Both the position numbers and the translations under genes were made by a program. From a virus (Duplodnaviria > Caudoviricetes): a stretch of 56,547 nucleotides of DNA. The notes under the pieces are model-generated. The model searched no databases. It saw only the letters and a list, made by a program, of their open reading frames with translations, and was not told the origin of the DNA. Where the stretch lies: the IMG/VR virus record IMGVR_UViG_3300010401_000040, positions 1 through 56,547 of that record; one strand, given 5' to 3'. Positions within the stretch are counted from its first letter, which is position 1. Each line of letters starts with the position of its first letter. Of this stretch, positions 1-56,547 are shown piece by piece.

Positions 1-123
1 GCCGAGGCTCTTATTCCTAGCTGGTGGTAGGTGCTCCAACAGGGGCGCCACTCGGCGATCGGTTTGATACCCCGACGCGCCGAGCGATGCCGAAATGCCG
101 CCGCTTCTCCCTTTTTCATTAGA
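1..123. repeat. 123-bp direct terminal repeat (left copy); circular assembly overlap
   Basis: Identical to 56425-56547. The reading frames join across the junction: the Sak4-like TAA overlaps the ATG of the 84-aa HTH gene as TAATG. Confidence 0.97.
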
Positions 124-1552
124 ACGGTTTGACGCCTCCCAACTCTTTGCGGAATTGCAGGCAGGACTTGGCGTAGGTGCCCCAACTGTCAGCGACCGTC
201 TTTAAGAGGTCCGGCCTCAGCAGTGCCACCTGGTCCAGGTTATCCACACCGGGCTCCAGGCTCCCCAGGGCTATCAGTGTGGCGATAACCTCCCGCTCAG
301 TGACCTTGTCCGGGTTCTCGCCAATAAACCCGCGAATCCGGGCCAGAGGGGGTAATTCGCCACCGCCCTGGGGCGGAACGGGGGCTCCCTGAGGCGTTTG
401 GACGGCGGGTGGGGTGTTGAGACCAGTCAGATTGGCCTGGCCCGTCTGGGGCAGTTTCTCAAACGGCAGGTCGTCTTCTGTCTCATTACTAGAGACTGGT
501 CCAGGTGTAGCGATACCGAGGTGGGAACGCAACCGGATTAACCCATCGCGCAGCACGTCGGCCTGCATGTTCTCCACTTTGGTCCAGGACCTGGTCCCAA
601 AGATCTGGGAGATGAGGTCAGCCTTTGCCTTCTTCTCGTCGGCTGACTGGCCTGGGTATTTGGAGACAATGTCCCCCATGATCTCCTCGCAAAGGATGGT
701 GCGCTCGCGCCGTTCCCGTTCCCAGCCGGTGTTGCCTTCAATGTCGGCGCCGGTGGTGGTCTTGTTGGTTGTGTCCACCACGCTGTGGGCTCCAGCGCGA
801 AGCATCGCTACGTGCGGCTTGAAGAACTCGAAGGTGGGATTGACCGCCACCTGCCCATCCAGAATGGAGAAGCGATCGCCCAGCACGGTCGCAGTGTGGA
901 TCAGTTTGAAGCCGCCCTGTCCATCCGGCTGTTGGTCGCGTTCCATCTCCACTAGCAGTGAGGGTTCGAAGCCGAATTCACCTTCCACTTTCATTTTGGT
1001 CCCGGCTTTCACCAGTTCCTTGCGGCCACTCTCCTCGTTCTTTTCAAACTCCCAGATGGCCCCGGCTCGACCGCAGACGATCATGTGGAGTGGAGAATTT
1101 AGGAAGAACTCACTCCAGGGCTCCCACATCGCTTTGATGCTTGCCCAGTGTTGGAACTCTAACTTTTGGAGCGGGTAGAGCCGCTTCTCTTTTCGCCGGT
1201 CGTTGAGTTGGGCAAGGTAGGAGTCGCATAGCTCGCGCCAAGGATGCGTAACTGAATCCACAATGGCAACTGAGACACGCTCTTTAAGGCAATCGTTGGC
1301 GAACTCCATGAGGGAGGAGAAAGATCGCGCTCGAACGCCAAGCAGATCCATGCCGGTCTCTTTTCGAACCATCTCCGCCAGATAGCCCGAGCCAGCTTCA
1401 GTGTCATAGAAGGCGATAGGCCCCGGCAGTTTGAAGAACGATCGAACACCGATAGCCAGCTTGGTTGCGGTGTAAGACTTTCCTGATTTTTGGTAGCCGA
1501 GGAACCCGGCTTTGAGGAATCCCTGATCATTGCTTAATTTTGTTAACGGCAT
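119..1552 (-). CDS. AAA_24/Sak4-like P-loop ATPase (ssDNA-annealing recombinase) with C-terminal extension
   Basis: Walker A GYQKSGKS, DTE motif, Walker B AIVDS, W(A)SIK and FEPSL segments typical of AAA_24; GAAAGGAC RBS upstream. Confidence 0.8.
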   Translation of the reverse strand: MPLTKLSNDQGFLKAGFLGYQKSGKSYTATKLAIGVRSFFKLPGPIAFYDTEAGSGYLAEMVRKETGMDLLGVRARSFSSLMEFANDCLKERVSVAIVDSVTHPWRELCDSYLAQLNDRRKEKRLYPLQKLEFQHWASIKAMWEPWSEFFLNSPLHMIVCGRAGAIWEFEKNEESGRKELVKAGTKMKVEGEFGFEPSLLVEMERDQQPDGQGGFKLIHTATVLGDRFSILDGQVAVNPTFEFFKPHVAMLRAGAHSVVDTTNKTTTGADIEGNTGWERERRERTILCEEIMGDIVSKYPGQSADEKKAKADLISQIFGTRSWTKVENMQADVLRDGLIRLRSHLGIATPGPVSSNETEDDLPFEKLPQTGQANLTGLNTPPAVQTPQGAPVPPQGGGELPPLARIRGFIGENPDKVTEREVIATLIALGSLEPGVDNLDQVALLRPDLLKTVADSWGTYAKSCLQFRKELGGVKPF

Positions 1553-1615
1553 AACTGTCTCTTTGTCCTTTCACTGTTTTTGTTTACCAACACCCCGGTG
1601 CGGGGTAAATCCTTT

Positions 1616-1834
1616 TTAATCCAGGCCGAAGTGATGCTCGATCCCATCAGCGGGAGGGCGCACCGCTCGGACCGCGAGCCAGTCTCCGGCGCTGTTTCTA
1701 ATTGCGATCAGGACGGCCTCCCCGCTCACCATGCGAGCCATCACCGGCAGTGGAAATATCCCCTCAGGGATCTTGAGTTCATCCAGTCGGCTGACCAGCA
1801 TCTCGCGCCTGCGGGTGTATTCATTAAGGGTCAT
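1616..1834 (-). CDS. hypothetical protein (72 aa)
   Basis: Tightly coupled to the upstream ORF in the minus-strand early cluster. Confidence 0.6.
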   Translation of the reverse strand: MTLNEYTRRREMLVSRLDELKIPEGIFPLPVMARMVSGEAVLIAIRNSAGDWLAVRAVRPPADGIEHHFGLD

Positions 1835-2297
1835 TTGCTATGTTCAGGAAATCCCTCACCCCCGCCGATCCACCCTCCCAGTGAGAGTCGAACTTTCCAA
1901 GATCGCGCATCTGACATGCGGTCTCCTGGGAGATGAAATACGCGAATGGTTGCGGCAGTTCGCAAGTGAACACCACGACATAGCCGTCGATACGCTTCAT
2001 CTCATCCAGCTGCCTGCTAGTTGTGTGCTTCCGCCCCATGCCCTTGGCTCCGGATGGTGCAAGGCTGAGTTTGTCGGTCCCGACGCGCAGGCGGTAGACC
2101 TTGCCGTCTTGAACGGTGACAATCAGCTTCCCACTGGCACCATCAGAGATGACCTCGAACCGCACATTGCTGTGTATCCACCCAGTAACCATCGGGTTGA
2201 GAATTCGACCATCACAGAGCATCTCCATGAACACCGGGAAGCGGATGCCAAGTGCTGCGCTCGCCGCCTCAAGGTTCCAGTCTATTTTTATTTTCAT
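1824..2297 (-). CDS. hypothetical protein (157 aa)
   Basis: AT-rich initiation region; globular composition. Confidence 0.7.
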   Translation of the reverse strand: MKIKIDWNLEAASAALGIRFPVFMEMLCDGRILNPMVTGWIHSNVRFEVISDGASGKLIVTVQDGKVYRLRVGTDKLSLAPSGAKGMGRKHTTSRQLDEMKRIDGYVVVFTCELPQPFAYFISQETACQMRDLGKFDSHWEGGSAGVRDFLNIANDP

Positions 2298-2436
2298 AAT
2301 TTTAAGAAATTGTGCCCGGCCTCCCCACTCTCCAAGGGAGACCGGGCGTGCGCTAGTGGCTTTGCCGATAGGACAGTGGACGGTCGTGGTCGAAGAGTTA
2401 CTCGTTTAACCACGATGCTCACCAGCGCAGATTTGT

Positions 2437-2628
2437 TTAGTGCTCAGTTGCGTTGTAGACGATGGCGTATGCTAAATACTCAGGAAGCAGGCCAGCCTGC
2501 TGCAGCTGGCCTTCAAACTCGCGCAGATACTTCTTCAACTCGGGCACCGCATCAATCGGGTCCTCGTGTTTATCTAGAATCCGCGAGACTTCCTGGCACT
2601 GCCCTTCATTGAGCACATCGCCAATCAT
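2437..2628 (-). CDS. hypothetical protein (about 63 aa, MIGDVLNEG...)
   Basis: Start moved to 2628 (GGAGAG RBS) to remove overlap with 2646-3029. Confidence 0.6.
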   Translation of the reverse strand: MIGDVLNEGQCQEVSRILDKHEDPIDAVPELKKYLREFEGQLQQAGLLPEYLAYAIVYNATEH

Positions 2629-2645
2629 CACTCTCCGCCAGTCGC

Positions 2646-3029
2646 TCAACTGACCTTCTCCTTGAGCATGATCCAGTTGCAGGAGACTGTGCCAGCGGGT
2701 GCGGTCTGCCAGCCCGTCACCTTCTTCCACATCCCTGACCACCAGAGTTTGATATCCTCTTTCATAGTGGAAGAGTTGATGAGGCGAGGTATCCATGTGG
2801 TGATGGGGTGAGCACTGCCAGCCTCAGCCAAGAAGATTTCGCCATCCGACAGTGTCCTATACCAACTCTTGGCGTGCTCCAGGTCGTCGAAGGCAAAACA
2901 GTTTCCCACTTCGGGCTTCACTGGTTTGCCAACGAGATACTCCAACTGCAGGTTCGGGTCGTAATACCCGACGACCGCACTGAAGTGACGCTCTCCTATT
3001 GTCTTAACTACCTTATAGACTCTAGCCAT
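2646..3029 (-). CDS. hypothetical protein (127 aa)
   Basis: AGAAAGGAC RBS and A/C-rich leader. Confidence 0.75.
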   Translation of the reverse strand: MARVYKVVKTIGERHFSAVVGYYDPNLQLEYLVGKPVKPEVGNCFAFDDLEHAKSWYRTLSDGEIFLAEAGSAHPITTWIPRLINSSTMKEDIKLWWSGMWKKVTGWQTAPAGTVSCNWIMLKEKVS

Positions 3030-3080
3030 AACTGCTACTTGTCCTTTCTTTGGTTTGTTTTTGGCGCTTTTGTTTTGATG

Positions 3081-3121
3081 AGTCTCCAGGACAGGCTAGC
3101 GCCATTCCCATCCTGGAGACT
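3081..3121. terminator. intergenic hairpin (terminator or processing site)
   Basis: 11-bp perfect stem AGTCTCCAGGA/TCCTGGAGACT. Confidence 0.55.
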
Positions 3122-3128
3122 TGATTGT

Positions 3129-3575
3129 TTAGTAGAGCCTGAGGTGCCTGCGTCCGCAGTGACCACAGGTCCGGTTCTCGTCTTTAAGGGCACGACTGAT
3201 CCCGAAGTGGAGACAGTCCGTGCACATGTAGCGCTTGATGCGCTTCAACCGCTGGGCGCCCTTGTCAGTCAGCCGCAGTTTGTAGCCGCCACCCGCCGAG
3301 CTAGCCTGACCAATCGGGATGCTCCGCTCGATTATCCCGTTACGAATGGCGTAGCGGGTAATGCTGCCGATCCAGGTCACCATGTGGCCGCGCACCGTCG
3401 CGCGTCGGCCACGCTGGTTCCTCGGCGATATCTTGCGATAGATGGCGTGCGGTGGGATCATGGCCTCGAAGTTTTCCCACACCTCAAAGACGTGCTTCCA
3501 CTGCTCAGTGCCGATTGACATAACGATCAAGTCCAGCCAGTGGATCTCAGGATCGCGATTCTCACGCTTCTTCAT
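3129..3575 (-). CDS. basic, probably DNA-binding protein with C-terminal Zn ribbon
   Basis: CTDC...CGHC; wing-like GGGYKLRLTDKG; start taken at MKKREN. Confidence 0.6.
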   Translation of the reverse strand: MKKRENRDPEIHWLDLIVMSIGTEQWKHVFEVWENFEAMIPPHAIYRKISPRNQRGRRATVRGHMVTWIGSITRYAIRNGIIERSIPIGQASSAGGGYKLRLTDKGAQRLKRIKRYMCTDCLHFGISRALKDENRTCGHCGRRHLRLY

Positions 3576-4518
3576 TGGAAAGGGCGTGGAGTTTTTGCTC
3601 CAACGCGCGTTGAAGAACAATTCCACGCTGCCTCTCCGACTCCGACTTGCACCCCATCTGGCGCATGCTTTTCTTATTGCGCAGGAGAATGTCCAGGGTC
3701 TGGAGCATCCGCAGGTAACGCGCCCACAGGCGGTCCTGTTCAGTCCCCTTACTGAGCACCACCTTGGAGCCTGACTTGAGGCCTTGAGCGTATTCCTCGA
3801 TCACACCGATCTGGGCCTTCTCGGAAGCCTTTTCCTCGGTGATGGCATCCACCAGGGCGTGGACCTCGCCGCCTTTCATGCGCTCGCCTTCAGCCAGGCG
3901 CACCGCCCTCTCAACTACTGAGTCGATCGGGATCGTGTTTAACTTCACGATAGAAGTGCGGGGCAGGTTGTCGGCCTTAACTCCCAGGCTTTTGAAGCGC
4001 TGCAGCGCCAGCTTCACACGGTTGTTGACGTGCAAGGTGTGGACGTGGACGCCGAACTTGTCGGCGGCTTCATTGGGTGAGAGTTTGTAAATCGCCATCG
4101 CGTTAATGGCGTCCTGGATTGCCTCCTCTTTCCCTTTTCGCAGGCCGTGCTTGCGGTTGAGTGCCTTGGGCAGGAGATCGATCACCATCGGGTCTTTAGT
4201 CTCCACCACGTAGAAGCCCATGGATTTCTGGTTGAACTCCTCAGCCGCTTTGCGCGTGTGGTTTCCGCCTAGCACCAGGTATTTGCCGGTGCCGGGCTGC
4301 TTAACCGCCACCCCACAGGGGAAGTCATCCCCCGACTCCATGCTGGCCAGGTAGTCAGTGACCACCGTGTCATCCAGCCGCTGGCGCCGGGCGTGGTTGT
4401 TGGAACTCAATTGCTCATCGATCTGGTTGAAGTTTATCTCTTCAACCTCCCACTTGAGGCCCCACTCACGCAGGGTTTTTTCGATTGCATCCGATTTTAA
4501 CCATTGTATCTTTCGCAT
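3562..4518 (-). CDS. ParB/Srx-like N-terminal domain protein with HTH
   Basis: R-x-x-L-D..V..Y...M..GD.FP...V......Y.VLGGNHT pattern (degenerate ParB motif); HTH-like SPNEAADKFGVHVHTL; start at 4518 after GAAAGGAC RBS. Confidence 0.7.
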   Translation of the reverse strand: MRKIQWLKSDAIEKTLREWGLKWEVEEINFNQIDEQLSSNNHARRQRLDDTVVTDYLASMESGDDFPCGVAVKQPGTGKYLVLGGNHTRKAAEEFNQKSMGFYVVETKDPMVIDLLPKALNRKHGLRKGKEEAIQDAINAMAIYKLSPNEAADKFGVHVHTLHVNNRVKLALQRFKSLGVKADNLPRTSIVKLNTIPIDSVVERAVRLAEGERMKGGEVHALVDAITEEKASEKAQIGVIEEYAQGLKSGSKVVLSKGTEQDRLWARYLRMLQTLDILLRNKKSMRQMGCKSESERQRGIVLQRALEQKLHALSNEEA

Positions 4519-4537
4519 TGTAACTGTCCTTTCTGCT

Positions 4538-4581
4538 AAAGTCCGTGGCTCTCGCCTGGTGGGCAAAAAGCCACGGACTTT
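4538..4581. terminator. 13-bp-stem hairpin between JAB and ParB-like genes
   Basis: AAAGTCCGTGGCT...AGCCACGGACTTT; followed by a T-rich tract on the plus strand and a short one on the minus strand. Confidence 0.65.
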
Positions 4582-4597
4582 CTTTGTTTAGTGTTTA

Positions 4598-5716
4598 CTA
4601 ATCCATCATGTGCCCGTGCCAACCCAGTTGGCGGGCAGCTTCTTCTTCTTCCTCTGCCTTGGTCATCATCCGGCACTCCGCCTGGTAAGAGGCAATGAGC
4701 GGGGTCAAGTCCAGATCGGCGGGCACTTCCTCCCACATCTCCCCGACGCTGACGTCATACTTCTCGATCGCATCCAGCAGCAGCTTGGTGTGGTTCTGGC
4801 CGGTTATGTCTTCAGCCAGTTCGCCAATGAAGTTGGCAACCTGTCGCTGCGCGTTCTCGTTCTGGATTTCAGCACCCAGCACCTCGACAGCGAACATGCC
4901 TACGGCCCGGCGTGCCCGTTGCCAGGCAGGTATCGAATTCGCGTGTGACCGCCATTTGTCTGCACCACCTTGGTAACTGTGCCCCCCTGGGCCATACGAG
5001 CCATACGACGGCGAGCCCGTCGAGACAACCGAGCCGGGAAAGGTGGGTTGTTTAACCTCGATTAGGTTCTCTTTCCACTGGTCCGGGAAACCAGGGATGG
5101 GGTCAGGTTTAGTGGTCATTTGGAATCGCGCCACTTTGTCCCAAAGGTCAATCGGGATGATGCGCGAGATGTTCTCTCCTACATCCCAGAAGCGCGCCAG
5201 GTCGGGCTCAAAGCAGAACCCGCCCAGGTAGAACCGGGCATGCAGGTCGTAACGGGGCGAGCCCAGGCTGCCAATGGTGATGTGCAGCCCGTCGATTTTC
5301 TCCTCGTTGTTCTTGTCGGTGCCCGACTGAAAGGCACTCATTGAACAGTGATGGTGAACGGTGCCAAAGTAGACCCAGCCATCAGCGTCGCTAAACTGCG
5401 CCCGCTGTTTCTTGGTCTCGTCGGTGTCCAGTTCCTCGGCACTCATCCCCGTCTTAGCCTTCTGTGGGAAGGCCCAGGCTGCCCAGCGCCGCTCTTTCAT
5501 ATTAACAAAGAGCCGCACCTGGGACTCGCTGTGGGTGGTGTCGTAGGTCCATTGGAAGAACCTCAGGACCTGGCACCACACCTCGGGATCGATCCGCGGA
5601 CCCAGGTAGGACAATTCCGCTGTGGCGTTCTTAATCTCGTGCTTGAAGTTGCACGAAATTAAACCGGGGAACTGTTTACTGGTCGTTATCTCCGGCTGAT
5701 AGGTGAGTAGTTTCAT
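4598..5716 (-). CDS. JAB/MPN+ (JAMM) metallo-isopeptidase, prokaryotic Ub-system type
   Basis: Intact JAMM motif H-x-H-x7-S-x2-D (HHHCSMSAFQSGTD), upstream Glu (SESQV), downstream DGLHITIG; long C-terminal extension. Confidence 0.9.
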   Translation of the reverse strand: MKLLTYQPEITTSKQFPGLISCNFKHEIKNATAELSYLGPRIDPEVWCQVLRFFQWTYDTTHSESQVRLFVNMKERRWAAWAFPQKAKTGMSAEELDTDETKKQRAQFSDADGWVYFGTVHHHCSMSAFQSGTDKNNEEKIDGLHITIGSLGSPRYDLHARFYLGGFCFEPDLARFWDVGENISRIIPIDLWDKVARFQMTTKPDPIPGFPDQWKENLIEVKQPTFPGSVVSTGSPSYGSYGPGGHSYQGGADKWRSHANSIPAWQRARRAVGMFAVEVLGAEIQNENAQRQVANFIGELAEDITGQNHTKLLLDAIEKYDVSVGEMWEEVPADLDLTPLIASYQAECRMMTKAEEEEEAARQLGWHGHMMD

Positions 5717-6303
5717 CGTTCAAACTCTCCTCTCGCGTTAAGGTTGAGCCACGCTCGCAAGCGCAACCGCACCGAGGCGGTGTCGGCTACCGCGCACGCA
5801 TGGTCTTCGGGTTCACCATCGCAATGTTCGTAGGTGTCGTCTCTGCCCTCAGGGTCCATGTCCGGCCAGTCGTTTTCACGGGCGTCCTCGCGCAACTCTT
5901 CAAACACCCTGTTAGCCAGTTCGTCGAAGCCCTCCTGTTCCAACCGCGCCTCTTCGATTATCTGCAACATGCGCGCATTGCTGATGCTCTCTTGCGATGA
6001 GCCACGCCGTGATCGGCTGTAACGACAGTTGCCCGTCTCAATGTCGGTATGGATTATCGTCGCCGTGATGGCGTCGGCTTCATCCACTACCACGCTACTG
6101 GGCTTAAAGTTGGTCTCGATCCAATCTTTAATCTTTTCGTAGGTGTCGGCCTCGGGTGGCACCGGCTTTTTGACCGCGGCTAATACCAGCGCACGGTTGG
6201 TTTCGTTCTGCGGTGCTGCCTGGATCAGCGCTATTACTGAGCCTTTGAGCACCTGCTGTATTTGGCTAAGCCGCTTGGGCTCGGCTAGTTTCTCCATAAC
6301 CAT
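5713..6303 (-). CDS. acidic hypothetical protein within Ubl operon (196 aa)
   Basis: GAAAGGAC RBS; ATGA coupling to JAB. Confidence 0.75.
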   Translation of the reverse strand: MVMEKLAEPKRLSQIQQVLKGSVIALIQAAPQNETNRALVLAAVKKPVPPEADTYEKIKDWIETNFKPSSVVVDEADAITATIIHTDIETGNCRYSRSRRGSSQESISNARMLQIIEEARLEQEGFDELANRVFEELREDARENDWPDMDPEGRDDTYEHCDGEPEDHACAVADTASVRLRLRAWLNLNARGEFER

Positions 6304-6976
6304 CTGTCCTTTCTAGTGCGTCCTTGATTCGGAAGGACTGCAATTTTGTGAGGTTTGCTACCAGTCGATAGGGGAGTGAGGGCAGCGTCTCACTCTCGAG
6401 TTTAGGCGCCTCCAAATGCCAGAGCACAAAGAGGTGCATAGCTAGTGAAGCGGCCAACGAATTGGCGCTTACTAGCTGCGGGTTTTCTTCCTGGGCCTCG
6501 CCGGTGCAGCCGATAGCTTCCCCCATCGGGTCGCCATCGGTGCCGGTCAGGATCTCTGGGAAGTAGGTTCTCGGGTCCAAGGAACCACCACGCCATTGTG
6601 GCTCGTAGTAGTAGGCCTCAGCCGAGTGTGTTTCATTGGCGGCAATCAGGACCCGGCAGCCGCGCATATCAGCCTCATTCAAGGCCGCGCGCCGTGCCGG
6701 GTGATTGTCCACCAGGGTGATGAGCCAGTCTTCAGGTTGCACCGTGAAGCGGCCCATGGCGAAGTATTCCGGACGCGACATGCAGCCATAGAGGCCAGCC
6801 AAGGCGATTGCCTTGTTCTGGCCCAGGTGCTCACGCCGGAATAACTGACGGTTCAGGTTCTTTTCCTCGAGCCTGTCCCCATCTACCACAACCACCTTTC
6901 GGGGTCCCAGTAGGAGGCATAGGGAGGGAGTAAGCCATGATCCGACGCCGCCTGCGCCGATAACGTAGGCATTCAT
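6266..6976 (-). CDS. E1-like/ThiF-family adenylating enzyme
   Basis: GAGGVGS Rossmann motif, DGDRLEEKNLNRQ, NKA, VDNHPARR, candidate catalytic Cys in IGCTG followed by PQLVSAN; lacks the MoeB/ThiF Zn-binding CxxC pairs. Confidence 0.92.
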   Translation of the reverse strand: MNAYVIGAGGVGSWLTPSLCLLLGPRKVVVVDGDRLEEKNLNRQLFRREHLGQNKAIALAGLYGCMSRPEYFAMGRFTVQPEDWLITLVDNHPARRAALNEADMRGCRVLIAANETHSAEAYYYEPQWRGGSLDPRTYFPEILTGTDGDPMGEAIGCTGEAQEENPQLVSANSLAASLAMHLFVLWHLEAPKLESETLPSLPYRLVANLTKLQSFRIKDALERTDGYGETSRAQAA

Positions 6977-7431
6977 GGTTCTTCTTCCTCCTCCTCAGGC
7001 TCACGATCATCATCAGTCATCGCGATGTTTAACCCGGCAAGCAGTGGGTCCAGCCCCTCGGGTGGTGGGTTAGCAACATCCATTGAGTAGTGACCGCCGT
7101 GGATCATGTCCCAGGTGTTGCGGAACACCTCGCGAACCGGGTCGGCATCACCATTGATTCGCCGGTTGTAGTTGTCTCTGCACTCACAGCAGAGTTGCCT
7201 GAAGGCACGCTCGCTAGCCGAGCCGATCAGTTGGATAGCAAACTCCCGATCGACGATCATCATGTAAGCGGCGATATACTCGTCGATGCAGGCGTTGTGG
7301 TCATTTGGTGAACCAAGAACCAGTTGGCCGTTGGCCTGTTTGTGCAACTTGATTCTCTCAAAGAGGTTGTTGGCGGTGTTACGCAGCTGTGGGCAATCCG
7401 CCAGTGCCTCGAATAGTTCAGGGTGTCTCAT
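6973..7431 (-). CDS. helical hypothetical protein within Ubl operon (152 aa, acidic tail)
   Basis: ATGA overlaps on both sides. Confidence 0.75.
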   Translation of the reverse strand: MRHPELFEALADCPQLRNTANNLFERIKLHKQANGQLVLGSPNDHNACIDEYIAAYMMIVDREFAIQLIGSASERAFRQLCCECRDNYNRRINGDADPVREVFRNTWDMIHGGHYSMDVANPPPEGLDPLLAGLNIAMTDDDREPEEEEEEP

Positions 7432-8129
7432 ACAACAAGTGCTGAGATGTTGGTGGCCACCTTGGTGCAGTAGGTGGTCCAGGGTTTAGCTGGAGCCATG
7501 GTTTGGAACCCGTCCTTGTTTTGAGTGACCCGGAAGAAGTTCTGAGTCACTTCGACATTACGCCACAGATCGGCGTTGTATTGGGCCTGGTCGAAGTTCT
7601 GGAGGATCTTTGCGACCAGTTCGTGGCTGGTAGGTGCCGCCACTGCATTGCGCAGGCCAGTGCAGCACGAGCAATCCTCATGCACATTGGCAATGGGCAG
7701 GCGCCAGGCAATGCCTTTATCGTCGATGGCAAAGAGCCACGCACCGCCAAAGACTTGATCATTAGCAGCAGTCGACTGCACGCACAAGCGCAGGTTCATC
7801 AGTGGGGCCCAGCCTAAAGGGCTCCAGGTGACGGTCATCACCGGGTCAGTCCCTTGTGATCCGAAGTTGGGCACTAGAATTTGGTTTCCGTTCAAGTGCC
7901 ACGGCGCCCGAATCATCAGGCGGTTTAGTGCGATGGAGTAGATAGTGAGGCCCTGGCCAATGCCCAGGCCGACTTTCATTCCATCAATTTCAAAGACTGC
8001 CGGGGCCTTGAACTTCACATCCCGAGCGATCTTGGTGACCAGGTCGTTTCCGATCGCGACCTCGTATTCATTGATGTCCCTCCGCAAGACGGCTCCGTCG
8101 TTGCGGATGAGATATTCTCTGGTAGGCAT
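7428..8129 (-). CDS. prokaryotic E2-like conjugating enzyme (Prok-E2 family D / PRTRC protein B-like)
   Basis: WRLPIANVHEDCSCCTG matches P..NV....C.G; downstream F.QAQYNADL resembles F..S.FN.DL; context next to Ubl, E1 and JAB. Confidence 0.75.
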   Translation of the reverse strand: MPTREYLIRNDGAVLRRDINEYEVAIGNDLVTKIARDVKFKAPAVFEIDGMKVGLGIGQGLTIYSIALNRLMIRAPWHLNGNQILVPNFGSQGTDPVMTVTWSPLGWAPLMNLRLCVQSTAANDQVFGGAWLFAIDDKGIAWRLPIANVHEDCSCCTGLRNAVAAPTSHELVAKILQNFDQAQYNADLWRNVEVTQNFFRVTQNKDGFQTMAPAKPWTTYCTKVATNISALVV

Positions 8130-8143
8130 ATGTTGTCCTTTCC

Positions 8144-8181
8144 AAACGAAAGTCTCCCACCCCTTCTACGGAGTGGGAGAC
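8144..8181 (-). terminator. intrinsic terminator-like hairpin between Ubl and E2
   Basis: Minus strand GTCTCCCACTCC-GTAGAA-GGGGTGGGAGAC-TTTCGTTT (12-bp stem, one G-U). Confidence 0.7.
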
Positions 8182-8199
8182 AATCGTTAGGCCTAACGA

Positions 8200-8421
8200 T
8201 TAGGCAGCTTTCTGGTTGCACCGGGTCTCAAAGACCACAGTGGCCCCGTTGGGGACCTCGACGTCGCTGCCCATCTCTACGCCGTTGATCAATGCACGGA
8301 CGTTGTCGCCCATGCCGAACACGGCCTTCACGTTGGAGTCACTGATCAGCTGTCCGATCTTGGTGCCCTCAGACACGGTTTTGGTGAGGGTCTCTACTCC
8401 GTAACGCAGTGTTACTTGCAT
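8200..8421 (-). CDS. ubiquitin-like (beta-grasp, ThiS/MoaD-like) protein, 73 aa
   Basis: beta-beta-helix pattern MQVTLRYG..., ALINGV, VPNGATVVF, flexible tail ETRCNQKAA; GAAAGGAC RBS defines the start at 8421. Confidence 0.82.
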   Translation of the reverse strand: MQVTLRYGVETLTKTVSEGTKIGQLISDSNVKAVFGMGDNVRALINGVEMGSDVEVPNGATVVFETRCNQKAA

Positions 8422-8568
8422 TTGTTTTGTCCTTTCAACTAACAGTCGTGTGCGTGGGTTTTTAATCCACATTTTGGTTTTGGTTCGTTCCCTGCACACG
8501 TAGGGAACGTCAGCACAACGCTGACTACTGCTGCCTGAAGGCACAGAACTCCAAGCAGCAGGTGTCAG

Positions 8569-8596
8569 AGTGTAGCAATATTGAGACGCAAGGCAA
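8569..8596 (-). promoter_or_regulatory. sigma70-type promoter of the Ubl operon
   Basis: TTGCCT-N16-TACACT with extended -10 TG (TGcTACACT). Confidence 0.6.
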
Positions 8597-8599
8597 GCC

Positions 8600-8992
8600 C
8601 TATTTACGCGCCTTTCGCTTCTTTTTGAGCGGCTTCAGGGTGAAGTGGTAGTTGTCGGGGTCCCTGTAGTTGAGGATATTACCAGAGAGGTTGCCGTAGC
8701 ATTTTGGATTTGGTCGCCAGGGGCAGCGCGGGTGGCACTGTTTCTTATGGAGTCGCTTCAGTTCAGCAACGGTCTTATTGGAGATGTGGCTATCGCCCCA
8801 CTTCATCTCATCAGCCCGCATTTTGCGCTCCAATGCCTTCGGCAGTTTTGCGCGCTTTAGCAGTTTCAGCCGCAGCCATCGCTCAGCTGTGGGTTTGTTG
8901 TGTTTGATGTAGGTCTTGCGGTTGCCGATGGGCTCGGTGGCCATCTCGAACAGTCGTCCGTGGTGGATGTGCCAGTAGTATTTTGCTTTCAT
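8600..8992 (-). CDS. basic hypothetical protein (130 aa; WHIHH and CHPRCPW motifs)
   Basis: GAAAGGAC RBS; probable metal-binding His/Cys residues. Confidence 0.75.
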   Translation of the reverse strand: MKAKYYWHIHHGRLFEMATEPIGNRKTYIKHNKPTAERWLRLKLLKRAKLPKALERKMRADEMKWGDSHISNKTVAELKRLHKKQCHPRCPWRPNPKCYGNLSGNILNYRDPDNYHFTLKPLKKKRKARK

Positions 8993-9345
8993 GCTGTCCT
9001 TTCCCTGGGGCTCCAGTCGAACACCCCTTTGTCACGCAGGATTTGGGCTGCGGTGTAGTAGGGCCTTTGCCCGGACCAGTTGATGCCAGCAGTGACCAGG
9101 AAGTCTCCCAGACCACCTGGGCTGATATATTCATGGGGCTCATTGCCGTAGCGCAGGCAGACCTCCAGTCCATGGAACTTCTGTGGAAAGAGGTGTAGGT
9201 CGTAACGCTGAATCTTCTGGCCGGGATGGAAGGGCACAGTGAAGCTGCACACGTAGCACTCCAGGCCGTGGCCGCACTCATCCACCCAATAGGGGACCAG
9301 GGTGTATTGGTCGTTGTCGCCCGGTGGGGGCAGTCGCTTGATCAT
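8989..9345 (-). CDS. hypothetical protein (118 aa)
   Basis: ATGA coupling, GGAGG RBS. Confidence 0.7.
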   Translation of the reverse strand: MIKRLPPPGDNDQYTLVPYWVDECGHGLECYVCSFTVPFHPGQKIQRYDLHLFPQKFHGLEVCLRYGNEPHEYISPGGLGDFLVTAGINWSGQRPYYTAAQILRDKGVFDWSPRERTA

Positions 9346-9500
9346 AGCCTGTCCTCCGGTTCGATGAGCTCAGCCATACGGTCGCGCAAGTCCACCTCGA
9401 GCATCTCGTCGCGCTGGCGCCTGGAGTAGCCGTGTTGGTCGCCAAAGTGCCACGCCATGGTGGAACACAGGGCGGTGATGAAGGCGATGGTGAAGATCAT
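9342..9500 (-). CDS. small membrane-anchored protein (52 aa, MIFTIAFITALC...), not in ORF track
   Basis: ATGA overlaps at both ends, AAGGAGG RBS, N-terminal hydrophobic segment. Confidence 0.65.
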   Translation of the reverse strand: MIFTIAFITALCSTMAWHFGDQHGYSRRQRDEMLEVDLRDRMAELIEPEDRL

Positions 9501-9904
9501 GGTGCCTCCTTGTAGATATCAGGCTCTTTGGTCCAGGGGATTTCTGGGTCTTTCATGACTTCAACCGTGCGGGATGCAGCGCAACAGAACCTGCGCCAAC
9601 AATAGCCATCAATGATCAACCCTTGCAGGTAGTTCACCAGCTTCTTGACCTCTTCCAGGGTGAGAGGGGTGTAGTCCTTGTCCTTATCAAAGGTGCGATT
9701 ACCTTGAGACAGCGTCCACTTGTCCTCGTCATAGGTATGGTCGCATGCCTTAACGATGGTCCAGAGTGGGACATTGTAGGCTGCACCCCAATCGCCCCTC
9801 TCGCCCCACCAGAAACCAATACAACCGCAGCTGACGCGGAAGAATGGCGTGTGGGACAGTAACAGGTTGCTGGGAACTACCGTGAGATGGTCCATGGAGA
9901 TCAT
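9497..9904 (-). CDS. hypothetical protein (135 aa)
   Basis: GGAGGTG RBS; ATGA coupling. Confidence 0.7.
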   Translation of the reverse strand: MISMDHLTVVPSNLLLSHTPFFRVSCGCIGFWWGERGDWGAAYNVPLWTIVKACDHTYDEDKWTLSQGNRTFDKDKDYTPLTLEEVKKLVNYLQGLIIDGYCWRRFCCAASRTVEVMKDPEIPWTKEPDIYKEAP

Positions 9905-10134
9905 GCTTCACCTCCCTCTTGCAGGTCAGTATTGATGTTTGGACGCGGTCGCACGTAGCTAGTGCGCGCCAGTCTTGTGGCCTTGCGTCCTGGGCTGGGT
10001 TTCTCGGCCTTGCGGCGTGCGATCCGGGTTTGGGCTGCGGCCTTATTCTTGGCCGTGCGGAAGAACTGCGCAGCATACATGCTTTTGTGCTTCGGGCCGC
10101 GGCGCAATTTGCGGCCACCTTTTGCTTGTGCCAT
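9901..10134 (-). CDS. highly basic small protein (MAQAKGGRK...)
   Basis: K/R/A-rich; start moved past the upstream hairpin. Confidence 0.6.
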   Translation of the reverse strand: MAQAKGGRKLRRGPKHKSMYAAQFFRTAKNKAAAQTRIARRKAEKPSPGRKATRLARTSYVRPRPNINTDLQEGGEA

Positions 10135-10160
10135 AGAATTAGTAGGTAGGAAGGATAAAG

Positions 10161-10216
10161 GAGACGGGGCAGAGACAGGGCGCTTCGGTCGCATAACCCT
10201 GCTCTACCCCGTTCTC
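10161..10216. terminator. long imperfect intergenic hairpin
   Basis: GAGACGGGGCAGAGACAGGG ... CCCTGCTCTACCCCGTTCTC. Confidence 0.55.
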
Positions 10217-10228
10217 TATCGGTTGGGG

Positions 10229-10810
10229 TTACTTCTTGGCTGCGGGTGCCGCCGGGGCCGGGCTAGCGGTAGTGGTCACGGTCGTTTCCACGTTCACCGC
10301 GGGTTTGGCACCATTGGCCTTTGCCAGCATGGCCTCAACCTCTTCCTCGCTGAACCCCATCGCCCTCGCGTATTTGAGGAACTGCGCCTTAGCGTCCTGT
10401 TTCATCTCGCGGGTTACCATGGTTTGCTGCTTGGTCCCGTCCGACAATTGCCGGGTTGTGAACTTGTGCAGCACCCAGTCTTGCGACAGCCCGGCGATAT
10501 GCTTTTTGACTGCGGTCATGGCTTCAGCCTTGATCTCGCGGGTCTTGGCATCCAGCGCATCGGCATTGGCTTTGCCTTCGAGTTGCAAGGCCTTGGCCAC
10601 GTCGCGCTTTTTGCCCATCGAGAAGTCGCCACCCACAACGACTCCTTTGGATACGACAGGTTTCAACCCGAACACCTTGGCAATGTCGGGGGAATTGTCG
10701 AATTGCGACACATTGAACAGGTCGCGGGTGACTACGTGTTGTTGGGGCTCTGCGACCACCACTTGGTTGGGGTTGGCTTGCGCAGTCGTTTGATCAACTG
10801 GTGTTGACAT
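10229..10810 (-). CDS. hypothetical protein (193 aa), likely highly expressed
   Basis: AGAAAGGA RBS; Ala/Lys-rich with low-complexity tail; flanked by hairpins. Confidence 0.8.
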   Translation of the reverse strand: MSTPVDQTTAQANPNQVVVAEPQQHVVTRDLFNVSQFDNSPDIAKVFGLKPVVSKGVVVGGDFSMGKKRDVAKALQLEGKANADALDAKTREIKAEAMTAVKKHIAGLSQDWVLHKFTTRQLSDGTKQQTMVTREMKQDAKAQFLKYARAMGFSEEEVEAMLAKANGAKPAVNVETTVTTTASPAPAAPAAKK

Positions 10811-10915
10811 ATGTAACTATCCTTTCTTTGGTTGTATGTTTAACGGCCACAGCCGACTAGGCTGCTTCACTCTATGGTGGCGTGATGCTTGCACTACCAC
10901 CACAGACTGAGACAG

Positions 10916-11119
10916 TCAGGTATGCACTTGGTCCCAAAGTTGGGTAACGTCGCAGGCCGGGAACCCGCCCTCGCTTATCACGTAGAAGCCGTCCTTTGGT
11001 GCCAGATGCAACACGGGGCACTCAAGGACTTCCCATGGCTCGAACATATTGAACGGAGCAAGGCGGATGATTCGACCGTCCTTAACGATCACTTGTTCAC
11101 GGATGATTTGCTCATTCAT
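10916..11119 (-). CDS. hypothetical protein
   Basis: ATGA overlap with upstream gene. Confidence 0.55.
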   Translation of the reverse strand: MNEQIIREQVIVKDGRIIRLAPFNMFEPWEVLECPVLHLAPKDGFYVISEGGFPACDVTQLWDQVHT

Positions 11120-11364
11120 TCGATCTGCCCTCCCTGTTTGTTCCACGCCAGTAGCTCGGGCATGGACGGATTTGCCTGCTCCTTGTCGTAGAAGAGCTCC
11201 GCAATGGCGTCAAACCCCATCTCACCCCAGGATCGTTTGAACCTATCAGGTTGCTCAACCCTCAGCGTATCTGCCGCATGCAAGGCGACCGATAAGGTAT
11301 AGGCAACCTCGGTCCCCATCTCGCGTTCAATGCGAGCCACAAGTTTTACAATGTCCATGCTCAT
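11116..11364 (-). CDS. hypothetical protein (MSMDIVKL...)
   Basis: AAAGGGG RBS. Confidence 0.65.
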   Translation of the reverse strand: MSMDIVKLVARIEREMGTEVAYTLSVALHAADTLRVEQPDRFKRSWGEMGFDAIAELFYDKEQANPSMPELLAWNKQGGQIE

Positions 11365-11375
11365 ACGCACCCCTT

Positions 11376-11552
11376 TCACTTCTGGATTGCCACCTCGCGA
11401 GCACTCGCAGGACGCGAGAGCACTTCGGCCTTCCACTTCACGTCATCGAACTTCGGGCTCATCTTGGCCACGGTCCTAAACGTCCCGTCCTTCTCAACCA
11501 CGAACATATTCCCCTGCTCTGCTTCGAACTTGGCTTTTGCTGCTTTACTCAT
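11376..11552 (-). CDS. small protein (58 aa, MSKAAKAKF...), not in ORF track
   Basis: GGAAAGGACAACAA-ATG initiation signal shared with other early genes. Confidence 0.7.
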   Translation of the reverse strand: MSKAAKAKFEAEQGNMFVVEKDGTFRTVAKMSPKFDDVKWKAEVLSRPASAREVAIQK

Positions 11553-11568
11553 TTGTTGTCCTTTCCAC

Positions 11569-11598
11569 TTGACCGGAAGTTGTATCCGGTGCTATTCA
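11569..11598 (+). promoter_or_regulatory. putative promoter
   Basis: TTGACC-N18-TATTCA with an overlapping inverted repeat ACCGGA-N7-TCCGGT. Confidence 0.45.
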
Positions 11599-11610
11599 CC
11601 CTATGGTGAC

Positions 11611-11895
11611 ATGATGCCTGCCTTCGTAGAACCAAAGCCTGCACTCCGGGGTAAGCCGAGACACTCGCGAGCGTTCACACAAGCCAAACAACTCCAGGAT
11701 CTTCTGTTTGACGACGCCTTCAAAGACGGGGTAAAGCCTCTAGAGCGTTCTTCCCTAGCTCGAGTCTGGTGTGAGCTCGAAGAAACCAAGCGTAAGCTGC
11801 GTATGCGACCTCTACCTAAGTCAGTGGACGTCAGTCACAACGGTAAGCCGCTGACCAAGGTCAAACCTCAGACGACGCCGACCTTTTCGGAGTGA
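11611..11895 (+). CDS. helical basic protein, candidate terminase small subunit
   Basis: Two amphipathic helices plus a basic Pro-rich tail; lone plus-strand gene; function is a guess. Confidence 0.45.
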   Translation: MMPAFVEPKPALRGKPRHSRAFTQAKQLQDLLFDDAFKDGVKPLERSSLARVWCELEETKRKLRMRPLPKSVDVSHNGKPLTKVKPQTTPTFSE

Positions 11896-12735
11896 GAATC
11901 GGTAAGGAATCTCTTTTCGGTCCCGACCGTCACGGCACCCCGTCCCGGTGAGGCCCCACGGCTGGGCGCCCCTGAGTCTGAGCCCCTCCTTCCGATAGAT
12001 ATGCAATTCCAAGAAAGGGGTGATGTGAAATGACTCCTGCACCGCAGTGGCCGCAGAGTTGGGCAGGGGTGCGACTGCCCTGAACAACGCACAATTGTTC
12101 TTCATGGAACAAAAAACCAATCGGTTGGGTTTTGCAGAGGTGAGAAGCCGCTGGTGGGGTTCGCCGCGCCGACTAGGTTTGAACTACCGTAGGGGGTATG
12201 GCTAAAAGGACGGCGCTGCGTGGGCTTGTGGGGATTGTCTTCCGATGTCTGGACACACCACCCCTCTACAGGTGGGGAGGTGCCTCGGAGAGCGTCCGAC
12301 TGCACGGGTGGCCAAACCGACTTCGGTCGTCGTCCCTAAGCCATTGCTTCGGGTTGTCGGGGGCCGGAACTGTTCAGTGACGATAGACCCACTGGGGTGG
12401 TTTTGGAGTCGCAAAGGCTCCCACCAAAGTGGGACGCGTTTTGGTTCCTAGCTGGTTTCTCTACCAGCGGAGACGGGGGACGGTCAACATCTGGGCGGCA
12501 TGAAGCGGCCACTGGACTCCCCGACCTGACGGAGGCGGTCTCCGCGAGGCGCGACCTACCCTTGCGGGCATCGTTATTTTGAGTCCTTAACTGAACTAAA
12601 AAAGAGTCCCCACCAGCGGCAAGCAGGTGGGGTGGTGTAGCCAGAGAATGACTCGAGCTACGGTTTTTTTCGACATGGGAGGTCGAAATCCTTTGACCCA
12701 ACCCATGTCTGAACTTGCCGTTCATCATGGGCGTG

Positions 12736-12765
12736 ACAATCGGCCCTCCACCCTAGTCCCGTCAA
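12736..12765 (-). promoter_or_regulatory. putative promoter reading into the 11.9-12.7 kb region
   Basis: TTGACG-N18-GATTGT, 7 nt before ATG 12728. Confidence 0.4.
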
Positions 12766-12775
12766 CAAAAATCTT

Positions 12776-12880
12776 TCACCATCGCATTTTGGAGAAGACC
12801 CAAATGAAGTAGCAGACCGCCAAAAGTCCACCCACAATCACCCCCACTATGAAGCAAGCTATGACACCATCCCAGGACAT
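12776..12880 (-). CDS. small single-TM protein (34 aa)
   Basis: Hydrophobic ACFIVGVIVGGLLAVCYFIWVF; GGAG RBS. Confidence 0.55.
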   Translation of the reverse strand: MSWDGVIACFIVGVIVGGLLAVCYFIWVFSKMRW

Positions 12881-13167
12881 CACTTCTCCAAAAAATACGC
12901 CTTCGACCAGTTGGTGGAGGTCTCCCCATGGCCCCCGCCGTCGAGCCGGGTGATGGCGCAGCAGTTGTTCATAGCCCACTCGACCACCAGGTAATCGGTG
13001 CCATAGAGGGCGTCGTGGATCACAAAGAGGTCTGGGAAGTTCGGCGGGGTCTTCTCCCGGCTCACCTTAAAACGCGTCTGCTTGGCCTCAAAGAACCTGC
13101 CACCCGGATCGCTCTGGGAGCAACCGGCGAGTGTCATAAGTGTCACGAGGCTCAGTAGTCTTTTCAT
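12880..13167 (-). CDS. lipoprotein
   Basis: MKR + hydrophobic stretch + lipobox LAGC. Confidence 0.75.
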   Translation of the reverse strand: MKRLLSLVTLMTLAGCSQSDPGGRFFEAKQTRFKVSREKTPPNFPDLFVIHDALYGTDYLVVEWAMNNCCAITRLDGGGHGETSTNWSKAYFLEK

Positions 13168-13346
13168 CCCTTCCTCTCTTTTTTGATTTCAGCATCCAGC
13201 TGCTGGTGGGCCATGTCCAGAATCCGCATCAGGTGGTCACCGGCGGCGAACTTCATCAGCTTCACCTGGTGGTAGTCCACCACCCAGGTTTTGGTAAACA
13301 TCCGGTCTCCCACTTTCTCGGAGACAACAATTTGGGTCAGTCTCAT
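13164..13346 (-). CDS. hypothetical protein
   Basis: ATGA-coupled chain; start taken at MRLTQ. Confidence 0.55.
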   Translation of the reverse strand: MRLTQIVVSEKVGDRMFTKTWVVDYHQVKLMKFAAGDHLMRILDMAHQQLDAEIKKERKG

Positions 13347-13489
13347 AACATCGGTCCAATTAGCGCCCCAAAGGAGCCCAGCAGCATTAGAATTGTCCCA
13401 ATCCACCGGTGCCCGTCGTGGTAGAGACCGTAGCCGATCATCACCACAGCCAGGCTCCAGATCAGGATTAAGAAGTTCCGCTTGCTCAT
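13343..13489 (-). CDS. small 2-TM membrane protein (48 aa)
   Basis: Two hydrophobic segments; ATGA overlap with the GroES-like stop. Confidence 0.6.
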   Translation of the reverse strand: MSKRNFLILIWSLAVVMIGYGLYHDGHRWIGTILMLLGSFGALIGPML

Positions 13490-13758
13490 CGCGGTATCAC
13501 CAGCGAGAGGCTCGACTCCTGCACGAGCCACATGTCGTTGCCCGCCTCGACTTTGGAATTGATTCGAAACTGGTCGAGGACCGCCAGTGCCCCTGGCGTT
13601 ATGGCCGGGTCGCACTTGGGACCGACGGCAATAACGACGTAATCGATCGCCCCGCGGCTGTAGGGGTCGTAGGTCTCGGGGAACATTATCCCGCCGTCGG
13701 ACTTAGCTTTGGGCGGCAACTGCCCCAGGAGGACATTGTGGCCGGTTGGTCGGATCAT
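13486..13758 (-). CDS. groES: GroES/Cpn10-like co-chaperonin
   Basis: IRPTGHNVLL (P..D.V), mobile loop KSDGGIMFP, VIAVGP, C-terminal LVQESSL. Confidence 0.78.
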   Translation of the reverse strand: MIRPTGHNVLLGQLPPKAKSDGGIMFPETYDPYSRGAIDYVVIAVGPKCDPAITPGALAVLDQFRINSKVEAGNDMWLVQESSLSLVIPR

Positions 13759-14791
13759 AGTGCACAAACTCACGTATTTGGTTAATGGTGAACTCCCGCA
13801 TGGACTCGTTCTTCTCAACATGACGCGCGATATACCAGTCTGCCGCTGCCCTCACAGCGGTCTTGGTGTCGTAACGAGGGGCCCATCCCAGTTTCTCCTT
13901 GGCCTTATCTGAACAGAGTGAAAGTGATCGGTCTTCCGGACAAATCTCGTCCCTCTTTAAGAGCGAGCAACCCAGTCTTCCGGGCCATCGTTCCTTGAAT
14001 TGGAGCGCCACCATGTAAACCTGAGCTAAGGGGCCGTCGGGCCCGAAGTTGAAGGCCTCGGGAATAAAATTCTCTCCCAGTTTCAGGTAGCCACAGATGC
14101 AATCCAGGACGTGCTGCCAGGGCCGCAAGTAAAACGGCTGGCGCAAGTCGACGTCCTTGCCTTCAGAGAAGGCCCGAAAGCAATCCGGGATCAACCGGTT
14201 CACTGCGTAGTCACCGCCGCCGATCACATTACCGGCGCGCGCGGTGGAGACGTTTAGTCCGTAGCTGTGGCGGTAGGCATCGCAGGCCAATTCCGCGGCC
14301 ACCTTGCTCATTGAGTAGGGGGTAGACCAGGAGAAATCGTCGGTCTCCTCGCAATTCTGGACGTGGGCGTCGTAGACCTTGTCGGTCGTTATTACCACCA
14401 CGGGAATCTTCAGCTTATGCCGACGCACCGACTCAAGGACACTCAAGGTCCCCATCGTATTGGTCTCAATCGTCGAGAGGGGAGATTCGAAGGCCTCACT
14501 CACGATCGGCTGGCCCGCCAGGTGGAAGATAATGTCGGGCATCACCTCCTCGATCTGGTAATAGACCGCGGCCAGGACGCGAACATCCATCCAGCCGTCG
14601 CGCTCAAAGGTCCCCTGCCCAATCACTTCAAATAGATTTGGTGAGGGGAACGGCGGGTGGGAGATCCCATAGACCCTGGCGCCAAGTTGGTTCAACCATA
14701 GCGAGAGCCATCCTCCCTTGAACCCTGTATGGCCCGTTACCATGACCTTTTTGCCCTCGTAGAAGCCGTTAAATAGGTCGAGCTCCCTCAT
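13703..14791 (-). CDS. rfbG: CDP-glucose 4,6-dehydratase (extended SDR)
   Basis: VTGHTGFKGGWLSLWL, FHLAGQPIV, TTDKVY, YSMSK, RAGNVIGGGD, RPWQHVLD. Confidence 0.92.
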   Translation of the reverse strand: MRELDLFNGFYEGKKVMVTGHTGFKGGWLSLWLNQLGARVYGISHPPFPSPNLFEVIGQGTFERDGWMDVRVLAAVYYQIEEVMPDIIFHLAGQPIVSEAFESPLSTIETNTMGTLSVLESVRRHKLKIPVVVITTDKVYDAHVQNCEETDDFSWSTPYSMSKVAAELACDAYRHSYGLNVSTARAGNVIGGGDYAVNRLIPDCFRAFSEGKDVDLRQPFYLRPWQHVLDCICGYLKLGENFIPEAFNFGPDGPLAQVYMVALQFKERWPGRLGCSLLKRDEICPEDRSLSLCSDKAKEKLGWAPRYDTKTAVRAAADWYIARHVEKNESMREFTINQIREFVHYDPTNRPQCPPGAVAAQS

Positions 14792-14792
14792 G

Positions 14793-15206
14793 TCAGCAAG
14801 TCGGCACTGGGACGATTTGCCCGCCGTGCTTGCTCACCATGTGAGAACGCCACGGCCCCGGCCTGGTGCTGATTATTGAGGTGCAGAGCGGGCACTGGGC
14901 CTTGGCTGGAGGCGCAACCTGTGGCGGAGCCTGGACCTCAGCTGCCGCCACAGGGCCCTGCGTTACGGAATTGGTGACGCTACTCGTGACGCTCTTTAAT
15001 TGATCCTCTAACTCGCGGATGCGCTTCAAAAGATTGACTAGCTCGTGCTGCGCCTTCATCCCCTCCAAGGCCATCTGGCGAATCTCGGCCAGCTGCGTCC
15101 TGGCCAGGTGCGGGTCGGGCAGAGCCGACATAAACTCGTCCAGCGTCTGCTCGCGCAATCGCCCTGGAATTCCTGGCACCTCAATGGTCTTGGGTTCTTC
15201 GGTCAT
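14793..15206 (-). CDS. coiled-coil protein with C-terminal C2H2-type Zn finger
   Basis: CPLC-x12-H-x4-H. Confidence 0.7.
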   Translation of the reverse strand: MTEEPKTIEVPGIPGRLREQTLDEFMSALPDPHLARTQLAEIRQMALEGMKAQHELVNLLKRIRELEDQLKSVTSSVTNSVTQGPVAAAEVQAPPQVAPPAKAQCPLCTSIISTRPGPWRSHMVSKHGGQIVPVPTC

Positions 15207-15388
15207 GTCTTTATTTGCGGGGTTTGGGTGAGCCAGATCATCAGCTTGTTAAACACACTCATACGCACGGGCTCGCCGTGGATCAGGCGGTGAAGGGTGG
15301 AGTGGTCGCAGCCTATCTCCCTGGCGACTGTCCGGTAGGACAAGCCGTTGACCTTCATGTAGGCCTCCAAGAGTTCACCAAGTTTCAT
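15203..15388 (-). CDS. XRE/Cro-like HTH regulator (61 aa)
   Basis: LSYRTVAREIGCDHSTLHRLIHG. Confidence 0.85.
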   Translation of the reverse strand: MKLGELLEAYMKVNGLSYRTVAREIGCDHSTLHRLIHGEPVRMSVFNKLMIWLTQTPQIKT

Positions 15389-15394
15389 TGGTGC

Positions 15395-15464
15395 ACTTTA
15401 GACACAGTTGTCTCAGAACGTCAACAGCAAATAATTGACTACCGGTTGGGGTATGGGTTAAAAA
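15395..15464. promoter_or_regulatory. back-to-back divergent promoters, both apparently leaderless
   Basis: Minus: TTGACG-N18-TAAAGT-N6-ATG. Plus: TTGACT-N18-TAAAAA-N6-ATG. Inverted repeat AGACA-N4-TGTCT in the minus-strand spacer. Confidence 0.65.
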
Positions 15465-15470
15465 CACCAC

Positions 15471-16142
15471 ATGCGATTGCGTGATAGGAACAAGTTCCCG
15501 CCGGGGGGCTTCCGCTTTTATGTCCCTGAGACGCGCTGGAGCATCCAGCCATGGGTGAGTTTCGATGTGGCAGTGCAACAGATTATCCAACACCGGCAGG
15601 CTAATCCCTTCCTCACCCAGAGCAAAGGCTGGAGCACTGACCCTGGCATCGTGGCCGACGAATTGGACGCCTTCAATGCCGCGGTCTGCGAGCAGATGCG
15701 GTGGATGGATTTTATCGGGGAGGGAGGTGGCCCTGCGGGCCCCCCAAAAGCGATGAGCCACCAGTCACCATCCAGCCGAAGCGCTCAAGTTGTTGCGGGC
15801 GTTAAGACGATTGCGGCCTGGGAGTTGGCCGGTGGCAACGTGGTCGATCGAGCTCTAGCTAACGCGCGCGCTAAGACCTGCTCAGCCTGCATCAAGAACG
15901 AGTCGGGCGACTTACTCTCCTTCTTCACCGAACAAGCGGCGCGGCTCATCAAACTCCAGCTAGAGACTAAGAACAACATGAAGCTATCGACTGACTTTGA
16001 TCCGCTGTTAGGCGTCTGCTCGGCCTGCGGCTGCGTCAATAAGCTGAAGGTGTGGGCGCCGCTGGACATAATCTTGAAAGAGATGAAGCCCGAGACCAAG
16101 GCAGCCCTGGCAGCCAACTGCTGGGTGCTGAACGAAAAATGA
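15471..16142 (+). CDS. hypothetical protein with C-terminal Cys cluster
   Basis: CSAC, CSACGC and terminal CW. Confidence 0.75.
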   Translation: MRLRDRNKFPPGGFRFYVPETRWSIQPWVSFDVAVQQIIQHRQANPFLTQSKGWSTDPGIVADELDAFNAAVCEQMRWMDFIGEGGGPAGPPKAMSHQSPSSRSAQVVAGVKTIAAWELAGGNVVDRALANARAKTCSACIKNESGDLLSFFTEQAARLIKLQLETKNNMKLSTDFDPLLGVCSACGCVNKLKVWAPLDIILKEMKPETKAALAANCWVLNEK

Positions 16143-17797
16143 CCCCACAATGCTGGATGTTTTCTTACACGCCCTACCAGGGTGGAGGTAATATGCGCAG
16201 CAACCCCAAGATCGTTGTGCGGCGCACTGCCGCCATTGGCGACGCGCTGGCGGCGACCTGTGTGGCCGACCGGCTCCACGAGCTAGGCTATGAATGCGAA
16301 TTCCAAACCCATACCAACATTCACTGCCTCCTGCGCTATTGCCCCAGCATCAGTTCGCTGGCGAATCCAGGCGGATATGCCCACGTTGACCTCGACCGGT
16401 CCTACGAAACCAACCCAGCGAGGAGGAATTTACATTTCAGCGAGATGTTTATGCAGCGAGCAGACGAGACTCTGCGACCTTACGGAATATCGCTTGGGGG
16501 CGCGCTTAATTGTCGTCCTAGCCTTCGAATACCTCGACAGCTAAACCAGACCGCCATTGCCAAGTTTAACTCCCATCCCCGGCCCTGGATCTTCTTTGTG
16601 CCCCGCTCCAACACCTACAACGTGCGGCAGGTCCCTGACACCTTCTGGTCGGCCTTGGCGGAGCAGTTGCCCGGCACCAAGTTCTGGCTAGGCACCCACG
16701 GCCCCTGCGCAGGGACAGTCGACTTGGAGGCGCGCCACTTGGACAACGTGATCACCTGGCTCTCGGCTGCCGACCTGGTCGTCTCGGTCGACACCGGTCC
16801 TTTGCACATCGCCGCGGCGTTAGGTAAACAGATCGTCGCCTTGGGCCAATCCTCGAGCCCCGACCTCCACATCTCCGACCAACGGGACTTTGAGACCGTA
16901 TGGCCGGAAGGGAATTTGAATTGCCTCAACTGCCAGGAGAACATTTGCAAGGTCAATTATTACATGCCCCCTTGCCAGAATTTCGACGCTGTTGCGGTAG
17001 CGGTGAAGGCGAACCAAAAAATAACAGGTAGACGGAATGACGACGTCTCTGCCGCTATCGCCATTTATCAACCTGAGGCCAACGTCCTCAACCGGTGCCT
17101 GGAGTGCCTCTTGGACCAGGTGCAGGAGATTGTCGTGTGCGTCGATAAGGCGGGGAAGATCCCCAGCAACGCGCTGCAGCACGGCAAGATCCGCTACGTT
17201 CACCATCGCCAGTTCAACGTCGGCTACGGGCGCAAGATGAACTTCGCCACTCGCCACACGAGCGGTCGCTACGTGCTGCAGGTTAATGACGACGTCTTCC
17301 TAAACCCAGGAGCAGTCGCCAAGATGAAGGAGTGCATGGCGCCAGGGATCGGCATTGTCAGCTGCTTGCTTCGATACCCTGATGGAACCATCCAGCATGC
17401 CGGTAAGGTGCGCTCTCCCGGCCAGCGCGGCTGGGGCCACATCAACCACAAGCAGCACCTGCCGGATTTCAAGGACGTGACTGAACAGGAGAACACCTGC
17501 GGGGCCTGCTGGCTGGTCGATCGCGACGCCCACTTCCAATCCGGCGGTTACGACGAGCGGTTCTTTATTTACGCCGAAGACGACGACTACTGCCTGCGGA
17601 TGCGCAAGACCGGTTACCGGATTCTCTTTACCCCGCACGCCTCGGGCGTCCACCTGGAACACCAGTCGACCACTAAGACCGGTCCTATCATCGATCACCT
17701 GAACAACTCCAACCGGGTCTTTGGTCAGCTGTGGGGCCCCTACCTGGAATGGAACAGCAACCGAATCCCTGGGAATTTTGACTATTGTAAGGTTTAA
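16139..17797 (+). CDS. fused glycosyltransferase: GT9 (heptosyltransferase-like) + GT2
   Basis: RTAAIGDAL and SVDTGPLHIAAALG (GT9); NDDV, GACWLV, YDERFFIYAEDDDYC (GT2). Confidence 0.88.
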   Translation: MTPQCWMFSYTPYQGGGNMRSNPKIVVRRTAAIGDALAATCVADRLHELGYECEFQTHTNIHCLLRYCPSISSLANPGGYAHVDLDRSYETNPARRNLHFSEMFMQRADETLRPYGISLGGALNCRPSLRIPRQLNQTAIAKFNSHPRPWIFFVPRSNTYNVRQVPDTFWSALAEQLPGTKFWLGTHGPCAGTVDLEARHLDNVITWLSAADLVVSVDTGPLHIAAALGKQIVALGQSSSPDLHISDQRDFETVWPEGNLNCLNCQENICKVNYYMPPCQNFDAVAVAVKANQKITGRRNDDVSAAIAIYQPEANVLNRCLECLLDQVQEIVVCVDKAGKIPSNALQHGKIRYVHHRQFNVGYGRKMNFATRHTSGRYVLQVNDDVFLNPGAVAKMKECMAPGIGIVSCLLRYPDGTIQHAGKVRSPGQRGWGHINHKQHLPDFKDVTEQENTCGACWLVDRDAHFQSGGYDERFFIYAEDDDYCLRMRKTGYRILFTPHASGVHLEHQSTTKTGPIIDHLNNSNRVFGQLWGPYLEWNSNRIPGNFDYCKV

Positions 17798-17825
17798 TAA
17801 TGTTACACAATCTCAATATAAGGAG

Positions 17826-17847
17826 GGGGATACGTCTCCCCCTTTTG
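17826..17847 (+). terminator. intrinsic terminator
   Basis: GGGGGA-TACGTC-TCCCCC-TTTT in an AT-rich gap. Confidence 0.55.
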
Positions 17848-17879
17848 ATGCTATGTATTGTGATTTTTTAGAATAACTT

Positions 17880-18641
17880 ATGACTACTCTTGGCGGAAAT
17901 ATCTGCATACGAAACGGGTTCCGGCTGGACTACTGCTGGCGTGAAACGGTCAAGTCGCTCCTGGAGGTGTGCGATAAGGTGGTCATTTGCGACTGCGATT
18001 CAGACGACGGGACACGCAAATGGATCGACGACTGGGCAGCGACTGAGTCGCGGATTGTCCCGGTCAACTTTCCCTGGACCAACCCCGAGCGCACCAACCA
18101 ATGGTGGCCCGAGTGGATCAATTACTCGCGGCAGCACCTGGACACCGACATGCACCTGCAGCTGGACGCCGACGAGCTAATCCACCCCGAGGACCACGAG
18201 CAAATACGCAATGCGCGCGACGCCAAGGCGACGCTCTACTTCCAGAGGCTCAACTTCTGGTCGGACCCCAAGCACTTGATACCGGAAGGCTATTGCTGCG
18301 GCACAAAGGTCCTCAAAATGGCCCCGGCCAATATGCCCATCCCGAGTGATTACCCCTACGAACCGGCTAACTCGACCTGCGCCCAGGCGGTCGATTCGAA
18401 CATCCGGGTATTCCACTACGGCTTTATCCGGCACCGCGAGCAGTTCTTTGAGAAGGCCAGGGAAGTCCACCGCATCTGGAGCGGCGCCATGGACGAGCGC
18501 CTGGCGCGCGCTGAAAAGTTTGAAGGCAACTGGGCGACCATGCCGGGAGTAACCGGCTGGGAAGATCGCATCGTTGACTACACGGGAAACCATCCGCCAC
18601 TCATTCACCAGTGGCTAAGAGAGAGGGGATATGAAATATAA
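17880..18641 (+). CDS. GT-A fold (GT2-like) glycosyltransferase
   Basis: DCDSDDGT, LDADE (DxD), FHYG. Confidence 0.82.
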   Translation: MTTLGGNICIRNGFRLDYCWRETVKSLLEVCDKVVICDCDSDDGTRKWIDDWAATESRIVPVNFPWTNPERTNQWWPEWINYSRQHLDTDMHLQLDADELIHPEDHEQIRNARDAKATLYFQRLNFWSDPKHLIPEGYCCGTKVLKMAPANMPIPSDYPYEPANSTCAQAVDSNIRVFHYGFIRHREQFFEKAREVHRIWSGAMDERLARAEKFEGNWATMPGVTGWEDRIVDYTGNHPPLIHQWLRERGYEI

Positions 18642-19158
18642 GTCGCACGTCCGCGTTGCCAAAGATATCTGCTTTACCTGGACTGAAGATGAGGTGCTCA
18701 ACTATCTATGCGAGCTAGCCTCTAACTCCAGGGTGATGGTTGAGTCGGGAACCTACATGGGAGCCAGCGCCTACGCGATGCTCTCCGCCGCCCCGCGCGA
18801 CGCGCACCTGTGGTGCATCGACAAGTTCATGGTGCCCGGCACCGAGCACGTCACACGGCGCAACCTCAAGTTCTGGATCGACCACGGCCAGTGCGAACTG
18901 ATCATTGGCGATTCGGAGCGCGGCGCCGACATGTTGAAACACATGCTCGGACAAGTGGACCTGATCTTTGTTGACGACGGCCACGCCGAAGAGGACGTGA
19001 TGCGCGACATTCGCTGCCTCCAGCCGCTCCTTAAGCGCGGCGGCATTATGGTCGGCCACGACTTCGACGTCCCGCACAACGACGTGGCCCGTGGGGTGAT
19101 TCGCAGCGGCATCCCTTACGACGTTCCCATTCCCAGGCTCTGGCGCTACATCCGGTGA
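18631..19158 (+). CDS. class I SAM-dependent methyltransferase (Methyltransf_24-like)
   Basis: ESGTYMGAS, DLIFVDDGH, LKRGGIMVGHD. Confidence 0.88.
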   Translation: MKYKSHVRVAKDICFTWTEDEVLNYLCELASNSRVMVESGTYMGASAYAMLSAAPRDAHLWCIDKFMVPGTEHVTRRNLKFWIDHGQCELIIGDSERGADMLKHMLGQVDLIFVDDGHAEEDVMRDIRCLQPLLKRGGIMVGHDFDVPHNDVARGVIRSGIPYDVPIPRLWRYIR

Positions 19159-19907
19159 CCATCAAAGTCGTCTACCCCGTCCCCAACGATAACCCGGAGG
19201 TCTGGGCTCTCTTCCGCGACAAGGTCGTGCGTTTCACCGATAGCTGGCGCCAATTTGGACCAGGCTTCCAGTGCGATCTGGTGCCGGTGTTATTTGCTGA
19301 TGACCCTACCGGCAAGGTGACCAATCTATTTCACGGACTGCCCATCGAACAGTTCGAGCAGTATGACGGGGCGGGCTGCGATATCGGCGCCGCGCAGTGG
19401 GTGGCTGAGGCCTCTGAGCCCGACGACTTCATTGTGGCCCTGACCAGCCGGGTTTACTTCCATCGCTCTGGCTGGCTTAATCACTTGAAGGAAGCCAGGG
19501 AACTCTACGGGCCGGGCCTCTATGGAACCTCAGCTAGCCTGGAAGGAGGTCGGCTCCATTGCTGCACGCGCTGCTACTCTATGGATGCCGAAATCTGGAA
19601 CGCCTACCCGACTGTCATCCACAGCCGAGACTTAGGCACTTACTTTGAGGTAGGACATAATAACCCACTGGGTCCACTAAGTGATTGGGTGGAGTCCATT
19701 GGCCGACCGGCCTACATGGTCTATTGGTCAGGCGTCCGCAGAAAGCCGCACTGGACCACTCCAGATAACATCTTCCGAAAGGGAAACCAGGAGGACTTAC
19801 TGGTGTGGGACAAGCACACCGACGCCTACCGTGACGCCGATCACGCAGAGAAGGAGCGGCTCCACGCCATGGCATATGGTGTTGCAAACCCGGTGGCTGA
19901 AGCGTAA
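19155..19907 (+). CDS. hypothetical protein, possibly glycosyltransferase-like
   Basis: GCDIGA and downstream FE motifs; position in the sugar cluster. Confidence 0.55.
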   Translation: MTIKVVYPVPNDNPEVWALFRDKVVRFTDSWRQFGPGFQCDLVPVLFADDPTGKVTNLFHGLPIEQFEQYDGAGCDIGAAQWVAEASEPDDFIVALTSRVYFHRSGWLNHLKEARELYGPGLYGTSASLEGGRLHCCTRCYSMDAEIWNAYPTVIHSRDLGTYFEVGHNNPLGPLSDWVESIGRPAYMVYWSGVRRKPHWTTPDNIFRKGNQEDLLVWDKHTDAYRDADHAEKERLHAMAYGVANPVAEA

Positions 19908-19917
19908 AAGGCTAGCT

Positions 19918-22245
19918 ATGGAATTTAAGAACGCCGAGCAGGTGCAGCAGATCTGTTGGGAGATGAGATGCGCCGACTGGCCCAGGGACGCAAACCGCGC
20001 CCGCATCAACGACCTGTTCAACGGCGTTCCACCCTACAGCCAGGACGAGGTTCGCGATAACAACATCAACGTGAACGTGAACTTCCTGGAGGCGACGCGC
20101 TTGGGGCACGACGCCCGGATGCAAGGCCAGCAGGGGATCTTAAAGCCGGGCAACTATTTTGTAGCGCGCACCGACGCCGGGCCTTCGAGCAAGCGGGTTA
20201 ACTGGGGCAACCTCTCTACCTCGGTGGTCAATAAGACCATGAAGCGGTCATTGTCGTATTACGAAAATATCCGCTCCAAGATAGGCTCTAACGTCCTGCA
20301 TGGCATTGGCCCTTCCTGCTGGGAGAACTCGGATGTGTGGCTGGCCGACCCGCTTGGGGTTGAGGACCTGTTGATACCGGCTAGCACCTACGTCACCTTC
20401 AAGAACCTCCCCTTCTTCTGCATCCTGAGATCCTTCACCGCGCCGGAGTTAATCAAGATCTCGCGCGCCAAGAAAGTCGATAAGGCCTGGAACAAGGACC
20501 TAATCGAGTCCTGCCTCAAATGGATCGATCGCGAGAGCATGGCGCTCATGGGCTCCAACTGGCCCGACACCTGGTCCCCTTCGAAGGTCGAGGAGCGCGT
20601 TAAGGGCGATGGCGGCTACTACATGGGCGACCAGGTCCCCACCATCGACGTGTTCGATTTCTACTACTGGAGTGATGAGAATGATGAAGAAGGCTGGCGG
20701 CGCAGAATCGTCCTGGACGACTGGTCAACCCCCGCATCAGCGGGCACCGGCTACCAGTTCTCGCGCAACTCCGCTGTGGATTTTGGTCGCAATCAATGGC
20801 TCTACAACTCGGGCGCGCGGGTCATCGCCCAGAGGCGCGAGGAGATATTTACTTGTGCCTTCGCCGACCTATCCGCGGTTACCCCCTTCCGCTATCACTC
20901 GGTAAGGTCGCTGGGATTCCTGCTCTATGCCGTGTGCCACTTGCAAAACCGGTTGCGCTGCTCCTTCTCCAAGTCTGTGTTCGAATCGCTCCTGATGTAT
21001 TTCCAGGTCGGCAACATGGACGAAGCCGAACGCGCGCTGAAGCTGGAACTGGCCGACAAAGGCTTCATCGACGAGGGGCTCAAGTTTGTTAAGAACGCCG
21101 ATCGCTACCAGGTCAACGCGGGCCTGGTGGAGCTAGGGCTGGGTGAGAACCAGAAATTGATCAGCCAGAACTCGTCCTCATTCTCCTCAGCCAGCCAGTT
21201 CTCCTCAGACCGCGATCGCAAGACCAAGTTCCAGGTGCAGGCTGAACTGCAGCAATCCCAGACGCTCATCAGCGCTGCCCTGGCCCAGTTCTTCACCTAC
21301 CAGGAAGTCGAGTATCGCGAGATATTCCGCCGGTTCCTAAACCCCAAGAGCCGCGACGTTGAGGTGCAGAACGTCCGTAAGCGACTGCTGCGTGAGATCC
21401 CGGAAAAATACCTGGTCCCCGAGGCGTGGGAAATCGAAGCCGAACGCACGCTGGGTGCTGGCAATAAGACTTTGGAAATGGTCCAAGCCGAACAGCTGAT
21501 GCAGTATCGCCCGCTCTATGATCCGGAGGCTCAGCGCCAGATCTTGAGAGATGTAACCTTAGCGATTACAGATGACCCTGGCCGCGCCAATGCCTACGTG
21601 CCAGAGCAGCCGCACATCAGCGACTCGATCCACGACACGCAGCTGGCCTTTGGTTCGCTCATGCAAGGCGCTCAAGTCAACGTCCGGCCCGGTCTCAACA
21701 ACGTGGAAGTGATCGGCACGATGCTGCAGCTGATGGACAATAAGATTAAGCAGCTGGGACCGATGGGCAGCCCTGCCGACCTGGCGGGAATCCAGAACTG
21801 CGCCCAATACACGCAGGGATTCATTCAGCTGCTGGAACAGGACGAGGCGATGAAGTCCACTGCCAAGGCCTTTGCGCAGGTGCTCTCCAAACTCATGAAC
21901 CTGGTGCGGGCAATGGCTCAGCGCTTGCAGCAGGCCCAGGAGAAGGCCGCACAGGCCAACGGCAATGGCAACGGCGAGGCCGCAGCCAAGATCCAATCCA
22001 TCATGATGCAGGCGCAGGTGAAGCAGCAGAACGCCAAGCAGAGCCACGCCCAGAAGACGGCCCAGCGCCAGATCCAGTTTGAGCAACAGCTAAAGCAGGA
22101 CCAGGCCAAGGCGGCATTGGACATGCAGATTAAGGCGCGCGAACGCGGCCTGGACCTGCAGACAAGGGCGATCGAGAAACACCTCGACCTGAATAACGAG
22201 AAGATTAAGCAGCGCATGAAATCAACCCAGGAGAGTGAAGAATGA
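19918..22245 (+). CDS. portal protein (podovirus type, long Gln-rich C-terminal barrel)
   Basis: About 775 aa, helical, Q-rich coiled-coil tail, upstream of scaffold and capsid; start at MEFKNAEQ. Confidence 0.78.
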   Translation: MEFKNAEQVQQICWEMRCADWPRDANRARINDLFNGVPPYSQDEVRDNNINVNVNFLEATRLGHDARMQGQQGILKPGNYFVARTDAGPSSKRVNWGNLSTSVVNKTMKRSLSYYENIRSKIGSNVLHGIGPSCWENSDVWLADPLGVEDLLIPASTYVTFKNLPFFCILRSFTAPELIKISRAKKVDKAWNKDLIESCLKWIDRESMALMGSNWPDTWSPSKVEERVKGDGGYYMGDQVPTIDVFDFYYWSDENDEEGWRRRIVLDDWSTPASAGTGYQFSRNSAVDFGRNQWLYNSGARVIAQRREEIFTCAFADLSAVTPFRYHSVRSLGFLLYAVCHLQNRLRCSFSKSVFESLLMYFQVGNMDEAERALKLELADKGFIDEGLKFVKNADRYQVNAGLVELGLGENQKLISQNSSSFSSASQFSSDRDRKTKFQVQAELQQSQTLISAALAQFFTYQEVEYREIFRRFLNPKSRDVEVQNVRKRLLREIPEKYLVPEAWEIEAERTLGAGNKTLEMVQAEQLMQYRPLYDPEAQRQILRDVTLAITDDPGRANAYVPEQPHISDSIHDTQLAFGSLMQGAQVNVRPGLNNVEVIGTMLQLMDNKIKQLGPMGSPADLAGIQNCAQYTQGFIQLLEQDEAMKSTAKAFAQVLSKLMNLVRAMAQRLQQAQEKAAQANGNGNGEAAAKIQSIMMQAQVKQQNAKQSHAQKTAQRQIQFEQQLKQDQAKAALDMQIKARERGLDLQTRAIEKHLDLNNEKIKQRMKSTQESEE

Positions 22246-22661
22246 AGATCGTCATAGAGACCATCCCCCACCAGGATCAGCGATATCCAACTTGCGGCGA
22301 TTGGTTTTATGGCCCTGACGGAACTCTCCACATCAAGGTGACCCAACTCTCTGACTGGCGACACGAGGCGCTGATCGCCGTGCATGAATTGGTCGAAGTC
22401 CTTTGCTGTAAGCATCGCGGGATTTCCCAGGAGCAAGTCGACGCGTTCGATATGGCCTACGAGGCCAAACGGGATAATAAGTTAAAAGATCCAGATTACC
22501 CAGAAGAGGCGAAGTGGATTTTGACAGCAGAGGAGCCGGGCGACCATCCTGATGCCCCTTACCGATCGGAGCATTGCGCGGCCACCGGAGTTGAGAGGAT
22601 GCTCGCCTCCCTGATGGAAGTCCCGTGGAGCCTTTACGAGAACGAGATTCTGGCCCAATGA
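22242..22661 (+). CDS. hypothetical protein with HExxE metal-binding-like motif
   Basis: TCGDW, VHELVE, EPGD..DAPY..EH. Confidence 0.7.
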   Translation: MKIVIETIPHQDQRYPTCGDWFYGPDGTLHIKVTQLSDWRHEALIAVHELVEVLCCKHRGISQEQVDAFDMAYEAKRDNKLKDPDYPEEAKWILTAEEPGDHPDAPYRSEHCAATGVERMLASLMEVPWSLYENEILAQ

Positions 22662-23947
22662 AGTCGATATCAGACGTAACGGTCTGCGTGATCGATACAG
22701 GCCTGTTCCTAAACTTCGCCCGCACGATGGCTCGCAAGGCCAAGCGTGTCCTCTACTTTAATCCTGAGGTGCGCTCCTATCCGTCACTCCACCAGCATTG
22801 TGTCGGCGATGGGTTCCCTGAACTGGAAGTGGTGCGTGAGTTCTGGTCCCAGTTCGAGGAGATAGACCTGTTCTGTTTCCCTGACGTCGGCCAGGGTCCC
22901 TTGCAGCAATACCTCCGAGCAGTCGGAAAGCTGGTCTGGGGCGCTGGCGCCGGTGAGCAACTCGAATTAAAGCGCCAGATGTTTCTGGACATGTTGGGAA
23001 AACTAGGCCTGGAGGTTCCCGAGTATCACGTTTGCGCCGGGCTCTCCGAACTACGCCACTACCTGCACGACAAGGAGGACCAGTATGTCAAAATATCCCG
23101 CTACCGTGGGGACATGGAGACGCACCATTACCGGAATTATCGGATGGACCAGACGTGGCTGGATACGCTGGCAATTCAGTTTGGACCACTCCAGGACCGA
23201 ATCTCCTTCCTGGTGTTCCCGGCGATCGATTGCGAGATAGAAATTGGCGGGGACACCTACTGCGTCGATGGGCAATGGCCGAAGCTGATGCTGAACGGCG
23301 TCGAGGGCAAGGACAAATCCTACTTCAGCTGCGTGACCCGGTGGGAGGATATGCCGCCCATGGTGACCGAGGTGATGGAGGCCTTTAGCCCTATCCTCTC
23401 CCGCACCCGCTACCGCCAGCAATGGAGCTCGGAGATCCGGGTTACTGACGAGGGCAAGGCCTTCTTCATTGACCCAACCTGCCGCGGCGGCATGCCCTCC
23501 AGCGGCTCCCAACAACTGCTCTGGGAGAACTTCCCGGAGATTGTGCTGGCCGGGGCGCACGGCGAGCTACTGGACCCTGAGCCCATCGCCAGGTATTCCA
23601 TCGAGACCATGATCACCGCCAAGGACGAGGACAACCAATGGTGCTCGGCGGAGATCCCTGAGGAACTGGAAGGTAAGGCCCTATTCTATCGCTGCTGCAA
23701 AGTGGACGGGCTCTACGCCTTTCCGCCAGCTGAGTATGGCCACCGCGACTTAGGCTGGCTCGTAGCCACCGGCAACACGCCAGAGGAAGTGCTCCAGAAC
23801 CAGAAGGACGCTGCTGACTTGCTTCCGGACGGACTTAACGCCGACGTCGAGGCGCTGGCCTCAGTGATCCAGGATATTGACAAAGCAGAGAAGGATGGTG
23901 TCTCATTTGGCCAACATGAAATGCCGGAAGCGGCGTCAGTCCTTTAG
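22658..23947 (+). CDS. ATP-grasp ligase, PurD-like fold
   Basis: WGAG..EQLELKR, YVKIS..RGD.ET, EIGGD, SSEIR, IDPTCR.G.P. Confidence 0.75.
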   Translation: MKSISDVTVCVIDTGLFLNFARTMARKAKRVLYFNPEVRSYPSLHQHCVGDGFPELEVVREFWSQFEEIDLFCFPDVGQGPLQQYLRAVGKLVWGAGAGEQLELKRQMFLDMLGKLGLEVPEYHVCAGLSELRHYLHDKEDQYVKISRYRGDMETHHYRNYRMDQTWLDTLAIQFGPLQDRISFLVFPAIDCEIEIGGDTYCVDGQWPKLMLNGVEGKDKSYFSCVTRWEDMPPMVTEVMEAFSPILSRTRYRQQWSSEIRVTDEGKAFFIDPTCRGGMPSSGSQQLLWENFPEIVLAGAHGELLDPEPIARYSIETMITAKDEDNQWCSAEIPEELEGKALFYRCCKVDGLYAFPPAEYGHRDLGWLVATGNTPEEVLQNQKDAADLLPDGLNADVEALASVIQDIDKAEKDGVSFGQHEMPEAASVL

Positions 23948-23987
23948 TCGGGAAGTGGGGCTGATGCTCTTCCATGAAAGTGAAGAT

Positions 23988-24137
23988 ATGAATGGTTGTA
24001 ACTCACCGCAGGCGATGGTAGACCGCACTCCACGCTTTGAAGGCCAGCGCAGCAAAGGCAGACGAGAGAACCAAGTCGTAGGAAAAAAGAGCGGGATCAT
24101 CCGCCCTGACAAGCGAAAGAAAGCGAAGTATCTATGA
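23988..24137 (+). CDS. small basic protein (49 aa)
   Basis: ATGA-coupled to the next ORF. Confidence 0.4.
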   Translation: MNGCNSPQAMVDRTPRFEGQRSKGRRENQVVGKKSGIIRPDKRKKAKYL

Positions 24138-24289
24138 AAGAGATGAAACCCAAGGTAGTAACTCACATGCCGTCCACCAAGGCGAGCATACCCACCGCAG
24201 TGTCCAAGACCTACAAGTCCAAGATTGGAGTTGAGTCCGGGATACCGCCGATTGGATGCCCTCAGCCAAAGTCGAAGGTCGGGCTGTGA
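24134..24289 (+). CDS. small basic protein (51 aa), not in ORF track
   Basis: ATGA and GTGA overlaps at both ends. Confidence 0.45.
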   Translation: MKEMKPKVVTHMPSTKASIPTAVSKTYKSKIGVESGIPPIGCPQPKSKVGL

Positions 24290-24507
24290 TTCCAGTAAAA
24301 CCTGGAGATAGGGTTCTCATACCGATGAAGCTGGTTCGACCAGCCGATCACGGAGAGAAACTGTTGGATCAAAAAGGCGCCACGTTCGAGTTGTTCAACC
24401 TAAGGGCCGATAAGTGGTGGGCTAAGACACACGACGATGGCCCTGAGATCCTAGTCTGTATTTGCGATCTGAATCACATCGAGTCGGGTATTTTTATTGG
24501 ACAATGA
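24286..24507 (+). CDS. small SH3-like hypothetical protein
   Basis: VKPGDRVLI motif; GTGA/ATGA coupling. Confidence 0.5.
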   Translation: MIPVKPGDRVLIPMKLVRPADHGEKLLDQKGATFELFNLRADKWWAKTHDDGPEILVCICDLNHIESGIFIGQ

Positions 24508-24695
24508 GCGCCGAGACCGACAATTTCCCGGTGTATCAACCGCCGGGGATACCGCACATCGATCCCAAGGATCAGAAGGGGATCGTCAAAATGATCAACA
24601 AGGCCCTCAAGCCTAAGTTGAGGACGCCCAAGATGAAGGGCCTCCAGTCCGACCAGTCAGTCCACGTTAAGCACAAAAAGGTTAAGTTCTATTAG
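24504..24695 (+). CDS. small basic protein
   Basis: ATGA coupling; Lys-rich. Confidence 0.6.
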   Translation: MSAETDNFPVYQPPGIPHIDPKDQKGIVKMINKALKPKLRTPKMKGLQSDQSVHVKHKKVKFY

Positions 24696-24697
24696 TT

Positions 24698-24997
24698 ATG
24701 AGTAGCGTCATCAAAAATCCCAGTCCCAAAACGCGCTTCCAGGAGAGCGCCGATAACGTCAAACGCCACCGCGACCTGATCGCCTTGCGCGAGTTTGAGC
24801 GAGCAGCCGACATGTCTCTGCTGCAATACCAGAAGGATGTAACCCTCCAGGTCGATGCCAACCCGCAGATGGCCGGAGCCGCCTCCTTCAAAATGCAAGG
24901 GGCCCAGGAATTCCTCTGGACCTTTCGCAACCTCGCCGAGTCCTTTGAATTACCCAAGGGCCGAGTCGCTGAGGGGAACCTAGACCACGCAACATAA
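24698..24997 (+). CDS. hypothetical protein (99 aa) preceding scaffold
   Basis: Helical; position typical of the small gene between portal and scaffold. Confidence 0.7.
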   Translation: MSSVIKNPSPKTRFQESADNVKRHRDLIALREFERAADMSLLQYQKDVTLQVDANPQMAGAASFKMQGAQEFLWTFRNLAESFELPKGRVAEGNLDHAT

Positions 24998-24998
24998 T

Positions 24999-26324
24999 AT
25001 GCCTGCAGAAGCACCCCCAGCACCCACGGCTTTGCCACCGCCCACGACCAGTGCGGCGGTCGATAACGGTCCCGGTTCAGAGATCCACGTCACACAGGCG
25101 ACGGTCGACAGCGGTCCCAAACAGGTCCCACCCAAGAAGGGTGGGGCAATGGATCGGCTGTTCAAAGATCTCCGCGCCAAGGCGAAACCCAATTTTTACG
25201 AATCTGCTCCGGAACCAAGCACACCTCCGGAGCAGGGCGGCTCGACTGAGGCTGTTAGCACCCCACCTACTGAACAGCCAACTCCTGATAAGTCGACGCA
25301 GCCCGCTAAGGCTGGTGTTGGTGAAACTCCTACGCCAGCACCAGCTACGCAGGAGGGCAAGAAGGAGCGCGCTAATCCCTGGAAGCTAGTCGACGAATAC
25401 AAGGCCAAGGCGAGCAAGGCGGAGACTGAGCTAGCCGAAGTCCGAAAGAGCGGCATCGATCCCGCCGCCAAAAAGGCCTACGACGAGCAGGTGGCGCAAC
25501 TGCGCACCCAGAACGAGGAACTGGAAAAGGAAATCCGTTTTGTTAACTACGCCAAGAGCGCCGAGTTTAAGAGCAAATACCAGGAGCCTTACGAGAAGGC
25601 CTGGCACCGCGCGGCCCAGGAGATAAGCGAGATCCAGGTGACTGACCCGGCCACCAACGAGGTGCGTCCAGCGACCGTGAACGACCTGGCCGAGATCGTA
25701 AACCTGCCACTGGGCAAGGCGCGCGACGTCGCTGACCAGGTCTTTGGAAAGTTCGCCGATGATATCATGGCCTACCGAAAGGAAATCCAGCAGCTGTTCC
25801 AGGCGCAGGAATCGGCCTTGAAGGATGCCAAGGAGAGCGCCACTAGGCGCGATAAGGAACGCTCCGAGCAACAGCAGCATTTCCAGACTAAGACGGCAGA
25901 CGAGATCAAGGCGGCATGGGAAAAGGCCAACGCCGAGTTCATCGAGAAGCCTGAGCTAGCTGACGTGTTCAAGCCTGCTGAGGGCGATGAGGAAGGCCGC
26001 ACCCGGCTCACTAAGGGCTACGAGTTAGTCGACAAGGCATTCTCGGTAAACTCAGCTGACCCGGCATTAAGTCCGGAGGACCGGGCCAAGGCTGTGCGGA
26101 TGCATGCGGCAGTAAGGATGCGCGCGGCGGGATTTGGCGTGGTGAAGCACCGTCTGGATAAAGCTACTAAGCGCATTACTGAACTCGAAAAAGAGTTATC
26201 CCAATACAAGGAGACCTCCCCTCCGACCGGAGGAACATCCGGACCCTCCACCACGCCAGTTCAGACTGGCAAGGCCTGGGATTCCATCAGATCGGGCTTG
26301 CAGAAAATAGCAAGGCCCGCGTAG
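24999..26324 (+). CDS. capsid scaffolding protein
   Basis: Pro-rich disordered N-terminus, long coiled coils, short C-terminal helix; directly upstream of capsid. Confidence 0.72.
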   Translation: MPAEAPPAPTALPPPTTSAAVDNGPGSEIHVTQATVDSGPKQVPPKKGGAMDRLFKDLRAKAKPNFYESAPEPSTPPEQGGSTEAVSTPPTEQPTPDKSTQPAKAGVGETPTPAPATQEGKKERANPWKLVDEYKAKASKAETELAEVRKSGIDPAAKKAYDEQVAQLRTQNEELEKEIRFVNYAKSAEFKSKYQEPYEKAWHRAAQEISEIQVTDPATNEVRPATVNDLAEIVNLPLGKARDVADQVFGKFADDIMAYRKEIQQLFQAQESALKDAKESATRRDKERSEQQQHFQTKTADEIKAAWEKANAEFIEKPELADVFKPAEGDEEGRTRLTKGYELVDKAFSVNSADPALSPEDRAKAVRMHAAVRMRAAGFGVVKHRLDKATKRITELEKELSQYKETSPPTGGTSGPSTTPVQTGKAWDSIRSGLQKIARPA

Positions 26325-26370
26325 GATTCGAACTCGAGGACCATTGGGAAGTGGTCAATCATAGGTTAGG

Positions 26371-26413
26371 CGAGCGGCTGATCTTTTTGAGGGGACAGCC
26401 GCTCGTTTCTTTT
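26371..26413 (+). terminator. intrinsic terminator after scaffold
   Basis: CGAGCGGCTG...CAGCCGCTCG then TTTCTTTT. Confidence 0.75.
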
Positions 26414-26415
26414 AG

Positions 26416-26445
26416 TTGACAGGTATCCACCACCTGTAGTAGGAG
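26416..26445 (+). promoter_or_regulatory. putative capsid promoter
   Basis: Perfect TTGACA, N18, weak TAGGAG; inverted repeat ACAGGT-N7-ACCTGT. Confidence 0.5.
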
Positions 26446-26593
26446 GTTGTCCAGGACGTAGCAGTGGCTGGTAGTCCTCAGCCAAAGAGTCTAGCCCGAC
26501 TCATCTTACGGGCATGGCGGTCGGTGACCCTCTTCGCCGCAAATCAATCACGCAGTCCGTGTAACTAACAACATAAACAGATAACAAATTTCT

Positions 26594-28096
26594 ATGAGTT
26601 GCCCAACAGGCGTAATTCAAGCGTGCGATTTCGGCCAGTTCATGGTTGACCAGACGCCGCGCTTCGATGAGTTGATCATGGAGGATATTCGTCCTACCGA
26701 TGGTTGGCTCTATAACATCTCCACCGGCACGACCCCCATGGGGACACCGGTGCAAATCACCCAGGATAGGTTCCGCTCGGTTTGGCCGAACACCACCAAG
26801 AAGTGGAATCAGGTGGTAGCTAACGGCCCCGGTTGCAGCGGTAACCCTTGCGACCTTACCGAGAACCAAATCGGCTGGGGCGCGGATCGGCTGACCTACT
26901 TTGCCGAGCAACAGACCTGGGGCACCCCGCTCATCTGCTACGACCAGGACATGCACATCACGCATGCTGAGCAGCACATCGCCCAGATCATCAACGAAAT
27001 CCTTCGACCGGCGACGACGGCCATCTCGAGCAACTTCCTGCGCAAGCGCGCCCTGCAATGGGCCCGTTTCAAATACCAGGCGGCTTCCGGACTGCCGCAG
27101 TTCACTTTCCAGTGGACGCTCGGTGGCGCTAACCTGGACGAGGAAATCTATTTTGATTGCTCGGCCAACCCCAACCAGGTGTTCCTCTTAGCCCCGCAGA
27201 TGCTGCAGAGCCAGTTCTCTCCGCTGATGCGTAACGGCTACGGTGGCAAGAACCCCTTCAAGGACACGGCCCCTTTCATCGAGCTCGTGACCGACATGGA
27301 CACCTGCTGGCTGCTCGACAAACTCGGCGGCGCTCAGGGCCAAGGCGGAGTTCCCTCGGTCAGCGGCAACTGGCGCTTCACTGAATGGAGCGCGGCCAAT
27401 GAGTATTGGCGCTATGGCTTCTCTGGCCAGGTCGGCAACTTCATGGTGCGCGTCGACGAGATGGGACTGCGGTTCAACTTCGTCCAGGACATGGGTGCCT
27501 CGGCCAACGGCGGCAATGGCAACCGTTACCGCTACCAGATCGTTCTGCCCTACCGCAACGGCGTAACCTCGGGCGCAGGCGGCGCCTCGGGTATCGGCTC
27601 CTTCGAGAACCCCGACTACGACGCTGCCCAATTCCGGCTCTCCTTCATCATGCACAAAAAGGGCATGGAATTGCTGGTGCCGGATGCCCGCCCGCTCAAC
27701 CCGGAGATGCCTTTCGGTCACCGCGATTTCGGTGGCAAGTGGCGGTTTGCGATGCACGACCTGGGGGCTGACTCCAACGGTGTCGCCATCACCAACAAGT
27801 GGGAAAACAAAGGTCAGTTCATCTCATGGTTCAAATACTATGTGCGACCTCTCCACTACGAATTCATGCAAGCCTGGTTCCACAAGAGCGAGCAGCAATG
27901 CATCCCGAACATCAATACGTGCCACGCCGATCCCGGCTACCCGGCGCAGTATTACAATTCGGCGCTGCCGACCTGCCCGTTGCCCGCTGGCTTTGTCCCG
28001 GCTGGCACCACGACACCTCCAGCTCTGCCTCCGGGCAGCGCAGTGGCGGGAACATTCCCGGTCGACTCATTCGCACCGGAGACTCCGAACCAATAA
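26594..28096 (+). CDS. major capsid protein (500 aa)
   Basis: Follows scaffold, has its own promoter and downstream hairpin, strongly biased codons; Cys/Pro-rich C-terminal tail. Confidence 0.78.
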   Translation: MSCPTGVIQACDFGQFMVDQTPRFDELIMEDIRPTDGWLYNISTGTTPMGTPVQITQDRFRSVWPNTTKKWNQVVANGPGCSGNPCDLTENQIGWGADRLTYFAEQQTWGTPLICYDQDMHITHAEQHIAQIINEILRPATTAISSNFLRKRALQWARFKYQAASGLPQFTFQWTLGGANLDEEIYFDCSANPNQVFLLAPQMLQSQFSPLMRNGYGGKNPFKDTAPFIELVTDMDTCWLLDKLGGAQGQGGVPSVSGNWRFTEWSAANEYWRYGFSGQVGNFMVRVDEMGLRFNFVQDMGASANGGNGNRYRYQIVLPYRNGVTSGAGGASGIGSFENPDYDAAQFRLSFIMHKKGMELLVPDARPLNPEMPFGHRDFGGKWRFAMHDLGADSNGVAITNKWENKGQFISWFKYYVRPLHYEFMQAWFHKSEQQCIPNINTCHADPGYPAQYYNSALPTCPLPAGFVPAGTTTPPALPPGSAVAGTFPVDSFAPETPNQ

Positions 28097-28113
28097 CATT
28101 GGTGACGCTACTC

Positions 28114-28147
28114 GCGGGTTCCCGGTCGGGATTGGCCGGGGACCCGC
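28114..28147 (+). terminator. GC-rich hairpin after capsid gene
   Basis: GCGGGTTCCCGGTC...GGCCGGGGACCCGC. Confidence 0.55.
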
Positions 28148-28189
28148 TTATGCGATCCCAATTCAATGGACCCAAACCGAATTTGACGT

Positions 28190-28489
28190 ATGGATTACCC
28201 ATCCAACCCCGGCGGTGGAGAAGAGGACATGTTCCACGACGGTCCGCCCGCCCCGAAGGAAGCAGAAGCCAAACCGGAAAGTTCGACGGGCATCCTGCCC
28301 AAGAGCATTCTTGCGGGAAAGGACTTCAAAGTCGGGGACGAGGTGGTTCTGAAAATCGTTGCCCTTCACGACAACGACGTGGAAGTGGAATACGCCTCTG
28401 AAAAGGGCGGTGAAGAAGAAGGTGGCGGCTACCAGGAAGAGATGCCCGCAGCCGCACCCAGCAACGACATGGCATCCATGATGGAATAA
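28190..28489 (+). CDS. acidic small protein with beta-barrel-like core
   Basis: FKVGDEVVLKIV core with acidic ends. Confidence 0.7.
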   Translation: MDYPSNPGGGEEDMFHDGPPAPKEAEAKPESSTGILPKSILAGKDFKVGDEVVLKIVALHDNDVEVEYASEKGGEEEGGGYQEEMPAAAPSNDMASMME

Positions 28490-28491
28490 TT

Positions 28492-28887
28492 ATGCGCAGC
28501 GACCTACAAACCATTTTGAACATCCCACCGGTCTCCGCCGGTCACGAGTTGCAGAACAAGCAGATGGTCCTGGCGTGGCTCTACATGATCAAGTTCGCGC
28601 CCAATGTGAACTTCAACCTGCCGACCCTGACGACCAAGATCGCCGGGCTGCAGGGGGTAAACGATCAGAACATGATCGACCTGCAGATCTACGGCCTCTC
28701 CCGCTACCTGGGTTATGGCAACAACACCTGGGCCCAGCTAGTCGCCACAGCCCGTGCCGCCATTAACGGCCAGGGTATTCAGCAGCTGGGAGTGCAATCG
28801 CAGACGGCGGTCACACAGGCTGATTTCCAGACGCTCATCAACTACGCCGTGCTGACCGACACCAAGGTGCTATCGGACGCCTCCTAA
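28492..28887 (+). CDS. putative virion protein (131 aa)
   Basis: Structural region; TAATG coupling to the next gene. Confidence 0.7.
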   Translation: MRSDLQTILNIPPVSAGHELQNKQMVLAWLYMIKFAPNVNFNLPTLTTKIAGLQGVNDQNMIDLQIYGLSRYLGYGNNTWAQLVATARAAINGQGIQQLGVQSQTAVTQADFQTLINYAVLTDTKVLSDAS

Positions 28888-29129
28888 TGTCTGTATCCAC
28901 AGACCCATCTGATTTGGCCAACGCCGCGCGCTGCATCTCCTGCGTGATACCGCCAGGGGATCAACTCGCGGTGCAGACCTACCTACTGGCGATCATCGCC
29001 GGGGTGGACACCAGTTCCAGCGGAATTCAAACACTGGTAAATGCCGCCCGCTGTTTCTCCTCCTGCATCCCGCCTGGGGACCAGTTGGCCGTCCAGAACT
29101 ATCTGCTCACTCAGATTGTGAATGCATGA
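28887..29129 (+). CDS. 80-aa protein made of two Cys-containing repeats
   Basis: L.NAARC....IPPGDQLAVQ.YLL twice. Confidence 0.8.
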   Translation: MSVSTDPSDLANAARCISCVIPPGDQLAVQTYLLAIIAGVDTSSSGIQTLVNAARCFSSCIPPGDQLAVQNYLLTQIVNA

Positions 29130-30757
29130 CCGTAGTCACCATCTATGACGAGAACGTTGAATGGGTCTTCAGCGGGGCGGGAACTTTTAACCCGGCTGAC
29201 GTCTCCCTTCCGCACACTGGTGTCATAGATCTCAAGGCGACCGCCTCCCTGGCGGCAGACGAGGGAAAGTGGAAGTCCCCCGTCGGTTACGCCGCTAACC
29301 TTTTAGTTAGCCTCTCGATATGGATAGCCAAGTCGGGCATCTGGTCGAGCACCACTTCGCTCGTCAACGTCTACTTCCTGGACGAGTCACTGAACGTGGT
29401 CGGCTCCCCGATCGTCATCAAGGACGGGGCCTACGGCTTTAGCAGCAGCACGTCCGGCTACCAGAACGTGGTCGTGCCGATCGCCGACTTTGCCCTGCCG
29501 GACTCCTCGATTGTCCGGTATCTGGCCTTCAGCACCGGCACCCACACGACCCTCAGCTACTTCCTGGACACTATCCAGCTTACTGTTATGGCAGTATCCA
29601 CAGACCCATCCACTCTAGCCAATGCCGCTCGTTGTTTTTCCTCCTGCATCCCGGATGGCATGGCAGTGAAATCTTACCTGCTGCTTAATTACGCGAACCT
29701 CCCGACCTGCTCGACGCCCACTTCCCCGGACAACGCCGCCGCGGCTAACGTCACCACGACCACGATGGACCTCTCCTGGACCGAAGGGGCAAGCCCCTCG
29801 GCGCCGGTTACCGGTTTCCGAGTGATCTGGGGGACCTCAGTGGGCAGCAGCAACCTGGGCGACGTGACGATCCCTGCTGCTCCCTTGAGTTACACCCTCA
29901 CGGGGCTGCCGACTGGCACTCAGATATTCTTTGCCATCTACGCGCTCTCTGGGGCCTGCCAGAGCGCCAACTCGACTGGCGGCAGTGCCACGACCCAGAC
30001 CCCCAACGGGCTCTTAAACAGCCTCGGCCACTTCTACCGGTTCCAGGAGGCGGCTGCGTTGTTCGCCGACGTTGGGTCCTCCGCCAGTAACACGCCGCTT
30101 AACTACACCAATGCGGGCCTGGACTTCAGTCGTGTGGCAGGTCACGTCGAAACCTTTGCCGGTAATTACGACGGTAGCAACGGGTTCAACTGCGTCGGGA
30201 CACTGGGTGCGGCTGCACCACAAGACTTTGGTGGCGGTGGGCTAGGCACAACGCCGGTCACCTTTGCGATCTGGTTCAAGCCGAGCAACACGCAGCCCAA
30301 CAACGCCCGCACTTGCATCATCATCGGGACCTGGGACGACGACAGCAACGCGGCGCGCGAGTCGTGGGTGGTGACCTTAAACGCCGCGGATAATACCAAG
30401 TGCCAGATGTTTACGCGGGACAATCTCAATAACCTTCACTTCACTGCGCTGGTGGGGAATATTTCACTGAACAACTGGAACTTCCTTTGCGGTGGATGGG
30501 ACAGCGGCAGCAACACGGCCTGGCTCTCGCTCAACGGCGGGGCACGAGTGACGGTGGCGCAGACCTCCATCAACACCACGGTCGGCGGCGCGCGATTCAA
30601 CGTCGCCAACATGTTCGGTCCGCAGCGCGAGACCAACATGTCCTTTGAATCTGTCGGGGTGTGGCAGCGCAACTTCACTGGCCCCGGCGTGGGCACCGAT
30701 ATCGACAACCTCTACAACGGAGGGGCGGGGCTCCCGTTTGGGTCCTTCACGGTATGA
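29126..30757 (+). CDS. multidomain virion protein: beta-sandwich + repeat + FN3 + LamG/concanavalin-like
   Basis: FN3 (MDLSW...GFRVIW...YTLTGLPTGTQIFFAIYA); LamG (TFAIWFKP...NNWNFLCGGWD...LSLNG...DIDNLYN). Confidence 0.8.
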   Translation: MTVVTIYDENVEWVFSGAGTFNPADVSLPHTGVIDLKATASLAADEGKWKSPVGYAANLLVSLSIWIAKSGIWSSTTSLVNVYFLDESLNVVGSPIVIKDGAYGFSSSTSGYQNVVVPIADFALPDSSIVRYLAFSTGTHTTLSYFLDTIQLTVMAVSTDPSTLANAARCFSSCIPDGMAVKSYLLLNYANLPTCSTPTSPDNAAAANVTTTTMDLSWTEGASPSAPVTGFRVIWGTSVGSSNLGDVTIPAAPLSYTLTGLPTGTQIFFAIYALSGACQSANSTGGSATTQTPNGLLNSLGHFYRFQEAAALFADVGSSASNTPLNYTNAGLDFSRVAGHVETFAGNYDGSNGFNCVGTLGAAAPQDFGGGGLGTTPVTFAIWFKPSNTQPNNARTCIIIGTWDDDSNAARESWVVTLNAADNTKCQMFTRDNLNNLHFTALVGNISLNNWNFLCGGWDSGSNTAWLSLNGGARVTVAQTSINTTVGGARFNVANMFGPQRETNMSFESVGVWQRNFTGPGVGTDIDNLYNGGAGLPFGSFTV

Positions 30758-31176
30758 AATACGTAATTTCCATATCCGCCATTACAGCCAGCGCTTACAT
30801 GCTTTTTTTAGTGTGGACGGCCTCGATGCTGGTAGAGACTCGGGTCCGAGCCGTGCAGCCGCCGATCGGGATACTGGCCTACTCGAACATCAACAATAAG
30901 TTCGCCCAGGCGACGATCGTCTGGGACCCAGTTGGCGGCGTGGCTAATGCCTATCTGCTGCAGTGGGGGACCAATGCCGGAAAATACTCCTTTGGCAAGG
31001 TGGTGAAAACCAACCAGTGCGTGGTGCAGTTGCCTTACGGACCTGGATACTACTTCCAAGCCGTTTCTCTGAACGTGCAGTGGCCGAGCCTCATCCTGCC
31101 TTCCGGTCAATCGCAGCGCCTCTATTTCAAGCCGACGACAACCGGCCCAATCAATCAATCCGTAACCAAGTTCTAA
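30754..31176 (+). CDS. signal/TM-anchored FN3-like protein
   Basis: N-terminal hydrophobic helix; ATIVWD...YLLQWGTNAGKY...YYFQAVS. Confidence 0.65.
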   Translation: MKYVISISAITASAYMLFLVWTASMLVETRVRAVQPPIGILAYSNINNKFAQATIVWDPVGGVANAYLLQWGTNAGKYSFGKVVKTNQCVVQLPYGPGYYFQAVSLNVQWPSLILPSGQSQRLYFKPTTTGPINQSVTKF

Positions 31177-31224
31177 AACCAAACGATGCCACCAGCCCAC
31201 AAGTGAACCAAACCCAAGGGGCAA

Positions 31225-31491
31225 ATGACATTTAATTCACTAATAAAATCCATCCGATACATGAGAGACAAAGGCGTAAATTTGAACACTCTCCTGTTGG
31301 GGATCTTGCTGGCTTTAGGAAAGTTCGGCGGGTCAGAGTTGTTCGCGGAGATCAAAACCGTTCACGACTCTATGATAGGGATAAAGGCTGAGATCAGCAT
31401 TATCCAGAGTTACAGCCTGGACACTCGCACCCGGCTTGCCGCCGTGGAGGCCGATATTATCAAAATCAAATTGGACAACAATCTGCGGTGA
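31225..31491 (+). CDS. membrane-anchored coiled-coil protein
   Basis: LNTLLLGILLALG followed by a heptad region. Confidence 0.6.
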   Translation: MTFNSLIKSIRYMRDKGVNLNTLLLGILLALGKFGGSELFAEIKTVHDSMIGIKAEISIIQSYSLDTRTRLAAVEADIIKIKLDNNLR

Positions 31492-31787
31492 ACTTCCTGT
31501 CGCGAGTAACCTTCCGGATGGCGGTGGCGTGGGGAGTTCTGTTCTCACTCAACTCGCTGGGCACCTGCCTCATGGTGGCTCTCAACAACACCGTTTGGGT
31601 GGAACTTACCGCCCAGAAGAAATTCGTCCTGGTGTTAGGCGTTATGGTCAACTGGACCGGAGTGATCATGGCCTTCGTGTCCAAAACGGTCGCTCGCCTG
31701 GAGGCGGGGAAGCTACCACCTACCAACGGAGATACTTCATTCTTGACTAAGGACGAGGTCCCTACGACAACTCAACCTACAAAATGA
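31488..31787 (+). CDS. 2-TM protein, holin candidate
   Basis: Two TM segments and a charged tail. Confidence 0.55.
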   Translation: MNFLSRVTFRMAVAWGVLFSLNSLGTCLMVALNNTVWVELTAQKKFVLVLGVMVNWTGVIMAFVSKTVARLEAGKLPPTNGDTSFLTKDEVPTTTQPTK

Positions 31788-32134
31788 AACGATCAATCAT
31801 CACGCTGGCATTACTGCTGGCAATCGTCGGCTGCTCCAAGTTCGCGAACAACGTGTTCCGAACTGAGCAAGCCATCACTGGGGTCGCCTACACGGCTTAC
31901 GTAGGCTATACGAACGGCCTGGCCAGCGGCGCCATCAAGGTGAGCGTCGATGAGAGCAACGCCGTTAAGTCCGCCCGGCTCAAGCTGGCAGCCAGCCTCG
32001 CTACCGTGGACAGCTGGATGGATGTTTACCAAACCAACGCCACCGTTGAACCGCAGGTGCAGGCTGCACTGGATGCCGCCATCGCCAACAGTTCTAACGT
32101 GGTCTACCTCATCAACCTGTTCAAAAACAAATGA
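31784..32134 (+). CDS. lipoprotein
   Basis: MKR + hydrophobic + IVGC lipobox. Confidence 0.75.
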   Translation: MKRSIITLALLLAIVGCSKFANNVFRTEQAITGVAYTAYVGYTNGLASGAIKVSVDESNAVKSARLKLAASLATVDSWMDVYQTNATVEPQVQAALDAAIANSSNVVYLINLFKNK

Positions 32135-32379
32135 CTTCCACTGAAATCAAAACACTACTGGATACCGTCGTAACCGACCTTAATAGCGCCGCTGACTTTG
32201 CCGGTATTATTGACCCAGCCCTGGTTCCCTTCATTGCCATCGGTAAAGCGGTGGACAAGATGATACCGGGATTGGCGAGCGGCGTAGCTGGCTGGATTGA
32301 GGGCAACGCCCCAACCGATCAAGAGAAGGCTGAAAAGGCCGCTCAGCTGGCGGTTCTGGGCAACCCCAATCTTCCGTGA
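32131..32379 (+). CDS. hypothetical protein (82 aa)
   Basis: ATGA/GTGA coupling. Confidence 0.7.
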   Translation: MTSTEIKTLLDTVVTDLNSAADFAGIIDPALVPFIAIGKAVDKMIPGLASGVAGWIEGNAPTDQEKAEKAAQLAVLGNPNLP

Positions 32380-34940
32380 GGCTGTTCCTTAAGACGCTGC
32401 TCCTTTGTGGGATTGTCTGCGCCGCCTCCGCCCAGACAATCTCCTATTTCAACTACGGATTCCTGAGGCAACCCAGCGCGGCTGCTGATCGGGCTTACCT
32501 CGGTATCAATGGGACCAACTCCGGAGGCACGGAGGTCTCAGTGAGTTGGCCGCTGTTAGCCTCCACCAACGGAACGGACCCGATCCTTGTCTCGCTCTCA
32601 TTCGACCAGGGGTTTACCAACGGCCTCGCTACGATTTCCTACGTCGATGCCAGCGGGACGATTATCAGCAACGCCCTGTTCGCGCTCATCCCCTCATCAT
32701 CAGGGGCTCTATGGGCGACCGTGGTGTCGGCAGGAACTAACGTCTTAGTGCTCACCAACTCGGCGAGTGGGACCAACAACTACACGGTGAACGGACTCAC
32801 GGATACCAACGTGGTAAACAGCCTTGCCGCAGTTCAGGCCACGAACTCATTAGTTTTGGCCACCAACAACGACATTGCTGTAAGCAACAACATTTACCCA
32901 CAGATTGTGGCAGCGACGAACGGGTGGGGAGTGAACAATTTTTCTTGGATGTTTGGCGATGGGAGCGATGGTGGTGTGACTTTTGATGGGAGTTCGGTTG
33001 TGTTAGGGCTTACGCCATCAGGGAGCATTTACACACTCACTAGATCGATTTACTGCACGTCGATAACCATAAATAATGGAGTGACCGTCAAGCCGGTTGG
33101 ATTCAGGATTTTTTGCACAGGCACGCTGACGAACAACGGCACGATTTCAAACAATGGAACTGACGCAACCACTAGGGTAACGGCTGGCGCTGCTGGCGGT
33201 CCCGGATCGGAACTTTTAGCCGGACAGACAGCAAGTGCCGGGGCGAGTTCTGGTAATAATTCAGGGTCCATATCCAGTTCGTTGACCATAAACGCTGGTT
33301 GGGGTGGTGCTGGCGGACGGGGCGGTTCTGGTGGTAACGGCAGCGGAAGTCCTGGCACAGGTGGCTCTGCTGGGACGGTTAGTTTTACCCAAAGAGTAAC
33401 CAGATTTCTAACCGATTTCATAATTTCAAGCGTTGGTAATAATCAGGCTATGGGTGGTGGCGGGACGGGTGGTGGCGGTGCTTCTGGAAATGGAAGCCAG
33501 TCCGGAAATGGAAACGGCGGAGACGCTGGCGGCGGCGGTGGCGCGGTTATGATATTTGCCAACTCCATAAGCAATGCCAACGGAACGATTAGCGCAAAAG
33601 GAGGAAATGGATTCTCTGGTGGCAGCGGTGGCCTCAGTGGGCTTGGGGGCGGCGGAGGCGGGGGTGGTGGGGGTGGTGGTCTGATATATCTGGTCTATAA
33701 TTCGATAATCCCTGGGACGCTAAATGTCGCAGGCGGCACCAAAGGTGTTAAGGGAATCGGAGGTGGTGGCGGGGGATTGGACGGTTCTGACGGGAGTGAT
33801 GGTAGCGTGGGGACAATCCTTCAATTTCAGCTTTCTTCCCCATCAGGCGGCGGGCCTCCTGGCCCAATCGGCGCGACGGGTCCACAAGGACCGACTGGCC
33901 CTGTGAGTAGCGTTGCCGTTGCAGTCGGCCAAGGATTAACCGTTTCAGGCTCCCCGATTACCAGCAGTGGAACGATCACCGTAGGGGCACAAGGAAACAT
34001 CGTCACCAATGGGATGAGTCTAACCACGACCGTCAGCAACGTCCTGACAATTGATGCAACGCACTACATTTCTGGACCTGCAAGTCATTCGACAATCACC
34101 AACACAGGTTTGACGAGTGCTGATGCGATCGCGACCGACAGTAACGGGAAACAGATCCAAGCGACGGCGATCACCATTGCCCACATCGCACAGCCGGGAG
34201 TAATAGTCACCAACGGGGAAACTCAAGTGATCACAGTCAGTAACACCTTTGGTGCTGACGCGGCCCATTACCTCACTGGACCCGCAAGCCACAGCACGAT
34301 TACAAACACAGGACTCACCTCGGCAGACGCAGTGGCTACCGACTCAAACGGAAAACTTATCGGCGCAACCGCCGTCCTAATGAGCCACATAGCTCAGCCT
34401 GGGATAATCGTTACCAACGGAGAAACCCAAGTCATAACCGTCAGCAACACCTTCGGTGCGGATGCAGCCCACTTTATGAATGGACCGATGAGCCCAACAC
34501 TGCTGACGAACGGGGCGAGCGGTGGATCAAAGATTCAACTCACCGATTCAAACAAAAAGGTGATTGATGCCGCAGCTTCCGGTTCGGTCCCGATTGACGC
34601 GGATGGAAGCGCGACTACAGCAGCGCAAATCTCCGCGCTCGTCACGATCAACTCCAGCGGCTTCACGAACAACGTCAACTCGCAGTCGGCAAACTATGCA
34701 CTGCTATCGACTGATTGGCTCGTGCTTCTGACGGGGGCCCACACCGCCACACTCCCTACGGCGGTCGGCATAGGAGGTAGATCCTACATCATCAAGTGCA
34801 GCAGCGCGGGCACGAACGCCATCCTGACCACTTCTTCTCAGACGATTGACGGAGCGGCGAAGTGGACTAACACCGCGATCAACAAATTTACCTGGGTGAT
34901 CAGTGACAACGCCAACTGGCGGGTGATTGGCCAGAACTAA
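32376..34940 (+). CDS. fibre/adhesin-like protein with signal peptide, Gly-rich domain, collagen-like stretch and tandem repeats
   Basis: MRLFLKTLLLCGIVCAASA-QT; FGDGSDG...Gly-rich module; GPPGPIGATGPQGPTGP; C-terminal TLPTAVG..GRSYIIK...QTIDG...SDNANW module common in phage fibres. Confidence 0.75.
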   Translation: MRLFLKTLLLCGIVCAASAQTISYFNYGFLRQPSAAADRAYLGINGTNSGGTEVSVSWPLLASTNGTDPILVSLSFDQGFTNGLATISYVDASGTIISNALFALIPSSSGALWATVVSAGTNVLVLTNSASGTNNYTVNGLTDTNVVNSLAAVQATNSLVLATNNDIAVSNNIYPQIVAATNGWGVNNFSWMFGDGSDGGVTFDGSSVVLGLTPSGSIYTLTRSIYCTSITINNGVTVKPVGFRIFCTGTLTNNGTISNNGTDATTRVTAGAAGGPGSELLAGQTASAGASSGNNSGSISSSLTINAGWGGAGGRGGSGGNGSGSPGTGGSAGTVSFTQRVTRFLTDFIISSVGNNQAMGGGGTGGGGASGNGSQSGNGNGGDAGGGGGAVMIFANSISNANGTISAKGGNGFSGGSGGLSGLGGGGGGGGGGGGLIYLVYNSIIPGTLNVAGGTKGVKGIGGGGGGLDGSDGSDGSVGTILQFQLSSPSGGGPPGPIGATGPQGPTGPVSSVAVAVGQGLTVSGSPITSSGTITVGAQGNIVTNGMSLTTTVSNVLTIDATHYISGPASHSTITNTGLTSADAIATDSNGKQIQATAITIAHIAQPGVIVTNGETQVITVSNTFGADAAHYLTGPASHSTITNTGLTSADAVATDSNGKLIGATAVLMSHIAQPGIIVTNGETQVITVSNTFGADAAHFMNGPMSPTLLTNGASGGSKIQLTDSNKKVIDAAASGSVPIDADGSATTAAQISALVTINSSGFTNNVNSQSANYALLSTDWLVLLTGAHTATLPTAVGIGGRSYIIKCSSAGTNAILTTSSQTIDGAAKWTNTAINKFTWVISDNANWRVIGQN
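33995..34490 (+). repeat. about 2.4 tandem 204-bp (68-aa) coding repeats
   Basis: IVTNG...VSN...DA.H...GPASHSTITNTGLTSADA.ATDSNGK recurs with a 204-nt period. Confidence 0.85.
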
Positions 34941-36763
34941 GTGTAGGTCAATTCCTTGCCGTGCCAGTGGTTGTCTGACCTCTCGCGTAGCCTCTTCTTC
35001 CAGGTCCTATCGACGCGCTTGTGAGCCACGCTGCGCTGCACCTTTACCACAAACCCACGGCGTATCGCACCCTCCACGCCGCAGACCAGGGCGTCGAATA
35101 AGTCGGGAGAGCGACCGCTCTTAATCTTCATCTTCTCCTTGGGCTCAATCTGGATCTTCTTAGCCTGCCAGCCCCACTCGCGCATTGCCCCCTCGGCCAT
35201 AACCTCCTCCGTCATGCCGCGGAACTGACCAGCCTGGATGGCGTAGCTCACGTTGAACCACAACTCTGAGACCATGTTGAAGTAGTAGTCCTTGCAGTAG
35301 ACGTCGATATCGCTCGACACCTTGCGGTCGTTGTGGGGTAGACCGCCAAACTCAACGCCCTGCACCAGCGGCGACCAGATGCGGCCAAAGGCGTTCATGA
35401 GCGAGCCGCGACCGGTTGAGTCAAAGAAGAAGTTGTCCGGTGATATACCGCGCCGCTCGCATTGGTCCTTCACGAAGGTGGCGATCTGATCCTCTGGCAT
35501 GTCGTTGATGTTATCCGAGACTGGCACGAGCAGTGTGTCGACCAGGGCGAGAATCTGGTTATTGGGAAGAGAGTCCACTTTCTGGGTCATGATCGCCGAG
35601 ACTATCTGCTCGCCGGTTGGGGTCACTGATTCGAGTCCAAACTCCAGAACTCCAAAGACGCAACGGTCGCCACCAACGCCGCGGTAGGCTGCGTCGAGGA
35701 ACCCAATCTTTACGCGCTGCGTGTCCTTCCAGGAAGGCTCCTCCATTGCGTGGAACTTGAAGCACATCTGGCGTGTGATCACCCGTCGGATAGCAGTGCC
35801 GCGTGGCATGCGGCCCAGGTCCATCATGGAGAACTGGAGGCTGTCCTGGCCGTAGAAGGCGATGTCGGCGTCGATCTGTGCCTGCGTAATAAGCGGGATG
35901 CCTAGCTTGCCATCGAGGTTGGGAGAGTCAGTCCCCACTAGCTGTATGCAAACACCATTGGGGAATCGCGTCTCCCAGGACTTGGTCCCACCGGTCTGGT
36001 CAATGCCCCCATCCCATCCGCCGAGGTGCGCGGCGGGCTCGCAGATAACACCCAGCGCGTCGGTGATATCCTTGGGGTTACCCGAGAAGACACCCTTGAA
36101 GTCTGCGTTCTTGTTGAGGTTGGAGATCGAGTCGACAAACTGACGCGGCAGGAACTGGCACTCATCGCCCAGCATCCGCAGGCGCTTGTTCTTGATGCCG
36201 ACATACTCCTCGATGCCCTGGAAGGATTGGCCCTTCTTGCAGGCCACACCGACAATGCCGTTGCGGAAGTCTCTACCCTCAGCCGCGACACTGCGATCGT
36301 CGCTGACGATGCGCTGGCGCCCCTCTATCAGGTTGCCTGGAAGCCACGCGAAGCTCGCCTTGGCTGTGCGGTGCAGCTTCTTTATCTCACCCAGAATACG
36401 CATCTCTAAAGACTCCCTGGTGGTGCTGGAGACTAGCACCGTGGTGCACCAGAAATAGGCGTAGTAATCCATGAGCACGCACGCCGCAGGGATGAAGGTC
36501 TTCCCAGTGGAAGCCGGTCCTATCTGGCCGATGATGCGATACTTAAGGTATAGCTTCACCTGCATGTCGGCCCACTCGTGCCACTTGATCCAGGGCCAGG
36601 CGATCTGCATCGCTCTCTTGAAGTGGAACTCCAGGCCCTCCCCGGCCATCTCCCCGTTGCTCTTCTTCCACCTACCTCCGTGACGATACATGTCCAACTC
36701 GATAGAAAGTGCGTCAACGCTCCAGGGCCACTTCAGGTTATAGATGACTCTTGGCTCAGGCAT
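34937..36763 (-). CDS. terL: terminase large subunit
   Basis: Walker A GPASTGKT, Walker B MLGDE, SGNP coupling motif, nuclease GFLDAA...GGDRC, FFDSTGRG, SPDLFDA; start at MPEPRV. Confidence 0.9.
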   Translation of the reverse strand: MPEPRVIYNLKWPWSVDALSIELDMYRHGGRWKKSNGEMAGEGLEFHFKRAMQIAWPWIKWHEWADMQVKLYLKYRIIGQIGPASTGKTFIPAACVLMDYYAYFWCTTVLVSSTTRESLEMRILGEIKKLHRTAKASFAWLPGNLIEGRQRIVSDDRSVAAEGRDFRNGIVGVACKKGQSFQGIEEYVGIKNKRLRMLGDECQFLPRQFVDSISNLNKNADFKGVFSGNPKDITDALGVICEPAAHLGGWDGGIDQTGGTKSWETRFPNGVCIQLVGTDSPNLDGKLGIPLITQAQIDADIAFYGQDSLQFSMMDLGRMPRGTAIRRVITRQMCFKFHAMEEPSWKDTQRVKIGFLDAAYRGVGGDRCVFGVLEFGLESVTPTGEQIVSAIMTQKVDSLPNNQILALVDTLLVPVSDNINDMPEDQIATFVKDQCERRGISPDNFFFDSTGRGSLMNAFGRIWSPLVQGVEFGGLPHNDRKVSSDIDVYCKDYYFNMVSELWFNVSYAIQAGQFRGMTEEVMAEGAMREWGWQAKKIQIEPKEKMKIKSGRSPDLFDALVCGVEGAIRRGFVVKVQRSVAHKRVDRTWKKRLRERSDNHWHGKELTYT

Positions 36764-36812
36764 TTGTTGTTGAATTAGTAAGGCAAAGCCATACTGTTGG
36801 GCCAGAAGATTT

Positions 36813-38636
36813 ATGCCGGTATCCGATGTAACTATTGTCGATGGCAGCATGGATTGGGCAGGCGGAGTGGACAGCGTTCGAGTTCCTACTATTCAGAGTT
36901 CACTCAACCCCAACGGCCTTGCGCGAAACCAGCTGGCGTGGTTGGACAATGCTACAGTGCGGGATGGCGGCATAACTCCTCGCGGCGGCTACGTCGACAT
37001 AGGCCAAATCCACGATGGCAGCGGACTCTTCCAGGGGAAGTTCATGTATGACCCGATCAATGCCGACCCCTACATCATCGCTGCCATCTCCGGTCGAATC
37101 TATAAGGTCACCATCACGCCATCGCTCACAGTTACCGACTTAAGCGCTGCGTTCAATTTGTTCATGCCTGCGTCTCAGGTCTACTTCTTCTTCTGCCAGG
37201 CTGAACAGTTCCTGGTCATCCAGGCCGGGGACAATGTGACGCTGCCGCTCTTTTGGGATGGCGCAACACTGAGGCGATCCAAGGGCATCACCAACACAGC
37301 GGTGGCGCCTGGCACTCCCGGCATCAACGAGATACCCGCAGCGACTGCCATGGATTATTACATGGGTCGCCTGTGGTATGCGACCGGGCGCACGGGCAAC
37401 GCCGGTGACATGGTGTTTGGTCCTAGCGGGACGGCAGCCTACCGGTTTACTGACGCTGTGCTCAATGTAACCGAGAACCCGTTGGTCGTTGGTGGTGACG
37501 GCTTCGCGGTCCCCAGCCAGTCGGGAAATATCCGAGCCATCTTCCACAACGCGAATCTCAATTCACAGCTAGGCCAGGGGAACCTGTTCTTTGGAACCCG
37601 CCGCGCGGTCTACTCGCTCAACGTCCCTATCACCCGAACGGATTGGATTGGTGCCACGAACCAGAACCAGCCGCTCATGACCGTGGTGCAGTTAGTCAAC
37701 GGCCCGGTTAACGACCGATCGGTAGTGCAGGTGAACGGAGATGTTTACTACCAATCGCTAGAGCCCTCCGTGCGCTCGCTGCTCTCCTCGCTGCGCTACT
37801 GGAACCAGCCGGGAAATATTGAGATCAGCGCCCAGGAAAACCGGGTGCTCCAATTCAACGACCGGGCGCTCTTGCGCTTTGGCAGCGGGATTGAGTTTGG
37901 CTCGCGCCTATACCAAACGGCGCTGCCTCGTCAGTTACCCCAGGGTGTGGTGCACGACGCCTTGATGCCGTTAGACTTTATTCCCATGTCCACCTTCGGC
38001 GCTAACCAGGCACCGATATGGGAAGGGATGCAGGAGGGGCTAGCCATCCTGCAGATGACCACCGGCGACTTTGGCGGAAACCAGCGCAGCTTCGCCATGG
38101 CGGTATCGCCGTTGGACTCCACGATCCGGCTCTGGGAGTTAACCGAGTTCAACCGATTCGACACCGACCGGCTGGACCCCTCCGCGCGCATAGATTGGTA
38201 TGCGGAATTCCCTGCGCTTACCTGGGGCGATGCCTTCATGTCCAAGAAGCTGGTCAGCCTGGAGCTCTGGGTGGACCGGGTATTTGGCACCGTCCTATTC
38301 AAGGTCCAATACCGTCCTGACGGAGAGACTTGCTGGATCGATTGGCACACCTGGAAGATCTGCTCGGCTAAGAACAGCTGCGAGGACGCCAACAATCCCA
38401 TCTGCTATCCGATTAAGGAATTTGGCGAGGGCTACCGCGCGACCATGACCTTGCCGGTGCCGCCGGTGAAGTGCGAGGCTGCCAACCATCGCCCCTCCAA
38501 TATCGGCTACCAGTTCCAGACCAAACTGATTGTGAAGGGCTACTGCCGTGTGCGCGGCCACCTTCTCCATGCTGAAAAACAGGATCGCCAGCTTTACCAG
38601 AACCTGGTGTGCGGTCAGGAGTTTCAAGTGCCATGA
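36813..38636 (+). CDS. tail nozzle/stabilisation protein (P22 gp10 / T7 gp12-like)
   Basis: LNPNGLARNQLAWLDNATVRDG N-terminus, beta-propeller composition, C-terminal FQTKLIVKG. Confidence 0.68.
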   Translation: MPVSDVTIVDGSMDWAGGVDSVRVPTIQSSLNPNGLARNQLAWLDNATVRDGGITPRGGYVDIGQIHDGSGLFQGKFMYDPINADPYIIAAISGRIYKVTITPSLTVTDLSAAFNLFMPASQVYFFFCQAEQFLVIQAGDNVTLPLFWDGATLRRSKGITNTAVAPGTPGINEIPAATAMDYYMGRLWYATGRTGNAGDMVFGPSGTAAYRFTDAVLNVTENPLVVGGDGFAVPSQSGNIRAIFHNANLNSQLGQGNLFFGTRRAVYSLNVPITRTDWIGATNQNQPLMTVVQLVNGPVNDRSVVQVNGDVYYQSLEPSVRSLLSSLRYWNQPGNIEISAQENRVLQFNDRALLRFGSGIEFGSRLYQTALPRQLPQGVVHDALMPLDFIPMSTFGANQAPIWEGMQEGLAILQMTTGDFGGNQRSFAMAVSPLDSTIRLWELTEFNRFDTDRLDPSARIDWYAEFPALTWGDAFMSKKLVSLELWVDRVFGTVLFKVQYRPDGETCWIDWHTWKICSAKNSCEDANNPICYPIKEFGEGYRATMTLPVPPVKCEAANHRPSNIGYQFQTKLIVKGYCRVRGHLLHAEKQDRQLYQNLVCGQEFQVP

Positions 38637-40471
38637 ACTTTCCTTGCAAGTTTAACTCGCCCTGCATCGACCCCGCCAATCCACTGGCCAACACCACGGT
38701 GGAGCGTCCCGACTTTGACGTCTTTATCGGATTTAACTCCGACTGGGCTGGGCTGCCGCCGATTGGATCGCTGTGGACCAGCACCGGGTGCAAGAGCCAG
38801 TGCCTCTCCGAGGTGAGCCAGGAGGCTGCTGATATCTGTGCGGCTAACCAGCAATACCTTTGCACCACGACCAACAACGACGGGGGCGGACCTGACGACC
38901 CAGGATGGCACGACCCAAACAACGGCGGCAGGGCCTACCCGGAGTTTGTCAATGACGCCGAGAGTTGCGACGCGCATTGCCCTGATGGCCTGGTATTCAC
39001 CTACACGGTTCCCGCTGGAACAATCCTGGGAACCGACAAGGGCCGAGTTAATGGCGCCGCGATTTCACTGGCCTGCCGCAACGCCCGCAGGCACCAGGTC
39101 TGCCTGAGCTCCCTATTGCCTACCGTTGGCACGACCGGCATTGCCTACAGTGGCACCATCACCGCCAGCGGTCCCACGGTGAGCTCGACCAGTAATTTGT
39201 GGACCAATCCCGGCGGTGGCTTGCCGCCCGGCATCACGCTCGCCTTCAATGTCGGTGGGGCAACGCTGACTCTCTCGGGGACACCGACAGTGGCGGGGAC
39301 CTATTCGTTCCTCATCAGCGTGCTCACGACTGCTGGTGATTTCATGAGCAAGCTGTTCACGATCGTGGTCTCGGGCCCGACCTGCTCGGCGGCTCCGGCC
39401 AAGGTCTGGAGTAACGCGAGTCCCACCGGTCAAACGATGGACACTTTCTTTAGCGGTGTGGGAACCATCGACGGGCTGGCCCTGGTCACCGACCAGAGCA
39501 GGCTGTTCATGAATGAGTCCTCGACTCCAGCCAGCTGGTTCTTTGACACCTACGATATCACGGCCTCAAGTCCCATTGCCAAGCTGGGGCTATTTGCCAC
39601 TGACGGCGGATTCCCCGCGTGCACCTCGGCCATCTATGTTACTGGCTACAACCGCCTGGTCTGCGTGTGCCAGCACTTCAACGGGGCGACCTACGACCTG
39701 TGGCTCTATTTTATCAACAGCGATGGGACCGTCCTATCGCACATCACAGGCCTCACCACCGAGACAGTCAATAACCCGTTCTGCGCTACGGACAATAACC
39801 CCAGCGGGATACCCTTCATCGGCTGGATCAGCAGCAACGGTTCGTTGGGATCAATGTCCAAGATATTCCTAATTAACCCTGTCACTCAGACCGTGGTGAC
39901 AAGTGCCAGCCTGCCCGCCACTCACTGCTTTGGCCTTTGCTACAGCTGCGTCACGGACAGCTTCTTCACCACTCTATCGGGCAATCTCCTGGAGTATGAC
40001 CGGGCCACACTCGCGCTCAAGAACACCTACGTCGGCGTAGCTACAGGGAAGGATCGCGTGGAGTATATCAAGAGCACAAAAGAATTGTGGCTCTGGCCCA
40101 GTGCCTCGGGTGGCCCGATGAACGTGCCGATCGTTGACCCGACTAACGGCACAGTAAAAACCACTCTGGTCCTGGTCGATGGGTTCACCGGCTTTACCAG
40201 CTACTCCCCGGCCTACAATGAAAAGCTGGACGCCTTCTGCATCCCCGGACCTATCTCCGGGTTCAGTGGCAACCCTTACATCTACTACTTCTACGACTGC
40301 CAAACCCGGCTGCTCAAGAAGCAGGTCGACATTACCGCGCAATACAATCTGTTCTCCTTCTCCCAATGGCAGGCGCAGGCGTTCAACCCAGCCACCGGCA
40401 GCGTGTATCTGGCGGGTGCACCCTACAATGGGACCTCCAACAAGGGCATCATCGAGATCGGCACAACCTAG
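38633..40471 (+). CDS. tail fibre/receptor-binding protein: Cys-rich N-terminus, Ig-like (He_PIG) domain, beta-propeller
   Basis: GGLPPGITL...LSGTPTVAGTYSF; repeated blades at the C-terminus. Confidence 0.7.
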   Translation: MNFPCKFNSPCIDPANPLANTTVERPDFDVFIGFNSDWAGLPPIGSLWTSTGCKSQCLSEVSQEAADICAANQQYLCTTTNNDGGGPDDPGWHDPNNGGRAYPEFVNDAESCDAHCPDGLVFTYTVPAGTILGTDKGRVNGAAISLACRNARRHQVCLSSLLPTVGTTGIAYSGTITASGPTVSSTSNLWTNPGGGLPPGITLAFNVGGATLTLSGTPTVAGTYSFLISVLTTAGDFMSKLFTIVVSGPTCSAAPAKVWSNASPTGQTMDTFFSGVGTIDGLALVTDQSRLFMNESSTPASWFFDTYDITASSPIAKLGLFATDGGFPACTSAIYVTGYNRLVCVCQHFNGATYDLWLYFINSDGTVLSHITGLTTETVNNPFCATDNNPSGIPFIGWISSNGSLGSMSKIFLINPVTQTVVTSASLPATHCFGLCYSCVTDSFFTTLSGNLLEYDRATLALKNTYVGVATGKDRVEYIKSTKELWLWPSASGGPMNVPIVDPTNGTVKTTLVLVDGFTGFTSYSPAYNEKLDAFCIPGPISGFSGNPYIYYFYDCQTRLLKKQVDITAQYNLFSFSQWQAQAFNPATGSVYLAGAPYNGTSNKGIIEIGTT

Positions 40472-40478
40472 AGGACCC

Positions 40479-40507
40479 TTGACCTATCCCTCACAGAGGA
40501 GTAAAAG
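40479..40507 (+). promoter_or_regulatory. leaderless promoter
   Basis: TTGACC-N17-TAAAAG-N6-ATG(40514). Confidence 0.6.
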
Positions 40508-40513
40508 CACGCT

Positions 40514-41590
40514 ATGCAGCGCCTGAGACTTTACGATTGTCGGGTCAGCAGCCTGCCCACGTCGGTTGGCCTGTGTCAATCGGACAAGGCGGGTGTGGCT
40601 GAGGTGGTAAACTCGGCGCAGCGGCGTCTGCTCTACTGTAAGGAGGCAGGAGAAGAGTCTTGGTGGGGCACCTGGGCTGAGGTCCAGTTCACCGTCTCGC
40701 GCACCAATCCCTACGTCACCCTGGACAACACCATCGCGCGTATCGAGTATGCCGACGTTTGCACTCGACCCGTTGAAGTGAATAACCAGTTCGTAGAGTT
40801 CCTGCGCTTTGGCAATGGCAGGCTGCCCAAGCTATTCCGGCAGGGTCATTGCGGATGCTTCAGGCCTGCTCTCTACTCGAGGAACAACTCGCCCACCTTC
40901 ACCGACCTATCGAGCCCGCCGCAGTATCTGCGCGCCTATGCCACCGACTCCAGTGACTACGGCAAGCGCGTGATGATCTCGGGCACCGACAGCAACGATA
41001 ACAAGATTTACACGCAGGACTTCTTTGAGAGGGCGCAAGGACAGTTCGAGGTGTTGGCTAATCCATTCACGCAGTGGCCGATGACGTTCAATAGCATCAC
41101 GGGCATCCAGAAGGACGTCACCAATTTCCCCGTCCAGATCTTCCAGGCCGACCCCACGACGGGAGAACAGGTGCTGTTAGTCACGATGCAGCCCAACGAG
41201 ACCACGGCGTGGTATCGGCGTTACTACTTCAACAATCTGCCGTTCAACTGCTGCACCTTCACTGGCCCCAACCCTTGCTCGCCGGTAACGCCAGCTGAGA
41301 GCGTCCAGATTAACGCCATCGTGAAGCTGGAGTTTCAACCGGTGGTAGCTGACACCGACTATTGCCTCATCCAAAACCTGGAGGCGCTGAAGGAAGAGGC
41401 GATGGCCGTGCGATACTCGACAATGGACAGCGCTGAGTCCAAGCAGCTGGCGGCAATAAAGCACAAGGAAGCAGTGCGCTACCTTAACGGAGAGCTAGCC
41501 CATTACCTCGGTATCGACTCGCCCGCCATCAACGTCGCCGTGTTTGGCTCCGCCCGTCTGGAGAAGCAGGGCATTGGAACCATGATCTAG
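40514..41590 (+). CDS. head-tail adaptor / tail tubular-like protein
   Basis: N-terminal helical hairpin (VNSAQRRL), beta insert, C-terminal helices. Confidence 0.6.
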   Translation: MQRLRLYDCRVSSLPTSVGLCQSDKAGVAEVVNSAQRRLLYCKEAGEESWWGTWAEVQFTVSRTNPYVTLDNTIARIEYADVCTRPVEVNNQFVEFLRFGNGRLPKLFRQGHCGCFRPALYSRNNSPTFTDLSSPPQYLRAYATDSSDYGKRVMISGTDSNDNKIYTQDFFERAQGQFEVLANPFTQWPMTFNSITGIQKDVTNFPVQIFQADPTTGEQVLLVTMQPNETTAWYRRYYFNNLPFNCCTFTGPNPCSPVTPAESVQINAIVKLEFQPVVADTDYCLIQNLEALKEEAMAVRYSTMDSAESKQLAAIKHKEAVRYLNGELAHYLGIDSPAINVAVFGSARLEKQGIGTMI

Positions 41591-41592
41591 CT

Positions 41593-42546
41593 ATGCCAGG
41601 CACTAATTACTTAGCCCAATACAATTTCGGACACGCTTGGGGAGATGCCTCCGGGGCACCGTCAAGCGCGCCCACAGCGACTCCGGGAAATATACAAGGC
41701 GCACCAGGTCAACCAGGCCAGGGCGCCTTCGGTAAAGTCCCGCAGGTCCCCGACCCGTTCAATACCCAGAAGGGAGCCATAGGCGGCAACATGGGAAACC
41801 TGGGATCGCTCTACGGCCTGGGCAACAGCCTCAACACCGAGATAGCGCACGAAGCGGCTCTGCCATACCAACTCAATCTCCCCAACTACGGCGCGATGAC
41901 CGGCCAATCATCCAACAACATCCTGTCGCTGCTCAAGGGCCAGGTCCCGCCCGACGTTCTGGCGCAGATCGGACAGATGGCAGCCGAGCGTGGTGTGGCT
42001 ACTGGTTCCATTGGCTCTCCCAATTCCAACGCGGCATTGTTGAGGGCGCTGGGTCAGACCTCTCTGGGGTTGCAGCAGCAAGGCGAGACTGAACTCACTG
42101 GCGCCATCAACCGCACGCCAACCGGCAAACAATTTGATCCCACCTCATTCCTGGTGAACCCATCGCAATACCAGGACTCGCGGTATCTGGCTAACGTGCT
42201 CTCCTCGGCCCCAGACCCATCCGCGGCAGGCCTGGCTGGGCTTAACGCTGCGCTCTCAGGCCTTGGCGCTGGCAGTGCATTGGGGCGCTACAACCCTCCG
42301 GCCTCCTACACGCCAACGCTCGGCGGAGGCATGCCGTTTAATAGCGGCGGCGGCATAACGCCAGGGTTCGGCCAGGGCGGAGTTCCCAACCCAACCGGAC
42401 AGGGTTACGCGAGCACGACCGACACTCCCTTTGGACCGCCGAACAGTTTTCAACCGGGAGACTTTGAGTCGATGGGGTTCTTCGATGACCAGTCGATGGA
42501 CTACGGAAACTCCGACGCCTTCAACACCGATTACATGTTTGGATAA
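41593..42546 (+). CDS. internal virion/ejection protein (Gly/Pro/Gln-rich)
   Basis: Composition and position before the giant protein. Confidence 0.6.
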   Translation: MPGTNYLAQYNFGHAWGDASGAPSSAPTATPGNIQGAPGQPGQGAFGKVPQVPDPFNTQKGAIGGNMGNLGSLYGLGNSLNTEIAHEAALPYQLNLPNYGAMTGQSSNNILSLLKGQVPPDVLAQIGQMAAERGVATGSIGSPNSNAALLRALGQTSLGLQQQGETELTGAINRTPTGKQFDPTSFLVNPSQYQDSRYLANVLSSAPDPSAAGLAGLNAALSGLGAGSALGRYNPPASYTPTLGGGMPFNSGGGITPGFGQGGVPNPTGQGYASTTDTPFGPPNSFQPGDFESMGFFDDQSMDYGNSDAFNTDYMFG

Positions 42547-42548
42547 TT

Positions 42549-43925
42549 GTGGCTTTAGAAATTCCTCCATGGCTTAGGCCGCCCGAAGATTTGGGTGCGC
42601 AGTATCTGGGTGGCGTTCGCGCGGGTGCCGCTATCCAGCAGGAACAGGCACGCCTCACTCAGGAGACCAACCTGGCCAACATGCGCGCCGCCCTGCAGGC
42701 CCAGGAGTCCGAGCGGCAGAACATGCTGGAGCAGCAGCGCATGGCACAGCAGCACGCCTATCAGCAACAGCAGCTGGGCATCCAGCAACAGGAACTGGCG
42801 CAGGCCCAGCAGTTGAACCAGATCAAGGTTAAGGACGCCGCACAGCGTTTCCAGGCCCAACAGCAGTTCCAGAATTGGCTGCAGCTAAACCCTGACAAGG
42901 ACCCCAGCGAAGGCATCCTCAAGTTCTTTCCCGGAACCGACGAATCCATGCAGGGCTACGGCACGCTGGCTCACAACCTTTTCCTGAGCAAACGCCGCAT
43001 CGAGCCGCCGACCGTCGTCAACATGGACGTCAACGGTCGCGCTGTTCCTTTCCTGCAGATACCTGAGGCCTCCGGTAATTACCGCATGCAAGCTGTCCGG
43101 GATGAGCGCTCCGACGTTGAGGGCCGCATGATGCGGATGCACGAACTCTCTGAACTGGAACGTCGCCGCGACCGCCTGCAGGCCGAACTGGACAAGGACC
43201 CAATGGCCGCGCGCTTCCTTGATGCTGACCCATCAAAGCTGACCAAGGAACAGCTGCCGATGTATAACGCACTCCAGAAGCGCAAGCAGATGGTCGATGA
43301 TTACGACCGGCGTATTGAGGAGGCTTACAAGCGCCGTGGTCAATCCTACGACGACGAAGATAATTTCCCTGAGCCTGGCGACAAATCCTCCGCACCGTCC
43401 ACCGGAGTCAAGGTTGTCTCCATCCGCCAGAAGGGGGCACCTGAGGCTAACCAGGCCGCAGCCCAAGTCCCCGCCGGTCCCACCGACACCATTAGGCCAC
43501 AGCTTGGAGTTGTTGGAGATTACGGGTTGAGGGCACTTAGTCCTCCTCAGGCCGCACCACAGGCTGAGCCACCACCGCCACAGGCACCGTCCGCACCGAG
43601 CGTCCCTGGGCCAGCGTTCCGGCCTTACGAACCAACTCCAAAGGCTACGCCACCACAGGAAACCCTACCTACGACGCACGCCTCCAAGCCGCTCTACGAG
43701 AAGAGCGACTACAAGGACAAGTCCTATAATGACCTGGTAAAGTCCATGCACGCGCTGAGTCCCGCTGACCTGGTCCGCGCCGCCAAACGCATGGGGGTGG
43801 AGAAGACGACTTACGATTCTAACTCTGGTGTCTATTACATTCCGGGGGACAGCATGAGCAAAGATGAATTCATCGACTGGATAGCAGACCTTGCTTTTAA
43901 GACCAATTTGTCTCCTATTAAGTAA
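42549..43925 (+). CDS. internal virion/ejection protein (Gln-rich coiled coil)
   Basis: Composition and position. Confidence 0.62.
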   Translation: MALEIPPWLRPPEDLGAQYLGGVRAGAAIQQEQARLTQETNLANMRAALQAQESERQNMLEQQRMAQQHAYQQQQLGIQQQELAQAQQLNQIKVKDAAQRFQAQQQFQNWLQLNPDKDPSEGILKFFPGTDESMQGYGTLAHNLFLSKRRIEPPTVVNMDVNGRAVPFLQIPEASGNYRMQAVRDERSDVEGRMMRMHELSELERRRDRLQAELDKDPMAARFLDADPSKLTKEQLPMYNALQKRKQMVDDYDRRIEEAYKRRGQSYDDEDNFPEPGDKSSAPSTGVKVVSIRQKGAPEANQAAAQVPAGPTDTIRPQLGVVGDYGLRALSPPQAAPQAEPPPPQAPSAPSVPGPAFRPYEPTPKATPPQETLPTTHASKPLYEKSDYKDKSYNDLVKSMHALSPADLVRAAKRMGVEKTTYDSNSGVYYIPGDSMSKDEFIDWIADLAFKTNLSPIK

Positions 43926-46900
43926 GTGCCGACTTTTGAAGCCGAATTGTCTGATGGCCGGGTTGTAACAGTTGAGTCCGATCATGAGCCAACTGAAAAA
44001 GAAATCCTATCGGCGGTCGGCAGCCAAGGCGCGGCGCCACAAGAGAACCAAGCGCAAGATCCAACCTCGGCAGTTGGTGCCGGACTACGGTCCGCGGCTG
44101 AAGGCATTGCACCAGGCGCAGCTGCGGCGGCGGCGTTTGCACCGTCTGCGGCGGTTGGGGCTCCTTTTGCGCCAGAAACGTTCGGAATTGCGCCGCTTGC
44201 TACTGGGGTCGTAGGTTCGGCCCTGGCGGGTGGCGCGGTAGCACTGGGACAGCGGAAGCTGCTGGAGTATCTGGCTCCGGGATTTCTGCAGAAACTGGAG
44301 CAGGGTCAGAAGGAACACCCGCTAGCTTCCGGAGTGGGTCGAGTCGCCTCGGCCCTGCCCAGTTTTGAGTTTTCCCCCGGTCAGACCATTCGCGGCGTTG
44401 CGGCCCTGCCTAAGATCATCAGAGGCACCGCCGAGGCCGCTGAGAAGAAGGCTGCCACTTCGCTTGCCGCCCAGATTGGTGCGCAGACTGGCATCACTGC
44501 CGCCCAGACCGGCGTCCTGGAACACCGGCTGCCCACACCGACCGAGTTGCTGGAGGCTGCCGCTACCGCCGCTACGTTCGGCCACCCGAGATTTTCCTTC
44601 CCCATACCGCAATCACTACAACGACCATATGCCCGCCAAAACCAAGAAGCAGCAGCGCTACATGGGAATGTGCGCTCACAGCAAGAATCCACCGGCCAGT
44701 TGCCCGCCCAAGAAGGTGGCGCGGGAGTTCAGCCACGCCCCGAAAAGCTGGCCAAAGCAACACAAATACCACTGAGCGGTGCTGAGCCACCACCGGTCGC
44801 CGGTCAGGGCATCCCGCGGATCACCGGCACCGACGAGCTAGGTTATACCCTTCACTTCCAGGGCAAGAGCGAGGCTGGGTTCCCTAGCCGCGCTGAGGCC
44901 GAGAAGGCGGCCCAAGAGATCTGGGATGGCGTTCGACCCATGGCCGGGGACGTCAGTGACGACCTGGCTGAGAAGATGGAACGCGAGGCCATCAGCGAAG
45001 GCGAGAGGCAGGGTGCCCCAGTTAAGTCCGTGGAGAAGTTCGGAGACGAGGACGCCAACGTCCCCTTCAGCCCGTTCTTTATGAAGGCGACGGGGACCGG
45101 TGTTGAACTGAAACGCTCCACCTTCCGCGAGTGGATTCAGGACCTGGTCAACGACGGATTGAATGAGGACCAGATCCGGTTGGCAGTCCACAGCCGCATT
45201 GGTGAGGAGAAATTCCACAACGACGTGATGGCGGTGGCCAGCGATAAGGAGATCGCCCAATACTCCCAGGACCTTACCGCCGCCGAGAAGGCGATCGAGC
45301 GCCGCATCTATGGCGTGCGCAACCTGACCGACCTGCAGCTGGGACACGAGGCGATACGCCGCCGGTTGCAGCAGGCTCACGGCATGACGCCCAGCGAGTT
45401 TGCTGAGACTGTGGGCAAGGAGCACGTCACTATCCGAACGTTGGACGCACTAGGCCGAATCATCCGACGTTCGCGTGAGGCGTTGGGGACCAAGGCGGCG
45501 GGACGCCAGGGAGTGCTCTACAAACGCGCACTGACTAATATTGAGTATGCCAAAGCGGCGGTCTCGGGACGCCAACAGCCCGGCGCAGCCAGGCGTGAGC
45601 GAGAGACAACTCCACCTGAGTTAGCTGACCTGGAGGGGGCAAGGAAGGTTCCACTAAACCTTGGATCTTCCGAATATTTCAAACTGATAGACCAGATGGA
45701 GAAGCGAGGTGTGTCCGTTGACGGATCTCCCCTGAAGCGAGAGGACATGCCTGCGTTTTACGAGGCTGCTGAGGAGATACTTCTCAATGGATACGACTAC
45801 GCCCTTGAGATGGCTAGGGTCCAGGCCGATAACTACCCAACGGAGCCTACTCCTCAAGGAAACTCCACCCGAGATCTTGTCCACGCGATCGAACTGCTCA
45901 AAGGAAAGGACGTCAGGCTCGGCCCACTCATCCCATTCCCTGGATGGAAGAGCGAGACTCAGTTGCGGCTGGATTTGCCGAGTGCCGCGCGCCGCCGCAA
46001 AGACGAGCCCGGCCAGGGCGAGATGTTCGGCAAGCAACCACTCTCAGCCCCGCGCCTGATTAAGGCCAGCGACCCCGAGGCCCGGAAGATTCCCGAAGGC
46101 ACCACGCTGCCGCAGTATAACGCGAACCAGATTGCTGAGATGGCCCAGCGCGTGCTCCAGAGCGAGAAGCCCAGCTTCCGTTCCTTCTACGGATGGGCCC
46201 GGCGCAACCTCGGAGACGTGCCTACTGGACCGATGTTCAGTGTCTGGATTGATGCGGTAAATAATAACCTCCAAGGAAAGCCTGGCGCTGAACTCAATAA
46301 GATGGTGGAGCAGCTGGGGCTCCAGCACCGGGTCTACCCGTTCCAGAAACGTGTTGGCACTAAGCCGCTGGAGGGCACCTCGACTGAGTTTACGCCTGAG
46401 CAACTGAAGGCTGCTGGTCCCCTGCCGGGCGTCGTTTACAATCGCGTTGATATCCCCGACAGCCAGGCCGTGCCGCATGACCCGCGTGATCTGCCGCCGC
46501 AGATGGTGACCGACATTCGCAAGGGGGTTGAAGAGAAGTGGAAGAAAGAGAACCTGCTCCAGGATGAGCGGCTGATTGAGGCTGAGAAGAATAAGGCGGT
46601 GGAGCAGGCCCGAAAGGATTTCATGAAGGCCTTCCCGCCTGAGTTGCGGGACGCGATCATTGACCGTCGCGAGGCCATCAAGCGGGGCCAGAAGCTGCGC
46701 ATGAAGGCCATCAGCGCCATTTTCCAGAAGCTGATTGAGGAGGGCTACCCTGACACCTCCGACCTGTTACGCAAGGAGATTGCAATCGACGACCTGGACT
46801 GGTCCAACCCCAACGCCAAGGAAGGCGTGTGGCGGGATATCAGAGGCGATGAGGCTAAGAACGTTGATAAGCTAAACGAAATTTTCAGGGACGAGGCGCG

Positions 46901-49900
46901 CCGCTCCAGCTTTGACAACGTGAGCCACACCAAGCGCGTGGCGGTCATGCTGAACAAAAACGACAGCACCGTTGCCATTGTCTCAGCCTATCCCCACGGT
47001 CGAAGTGGCACCATGGTCTTTGAACCCTCTGGTGCTACCGGAATAAAGGGTAAGCCCAGCGTCCCGATTGGTTCGGTGCTGCACCGCTGGCGCCCGATCG
47101 CCTCGATGCTGCTCAAGGAGCCGGTGAAGGACTTCTATAAGAAGTTCGAGAACATCGAGAAATTCAACGACTACATCGGCAAGGCCGCCCAGGAAACCGA
47201 GCGCAGCTTTAGCTATGACCCAATAGGGGAGGAGCCTGGTGAGCATTGGCGCAATGTGCCCGAGTGGTTGCGTTCCGACTACGAGTCAGGCCAGATCGCC
47301 CACTCCGCTACGGACGTCCAGCTGGATGAGTTGAAGGCGATGGCTGCTGAGGCAGGTGTCCGCGAGCAGGACGTTGTCTCCCAAGGGGGAGAGACCACAG
47401 AGCGCTTTGGCACCATGGTCACCGAGCCGGGTAAGGGTATTGAGTATGAGCGGCGTGGCGGGCAACTCACCAAAGACAACCCGCTCTCTACGCGCGAGGC
47501 GCTGGAGTTGCAGGACTTCATCTTGGATGAAGCACCCGCAATACGATCCAAGGAAGACCTATCCAAAGTGATTGAAGAGTTGGCCAGCCGGGCTCAGACC
47601 GGAAGATTAAAGCCGCGCGAGTGGCTGGCAATATCGGCCCTGCGCAAGGCAGCCAGCGAAACCTACGTCCGCGAGAACGCCAAGGTCCGGGCATTGCGCT
47701 CCGAACTGCGTGGCAGGAACCTGCCTGCGGACATACCTTATATCAGCCGTGAAACAGCCTACAAAATTGCCCTCGACCGGTTCTACGACCTCACGCAAAG
47801 CACCGAAACGCGCGCCGACTTCCTCGCTGGAGCCATGGAACAATTCAGCCGCCCAGCTGCTGAGGCTCGAGTCCAAGCGCCCGGTATTCCGGTCACGTCA
47901 CCCAGTGCGAAAGGCGTCAGTCGCGAACTGACGATGCGGTCGCGCAGGCCTCCGACCTCCACCAACTGGCAAGGGCCACCGTTGCCGACTGGAGAGGCTC
48001 GCACTGAGCCTGCCGATCCCGAACTGCTTTCTCCTGAAGGCCAGGAACTGGCACGCAAACGCGCTGAGGCCCAGTTCCCTTACGAGCCCACCGAAGGCGA
48101 GCCGCCTGAGTTCAAACTGCCAACTGGGAAAGGTGAGGTGGTTCAGTATCGCAGCCGTCCTGGGTTCCTGATGAAACGCACTGGTGCTGAGGGTGGCTAC
48201 ACCCTGGGCCCGCTGGAGCGCCGCAGGCTGCCTGGTGCTGCCATTCGTGGCGCGGAGAATGTTCGCCAGCGCTGGGAGGAGATGCGCGAGTATAGCACCA
48301 AATACACGGCGCAACTGACCCGCTCCAACACGATGCGGGATATCAATTCCACCGCCGATGGCGCCGACCGCCAGGTGGAGACTTATTCCAATCGCGCGTC
48401 CAACGACATTCGGCTCGCGTCAGTGAAACCCTCCGAGCAGCCGCGCAAGGCGACGCTCAAGGAACGGTTGCTGGGCGGGGTTATCCACTCACCAGAAGCC
48501 GTGAAGGTGCGCAAGGCTGCTAAGGCGGTCATGGCCGCACTGCAGATTGCCACCGACGAAGAGTGGATTCGGGTCTACAACGAGCGCCAGGCACTCAAGG
48601 CTGAGTTTGAACCGTTATTCGAAGAGGCCGAGCGGCAGCACAAGAAGCGGCCTGTTATCCCTGAGGAACGCAAGCCGAAGTTCAAGCAGCCTGAGTGGGT
48701 GGAGGCCAAGCATTTCGAGAAGCTGATCGCTCAGGCCGACAAAGCCATCCGCGAGTCTGACGATTGGATGAAGGCCGTTAACCCCATCCGCCGCATCCAG
48801 GGGCGCAAGTGGAACCGCGCAGCCAGGGCGCTCAAAGAGGAAGCCCTCTACGCCCAGGAGCACTACAACGACCCGGAGATGCTGGCGACCGTCAGCACCT
48901 ACCAGTCGATCATGGACGCGCACTTGAACAACATGAACCGGTCCGGGTTCAAGATTCAGGGGCGCGACTTCTACGTGCCAGGCCGCTACGACGGGGAGAT
49001 CTGGAACGACTACCGATTGACCTGGGGCGACATGAGGATACTGGGCCGGAACTACCGGATGCCAAAATCCTTCCGAAATTATTACGAAGCAATTTCCAAC
49101 GGGCCCTACATTCCAGCCAACGGCGATATTGCCGACCTGGCCCAGCACTCCCTGGCCGCCGGTGGCCGCGTGATGATGCGCGATATCTGGCTGCGCGGGC
49201 TAAAGGAATTCACTGACCCGGTCAGCAAGCAACCGGTGGCTATTGAGCCGCAGTGGACTCGAGTCTCCGATTCGAAAGTGGACCCTGAAAAGATCCAGTC
49301 ACTCAACCCGGAACTCCAGCCGGTGTTTGAGGAACTGAACAACTTGATCGCGACACACGACCCCGATTCCCGGACTGGCAAAGAGGCGCGCAGGCGGCTT
49401 GAGTCTTTCCAGAAGGCGCTGGCCGCAGGCAGTCACTTTGAGTGGCAGGTCCCCAAGGGTAAGCTGGAATACAGCCTGGTTCATCCTTCCCATAGCTCGA
49501 AGCCGATCGCCGTGCGTGAGGGTTACAAGGCGGCAGTGGAGTCAGCAATGGCCCGCAGCGTGATTCACGATATCCCCGTCCTGGGTGATGCCCTGCGCGT
49601 ATCACAGATGTTGAAGCACGGGCTCATCCTGATCATGGACACCTTCCATCCCGGACGCCTGGCGCAATACGGTGCCGCCCTGGCGGGGAAGAACATCTGG
49701 GACATACAAAAGCCGGGGTTCCATTCCGGGCTGCATGCGCTGATGTATAACCCCGAGTCGCTGGAGCACGCGGTGAAGATTGGGGCGGTGAGCAAGAAGG
49801 CCGCAGACTGGGCCTTGGAGCCGGTGAAACTCTACGACCGTGGCCGTATCATGCGGATGAGTCGGCAGAAGCTGCTGGATTACCTGGTGAAGAATGGGCT

Positions 49901-51185
49901 CAATGCGACCCAGACCGCCGACACGATCTACCGCAACTCGATCCAACGCATCCCCTTCATTGGCGAGCGCTGGAACCAGATGCTCTCCCCTGCCAATAAG
50001 TGGATCTTCGATCGCATTACACCCGGCCTCATCGCTGAGTCAGCGGTTAAGAACCTGGAGCGCATTAACCCCAAGAACCGGCACCTCTCTTTGCAGCAGC
50101 AGGCGCGGGAGGTGGTGCGGGACATGAACGTGTTCTACGGCAACGTGGGGCGCAACGGCATCTTCAAGAACCCCAACACTCGGGACCTGGCGCAGATATT
50201 CCTACTGGCCCCGCTTTGGCAGGAAGGTTTGATAGGAAAAGAATTACGGACCTTGTCCCGACTTACCGGTGTATCCTATGCGCTAGGTCGCCGGGGCCTC
50301 GGCGCGGACGTCTACTTAGGGCCGTTAACGCGCGGTGTTGTGAGGGGCCTCGGCGCCTACTTCGTCCTGACCCAGATGGCCAATCTGATCAGCCGTGGCA
50401 AGTGGACCTGGGAGAATGAGGAGCCCGATCACAAGATGGACGCCTGGCTGCCGATTGGACCGGAAGGGATTTGGGTCTCGCCCATGTCGGTCTTTGGGGA
50501 AGTGGCTCACGACCTGGTTCGACTGGCTGAATCCAAGAGCAAGAATTGGGATGCCATCACGCAGTTTGGGATGAACAAGCTGGGCCCGATCGGACGGCTG
50601 GGGGTTATTCTGGGGTCGGGCAAGACGCCTGCAGGTGAAGATATTTCCACGACCGGCGGGGTGCTCTCGCGAGCGGCCAGCGAACTGGCTCCGGCGCCAA
50701 TATCGATCGGCACCTTTGCCAAGGCCGCAGCGCCGGGTTTGCTCGGTGCGCCCAGGCCGGGCCGGGTGGGACAGCGGCTGCTCTCCTCGGTGGGAATTAA
50801 GGCGCAGCTTCCAACCCGTTCAGAGTCGGATATCCGGAAGCTGTCGGAGAGATTCCTGGAGCGGGAAGGGCTCAAGTATGAGCCACTCAAGTTCAGCCCG
50901 ACCGATGAAGCCAGCTACGCTAAGCTGAGGGCTGCGGTGAGGAACGATGATGAGTCCGGTGCCGCGCAGCTGCTCACTGAGCTACGCAAACACCGGACTG
51001 ATGCACAGATCTTAAAGGCCATGCGGGAAGCATCCCAGCGCCCCTACACGGGGAGCCAGGCTAATGAGCGGATGTTCCTCTACAGCTTGAGCGATCGAGA
51101 CCTGGACCTCTACTACAAGGCCAATATCGAACGCGCTGAACTTTACCAAAAGTTCATTGAGTGGTTCACTCGGCAGCCTCTATGA
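43926..51185 (+). CDS. giant (2419 aa) ejection / polyvalent virion protein
   Basis: Ala/Gly-rich hydrophobic N-terminal region, charged middle, helical C-terminal region; last gene of the podovirus structural module. Confidence 0.75.
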   Translation: MPTFEAELSDGRVVTVESDHEPTEKEILSAVGSQGAAPQENQAQDPTSAVGAGLRSAAEGIAPGAAAAAAFAPSAAVGAPFAPETFGIAPLATGVVGSALAGGAVALGQRKLLEYLAPGFLQKLEQGQKEHPLASGVGRVASALPSFEFSPGQTIRGVAALPKIIRGTAEAAEKKAATSLAAQIGAQTGITAAQTGVLEHRLPTPTELLEAAATAATFGHPRFSFPIPQSLQRPYARQNQEAAALHGNVRSQQESTGQLPAQEGGAGVQPRPEKLAKATQIPLSGAEPPPVAGQGIPRITGTDELGYTLHFQGKSEAGFPSRAEAEKAAQEIWDGVRPMAGDVSDDLAEKMEREAISEGERQGAPVKSVEKFGDEDANVPFSPFFMKATGTGVELKRSTFREWIQDLVNDGLNEDQIRLAVHSRIGEEKFHNDVMAVASDKEIAQYSQDLTAAEKAIERRIYGVRNLTDLQLGHEAIRRRLQQAHGMTPSEFAETVGKEHVTIRTLDALGRIIRRSREALGTKAAGRQGVLYKRALTNIEYAKAAVSGRQQPGAARRERETTPPELADLEGARKVPLNLGSSEYFKLIDQMEKRGVSVDGSPLKREDMPAFYEAAEEILLNGYDYALEMARVQADNYPTEPTPQGNSTRDLVHAIELLKGKDVRLGPLIPFPGWKSETQLRLDLPSAARRRKDEPGQGEMFGKQPLSAPRLIKASDPEARKIPEGTTLPQYNANQIAEMAQRVLQSEKPSFRSFYGWARRNLGDVPTGPMFSVWIDAVNNNLQGKPGAELNKMVEQLGLQHRVYPFQKRVGTKPLEGTSTEFTPEQLKAAGPLPGVVYNRVDIPDSQAVPHDPRDLPPQMVTDIRKGVEEKWKKENLLQDERLIEAEKNKAVEQARKDFMKAFPPELRDAIIDRREAIKRGQKLRMKAISAIFQKLIEEGYPDTSDLLRKEIAIDDLDWSNPNAKEGVWRDIRGDEAKNVDKLNEIFRDEARRSSFDNVSHTKRVAVMLNKNDSTVAIVSAYPHGRSGTMVFEPSGATGIKGKPSVPIGSVLHRWRPIASMLLKEPVKDFYKKFENIEKFNDYIGKAAQETERSFSYDPIGEEPGEHWRNVPEWLRSDYESGQIAHSATDVQLDELKAMAAEAGVREQDVVSQGGETTERFGTMVTEPGKGIEYERRGGQLTKDNPLSTREALELQDFILDEAPAIRSKEDLSKVIEELASRAQTGRLKPREWLAISALRKAASETYVRENAKVRALRSELRGRNLPADIPYISRETAYKIALDRFYDLTQSTETRADFLAGAMEQFSRPAAEARVQAPGIPVTSPSAKGVSRELTMRSRRPPTSTNWQGPPLPTGEARTEPADPELLSPEGQELARKRAEAQFPYEPTEGEPPEFKLPTGKGEVVQYRSRPGFLMKRTGAEGGYTLGPLERRRLPGAAIRGAENVRQRWEEMREYSTKYTAQLTRSNTMRDINSTADGADRQVETYSNRASNDIRLASVKPSEQPRKATLKERLLGGVIHSPEAVKVRKAAKAVMAALQIATDEEWIRVYNERQALKAEFEPLFEEAERQHKKRPVIPEERKPKFKQPEWVEAKHFEKLIAQADKAIRESDDWMKAVNPIRRIQGRKWNRAARALKEEALYAQEHYNDPEMLATVSTYQSIMDAHLNNMNRSGFKIQGRDFYVPGRYDGEIWNDYRLTWGDMRILGRNYRMPKSFRNYYEAISNGPYIPANGDIADLAQHSLAAGGRVMMRDIWLRGLKEFTDPVSKQPVAIEPQWTRVSDSKVDPEKIQSLNPELQPVFEELNNLIATHDPDSRTGKEARRRLESFQKALAAGSHFEWQVPKGKLEYSLVHPSHSSKPIAVREGYKAAVESAMARSVIHDIPVLGDALRVSQMLKHGLILIMDTFHPGRLAQYGAALAGKNIWDIQKPGFHSGLHALMYNPESLEHAVKIGAVSKKAADWALEPVKLYDRGRIMRMSRQKLLDYLVKNGLNATQTADTIYRNSIQRIPFIGERWNQMLSPANKWIFDRITPGLIAESAVKNLERINPKNRHLSLQQQAREVVRDMNVFYGNVGRNGIFKNPNTRDLAQIFLLAPLWQEGLIGKELRTLSRLTGVSYALGRRGLGADVYLGPLTRGVVRGLGAYFVLTQMANLISRGKWTWENEEPDHKMDAWLPIGPEGIWVSPMSVFGEVAHDLVRLAESKSKNWDAITQFGMNKLGPIGRLGVILGSGKTPAGEDISTTGGVLSRAASELAPAPISIGTFAKAAAPGLLGAPRPGRVGQRLLSSVGIKAQLPTRSESDIRKLSERFLEREGLKYEPLKFSPTDEASYAKLRAAVRNDDESGAAQLLTELRKHRTDAQILKAMREASQRPYTGSQANERMFLYSLSDRDLDLYYKANIERAELYQKFIEWFTRQPL
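44629..44775 (+). CDS. nested small basic protein MPAKTKKQQRYMGMCAH... (48 aa)
   Basis: Alternate frame inside the giant gene; A/C-rich leader; resembles phage MP.KS.KQ.R.M-type small proteins (from memory). Confidence 0.55.
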   Translation: MPAKTKKQQRYMGMCAHSKNPPASCPPKKVAREFSHAPKSWPKQHKYH

Positions 51186-51546
51186 CGATCTCGGTGTGCT
51201 CGTCTATCCGATGATGCACCTGCACCTGGCGCACGGTAAGATCGATATCAGCTGCGGTGTCGTTAGGTATCACCCCCAGGTATCTTAGGGCATCTACAAA
51301 CCATTTAACGCATGGGTTGTCGGGGTCTAGGAGGCGGCAGCGGTAGCTAGTGACAGTGACCTTGCTACGGCCTCGTGGGTTCTGGACTTTTCCCGCATCC
51401 GCTCTTTGAGGCTCATTGCAAAGAGGGCGTTCAAGGACGGAACTGGATAGTCCACAATCAGTCGGAGAGGCAGGCTTATACCACTCTCCCTTGGAGTTGA
51501 TTCGGTATCCTTTGGTCCAAAGAATGGAGGTTGTTTCATTTGTCAT
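51166..51546 (-). CDS. RusA-like Holliday junction resolvase (catalytic part)
   Basis: RLLDPDN..VK.FVDAL...GVIPND matches the RusA D.DN..K...D.L...G...DD pattern. Confidence 0.75.
   Translation of the reverse strand: MTNETTSILWTKGYRINSKGEWYKPASPTDCGLSSSVLERPLCNEPQRADAGKVQNPRGRSKVTVTSYRCRLLDPDNPCVKWFVDALRYLGVIPNDTAADIDLTVRQVQVHHRIDEHTEIVIEAAE
51327..51539 (-). CDS. overlapping ORF carrying the RusA N-terminal PSxN strand-helix
   Basis: LRLIVDYPVPSLNALF....ERMREK in the +1 frame. Confidence 0.55.
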   Translation of the reverse strand: MKQPPFFGPKDTESTPRESGISLPLRLIVDYPVPSLNALFAMSLKERMREKSRTHEAVARSLSLATAAAS

Positions 51547-52355
51547 TCACTTCTCCAAACGGAGGTTTCTATGTAGGTGGTCATCAGTTCAGAGTCGCCG
51601 CCTGAGCGGACAAACTCTCGGAGGTCTTTGGTAGGCAGCACCACCAGGCAGGAGCCCACACCGATGTGGGTAGCCAGCATTTGGGCGCCGCGTATTCCCG
51701 GCTCGTCATTGTCACAGATGATGGCCGCGCGTCTTACGCCAATTCGGTTGAAGAGGTGCTTGAGTTGGTCCATGCCCCCGGAACAGGAGGGCCTGCCGAC
51801 CGTATAAAAACCCATGTCCAGTCCGGCGCAAGTGTCTGTTGGCCCCTCGGCCACCAGCGCCAGCGGTTGGGAATTGGATGTTTGTGGAATAAAGCAGCCA
51901 TTGTGGCTCCCTCGGACGGCGAATTTATCGCCAGTCTCCGATCGGAGCCGAATGCCAACCATATTGTTGTAGCCATCTCTCATAGGGAAGGCCCACGCTC
52001 TGTGTTCAGCCGACCAGCACGTATCCAGACACATAAGGCTGCTTGGCCTTACACCCAGCTGTGCTGACAGCTTTACCACCCACGCGGGGTCAGTTGCTTT
52101 TTTCCAGGTTTCAATCAACTGTCGAGAGTTGATCGTCGGTAGGTCTTGGACTCTCGGGTCCAATGAAGTCTTGGGTTTGACGTTGGGGTCCAGCGGGTGA
52201 ATCCACCCCACCTCCCCTCCCATCATCGTTTTCATGCGCGGGCTGGTCTCCCGCATGCAGATCACTATCCCCGCCTTGCTGTTGATGATGCACCACGAAT
52301 CCTTCTGGCACACGGGGCATCGGTTGGCCTTTGTCGTCCTGATCCAGTCGGTCAT
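51543..52355 (-). CDS. DNA primase (Zn finger + TOPRIM)
   Basis: CPVC..DSWC...C; AFPM...VGIRLR; VAEGPTD; CDNDEPG. Confidence 0.88.
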   Translation of the reverse strand: MTDWIRTTKANRCPVCQKDSWCIINSKAGIVICMRETSPRMKTMMGGEVGWIHPLDPNVKPKTSLDPRVQDLPTINSRQLIETWKKATDPAWVVKLSAQLGVRPSSLMCLDTCWSAEHRAWAFPMRDGYNNMVGIRLRSETGDKFAVRGSHNGCFIPQTSNSQPLALVAEGPTDTCAGLDMGFYTVGRPSCSGGMDQLKHLFNRIGVRRAAIICDNDEPGIRGAQMLATHIGVGSCLVVLPTKDLREFVRSGGDSELMTTYIETSVWRSE

Positions 52356-52533
52356 AGAATAGGTTCAGTTCTAGTTGTGGTTTAGCATACTGAAGCAGGC
52401 GTGGGAACGAGATCTTGCACTCATCCTTGTAATGTAACTGGCGCACATAGAGACCGTCCTCGCGTAGCTCGATGACGTAGCTTTGATCGTCAAACTGAGC
52501 ACGCCTGCGACCGAATACTTTTCGCTTTGCCAT
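52111..52533 (-). CDS. hypothetical protein; first ~60 aa protein-like, remainder overlaps primase
   Basis: GAAGGTG RBS-like sequence; 245-nt overlap is unusual. Confidence 0.5.
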   Translation of the reverse strand: MAKRKVFGRRRAQFDDQSYVIELREDGLYVRQLHYKDECKISFPRLLQYAKPQLELNLFYDRLDQDDKGQPMPRVPEGFVVHHQQQGGDSDLHAGDQPAHENDDGRGGGVDSPAGPQRQTQDFIGPESPRPTDDQLSTVD

Positions 52534-52559
52534 ACTACACCTTCACTTTCTGGAACTTA

Positions 52560-54188
52560 CTAGCGTCCATTTTTTGTCCTTTCTGCTTTGTTACCCCATC
52601 CTTCCCTCTTTGCTATGACAGCGATCGCCTGGACCGCCTGCCAATAGCTCATCGAGTCGGGGTTCTTGCCCCGGCTAGTGAGCACTCTCCTCTGTTTCTC
52701 CGACAGGGTCTTTTTGCCCCGCCAGAAAGTGTTCTTGTCCTGTGTTGGATGCGGGCCGCGGTGGCTGAAGGGGCTCACGTCCTGCGTGTCGTAGCGGCTG
52801 CGAGCTATCAGGTGGTTCTTGCGGGCCTCCACTTCGCGCCGGGCCCTATCTGCGGCCTCGCGCACCTCGCGTTTCATGTCCACCTCTTCCTTGGTCAGCG
52901 TGCGGCACACCCGCACGGGCTTGCCTTCCTTCTGCACCCGTTTCAAGGCGCGCTCCACGGCCTTGTCACTTACCTTGCCGCCCAAGATATCCAGCGCGGT
53001 CATTAGTTTGTGCTTACCGCTATTGCCGACAAAGTCAATGATGCGGCAGTAGGGCTTGGTGCTGGCCTTGATAGCTGAGAGCCGCTCCTCCTTTGAGCCT
53101 AACCCATCGACAACTCCAGGCAGCGGCCTAGTGGATCGTCCTACCATCTGGGCATAGAGCGAGCGGGACTTGGTGGGCCGCGCCATGATGATGACTTCCA
53201 CCCCTGGGTTATCAAATCCCTCAGTTAGGACGCCGCAGTTACAAACGACAGCAGTCCGGCCATGGGCAAAGCGCTCAAGTATCTCCGCCCGCTTTTTCTT
53301 CTCGGTAGCACCACAGACCCACTCAGCCATCCCCGGCACTGCCCGGTTCAAAATGTTGCAGCAGGCCTCAGCCTGAACCACTGAGGCCGTAAACACGATC
53401 GTGCGGCGCGGCTTTATCTTCTTCAGCACCTGGCCCCAATCACCCACCGGAGTTTTATCCAGGCTGTGGGGCACGAGGCCATGCATCACTTCCAGTGTGG
53501 GTTGGCACACCCCCTGGATATTATCTTCGGCCTCCATCACCTCGGCCAAATCCGATCCATTCAGGTCCCCGCAGGTCGTGCGGACATGGGAGAAGTCGAG
53601 GCTCTTAACCGTGCAGAATTGCTGCGTCACATCAACTAACCACCCGTTCTCTACTCCGGAGAGAATGTCATACTCAAAAGCTACCGATTGGAATACCTGT
53701 CCTAGCGCCTCCTCGTCGGCTCGGTCTGGGGTAGCGGTAACACCCAGCACGCGTATCTGGTCGTTGCACTTGAAGTAGTCGATGATGCGGCGATAGGTGG
53801 CCGCGGTGCCGTGGTGTGCCTCGTCGATCACAATGACGCCAAAGTCCTGCGGCTTGAAGCGCTCCAGGCGACCCTTGCTCATCATCGTCTGCACTGTAGC
53901 GACCACTACCGGCGTGCGGTGGAACAGGCTCGTCGAGGCGACCTGGTCGGCCATCTCGATCTCGCAGTGAACCCCGACCGCCTTCTCAATCTTCTCCCTG
54001 GCCTGGTAAATTAACTCGGCACGGTGCGCTATCACGAGCGTCCGCTTGGGTAGCATCGTCTTGATGATATGGGCGAAGATCACCGTCTTACCTAGCCCAG
54101 TGGCTAGCACTGCCAGGGTTGATGTATGGGACCTCCACTTTTCAATAATCTCATCGTGGCACTTCTGCTGATAATCACGTAATCTCAC
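52560..54188 (-). CDS. superfamily 2 DEAH helicase
   Basis: LATGLGKT, DEAHH, TATPDR, LTEGFD, QMVGRSTR. Confidence 0.93.
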   Translation of the reverse strand: MRLRDYQQKCHDEIIEKWRSHTSTLAVLATGLGKTVIFAHIIKTMLPKRTLVIAHRAELIYQAREKIEKAVGVHCEIEMADQVASTSLFHRTPVVVATVQTMMSKGRLERFKPQDFGVIVIDEAHHGTAATYRRIIDYFKCNDQIRVLGVTATPDRADEEALGQVFQSVAFEYDILSGVENGWLVDVTQQFCTVKSLDFSHVRTTCGDLNGSDLAEVMEAEDNIQGVCQPTLEVMHGLVPHSLDKTPVGDWGQVLKKIKPRRTIVFTASVVQAEACCNILNRAVPGMAEWVCGATEKKKRAEILERFAHGRTAVVCNCGVLTEGFDNPGVEVIIMARPTKSRSLYAQMVGRSTRPLPGVVDGLGSKEERLSAIKASTKPYCRIIDFVGNSGKHKLMTALDILGGKVSDKAVERALKRVQKEGKPVRVCRTLTKEEVDMKREVREAADRARREVEARKNHLIARSRYDTQDVSPFSHRGPHPTQDKNTFWRGKKTLSEKQRRVLTSRGKNPDSMSYWQAVQAIAVIAKREGWGNKAERTKNGR

Positions 54189-55018
54189 TTTGCCTTTCGT
54201 AGTTCGATCCCCCTGGCTCGGATCTTTTGTTTCTCCTCGGGCACCAGCCGATCATATTGCTCGCGCGACATGAGCCCGGTTGAGTTGCAGCTGCGGCAGG
54301 CCTTGCCCGGCAGTATCTCCAGGCGTCCCTCGCATACCCCGCACACAACCGATGGCATCGCGTTGGATAAGAGGTGGTGCAACTGCTCGGCGCGCATGAT
54401 GGCCGACTGGTCCACCTTCATGAAGAGTGGGTCCTCTTCCTTGCGTCTCTCCTCCATCAGGCACTTGATGCGCGAGACTTCAGTCATCAGCTGGCGCAAT
54501 TCCTGGCGCCTCTCCCAGATCGGCAGGATGGGTTCTGGGATTATGACACCCATATCATCCTGCACTTTTGGCTTGGATGATGAGGGTTTCTTATTTGTTT
54601 GTGGGAGGTCTATAACCACCCCGTCCCTGGGGACTGGGTTGGCTAAGGCCTTCTGGATCTTGCTGACTTCCAGCTTCCGGTTCTCCTCCTTCTTTTCTTC
54701 GAACACGGCCTTCCAGCCCTTGTCCGGCGTGGTGGAAACCTCTCCAGTGGTTGCTTCAATGAGGGCCTGAGCGTCCTTAAAACGGGCAAGACGCCTCAAC
54801 TTCTCCACGTATTGGGTCTTCCGATTGAGGTGATCAGTGCAGAACTGATCGATGGTTTTACATACGGCCAGGTATGCCTTGGACTCGAAGAATGTGTTGC
54901 ACAATCTCCCGAGTTGAATCCCCGCCATGGCGCCGTTCTCAAACGAGTGGGCCAGGGCGTTGAATTGCTTAACGAAGTTGTCGCATACCGTCTTTTGCTG
55001 TGTTGGTGTGAGGTCCAT
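54185..55018 (-). CDS. hypothetical replication-associated protein with C-terminal Zn ribbon
   Basis: CGVC...CRSC..G; coupled to helicase. Confidence 0.75.
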   Translation of the reverse strand: MDLTPTQQKTVCDNFVKQFNALAHSFENGAMAGIQLGRLCNTFFESKAYLAVCKTIDQFCTDHLNRKTQYVEKLRRLARFKDAQALIEATTGEVSTTPDKGWKAVFEEKKEENRKLEVSKIQKALANPVPRDGVVIDLPQTNKKPSSSKPKVQDDMGVIIPEPILPIWERRQELRQLMTEVSRIKCLMEERRKEEDPLFMKVDQSAIMRAEQLHHLLSNAMPSVVCGVCEGRLEILPGKACRSCNSTGLMSREQYDRLVPEEKQKIRARGIELRKAK

Positions 55019-55041
55019 GTGGTGATCTTCCTAAAGAAATA

Positions 55042-55107
55042 GGCCCCGCCCCCAGGCGTGCATTGCGACCGACCTTGCGCCAGTCTTCAAAAACTAGGGA
55101 CGGGGCC
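55042..55107 (-). promoter_or_regulatory. structured leader/attenuator-like hairpin
   Basis: GGCCCCGTCCCTAG...CTGGGGGCGGGGCC followed by TATTTCTTT on the minus strand. Confidence 0.5.
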
Positions 55108-55135
55108 AAATAGCTCGAACAGTGCACGGATGAAT

Positions 55136-55165
55136 GGTGTATCACTTTTCCACCATTTCCGTCAA
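55136..55165 (-). promoter_or_regulatory. promoter of the replication operon
   Basis: TTGACG-N18-TACACC with extended -10 TG. Confidence 0.6.
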
Positions 55166-55244
55166 TGCCTACTTACTAACAAGTTATTGGTGGGGTTAGA
55201 CCCCCTGGGAGTGGGGGTGAGTTTGGGGTGATGATGCAGGAATT

Positions 55245-55472
55245 ATGATCCCTATGCTGATGGACGTTTCAATCGGTTCTGGTGGTATTGGCCAAGCCCT
55301 TATTTTGCTGGTGGTGGCAGTCATCGTGCTCGGCTTCCTTTGGTGGGTAAACGGCAATTACGTGCCTGAACCGATGCGGAAATTTGGGGTGTTAGTGATC
55401 GTGCTGATGTGCGTCATCTGCTTGATCAACTTTGCCTTGTCGTTGGGTGGGCACGGCTTTATCCACTGGTAG
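55245..55472 (+). CDS. small 2-TM membrane protein
   Basis: Two long hydrophobic helices linked by NYVPEPMRK; isolated plus-strand gene. Confidence 0.7.
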   Translation: MIPMLMDVSIGSGGIGQALILLVVAVIVLGFLWWVNGNYVPEPMRKFGVLVIVLMCVICLINFALSLGGHGFIHW

Positions 55473-55475
55473 GTC

Positions 55476-55727
55476 CTATTCCCTGGTGCGGACGCTTGGC
55501 AACGGTGGCGGGTTTTGCGGCAGGCGCCATTGCAGGACACCATTGGTCCCGCTGTCACTGCGTTTGATCAAGGTCAGGTTTGTGCAAAGCGTAATTTCCA
55601 CAACGTAAATGTTGGTCTCGATGACCGCTCGCTGCCGCACGTAATTGGTCCCGTCCTCACGCTTGAAGTCCGGCGTATTGACCCAGTTGGTTACGATCAG
55701 GGTGATCAGGAAAAGGTTGGTGTTCAT
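55476..55727 (-). CDS. TN-rich small protein (83 aa)
   Basis: Six TN dipeptides; hydrophobic N-terminus. Confidence 0.65.
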   Translation of the reverse strand: MNTNLFLITLIVTNWVNTPDFKREDGTNYVRQRAVIETNIYVVEITLCTNLTLIKRSDSGTNGVLQWRLPQNPPPLPSVRTRE

Positions 55728-55729
55728 TG

Positions 55730-56026
55730 TCAGGGGTTCAGGTAGTCATCGATCGCTTTATCCCGCATCGCCGCGCACTTCTTTTCAAGGGCTTCGGTTT
55801 GCAAATGCACATCGAGCGCGGTGGCATCAAAGTGCTCGATGACGTGCTTTAACTCATCACGCTCTCTCTCAAGCGCCTTCACCTGATCCCTCAGTCGGTT
55901 GCACTCATCCATCAGGTCGTTTGCCCGCTTGTTGTGGAATTGCCAGCCCTCATCCGAGATCCGGCATTGCTCCCTCAGTAGGGCGATCTCATCAAGGGAC
56001 TCCTGGGATTGATTCTCGTTTGCCAT
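55730..56026 (-). CDS. coiled-coil protein (MANEN...)
   Basis: Heptad pattern. Confidence 0.7.
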   Translation of the reverse strand: MANENQSQESLDEIALLREQCRISDEGWQFHNKRANDLMDECNRLRDQVKALERERDELKHVIEHFDATALDVHLQTEALEKKCAAMRDKAIDDYLNP

Positions 56027-56033
56027 AGGTCAG

Positions 56034-56285
56034 TCAGTTTGATGGTGTGTAGGCTTCTACCTCTGAGCCGCAGTGCGAGCCGTGCATGTGCGCCACTTGA
56101 AACACATTGACCAGTGGATACTTAATAATCAGATCGCCGGGCGTCTGGATGCAAAGTAGGGCGTCCTTGGTGTAAACCGCTACGGCGCGGATGCGCTTGG
56201 GTGACGAGGATGTGTGGAACAGGATTTCCACTTCAAACGCTTTGCGGGTCGATTTCTTACTCTGGGGTTTATTCTCGTTTGCCAT
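56034..56285 (-). CDS. hypothetical protein (MANEN...)
   Basis: Shares its 5' end with 55730-56026. Confidence 0.7.
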   Translation of the reverse strand: MANENKPQSKKSTRKAFEVEILFHTSSSPKRIRAVAVYTKDALLCIQTPGDLIIKYPLVNVFQVAHMHGSHCGSEVEAYTPSN

Positions 56286-56288
56286 AGG

Positions 56289-56543
56289 TCAGATTTTTCC
56301 TTTCAATTTGCGGAACTCGAACACCACTTTGCCCAGCGCTACCATGCACTCGTGGTAGACGTTCTGTTTGCTGGTCTTGAAGTGGCGCCCGATCACATCA
56401 AAGGTTTCGTTTGGTTCAAGGTGAGCCGAGGCTCTTATTCCTAGCTGGTGGTAGGTGCTCCAACAGGGGCGCCACTCGGCGATCGGTTTGATACCCCGAC
56501 GCGCCGAGCGATGCCGAAATGCCGCCGCTTCTCCCTTTTTCAT
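56289..56543 (-). CDS. sigma70 region 4-like HTH protein
   Basis: TFDVIGRHFKTSKQNVYHECMVALGKV resembles T..EIG......RERV.Q....AL.K. Confidence 0.65.
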   Translation of the reverse strand: MKKGEAAAFRHRSARRGIKPIAEWRPCWSTYHQLGIRASAHLEPNETFDVIGRHFKTSKQNVYHECMVALGKVVFEFRKLKGKI

Positions 56544-56547
56544 TAGA
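56425..56547. repeat. 123-bp direct terminal repeat (right copy)
   Basis: Exact match to 1-123. Confidence 0.97.

What the first reader, a model, noticed from the sequence alone, without database searches (positions are those of the whole stretch)
3562..8596. Complete phage-encoded ubiquitin-like conjugation operon (Ubl-E2-X-E1-Y-JAB, then ParB-like)
Seen: six co-oriented, mostly translationally coupled genes behind their own promoter. They encode a beta-grasp protein, an E2-like protein with the P..NV...C.G motif, an E1/ThiF enzyme with intact adenylation motifs and a candidate catalytic Cys, and a JAB protease with an intact JAMM motif. Known: this domain set defines prokaryotic Ub-like systems (PRTRC cassettes on mobile elements; BilABCD antiphage defence conjugates a Ubl to virion proteins). 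Inferred: here it sits among the early genes of an apparently lytic phage with no thiamine or Moco genes, so the phage may tag host or rival-phage proteins, or counter host Ubl/CBASS Cap2-Cap3 conjugation.
Basis: partly seen in the sequence, partly recalled or inferred. Interest (0 to 1): 0.95.

Follow-up and report, generated by a model that had tools for sequence, protein, structure and literature searches.

The report
Phage ubiquitin-like tagging cassette, PRTRC-related
An uncultured soil phage carries what looks like its own ubiquitin-style protein-tagging kit (tag, activating enzyme, carrier enzyme, trimming protease and two unknown helpers), a very divergent relative of the catalogued but never-tested PRTRC cassette; what it tags is unknown.

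Summary

The closest named kind is PRTRC, but no curated PRTRC cut-off is met and the order differs. X and Y match nothing. The tag ends in Lys-Ala, not Gly, and is often followed by 1-14 extra residues or a second Ubl, which suggests a processed precursor. A terminator-like hairpin follows the Ubl gene in 24 of 24 loci.

"ParB-like" is not confirmed: it is an HTH protein outside the conserved core. The promoter is not supported either.

This scan has noted PRTRC-like cassettes on phages and other mobile elements before, and a 2026 paper records canonical PRTRC in cultured phages. Verdict: a new variant of a known, untested kind. The target is unknown.

The parts
8422..8599 (-). 178-nt non-coding leader upstream of the Ubl gene; presumed promoter region, unverified
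   Evidence: This is the longest gap in the gene row. The consensus scan found no sigma-70-like site here. The sequence was read.
8200..8421 (-). Ubl: 73-aa ubiquitin-like beta-grasp protein ending ...N-Q-K-A-A. The family-wide tail is E-T-x-x-N-x-K-A.
   Evidence: The model has pLDDT 91.2 with a bb-a-bb-b order of elements and a floppy tail. Foldseek against the PDB gives NEDD8 and ubiquitin at TM 0.71-0.75 and rmsd about 2 A. Of 25 Ubl domains, 13 end exactly at K-A, 10 carry 1-14 more residues or a second Ubl, and 2 lack K-A. L002 encodes a tandem di-Ubl.
8152..8181 (-). Terminator-like GC-rich hairpin (12-bp stem, then TTTCGTTT) between the Ubl and E2 genes
   Evidence: The window site was found. 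A strong hairpin lies at the same place in the window and all 23 related loci tested (24 of 24), with MFE z of -3.8 to -8.1 against 100 mononucleotide shuffles. The stem sequences differ between loci.
7428..8129 (-). E2-like protein, 233 aa; candidate catalytic Cys156 in the motif P145-x2-N148-V-x6-C156-x-G158
6973..7431 (-). X: 152-aa protein of unknown family with an acidic tail; fast-evolving cassette partner
   Evidence: Homologues lie between E2 and E1 in 19 of 26 loci by iterative HMM search. The conserved pattern is L..L..CP...E...LL...Q...A...P. Pfam, NCBIfam and PHROGs give no match.
6266..6976 (-). E1: minimal ThiF-type adenylating enzyme, 236 aa; invariant Cys157 in G-C-T-G
   Evidence: Pfam ThiF scores 49.6 bits against a cut-off of 28.1. 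PRTRC_ThiF scores 37.7 bits against a cut-off of 144.75. hhalign against PRTRC ThiF gives probability 98.9 and E 3.7e-17. The invariant residues are listed.
5713..6303 (-). Y: 196-aa protein of unknown family; conserved N-terminal L....P.N...R...W.E domain, a G-containing middle and an acidic stretch
   Evidence: Homologues lie between E1 and JAB in 18 of 26 loci. No family match. The Atlas search gave nothing usable.
4598..5716 (-). JAB/JAMM metallopeptidase-like protein, 372 aa: catalytic domain about 1-230, then a variable C-terminal extension
   Evidence: E64, H121, H123, S131 and D134 are invariant in 51 sequences. Sub-threshold Prok-JAB hits occur in 6 of 14 relatives and PRTRC_A hits in 11 of 14. 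hhalign aligns the HxHx7Sx2D motif with PRTRC_A but is not significant (E 0.074 and 0.26). The family has 536 clusters at 90% identity.
3562..4566 (-).
   Evidence: The database form starts at Met17 and is 318 aa. HTH_psq passes its cut-off in 3 of 4 homologues scanned. No ParB match was found. The gene is absent at this position in L001. Among the 26 loci it was found only in L011, and there upstream of the cassette.

Best explanation
This is a phage-encoded ubiquitin-like activation and conjugation module, a distant sister of the PRTRC cassette of plasmids, ICEs and some temperate phages.

Proposed working:
1. The 73-aa beta-grasp protein is made in excess. A conserved terminator-like hairpin follows its gene.
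2. It is often made as a precursor, with a few extra residues or a second Ubl after an invariant ...N-x-K-A.
3. The JAMM peptidase trims it to expose the C-terminal Ala, and probably also removes the tag from targets.
4. The minimal ThiF-type E1 adenylates that carboxylate, possibly passing it to its invariant Cys157.
5. The tag moves to Cys156 of the E2-like protein and from there to lysines of unknown targets.
6. X and Y, which always accompany the enzymes, are adaptors (an E3-like role) or the substrates themselves.

The cassette sits in the replication/early arm, so it should act inside the infected cell and not in the virion.

Shown here: the folds, the motifs, the conservation and the synteny.
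Inferred: every chemical step, the processing, and conjugation to proteins.
For: Ubl:
- Ubiquitin/NEDD8-like model, pLDDT 91.2, TM 0.71-0.75.
- The tail E-T-x-x-N-x-K-A is conserved. Of 25 domains, 13 end exactly at K-A and 10 run on by 1-14 residues or into a second Ubl. This is the pattern of processed Ubl precursors.
- Canonical PRTRC_C ends K/N-G, with Lys before the last residue in 3 of 4.

E1:
- Passes Pfam ThiF.
- The adenylation residues and C157 are invariant in 18 sequences.
- hhalign against PRTRC ThiF gives probability 98.9.

E2-like:
- P145, N148, C156 and G158 are invariant in 88 sequences.
- Prok-E2_D matches 15 of 88 members.
- The Cys motif aligns with that of PRTRC_B at E 1.2e-4.
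- In the model (pLDDT 95.9) the motif lies in the loop between the last strand and helix 168-181.

JAB:
- The JAMM residues are invariant in 51 sequences.
- PRTRC_A hits occur in 11 of 14 relatives and Prok-JAB hits in 6 of 14, all sub-threshold.

Cassette as a whole:
- Fixed order in 26 loci.
- Overlapping stop and start codons.
- Hairpin after the Ubl gene in 24 of 24 loci.
Against: - No biochemical step is shown.
- The C-terminus is Ala, not the Gly of nearly all known Ubls. Two of 25 Ubls lack K-A altogether.
- The window's own E2, JAB and Ubl hit no Pfam, NCBIfam, PHROG or PADLOC model.
- JAB profiles found no MPN structure by sequence, and hhalign against PRTRC_A is not significant.
- No E3 and no target is identifiable.
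- A complete phage sharing the helicase module (56% identity) lacks E1, E2 and JAB. The cassette is therefore dispensable for that backbone, although that phage shares little else with this one.
Confidence: 0.65

Rival explanations
1. Same enzymes, defensive role. The cassette is an accessory exclusion or defence module carried by the phage. Like Bil systems, it would tag proteins of competing phages (or host defence proteins) and not serve the phage's own replication.
For: It is absent from one complete phage that shares the helicase/primase module. PRTRC-type cassettes travel on many kinds of mobile elements. Bil systems conjugate a Ubl to a phage tail protein (abstract seen in the listing).
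Against: No PADLOC defence model matches the E2, JAB or Ubl, and the E1 matches CBASS E1-E2 only over the Rossmann loop. In four related phages the cassette keeps one place, with E1 7-9 kb upstream of the helicase on the same strand. That looks like a stable part of the early arm, not a shuffled island. No test of function was possible.
Confidence: 0.2
2. Sulfur-carrier system. The beta-grasp protein is a ThiS/MoaD-type carrier that the E1 adenylates and converts to a thiocarboxylate, to thiolate a cofactor, tRNA or the phage DNA. There would be no protein conjugation.
For: The E1's best curated matches include ThiS adenylyltransferase ThiF (3.8e-10). One Atlas neighbour cluster of the Ubl carries Pfam ThiS in 15% of its members (score 0.91, a lead only). 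The phage encodes sugar- and methyl-modifying enzymes elsewhere.
Against: An E2-like protein with an invariant Cys and a JAMM peptidase are always present. There is no C-terminal Gly-Gly. No rhodanese or cysteine desulfurase family was seen among the ORFs scanned (34 short ORFs not scanned). The Ubl model matches ubiquitin and NEDD8 first. Tandem di-Ubl precursors fit conjugation systems better.
Confidence: 0.07
3. Non-covalent or self-contained role. The Ubl, X and Y form a regulatory or partition-type complex on the phage DNA, as has been guessed for the 'ParB/ThiF partitioning cassette'. The E1, E2 and JAB would modify only cassette proteins, or be degenerate.
For: The authors of PMC13366799 treat PRTRC as a putative partitioning cassette (passages read). 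Here an HTH DNA-binding protein follows the cassette. X and Y have no enzymatic signature.
Against: All catalytic residues of E1, E2 and JAB are invariant across 18-88 sequences, so the enzymes are under selection as enzymes. The HTH neighbour is not conserved with the cassette. No ParB domain was detected.
Confidence: 0.08

Closest known systems
PRTRC (ParB-Related, ThiF-Related Cassette; NCBIfam PRTRC_A, _B, _C, _E, _F, ThiF, ParB) on plasmids, ICEs and some temperate phages. It probably equals the fourth operon type of Iyer, Burroughs and Aravind 2006 (PMC1779556, section 14 read); that equation is taken from earlier scan notes and was not checked by accession.
   Same: Both have a small Ubl, an E2-like protein with the motif P-L-x-N-[VI]...C-x-G, a JAMM peptidase with HxHx7Sx2D and a roughly 240-aa ThiF-type E1. 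These are the nearest named families for three of the six proteins. In both, the Ubl ends in Lys plus one small residue. Both are carried by mobile elements. The function of neither has been tested.
   Different: No curated cut-off is met: ThiF scores 37.7 against 144.75 bits, PRTRC_A at most 22.1 against 101.8, PRTRC_B matches 1 of 88, and PRTRC_C, E and F match none. The order here is Ubl-E2-X-E1-Y-JAB, against ParB-E-C-(F)-B-A-ThiF in four plasmids. X and Y show no likeness to E or F. The tag ends in Ala, not Gly. The JAB is 372 aa with a long tail, against 209 aa. No ParB is present. A terminator hairpin follows the Ubl gene here but is not clear in the 4 PRTRC loci.
BilABCD (bacterial ISG15-like) and Bub operons: bacterial Ubl-E1-E2-(DUB) systems
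   Different: No sequence-family link was found. PADLOC gives nothing for the E2, JAB or Ubl. Bil is a host defence system, whereas this cassette sits in a phage's early arm. What I know of Bil and Bub comes from abstracts in the listings and from recall.
Type II CBASS Cap2 (E1-E2 fusion) and Cap3 (JAB)
   Same: The E1 Rossmann loop matches PADLOC E1-E2 models (best 3.1e-7, residues 2-60) and NCBIfam 6A-MBL cap2_3 (5.8e-6). I recall, without testing it here, that Cap2 accepts a C-terminal Gly or Ala on its substrate.
   Different: There is no CD-NTase. E1 and E2 are separate proteins. A dedicated Ubl is present. The match covers only about 60 residues.
ThiS-ThiF / MoaD-MoeB sulfur-carrier pairs
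   Same: A beta-grasp carrier is paired with a ThiF-family adenylating enzyme.
   Different: An E2-like protein and a JAB are present. There is no Gly-Gly end, and no sulfur-transfer or cofactor genes were seen among the ORFs scanned.

Membership tests
PRTRC system (NCBIfam curated models) | PRTRC_ThiF (TIGR03736) at its curated cut-off of 144.75 bits | tested here: not met
   The window E1 scores 37.7 bits, E 1.4e-9. All 11 relatives scanned score 27.7-45.5 bits. The homology itself is clear: hhalign probability 98.9, E 3.7e-17.
PRTRC system (NCBIfam curated models) | PRTRC_B (TIGR03737) / Pfam Prok-E2_D (PF14460) E2-like protein | tested here: not met
   The window protein has no hit. Among 88 family members, Prok-E2_D matches 15 (best 6.6e-5) and PRTRC_B matches 1 (5.2e-4). 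hhalign against 4 PRTRC_B sequences gives probability 55 and E 1.2e-4 over the Cys motif only. This is a distant relative, not a member.
PRTRC system (NCBIfam curated models) | PRTRC_A (TIGR03735) JAB protein at 101.8 bits | tested here: not met
   The window protein has no hit. Eleven of 14 relatives score 15.7-22.1 bits. hhalign gives E 0.074 and 0.26, with the JAMM motifs aligned.
PRTRC system (NCBIfam curated models) | PRTRC_C Ubl, PRTRC_E, PRTRC_F and PRTRC ParB present | tested here: not met
   NCBIfam gives nothing for the window Ubl, X or Y, nor for 20 Ubl, 15 X and 17 Y relatives. hhalign of Ubl, X and Y against C, E and F from 4 plasmids gives E 0.19-0.95. The neighbour at 3562-4566 is not a detectable ParB.
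Ubiquitin-like beta-grasp fold | bb-a-bb-b beta-grasp topology with a free C-terminal tail | tested here: met
   The model has pLDDT 91.2 and elements E2-7, E10-15, H22-35, E41-45, E48-50, E61-66, with a tail of low confidence. Foldseek against the PDB gives 144 matches at E<=1e-3, topped by NEDD8 and ubiquitin at TM 0.71-0.75. This is a predicted model, not a solved structure.
Conjugated Ubls (ubiquitin, SAMP, BilA and the like) | C-terminal Gly (usually Gly-Gly), exposed directly or after processing | tested here: not met
   The conserved end is N-x-K-A, and 13 of 25 domains stop at Ala. The pattern of variable extensions after a fixed residue is the same as in processed Ubls.
UBC / E2 fold | Helix plus four-stranded meander, an active-site Cys in the following loop, and C-terminal helices | tested here: inconclusive
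JAB/MPN+ (JAMM) metallopeptidases | E...HxHx7Sx2D zinc site | tested here: met
   E64, H121, H123, S131 and D134 are invariant in 51 sequences. The fold itself was not modelled. Pfam Prok-JAB stays below its 25-bit cut-off (best 17.2 bits, 6 of 14 relatives), and 1 of 120 listed homologues carries a precomputed PF14464.
ThiF/E1 adenylating enzymes (Pfam PF00899) | Gathering score, plus the nucleotide-binding and Arg/Lys/Asp adenylation residues | tested here: met
   The score is 49.6 bits against a cut-off of 28.1, though the match covers only residues 4-60. G7, G10, G12, D32, D34, N40, R43, Q44, K55, D90, N91 and R95 are invariant in 18 sequences.
   There is no ParB family match for the window protein or for 4 homologues, and a 15-sequence profile finds none in the PDB. 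hhalign against PRTRC ParB gives E 0.067 over 34 columns, which is not significant.
Known anti-phage Ubl-type systems in PADLOC 2.0 (CBASS Cap2/Cap3) | Match of the E2, JAB or effector components | tested here: not met
   Only the E1 residues 2-60 match E1-E2 models. The E2, JAB, Ubl, X and Y give nothing relevant. The library dates from 2023 and may lack Bil and Bub.

The most novel reading that the evidence does not exclude
A widespread lineage of soil phages of about 55 kb, perhaps infecting Verrucomicrobiota, runs its own ubiquitin-like conjugation pathway. The tag is activated at a C-terminal alanine after JAB trimming. Early in infection the pathway covalently tags host or phage proteins to reprogram the cell or to disarm defences. 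This would be a virus-encoded, complete E1-E2-DUB-Ubl pathway in the bacterial world with a non-glycine tag, and X and Y would be a new kind of substrate adaptor.
Probability: 0.4. Interest if true: 0.85.

Novelty: new variant of a known kind. Interest (0 to 1): 0.58.

Why it matters
According to the one paper I read on the point (PMC13366799), PRTRC-type cassettes have been catalogued for years without any functional test. A library search for 'PRTRC' found 45 papers, and none of the 20 listed is a functional study by its title or abstract.

This variant is compact (six genes, 3.8 kb). It is abundant in metagenomes: 572 clusters at 50% identity for the E2 and 536 clusters at 90% identity for the JAB. 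It lies on complete phage genomes.

It offers unusually clear handles for a bench test:
- a fixed ...K-A processing point with natural precursor forms, including a di-Ubl;
- single invariant cysteines in the E1 and the E2;
- a built-in expression asymmetry, the terminator after the tag gene.

If the tag is conjugated, three things follow. Ubl conjugation in the bacterial world would not be confined to host defence. A Gly end would not be obligatory. The function of the whole PRTRC class would become testable.

Tried and rejected
- Complex prediction (E1 with Ubl) was not available, so nothing was folded.

PDB sequence-profile searches that found nothing relevant:
- JAB with 3 and with 51 sequences, E2-like, Ubl, and the HTH protein.

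Structure searches with the E2 model:
- Foldseek against the PDB gave only chance-level rows, E>=0.26.
- BFVD gave 3 uncharacterised proteins of uncultured phages.

Protein atlas:
- For Y there was no usable hit.
- For the Ubl, the nearest clusters are viral hypothetical proteins plus a weak ThiS lead.

GenBank phages (50,697 records, tblastn):
- E2: no match at E<=1.
- JAB: nothing below E 0.2.
- E1: only Rossmann-loop hits.
- This variant was therefore not found in deposited phage genomes at single-sequence sensitivity.

Clamp-docking idea from earlier scan notes:
- The C-terminal tails of JAB, Y, X, E1 and E2 across the loci show no conserved QL[SD]LF-like end (by eye).

Extra domains of longer relatives:
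- The extra N-terminal parts of long Y forms and the C-terminal parts of JABs have no Pfam match.
- The extra 400-aa ORF and the 321-aa ORF of L002 have none either.

Sequencing runs:
- No RNA holder is listed. The holders are soil and rhizosphere DNA metagenomes, and read laying was not used.

Other:
- Canonical PRTRC loci show no clear terminator after PRTRC_C (z -0.1 to -2.5).
- Literature searches for a phage-encoded E1/E2/JAB system of this type found nothing beyond the PRTRC record in PMC13366799. bioRxiv supplements and subscription journals were not visible.

Full report
**What the window is.** The window is a whole IMG/VR virus record of 56,547 bp, classed as having direct terminal repeats and 100% complete. 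The exact terminal repeat is 123 bp. No tRNA gene was found.

Genes run on the minus strand from about 15.2 kb down through the genome end to about 51.2 kb. They run on the plus strand from 15.5 to 51.2 kb. The minus-strand arm holds:
- a ResIII/DEAD helicase at 52560-54188;
- a weak primase/helicase-like ORF at 51543-52355;
- a phrog_1366/AAA_24-like protein at 119-1552;
- an NAD-dependent epimerase at 13703-14791.

The plus-strand arm holds glycosyltransferases, a methyltransferase, fn3- and Ig-domain proteins and a 2419-aa ORF. Most large ORFs match no PHROG or Pfam family, so this is a very divergent phage. The cassette lies in the non-structural arm.

**Checking the observation.** The E2/X, X/E1 and Y/JAB junctions overlap by 4 nt and E1/Y by 38 nt. 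The Ubl and E2 genes are 70 nt apart.

Only the E1 is recognised directly: Pfam ThiF at 49.6 bits (cut-off 28.1) over residues 4-60, and NCBIfam PRTRC_ThiF at 37.7 bits (cut-off 144.75). The other six proteins hit nothing meaningful in Pfam, NCBIfam or PHROGs.

**Relatives and synteny.** A word-based search found one homologue of the E2-like protein. A full HMMER scan with a three-sequence profile found 572 cluster representatives at E<=1e-3, of which 386 are at <=1e-10.

Related DNA came from:
- 8 viral contigs;
- 18 contigs of MAGs. Thirteen of the 18 are labelled Verrucomicrobiota or a member of it. The others are Methylumidiphilus, Hydrogenedentes, Schlesneria, a 'Klebsiella' bin and Terriglobia.

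Binning of phage contigs is unreliable, so the host remains a guess. Near-identical DNA occurs in soil and rhizosphere metagenomes.

My iterative HMM search over stop-to-stop ORFs of 26 loci (25 contigs) found every detected component in the order Ubl-E2-(X)-E1-Y-JAB on one strand, with no exception. X was not detected in 7 of the 26: the two short loci L004 and L027, and L002, L007, L009, L011 and L012, where E2 and E1 are 240-380 nt apart. L002 has a 123-aa ORF in that gap. The 334-aa 'ParB-like' protein was found only in L011, and there upstream of the cassette.

In four related viral records the E1 lies 7-9 kb upstream of the helicase on the same strand. One complete phage with terminal repeats has a 56%-identical helicase but no E1, E2 or JAB. 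It shares only three replication-module genes with the window in the 21 kb compared.

**The tag (Ubl).** With a 21-sequence alignment, AlphaFold2 gives a confident model: mean pLDDT 91.2, with strand-strand-helix-strand-strand-strand and a low-confidence tail. Foldseek finds 144 PDB chains at E<=1e-3. NEDD8, ubiquitin, a Bacteroides ubiquitin-like protein and Caldiarchaeum ubiquitin top the list, at TM 0.71-0.75 and rmsd about 2 A over the full length.

The C-terminus was not expected:
- G8, G36, G38, G47, E65, T66, N69 and K71 are invariant, and A72 nearly so.
- 13 of the 25 Ubl domains end exactly at ...N-T-K-A. Many of these come from closely related contigs.
- 10 continue for 1-14 residues. 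The window has one extra Ala. L002 has a second complete Ubl after K-A-A-D-E.
- 2 lack K-A.

A fixed residue followed by variable, disposable extensions or tandem copies is the hallmark of Ubl precursors. I infer that the mature end is Ala. Canonical PRTRC_C proteins from four plasmids end in K-G (three) or N-G (one).

**The E2-like protein.** W102, P145, N148, C156 and G158 are invariant in 88 sequences. Each member was scanned on its own:
- 15 of 88 hit Pfam Prok-E2_D, best 6.6e-5;
- 1 of 88 hit PRTRC_B.

hhalign aligns the motif with P-L-x-N-[IV]...C-x-G of PRTRC_B. The E-value is 1.2e-4 against four sequences and 1.3e-3 against one.

**The E1.** The nucleotide loop, D32/D34, N40-x2-R43-Q44, K55, D90-N91, R95 and C157 (in G-C-T-G) are invariant in 18 sequences. 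hhalign against PRTRC ThiF gives probability 98.9.

**The JAB.** E64, H121, H123, S131 and D134 are invariant in 51 sequences. This is the JAMM pattern E...HxHx7Sx2D.
- Relatives give sub-threshold hits to Prok-JAB (6 of 14) and PRTRC_A (11 of 14).
- 1 of 120 listed homologues carries a precomputed PF14464.
- Sequence profiles find no solved MPN structure.
- hhalign against one PRTRC_A lines up the motifs without significance.

**X and Y.** Both are conserved partners without any family match.

**A regulatory feature.** The Ubl-E2 spacer folds into a GC-rich hairpin with a stem of 10 or more base pairs in the window and in all 23 loci where the spacer could be taken. The MFE z is -3.8 to -8.1 against mononucleotide shuffles. 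By eye, most are followed by a T-rich run and three are not. The stems differ in sequence. I read this as a leaky terminator or 3' stabiliser that gives more tag mRNA than enzyme mRNA. It is not evident after PRTRC_C in four plasmids.

**The 'ParB-like' neighbour.** It has 16 close homologues of 60-81% identity, and the database form starts at Met17. HTH_psq passes its cut-off in 3 of 4 homologues scanned. No ParB domain is detectable. The closest relative has an unrelated ORF at that position. It is a DNA-binding neighbour, not part of the conserved set.

**Comparison with what is known.** The nearest kind is PRTRC. Four plasmid examples show the order ParB-E-C-(F)-B-(A)-ThiF. It probably corresponds to the fourth operon type of Iyer et al. 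2006: a Ubl with a C-terminal Gly, a helical protein, an E2-like protein, a JAB and an E1 (PMC1779556, section 14 read).

A 2026 paper records canonical PRTRC in Burkholderia gladioli phage AB2, in BgVeeders33 and in Ralstonia phage Dina. It states that the function has not been studied (PMC13366799, passages read).

Earlier notes of this scan list 76 findings of PRTRC-like cassettes on phages and other elements. None of them is sequence-similar to this E2. The present cassette fails every curated PRTRC cut-off, has another order, other accessory proteins and an Ala end. It is best filed as a new, abundant variant of that kind. Against 50,697 GenBank phage records it has no tblastn relative for the E2 or the JAB.

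**Mechanism and odds.** I put 0.65 on a working Ubl activation and transfer module with JAB processing at K-A. I put about 0.4 on conjugation to proteins outside the cassette. The biological role (replication control, host takeover, counter-defence or exclusion of rivals) is open. The defensive/exclusion reading (0.2) shares the same chemistry. The other two rivals are a sulfur-carrier reading (0.07) and a non-covalent or self-contained reading (0.08). No step of the chemistry has been shown.

Noticed in passing
window 8152-8181 (minus), and the Ubl-E2 spacers of L002, L004, L007-L009, L011-L015, L017-L028 and L030: A strong GC-rich hairpin, mostly followed by a T-run, sits right after the Ubl gene in 24 of 24 loci, with different stem sequences. 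It looks like a conserved leaky terminator that would give excess tag mRNA.
   Followed up: partly
L002 1586-2056: This relative encodes a tandem di-Ubl of 156 aa, with two copies joined by K-A-A-D-E. It also has an extra 400-aa ORF (4126-5328) between E1 and Y, and a second protein whose C-terminus resembles the Y N-terminal domain (7174-8151).
   Followed up: partly
window 43926-51185 (+): A 2419-aa ORF at the end of the plus-strand arm has no Pfam or PHROG match. It could be a giant virion or tail protein of an unknown kind.
   Followed up: no
window 13703-19158: A sugar-modification cluster lies in a phage genome: an NAD-dependent epimerase/dehydratase, a 581-aa fusion of GT9-like and GT2 glycosyltransferase domains, a second GT2-like protein and a Methyltransf_24 protein. 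It may modify the host surface or the virion or DNA.
   Followed up: no
G003 (record of L035), C1:9373-11004: The helicase homologue of a complete related phage is read through one in-frame TGA. This could be a sequencing error, a split gene or recoding.
   Followed up: no
window 8130-8145 and 8422-8440 (minus): The Ubl and E2 genes are both preceded by the same AAAGGACAA-type ribosome-binding stretch.
   Followed up: no

Follow-up and report, generated by a model that had tools for sequence, protein, structure and literature searches.

A ubiquitin-like protein with a conserved Lys-Ala tail in a phage cassette of putative E1, E2-like and JAB genes

The window analyzed here, a stretch of 56,547 nucleotides that makes up the whole of IMG/VR record IMGVR_UViG_3300010401_000040, is the genome of a soil phage, and the virus record is complete at 56.5 kb. 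Positions 8200..8421 of its minus strand hold an open reading frame of 73 codons plus a TAA stop (8200-8202), whose translation gives a product of 73 residues with the C-terminus ...VVFETRCNQKAA; the stop codon and the final 13 codons occupy the range 8200-8240. The start ATG (8419-8421), preceded at a distance of 8-13 nt by the sequence AAAGGA, is common to all homologues. In the AlphaFold2 model of this protein (mean pLDDT 85.8; strands at residues 2-7, 10-15, 41-45, 48-50, and 61-66), residues 1-66 adopt the ubiquitin (beta-grasp) fold and residues 67-73 form an unstructured, flexible tail. When the model was compared with the PDB by Foldseek, ubiquitin, NEDD8, and SUMO led the matches (TM 0.69-0.76; 56 matches with E <= 1e-3), ubiquitin and NEDD8 being at the top with a TM of 0.75 and an rmsd of 1.9 Å. 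The protein, hereafter Ubl, therefore has by model and fold search the beta-grasp fold of E1-activated modifiers, and its gene is linked to that of an E1-type enzyme with intact active-site motifs; the terminal Gly or Gly-Gly of such modifiers is absent, and the conserved end is Lys-Ala. Its sequence matched no family in Pfam, PHROGs, PADLOC, or NCBIfam, and tblastn against 50,697 GenBank phage records returned nothing at E <= 1e-3.

The Ubl gene heads a minus-strand cassette that continues with an E2-like protein in which one Cys is invariant, a short ORF of variable sequence, a ThiF-type E1, an uncharacterized protein, and a JAB. The E1 (6266..6976, 236 aa) matches ThiF in Pfam (3.7e-13) and NCBIfam (3.8e-10), and PRTRC_ThiF at 1.4e-9, a value below that model's cut-off. 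It is a short, ThiF-sized adenylating enzyme with a single adenylation domain and no extra domains, and its profile matches the SUMO, UBA5, NEDD8, and ubiquitin E1s as well as MccB (E about 1e-11) over the N-terminal ~100 residues only. Across 20 sequences the GxGxxG, D32, D34, N40, R43, Q44, K55, D90, N91, and R95 columns are invariant, as is a G-C157-T-G loop (Cys codon 6506-6508); two matches to plasmids were uninformative. The last gene of the cassette (4598..5716) encodes a protein of 372 aa that begins with an extra domain and varies in its C-terminal half. The zinc-binding and catalytic motif of JAMM peptidases is E...HxHx7SxxD, and here E64...H121-x-H123-x7-S131-x-x-D134 (motif codons 5315-5356) is invariant in 21 of 21 sequences. 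We take the protein to be a probable JAB/JAMM metallopeptidase from this motif and from below-threshold matches to Pfam Prok-JAB (E 0.019) and PRTRC_A (E 0.069); comparison of its profile with PDB sequences gave no meaningful match.

The E2-like protein (7428..8129, 233 aa) is placed less firmly. Its nearest clusters in the ESM Atlas carry the labels Prok-E2_D or 'PRTRC system protein B' (scores 0.95-0.97), weak matches to Pfam Prok-E2_D occur in 4 of 16 orthologues (best E 5e-4), and residues P145, N148, C156 (codon 7662-7664), and G158 are invariant, so that a conserved Asn-x7-Cys pair is present and an invariant His is not. The window's own protein matched no Pfam E2 model, its structural model (pLDDT 84.3) retrieved no solved E2 from the PDB with Foldseek (best E 0.11), and its profile found nothing among PDB sequences; we regard the E2 assignment as weak. 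Between the E2-like and E1 genes lies the small, fast-diverging ORF of 152 aa (6973..7431), with no significant family match in Pfam, PHROGs, or NCBIfam; 14 of 16 related loci have an ORF of 100-190 aa in its place, and sequence similarity is detectable only in L008. The 196-aa protein (5713..6303), whose place between E1 and JAB is conserved, occurs in 17 loci at 25-41% identity with P31 and R37 as its only invariant residues, and neither family nor fold searches gave a usable lead for it. Downstream of the JAB gene, an ORF of 334 aa (3562..4566, minus strand) is of uncertain membership: a weak HTH_psq match (0.007) is its sole lead, and the one related locus with a relative of it (L016) carries that relative elsewhere. 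A PHROGs search over ten large ORFs gave one weak tail match and nothing else.

With an E1 alignment as query, which was also the query of the genome scan, related loci were recovered that a single E1 protein did not find: the cassette is present on 22 distinct further viral contigs and on 4 contigs from MAGs. The order Ubl, E2-like protein, small ORF, E1, uncharacterized protein, JAB is conserved across related loci, and each of the 21 viral loci whose E1 is close (L009-L029) has the Ubl gene upstream.

An earlier note on this DNA had drawn attention to the end of Ubl, where the last glycine falls 14 residues short of the C-terminus and the tail offers Cys, Lys, and Ala instead. The description is accurate. 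That glycine is G59, in the loop preceding the final strand (61-66) of the AlphaFold2 model, and the tail contains Cys68, Lys71, Ala72, and Ala73. Two trivial origins of this ending, which the note itself had raised, were looked for: a sequencing or assembly error near the 3′ end of the gene, and degeneration of a copy that had lost its terminal Gly. Contigs from three public runs on different samples show 0 differences over 7900-8700, although all three runs are flagged as possible sources of the virus record and are thus possibly not independent of it (a fourth run had no coverage of the site); the assemblies show no sign of an error. The identical Ubl protein is on record from 5 contigs, the genes of the cassette are intact, and close homologues do not end in G or GG. 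Since the K-A ending is conserved throughout the family, in at least 175 clusters, error and decay are both refuted and we give them virtually no credence. The ending KAA is neither a sequencing error nor the mark of a decayed copy.

The family, of at least 175 clusters, has the C-terminal motif E-T-x-A-N-x-K-A, represented in the window by E65-T-R-C-N-Q-K71-A72 (codons 8206..8229, minus strand); Ala73 (codon 8203..8205) is a one-residue extension, which we propose is removed, at a position that is not conserved. Tail residues were counted in 155 proteins, namely 5 from one search and the best 150 of 175 from another. Together these hold 192 Ubl units, 186 of which align through the Lys71 position, and Lys71 is kept in every one of the 186, including one unit from a probable false positive (P0142). 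Residue 72 is Ala in 116 of 144 terminal units, Gly in 19, and Q, S, T, or N in the other 9, so that the conserved terminal K-A for which the note had suggested aligning homologues is found, with Ala or Gly at residue 72 in 135 of 144. Conservation stops right there. Behind residue 72 trail 0 to 20 variable residues (none in 49 proteins, one in 56, two in 15, and 3-20 in 24; n = 144), beginning with S, A, V, T, N, or others. Of the note's second suggestion, a different chemistry using the tail Cys/Lys, the Cys version is rejected because that Cys is not conserved: the position of Cys68 is Ala in 146 of 186 units and Cys in 22.

Many members of the family are tandem proteins of two or three Ubl units. 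Their internal units, joined by linkers of 2-8 residues, keep the Lys in 34 of 34 cases and K-A in 30 of 34; units within one protein have a median identity of 51%, and their tails co-vary. Eukaryotic polyubiquitin consists of head-to-tail units, each with a reactive tail, and carries one or more extra residues after the last unit. By analogy, the tandem Ubl forms follow the pattern of a polyubiquitin precursor: ubiquitin-fold repeats are arranged head to tail, each has a presumptive reactive tail, and one or more residues follow the last. They differ from polyubiquitin in having linkers of 2-8 residues, K-A in place of G-G, and units only about 50% identical within a protein.

A conserved K-A followed by variable tails fits the idea, put forward in the note, of an Ala-terminated Ubl whose JAB trims KAA to KA, and the note's interpretation of the tail is in this respect partly supported. 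We lean, with little more than even confidence, toward the following scheme. Ubl would be translated as a short precursor, from which the JAB of the operon would cut everything past Lys-Ala, here the single Ala73 and in relatives as many as about 20 residues, or whatever links one poly-Ubl unit to the next. Adenylation of the Ala72 carboxylate by the ThiF-type E1 would come next, and the activated Ubl would pass through thioesters on E1 Cys157 and Cys156 of the E2-like protein to an amino group of a target, a phage or host protein. On this scheme, Ala72 would stand where ubiquitin has its terminal Gly, Lys71 would stand where ubiquitin has the penultimate Gly, and the invariant Lys71 would most likely be the feature by which the cognate E1, E2, and JAB recognize the tail. 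What the sequences and models show is the fold, the motif with its boundary, the poly-Ubl forms, the conserved gene order, and intact catalytic motifs in E1 and JAB; where the JAB cuts, that Ala is adenylated, that Ubl moves through thioesters, and that it has a target are inferred, with removal of Ala73 by the JAB and activation of Ala72 by the E1 being most likely. Complex prediction for E1 with Ubl residues 1-72, run without controls, gave scores of 0.30 and 0.12, where the mark is 0.32, and speaks neither for nor against binding.

Because residue 72 is neither Ala nor Gly in 9 of 144 terminal units whereas Lys71 is invariant, the mature end or the key chemistry could instead center on the Lys. 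Cleavage might follow Lys71, making residue 72 the P1' residue, or the Lys71 side chain might be the reactive group, perhaps as the site on which chains are built or through substrate-assisted catalysis. The variety at residue 72 (A, G, Q, S, T, N) is compatible with this, as is the Lys kept in the tail of PRTRC protein C, discussed below. We nevertheless think it unlikely. None of 144 proteins ends at Lys71, whereas 49 end one residue on, 47 of them with Ala or Gly; moreover, the would-be P1' residue is small in 94% of members, and we know of no reason to expect a conserved small P1' residue from JAB peptidases. E1 pockets, on the other hand, accept small terminal residues. When the terminus of a CBASS CD-NTase was changed, Ala was tolerated and Ser, Val, Arg, or Trp abolished conjugation, according to the portion of the report cited (PMC10097602).

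The same source qualifies a premise of the earlier note, that enzymes of the E1/ThiF class adenylate a C-terminal Gly: this stands as the usual case, with a documented exception in the type II CBASS CD-NTases. Across 1,583 sequences in the sections cited, the last residue of these enzymes is Gly or Ala; Cap2 conjugates them, and an Ala-ended CD-NTase of E. cloacae is among those conjugated (PMC10097602). Within the portions of the literature cited here, type II CBASS is the only documented E1-type system that we found with a natural Gly-or-Ala activated C-terminus. In the account cited, what CBASS conjugates is an enzyme rather than a beta-grasp Ubl, with a variable penultimate residue (PMC10097602); Cap2 is an E2-E1 fusion, whereas the phage E1 and E2-like protein are encoded by separate genes. 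The phage E1 matches the PADLOC models of Cap2 weakly (best 3.1e-7) and over its first 60 residues only, and no CD-NTase or effector was detected by PADLOC among seven cassette proteins.

A parallel to the proposed trimming is offered by type II Bil: as described in the sections cited, the Gly of BilA is universally conserved, up to nine residues without conservation come after it, and the JAB BilC trims the protein (PMC10557695). The BilA of E. aridi has just one residue beyond Gly97, Ala98, which blocks adenylation until BilC removes it (PMC10557695), and the K-A-A ending of the phage Ubl appears to follow the same logic. The systems differ, on the same account, in the reactive residue (Gly in Bil, the Ala position in the phage Ubl), in the E1 (BilD is a large protein whose adenylation domain is inactive and which also has a CYS domain; the phage E1 has 236 residues), and in setting, Bil being a bacterial antiphage defense and the present cassette phage-borne. 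Multi-domain Ubls of Bil and Bub are described, in the passage cited, as staying whole (PMC11601603), whereas the phage units each keep their own tail. The reactive Gly, the large BilD-type E1, and the BilB-type E2 that define Bil were not found in the phage cassette; PADLOC 2.0, which may not hold Bil models, matched nothing in it except the E1 to Cap2.

Another close counterpart, on mobile elements, is PRTRC, a ParB-related, ThiF-related cassette whose function is given as unknown in the section cited (PMC3318190). In the models used here (TIGR03733-41), its protein C corresponds to Pfam Prok_Ub (PF14454) and its protein B to Prok-E2_D, so that PRTRC likewise combines, in one mobile-element cassette, a small Ubl with a ThiF-type E1, a JAB, and an E2 family D-like protein, the last being a tentative likeness on the phage side. 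Of 105 PRTRC protein C and Prok_Ub sequences, 94 have K-G as their end, mostly as T-K-G, and a few carry extensions past it; all 4 genome matches to protein C end the same way; K-G as a defining mark of protein C is our own reading of these sequences and not a published criterion. Because of this ending, the phage tail looks like the PRTRC tail with Ala in place of Gly: in both, Lys is followed by one small residue, Gly in PRTRC and mostly Ala in the phage family. The K-G endings, in 19 of 144 members of the family and in PRTRC/Prok_Ub, also make Ala and Gly look interchangeable at residue 72, and this weakens the note's suggestion that an Ala terminus would be strictly orthogonal to Gly-specific enzymes. 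In PRTRC, protein C mostly ends in K-G already and yet the system has a JAB; the presence of a JAB alone is therefore no proof of trimming.

The common K-[GA] ending could be convergent. Alignment of the phage Ubl family with four PRTRC protein C sequences by hhalign gave a probability of 0.2% and no support for homology, and neither the window Ubl nor any of 100 family members searched matched TIGR03738 or Pfam Prok_Ub. The E1 scored 37.7 bits against TIGR03736 (cut-off 144.75) and the JAB 12.7 bits against TIGR03735, protein A (cut-off 101.8); no ParB family protein was recognized, the 334-aa ORF being unmatched by ParB models (E <= 0.1), also by those of NCBIfam (E <= 1). PRTRC protein C was not found in 121 genomes of a second order or in 4 genomes reached through the loci. 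The phage cassette also differs from PRTRC in that the last motif residue is Ala in 80% of members, that its Ubls commonly have C-terminal extensions or are tandem poly-Ubl proteins, and that it is carried by phages, whereas PRTRC resides on ICEs and plasmids.

A JAB can also serve a Ubl that tags nothing: in the CysO/Mec and QbsE/QbsD pathways it unmasks a sulfur carrier. Ubl could likewise be a ThiS/MoaD-like protein, unmasked by the JAB, adenylated by the E1, and used as a thiocarboxylate in a thio-modification or cofactor step of the phage. The short, ThiF-sized E1 without extra domains would suit such a role, as would the matches of 11 of 100 family members to Pfam ThiS and of 2 of 100 to SAMP2. 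We consider it quite unlikely all the same. A scan of seven to ten cassette proteins detected no sulfurtransferase, rhodanese, cysteine desulfurase, or biosynthetic enzyme. The cassette does hold an extra conserved protein in which an Asn-x7-Cys pair is invariant and for which the leads point to Prok-E2_D; poly-Ubl precursors, which occur in this family, are to our knowledge not a feature of known sulfur carriers. Iyer, Burroughs and Aravind, in the part of their 2006 survey cited, do predict sulfur transfer for several operons of JAB, E1, and Ubl (PMC1779556).

The same portion of that survey describes an operon, type 6d, with the five gene kinds found here: a Ubl, a JAB with an N-terminal domain, an E1-like and an E2-like protein, and a fast-evolving alpha-helical protein (PMC1779556). 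The likeness extends to the rapid divergence of the small protein and to the extra N-terminal domain on the JAB. The differences, as far as 6d is described there, are that its Ubl has a highly conserved C-terminal Gly where the phage Ubl has Lys-Ala, and that in its E2 a His following the Cys is invariant, whereas here an invariant Asn stands 8 residues before the Cys and no His is invariant. The survey also suggests, in the passage cited, that ubiquitin-related families without a conserved C-terminal Gly may act by protein-protein interaction (PMC1779556). By extension, the phage Ubl might never be activated, its K-A tail serving as a docking peptide while the E1-like enzyme acts on another substrate; the link from Ubl to E1 is, after all, a genetic one. 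To this we assign a low probability, since the K-A tail lies at the extreme C-terminus or before unconserved residues only, like the tails of activated Ubls, every unit of the poly-Ubl proteins retains the motif, and linkage to the E1, the JAB, and the E2-like protein is strict in 21 of 21 close viral loci.

If Ubl is, as we prefer to think, a trimmed and conjugated modifier, a wider proposal can be framed, though we hold it only tentatively and think it may well be wrong: soil phages would run a ubiquitination system of their own, with a JAB-cut poly-Ubl, a minimal E1 of 236 residues, and a divergent E2 that would transfer the units to host or phage proteins, in which Lys-Ala/Gly is a private code that keeps it apart from Gly-dependent host systems such as Bil or CBASS. 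That code would take in the PRTRC relatives on plasmids and ICEs. Bil, Bub, and CBASS Cap2 have so far been characterized as host defense, and the beta-grasp modifiers among them (Bil, Bub) use a C-terminal Gly; the phage system, if real, would be the mirror image of Bil, with tagging by the virus rather than against it. Here a complete Ubl/E2-like/E1/JAB cassette is found on phages, with a modifier tail of invariant Lys and then Ala, and a full-text literature search (most subscription journals being outside its scope) found no description of a phage-encoded ubiquitin-like system. Because the phage family and the widespread PRTRC cassettes have in common a tail of Lys plus a small residue, one series of experiments could inform both. 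Trypsin, cutting after the Lys before the terminal residue, would leave a single Ala (or Gly) as a remnant on modified lysines, and this remnant would be a direct mass-spectrometric handle for finding targets.

One further feature of the locus lies between the Ubl stop codon and the next gene, where a pattern scan found a GC-rich hairpin of 12 bp followed by TTTCGTTTGG (8152..8181, minus strand). Its folding energy is -38.3 kcal/mol (z = -6.4), equaled by 0 of 200 shuffles, and the element is terminator- or attenuator-like.

The ubiquitin-like protein (Ubl) is read on the minus strand from an ATG at 8419-8421 (a start common to all its homologues; in the window AAAGGA precedes it by 8-13 nt) to a TAA stop at 8200-8202; the 73-residue product ends in VVFETRCNQKAA. 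Its most C-terminal glycine is G59 and its tail holds Cys68, Lys71, Ala72, and Ala73, just as the earlier note had described it, without a terminal glycine. A sequencing error near this end, which the same note had allowed for, is not borne out: contigs from three public runs span 7900-8700 with no difference from the window (each run carries a flag as a possible source of the record, so their independent support is weak), and, decisively, the tail is conserved across the family. The 3′ end of the gene lies outside the coverage of a fourth, independent run; the exact protein is recorded from five contigs. Sequencing error and decay of the gene copy are thus ruled out chiefly by family-wide conservation, and an artefact of any kind strikes us as exceedingly improbable.

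A word-indexed search gave four close relatives of the Ubl, and a phmmer search, exhaustive over 1.84 billion representatives, gave 175 at E ≤ 1e-3, 44 of which reach E ≤ 1e-10. We analysed 155 proteins, five from the word-indexed search and the best 150 of the 175 phmmer matches; an HMM built from them finds 192 Ubl units in 154 proteins. In six units the alignment stops short of the tail: the degenerate middle domain in each of P0008 and P0009, partial units in P0068, P0135, and P0144, and a single unit in P0142. Each of the remaining 186 has Lys at position 71, one of them belonging to P0142, a repeat protein and probable false positive. The family tail motif is [VILF]-E-T-[RKA]-[AC]-N-x-K-A, with Ala (146) or Cys (22) at position 68 and Asn at position 69 in 128 of the 186 units. 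Terminal units were counted in 144 proteins, leaving out eight with more than 20 residues past the motif (P0054, P0068, P0081, P0112, P0113, P0139, P0142, and P0152). Residue 72 is Ala in 116 of these, Gly in 19, Gln in six, and Ser, Thr, or Asn in one each; the conserved K-A end (Lys71-Ala72) for which the earlier note would have searched the homologues is present. Forty-nine proteins have no residue past position 72, 56 have one, 15 have two, and 24 have 3-20. Since the first residue past it is unconserved (S 18, A 16, V 15, T 11, N 7, and others) and 47 of the 49 proteins that stop there end in Ala or Gly, constraint stops sharply after residue 72.

We suspect that the JAB peptidase would cut after Ala72, releasing Ala73 from the window's Ubl and longer tails or the next Ubl unit in its relatives; Ala72 would be adenylated by the E1, and the Ubl relayed via E1 Cys157 and Cys156 of the E2-like protein to a target amine, with Lys71 as a specificity handle. 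Taken whole, this pathway seems to us somewhat more probable than otherwise. A chemistry or mature end centred on Lys71 is the alternative on which the invariance of that lysine bears, and with constraint reaching residue 72 we think it unlikely. The suggestion that an Ala end would be orthogonal to Gly-specific host enzymes is weakened, because 13% of members end in K-G; any private code more likely resides in the Lys than in the Ala end. Longer extensions after K-A, in loci L002, L009, L010, and L018 and proteins P0134 and P0141, follow a loose pattern, x-[AVR]-E-L-[AV]-x-A (TAELAHA, TVELALA, VRELVMA, IAELVMA, TRELALA), and from this common pattern the peptide removed may have a role of its own.

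Two or three Ubl units occur in 35 proteins. Tandem units are seen in the DNA of viral loci L003-L006, where a linker of 2-3 residues joins unit 1, with the ending ETAANSKA, to unit 2, with the ending ETAANSKAV-stop. The Lys is kept in 34 of 34 internal units and K-A in 30; median identity between units within a protein is just 51%, so selection, not a recent duplication, maintains these internal tails. Within a protein, the variable positions of the tail co-vary from unit to unit. Judged from sequence, this is the pattern of a polyubiquitin precursor, in which each tail would stay hidden inside the chain until released by a peptidase. In the three-domain proteins P0008 and P0009 the first and last units carry the K-A tail and the middle β-grasp unit lacks it, so some poly-Ubl proteins may release a two-domain product.

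The Ubl gene (8200-8421), identified by its ORF, fold, and family, is the first of a minus-strand cassette in this complete virus record (56,547 bp, with direct terminal repeats). Between its stop and the E2-like start lies a terminator-like hairpin on the same strand (8152-8181; a 12-bp GC-rich stem, then a T-rich run; fold z = -6.4), which may terminate or attenuate transcription and so yield more Ubl than enzymes. There follow, also on the minus strand, a 233-aa E2-like protein (7428-8129), a 152-aa ORF (6973-7431), a 236-aa ThiF-type E1 (6266-6976; Pfam ThiF, 3.7e-13), a 196-aa protein (5713-6303) that, like the 152-aa ORF, has no family match, and a 372-aa JAB protein with JAMM residues (4598-5716). 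The E1 keeps GxGxxG, D32, D34, N40, R43, Q44, K55, D90, N91, R95, and the G-C157-T-G loop in 20 sequences. The JAB protein, whose database matches are all sub-threshold, keeps E64, H121-x-H123, S131, and D134 in 21 of 21. For the 233-aa protein the leads are to Prok-E2_D: its nearest ESM Atlas clusters carry that domain or the name 'PRTRC system protein B', and 4 of 16 orthologues match it weakly. P145, N148, C156, and G158 are invariant, and the Asn-to-Cys spacing of 8 matches that of the HPN-Cys pair in classical E2s. A search with its model (pLDDT 84.3) found no solved E2, so the E2 fold is only putative. A role for the Ubl as a non-covalent adaptor seems improbable to us.

The arrangement is stable. 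In every one of the 21 viral loci whose E1 is close (L009-L029), the Ubl lies upstream of it on the same strand, by about 1.2-1.8 kb, and in 14 of 16 loci a small ORF separates the E2-like and E1 genes. Counted once each, 22 distinct viral contigs of 27-72 kb carry both Ubl and a close E1, as do four of six MAG contigs with a close E1, the E1 lying at the contig edge in the other two.

An AlphaFold2 model of the Ubl, built from a 100-sequence alignment (mean pLDDT 85.8), has the β-grasp order strand-strand-helix-strand-strand-strand; the last strand is residues 61-66, and residues 67-73 are unstructured. Ubiquitin is its top PDB match by Foldseek (TM 0.75, rmsd 1.9 Å), with NEDD8 and further chains of the ubiquitin fold next; 56 matches have E ≤ 1e-3. 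The window's Ubl matches none of the Pfam, PHROG, PADLOC, and NCBIfam models; among 100 family members, 11 match Pfam ThiS and two SAMP2. The ThiS matches bear on a sulfur-carrier role for the Ubl, which we consider improbable. The E1 profile matches SUMO, UBA5, NEDD8, and ubiquitin E1s as well as MccB in the PDB (about 1e-11, over the first ~100 residues only).

The gene set is that of operon type 6d (Iyer et al. 2006; PMC1779556): a Ubl, a JAB bearing an N-terminal domain, E1-like and E2-like proteins, and a helical protein that evolves fast. Its Ubl ends in a highly conserved Gly, whereas the conserved end of the phage Ubl is K-A. Bil offers a precedent for the JAB trimming that we propose: in type II systems the BilA Gly is universally conserved and has up to nine unconserved residues after it, and in E. 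aridi Ala98, the only such residue, keeps the E1 site blocked until it is removed by BilC, a JAB (PMC10557695). Type II CBASS is likewise a precedent for the proposed Ala charging by the phage E1: 1,583 CD-NTases end in Gly or Ala, the E. cloacae enzyme, with its Ala end, undergoes conjugation, and replacing Gly by Ala is tolerated, unlike replacement by Ser, Val, Arg, or Trp (PMC10097602; commentary PMC10449767). Bub systems have a terminal Gly as well (PMC11601596).

The ESM Atlas lead points to PRTRC, a cassette found on mobile elements and described in PMC3318190 as of function not known. Across 151 genomes from a single order, the NCBIfam model of PRTRC protein C has four matches, three with the ending TKG and one with AKG plus an extension. 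A profile search from it gives 105 proteins, all with Pfam Prok_Ub; K-G is the exact end in 94 (TKG in 82), so an unusual penultimate Lys is common to both Ubls, whereas the last residue (Gly versus mostly Ala) and the frequency of extensions differ. Several others have 2-14 residues after TKG, and in P0217, P0228, P0233, and P0237 about 11 residues follow (TKGA[SG]DG...), a hint that precursors occur among canonical PRTRC Ubls too. Sequence profiles give no connection between the two families; their common descent is plausible from context.

The sequencing runs in which it occurs bear soil and rhizosphere metagenome labels, and binned relatives are labelled Verrucomicrobia (three), Geobacteraceae, Anaerolineales, and Terriglobia. 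In the Terriglobia MAG contig L081 (188 kb) a relative of the cassette falls within the first 13.6 kb, at the contig end; it could be a prophage and hence a pointer to a host. The Ubl has no match in 50,697 GenBank phage records (tblastn, E ≤ 1e-3), and a full-text literature search missing most subscription journals returned no paper describing phage-encoded ubiquitin-like systems. Only one of ten large window ORFs matches a PHROG, and the lineage is therefore poorly represented among described phages. One of the few recognisable genes codes for a ResIII/Helicase_C superfamily 2 helicase (52560-54188, minus strand; 1e-32). Others code for an NAD-dependent sugar epimerase/dehydratase (13703-14791, minus; Pfam Epimerase, 7e-35) and a two-domain GT9 + GT2 glycosyltransferase (16052-17797, plus), both suggesting sugar modification of DNA, virion, or host surface. 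The largest ORF of the genome, 2,419 codons, lies at 43926-51185 on the plus strand.
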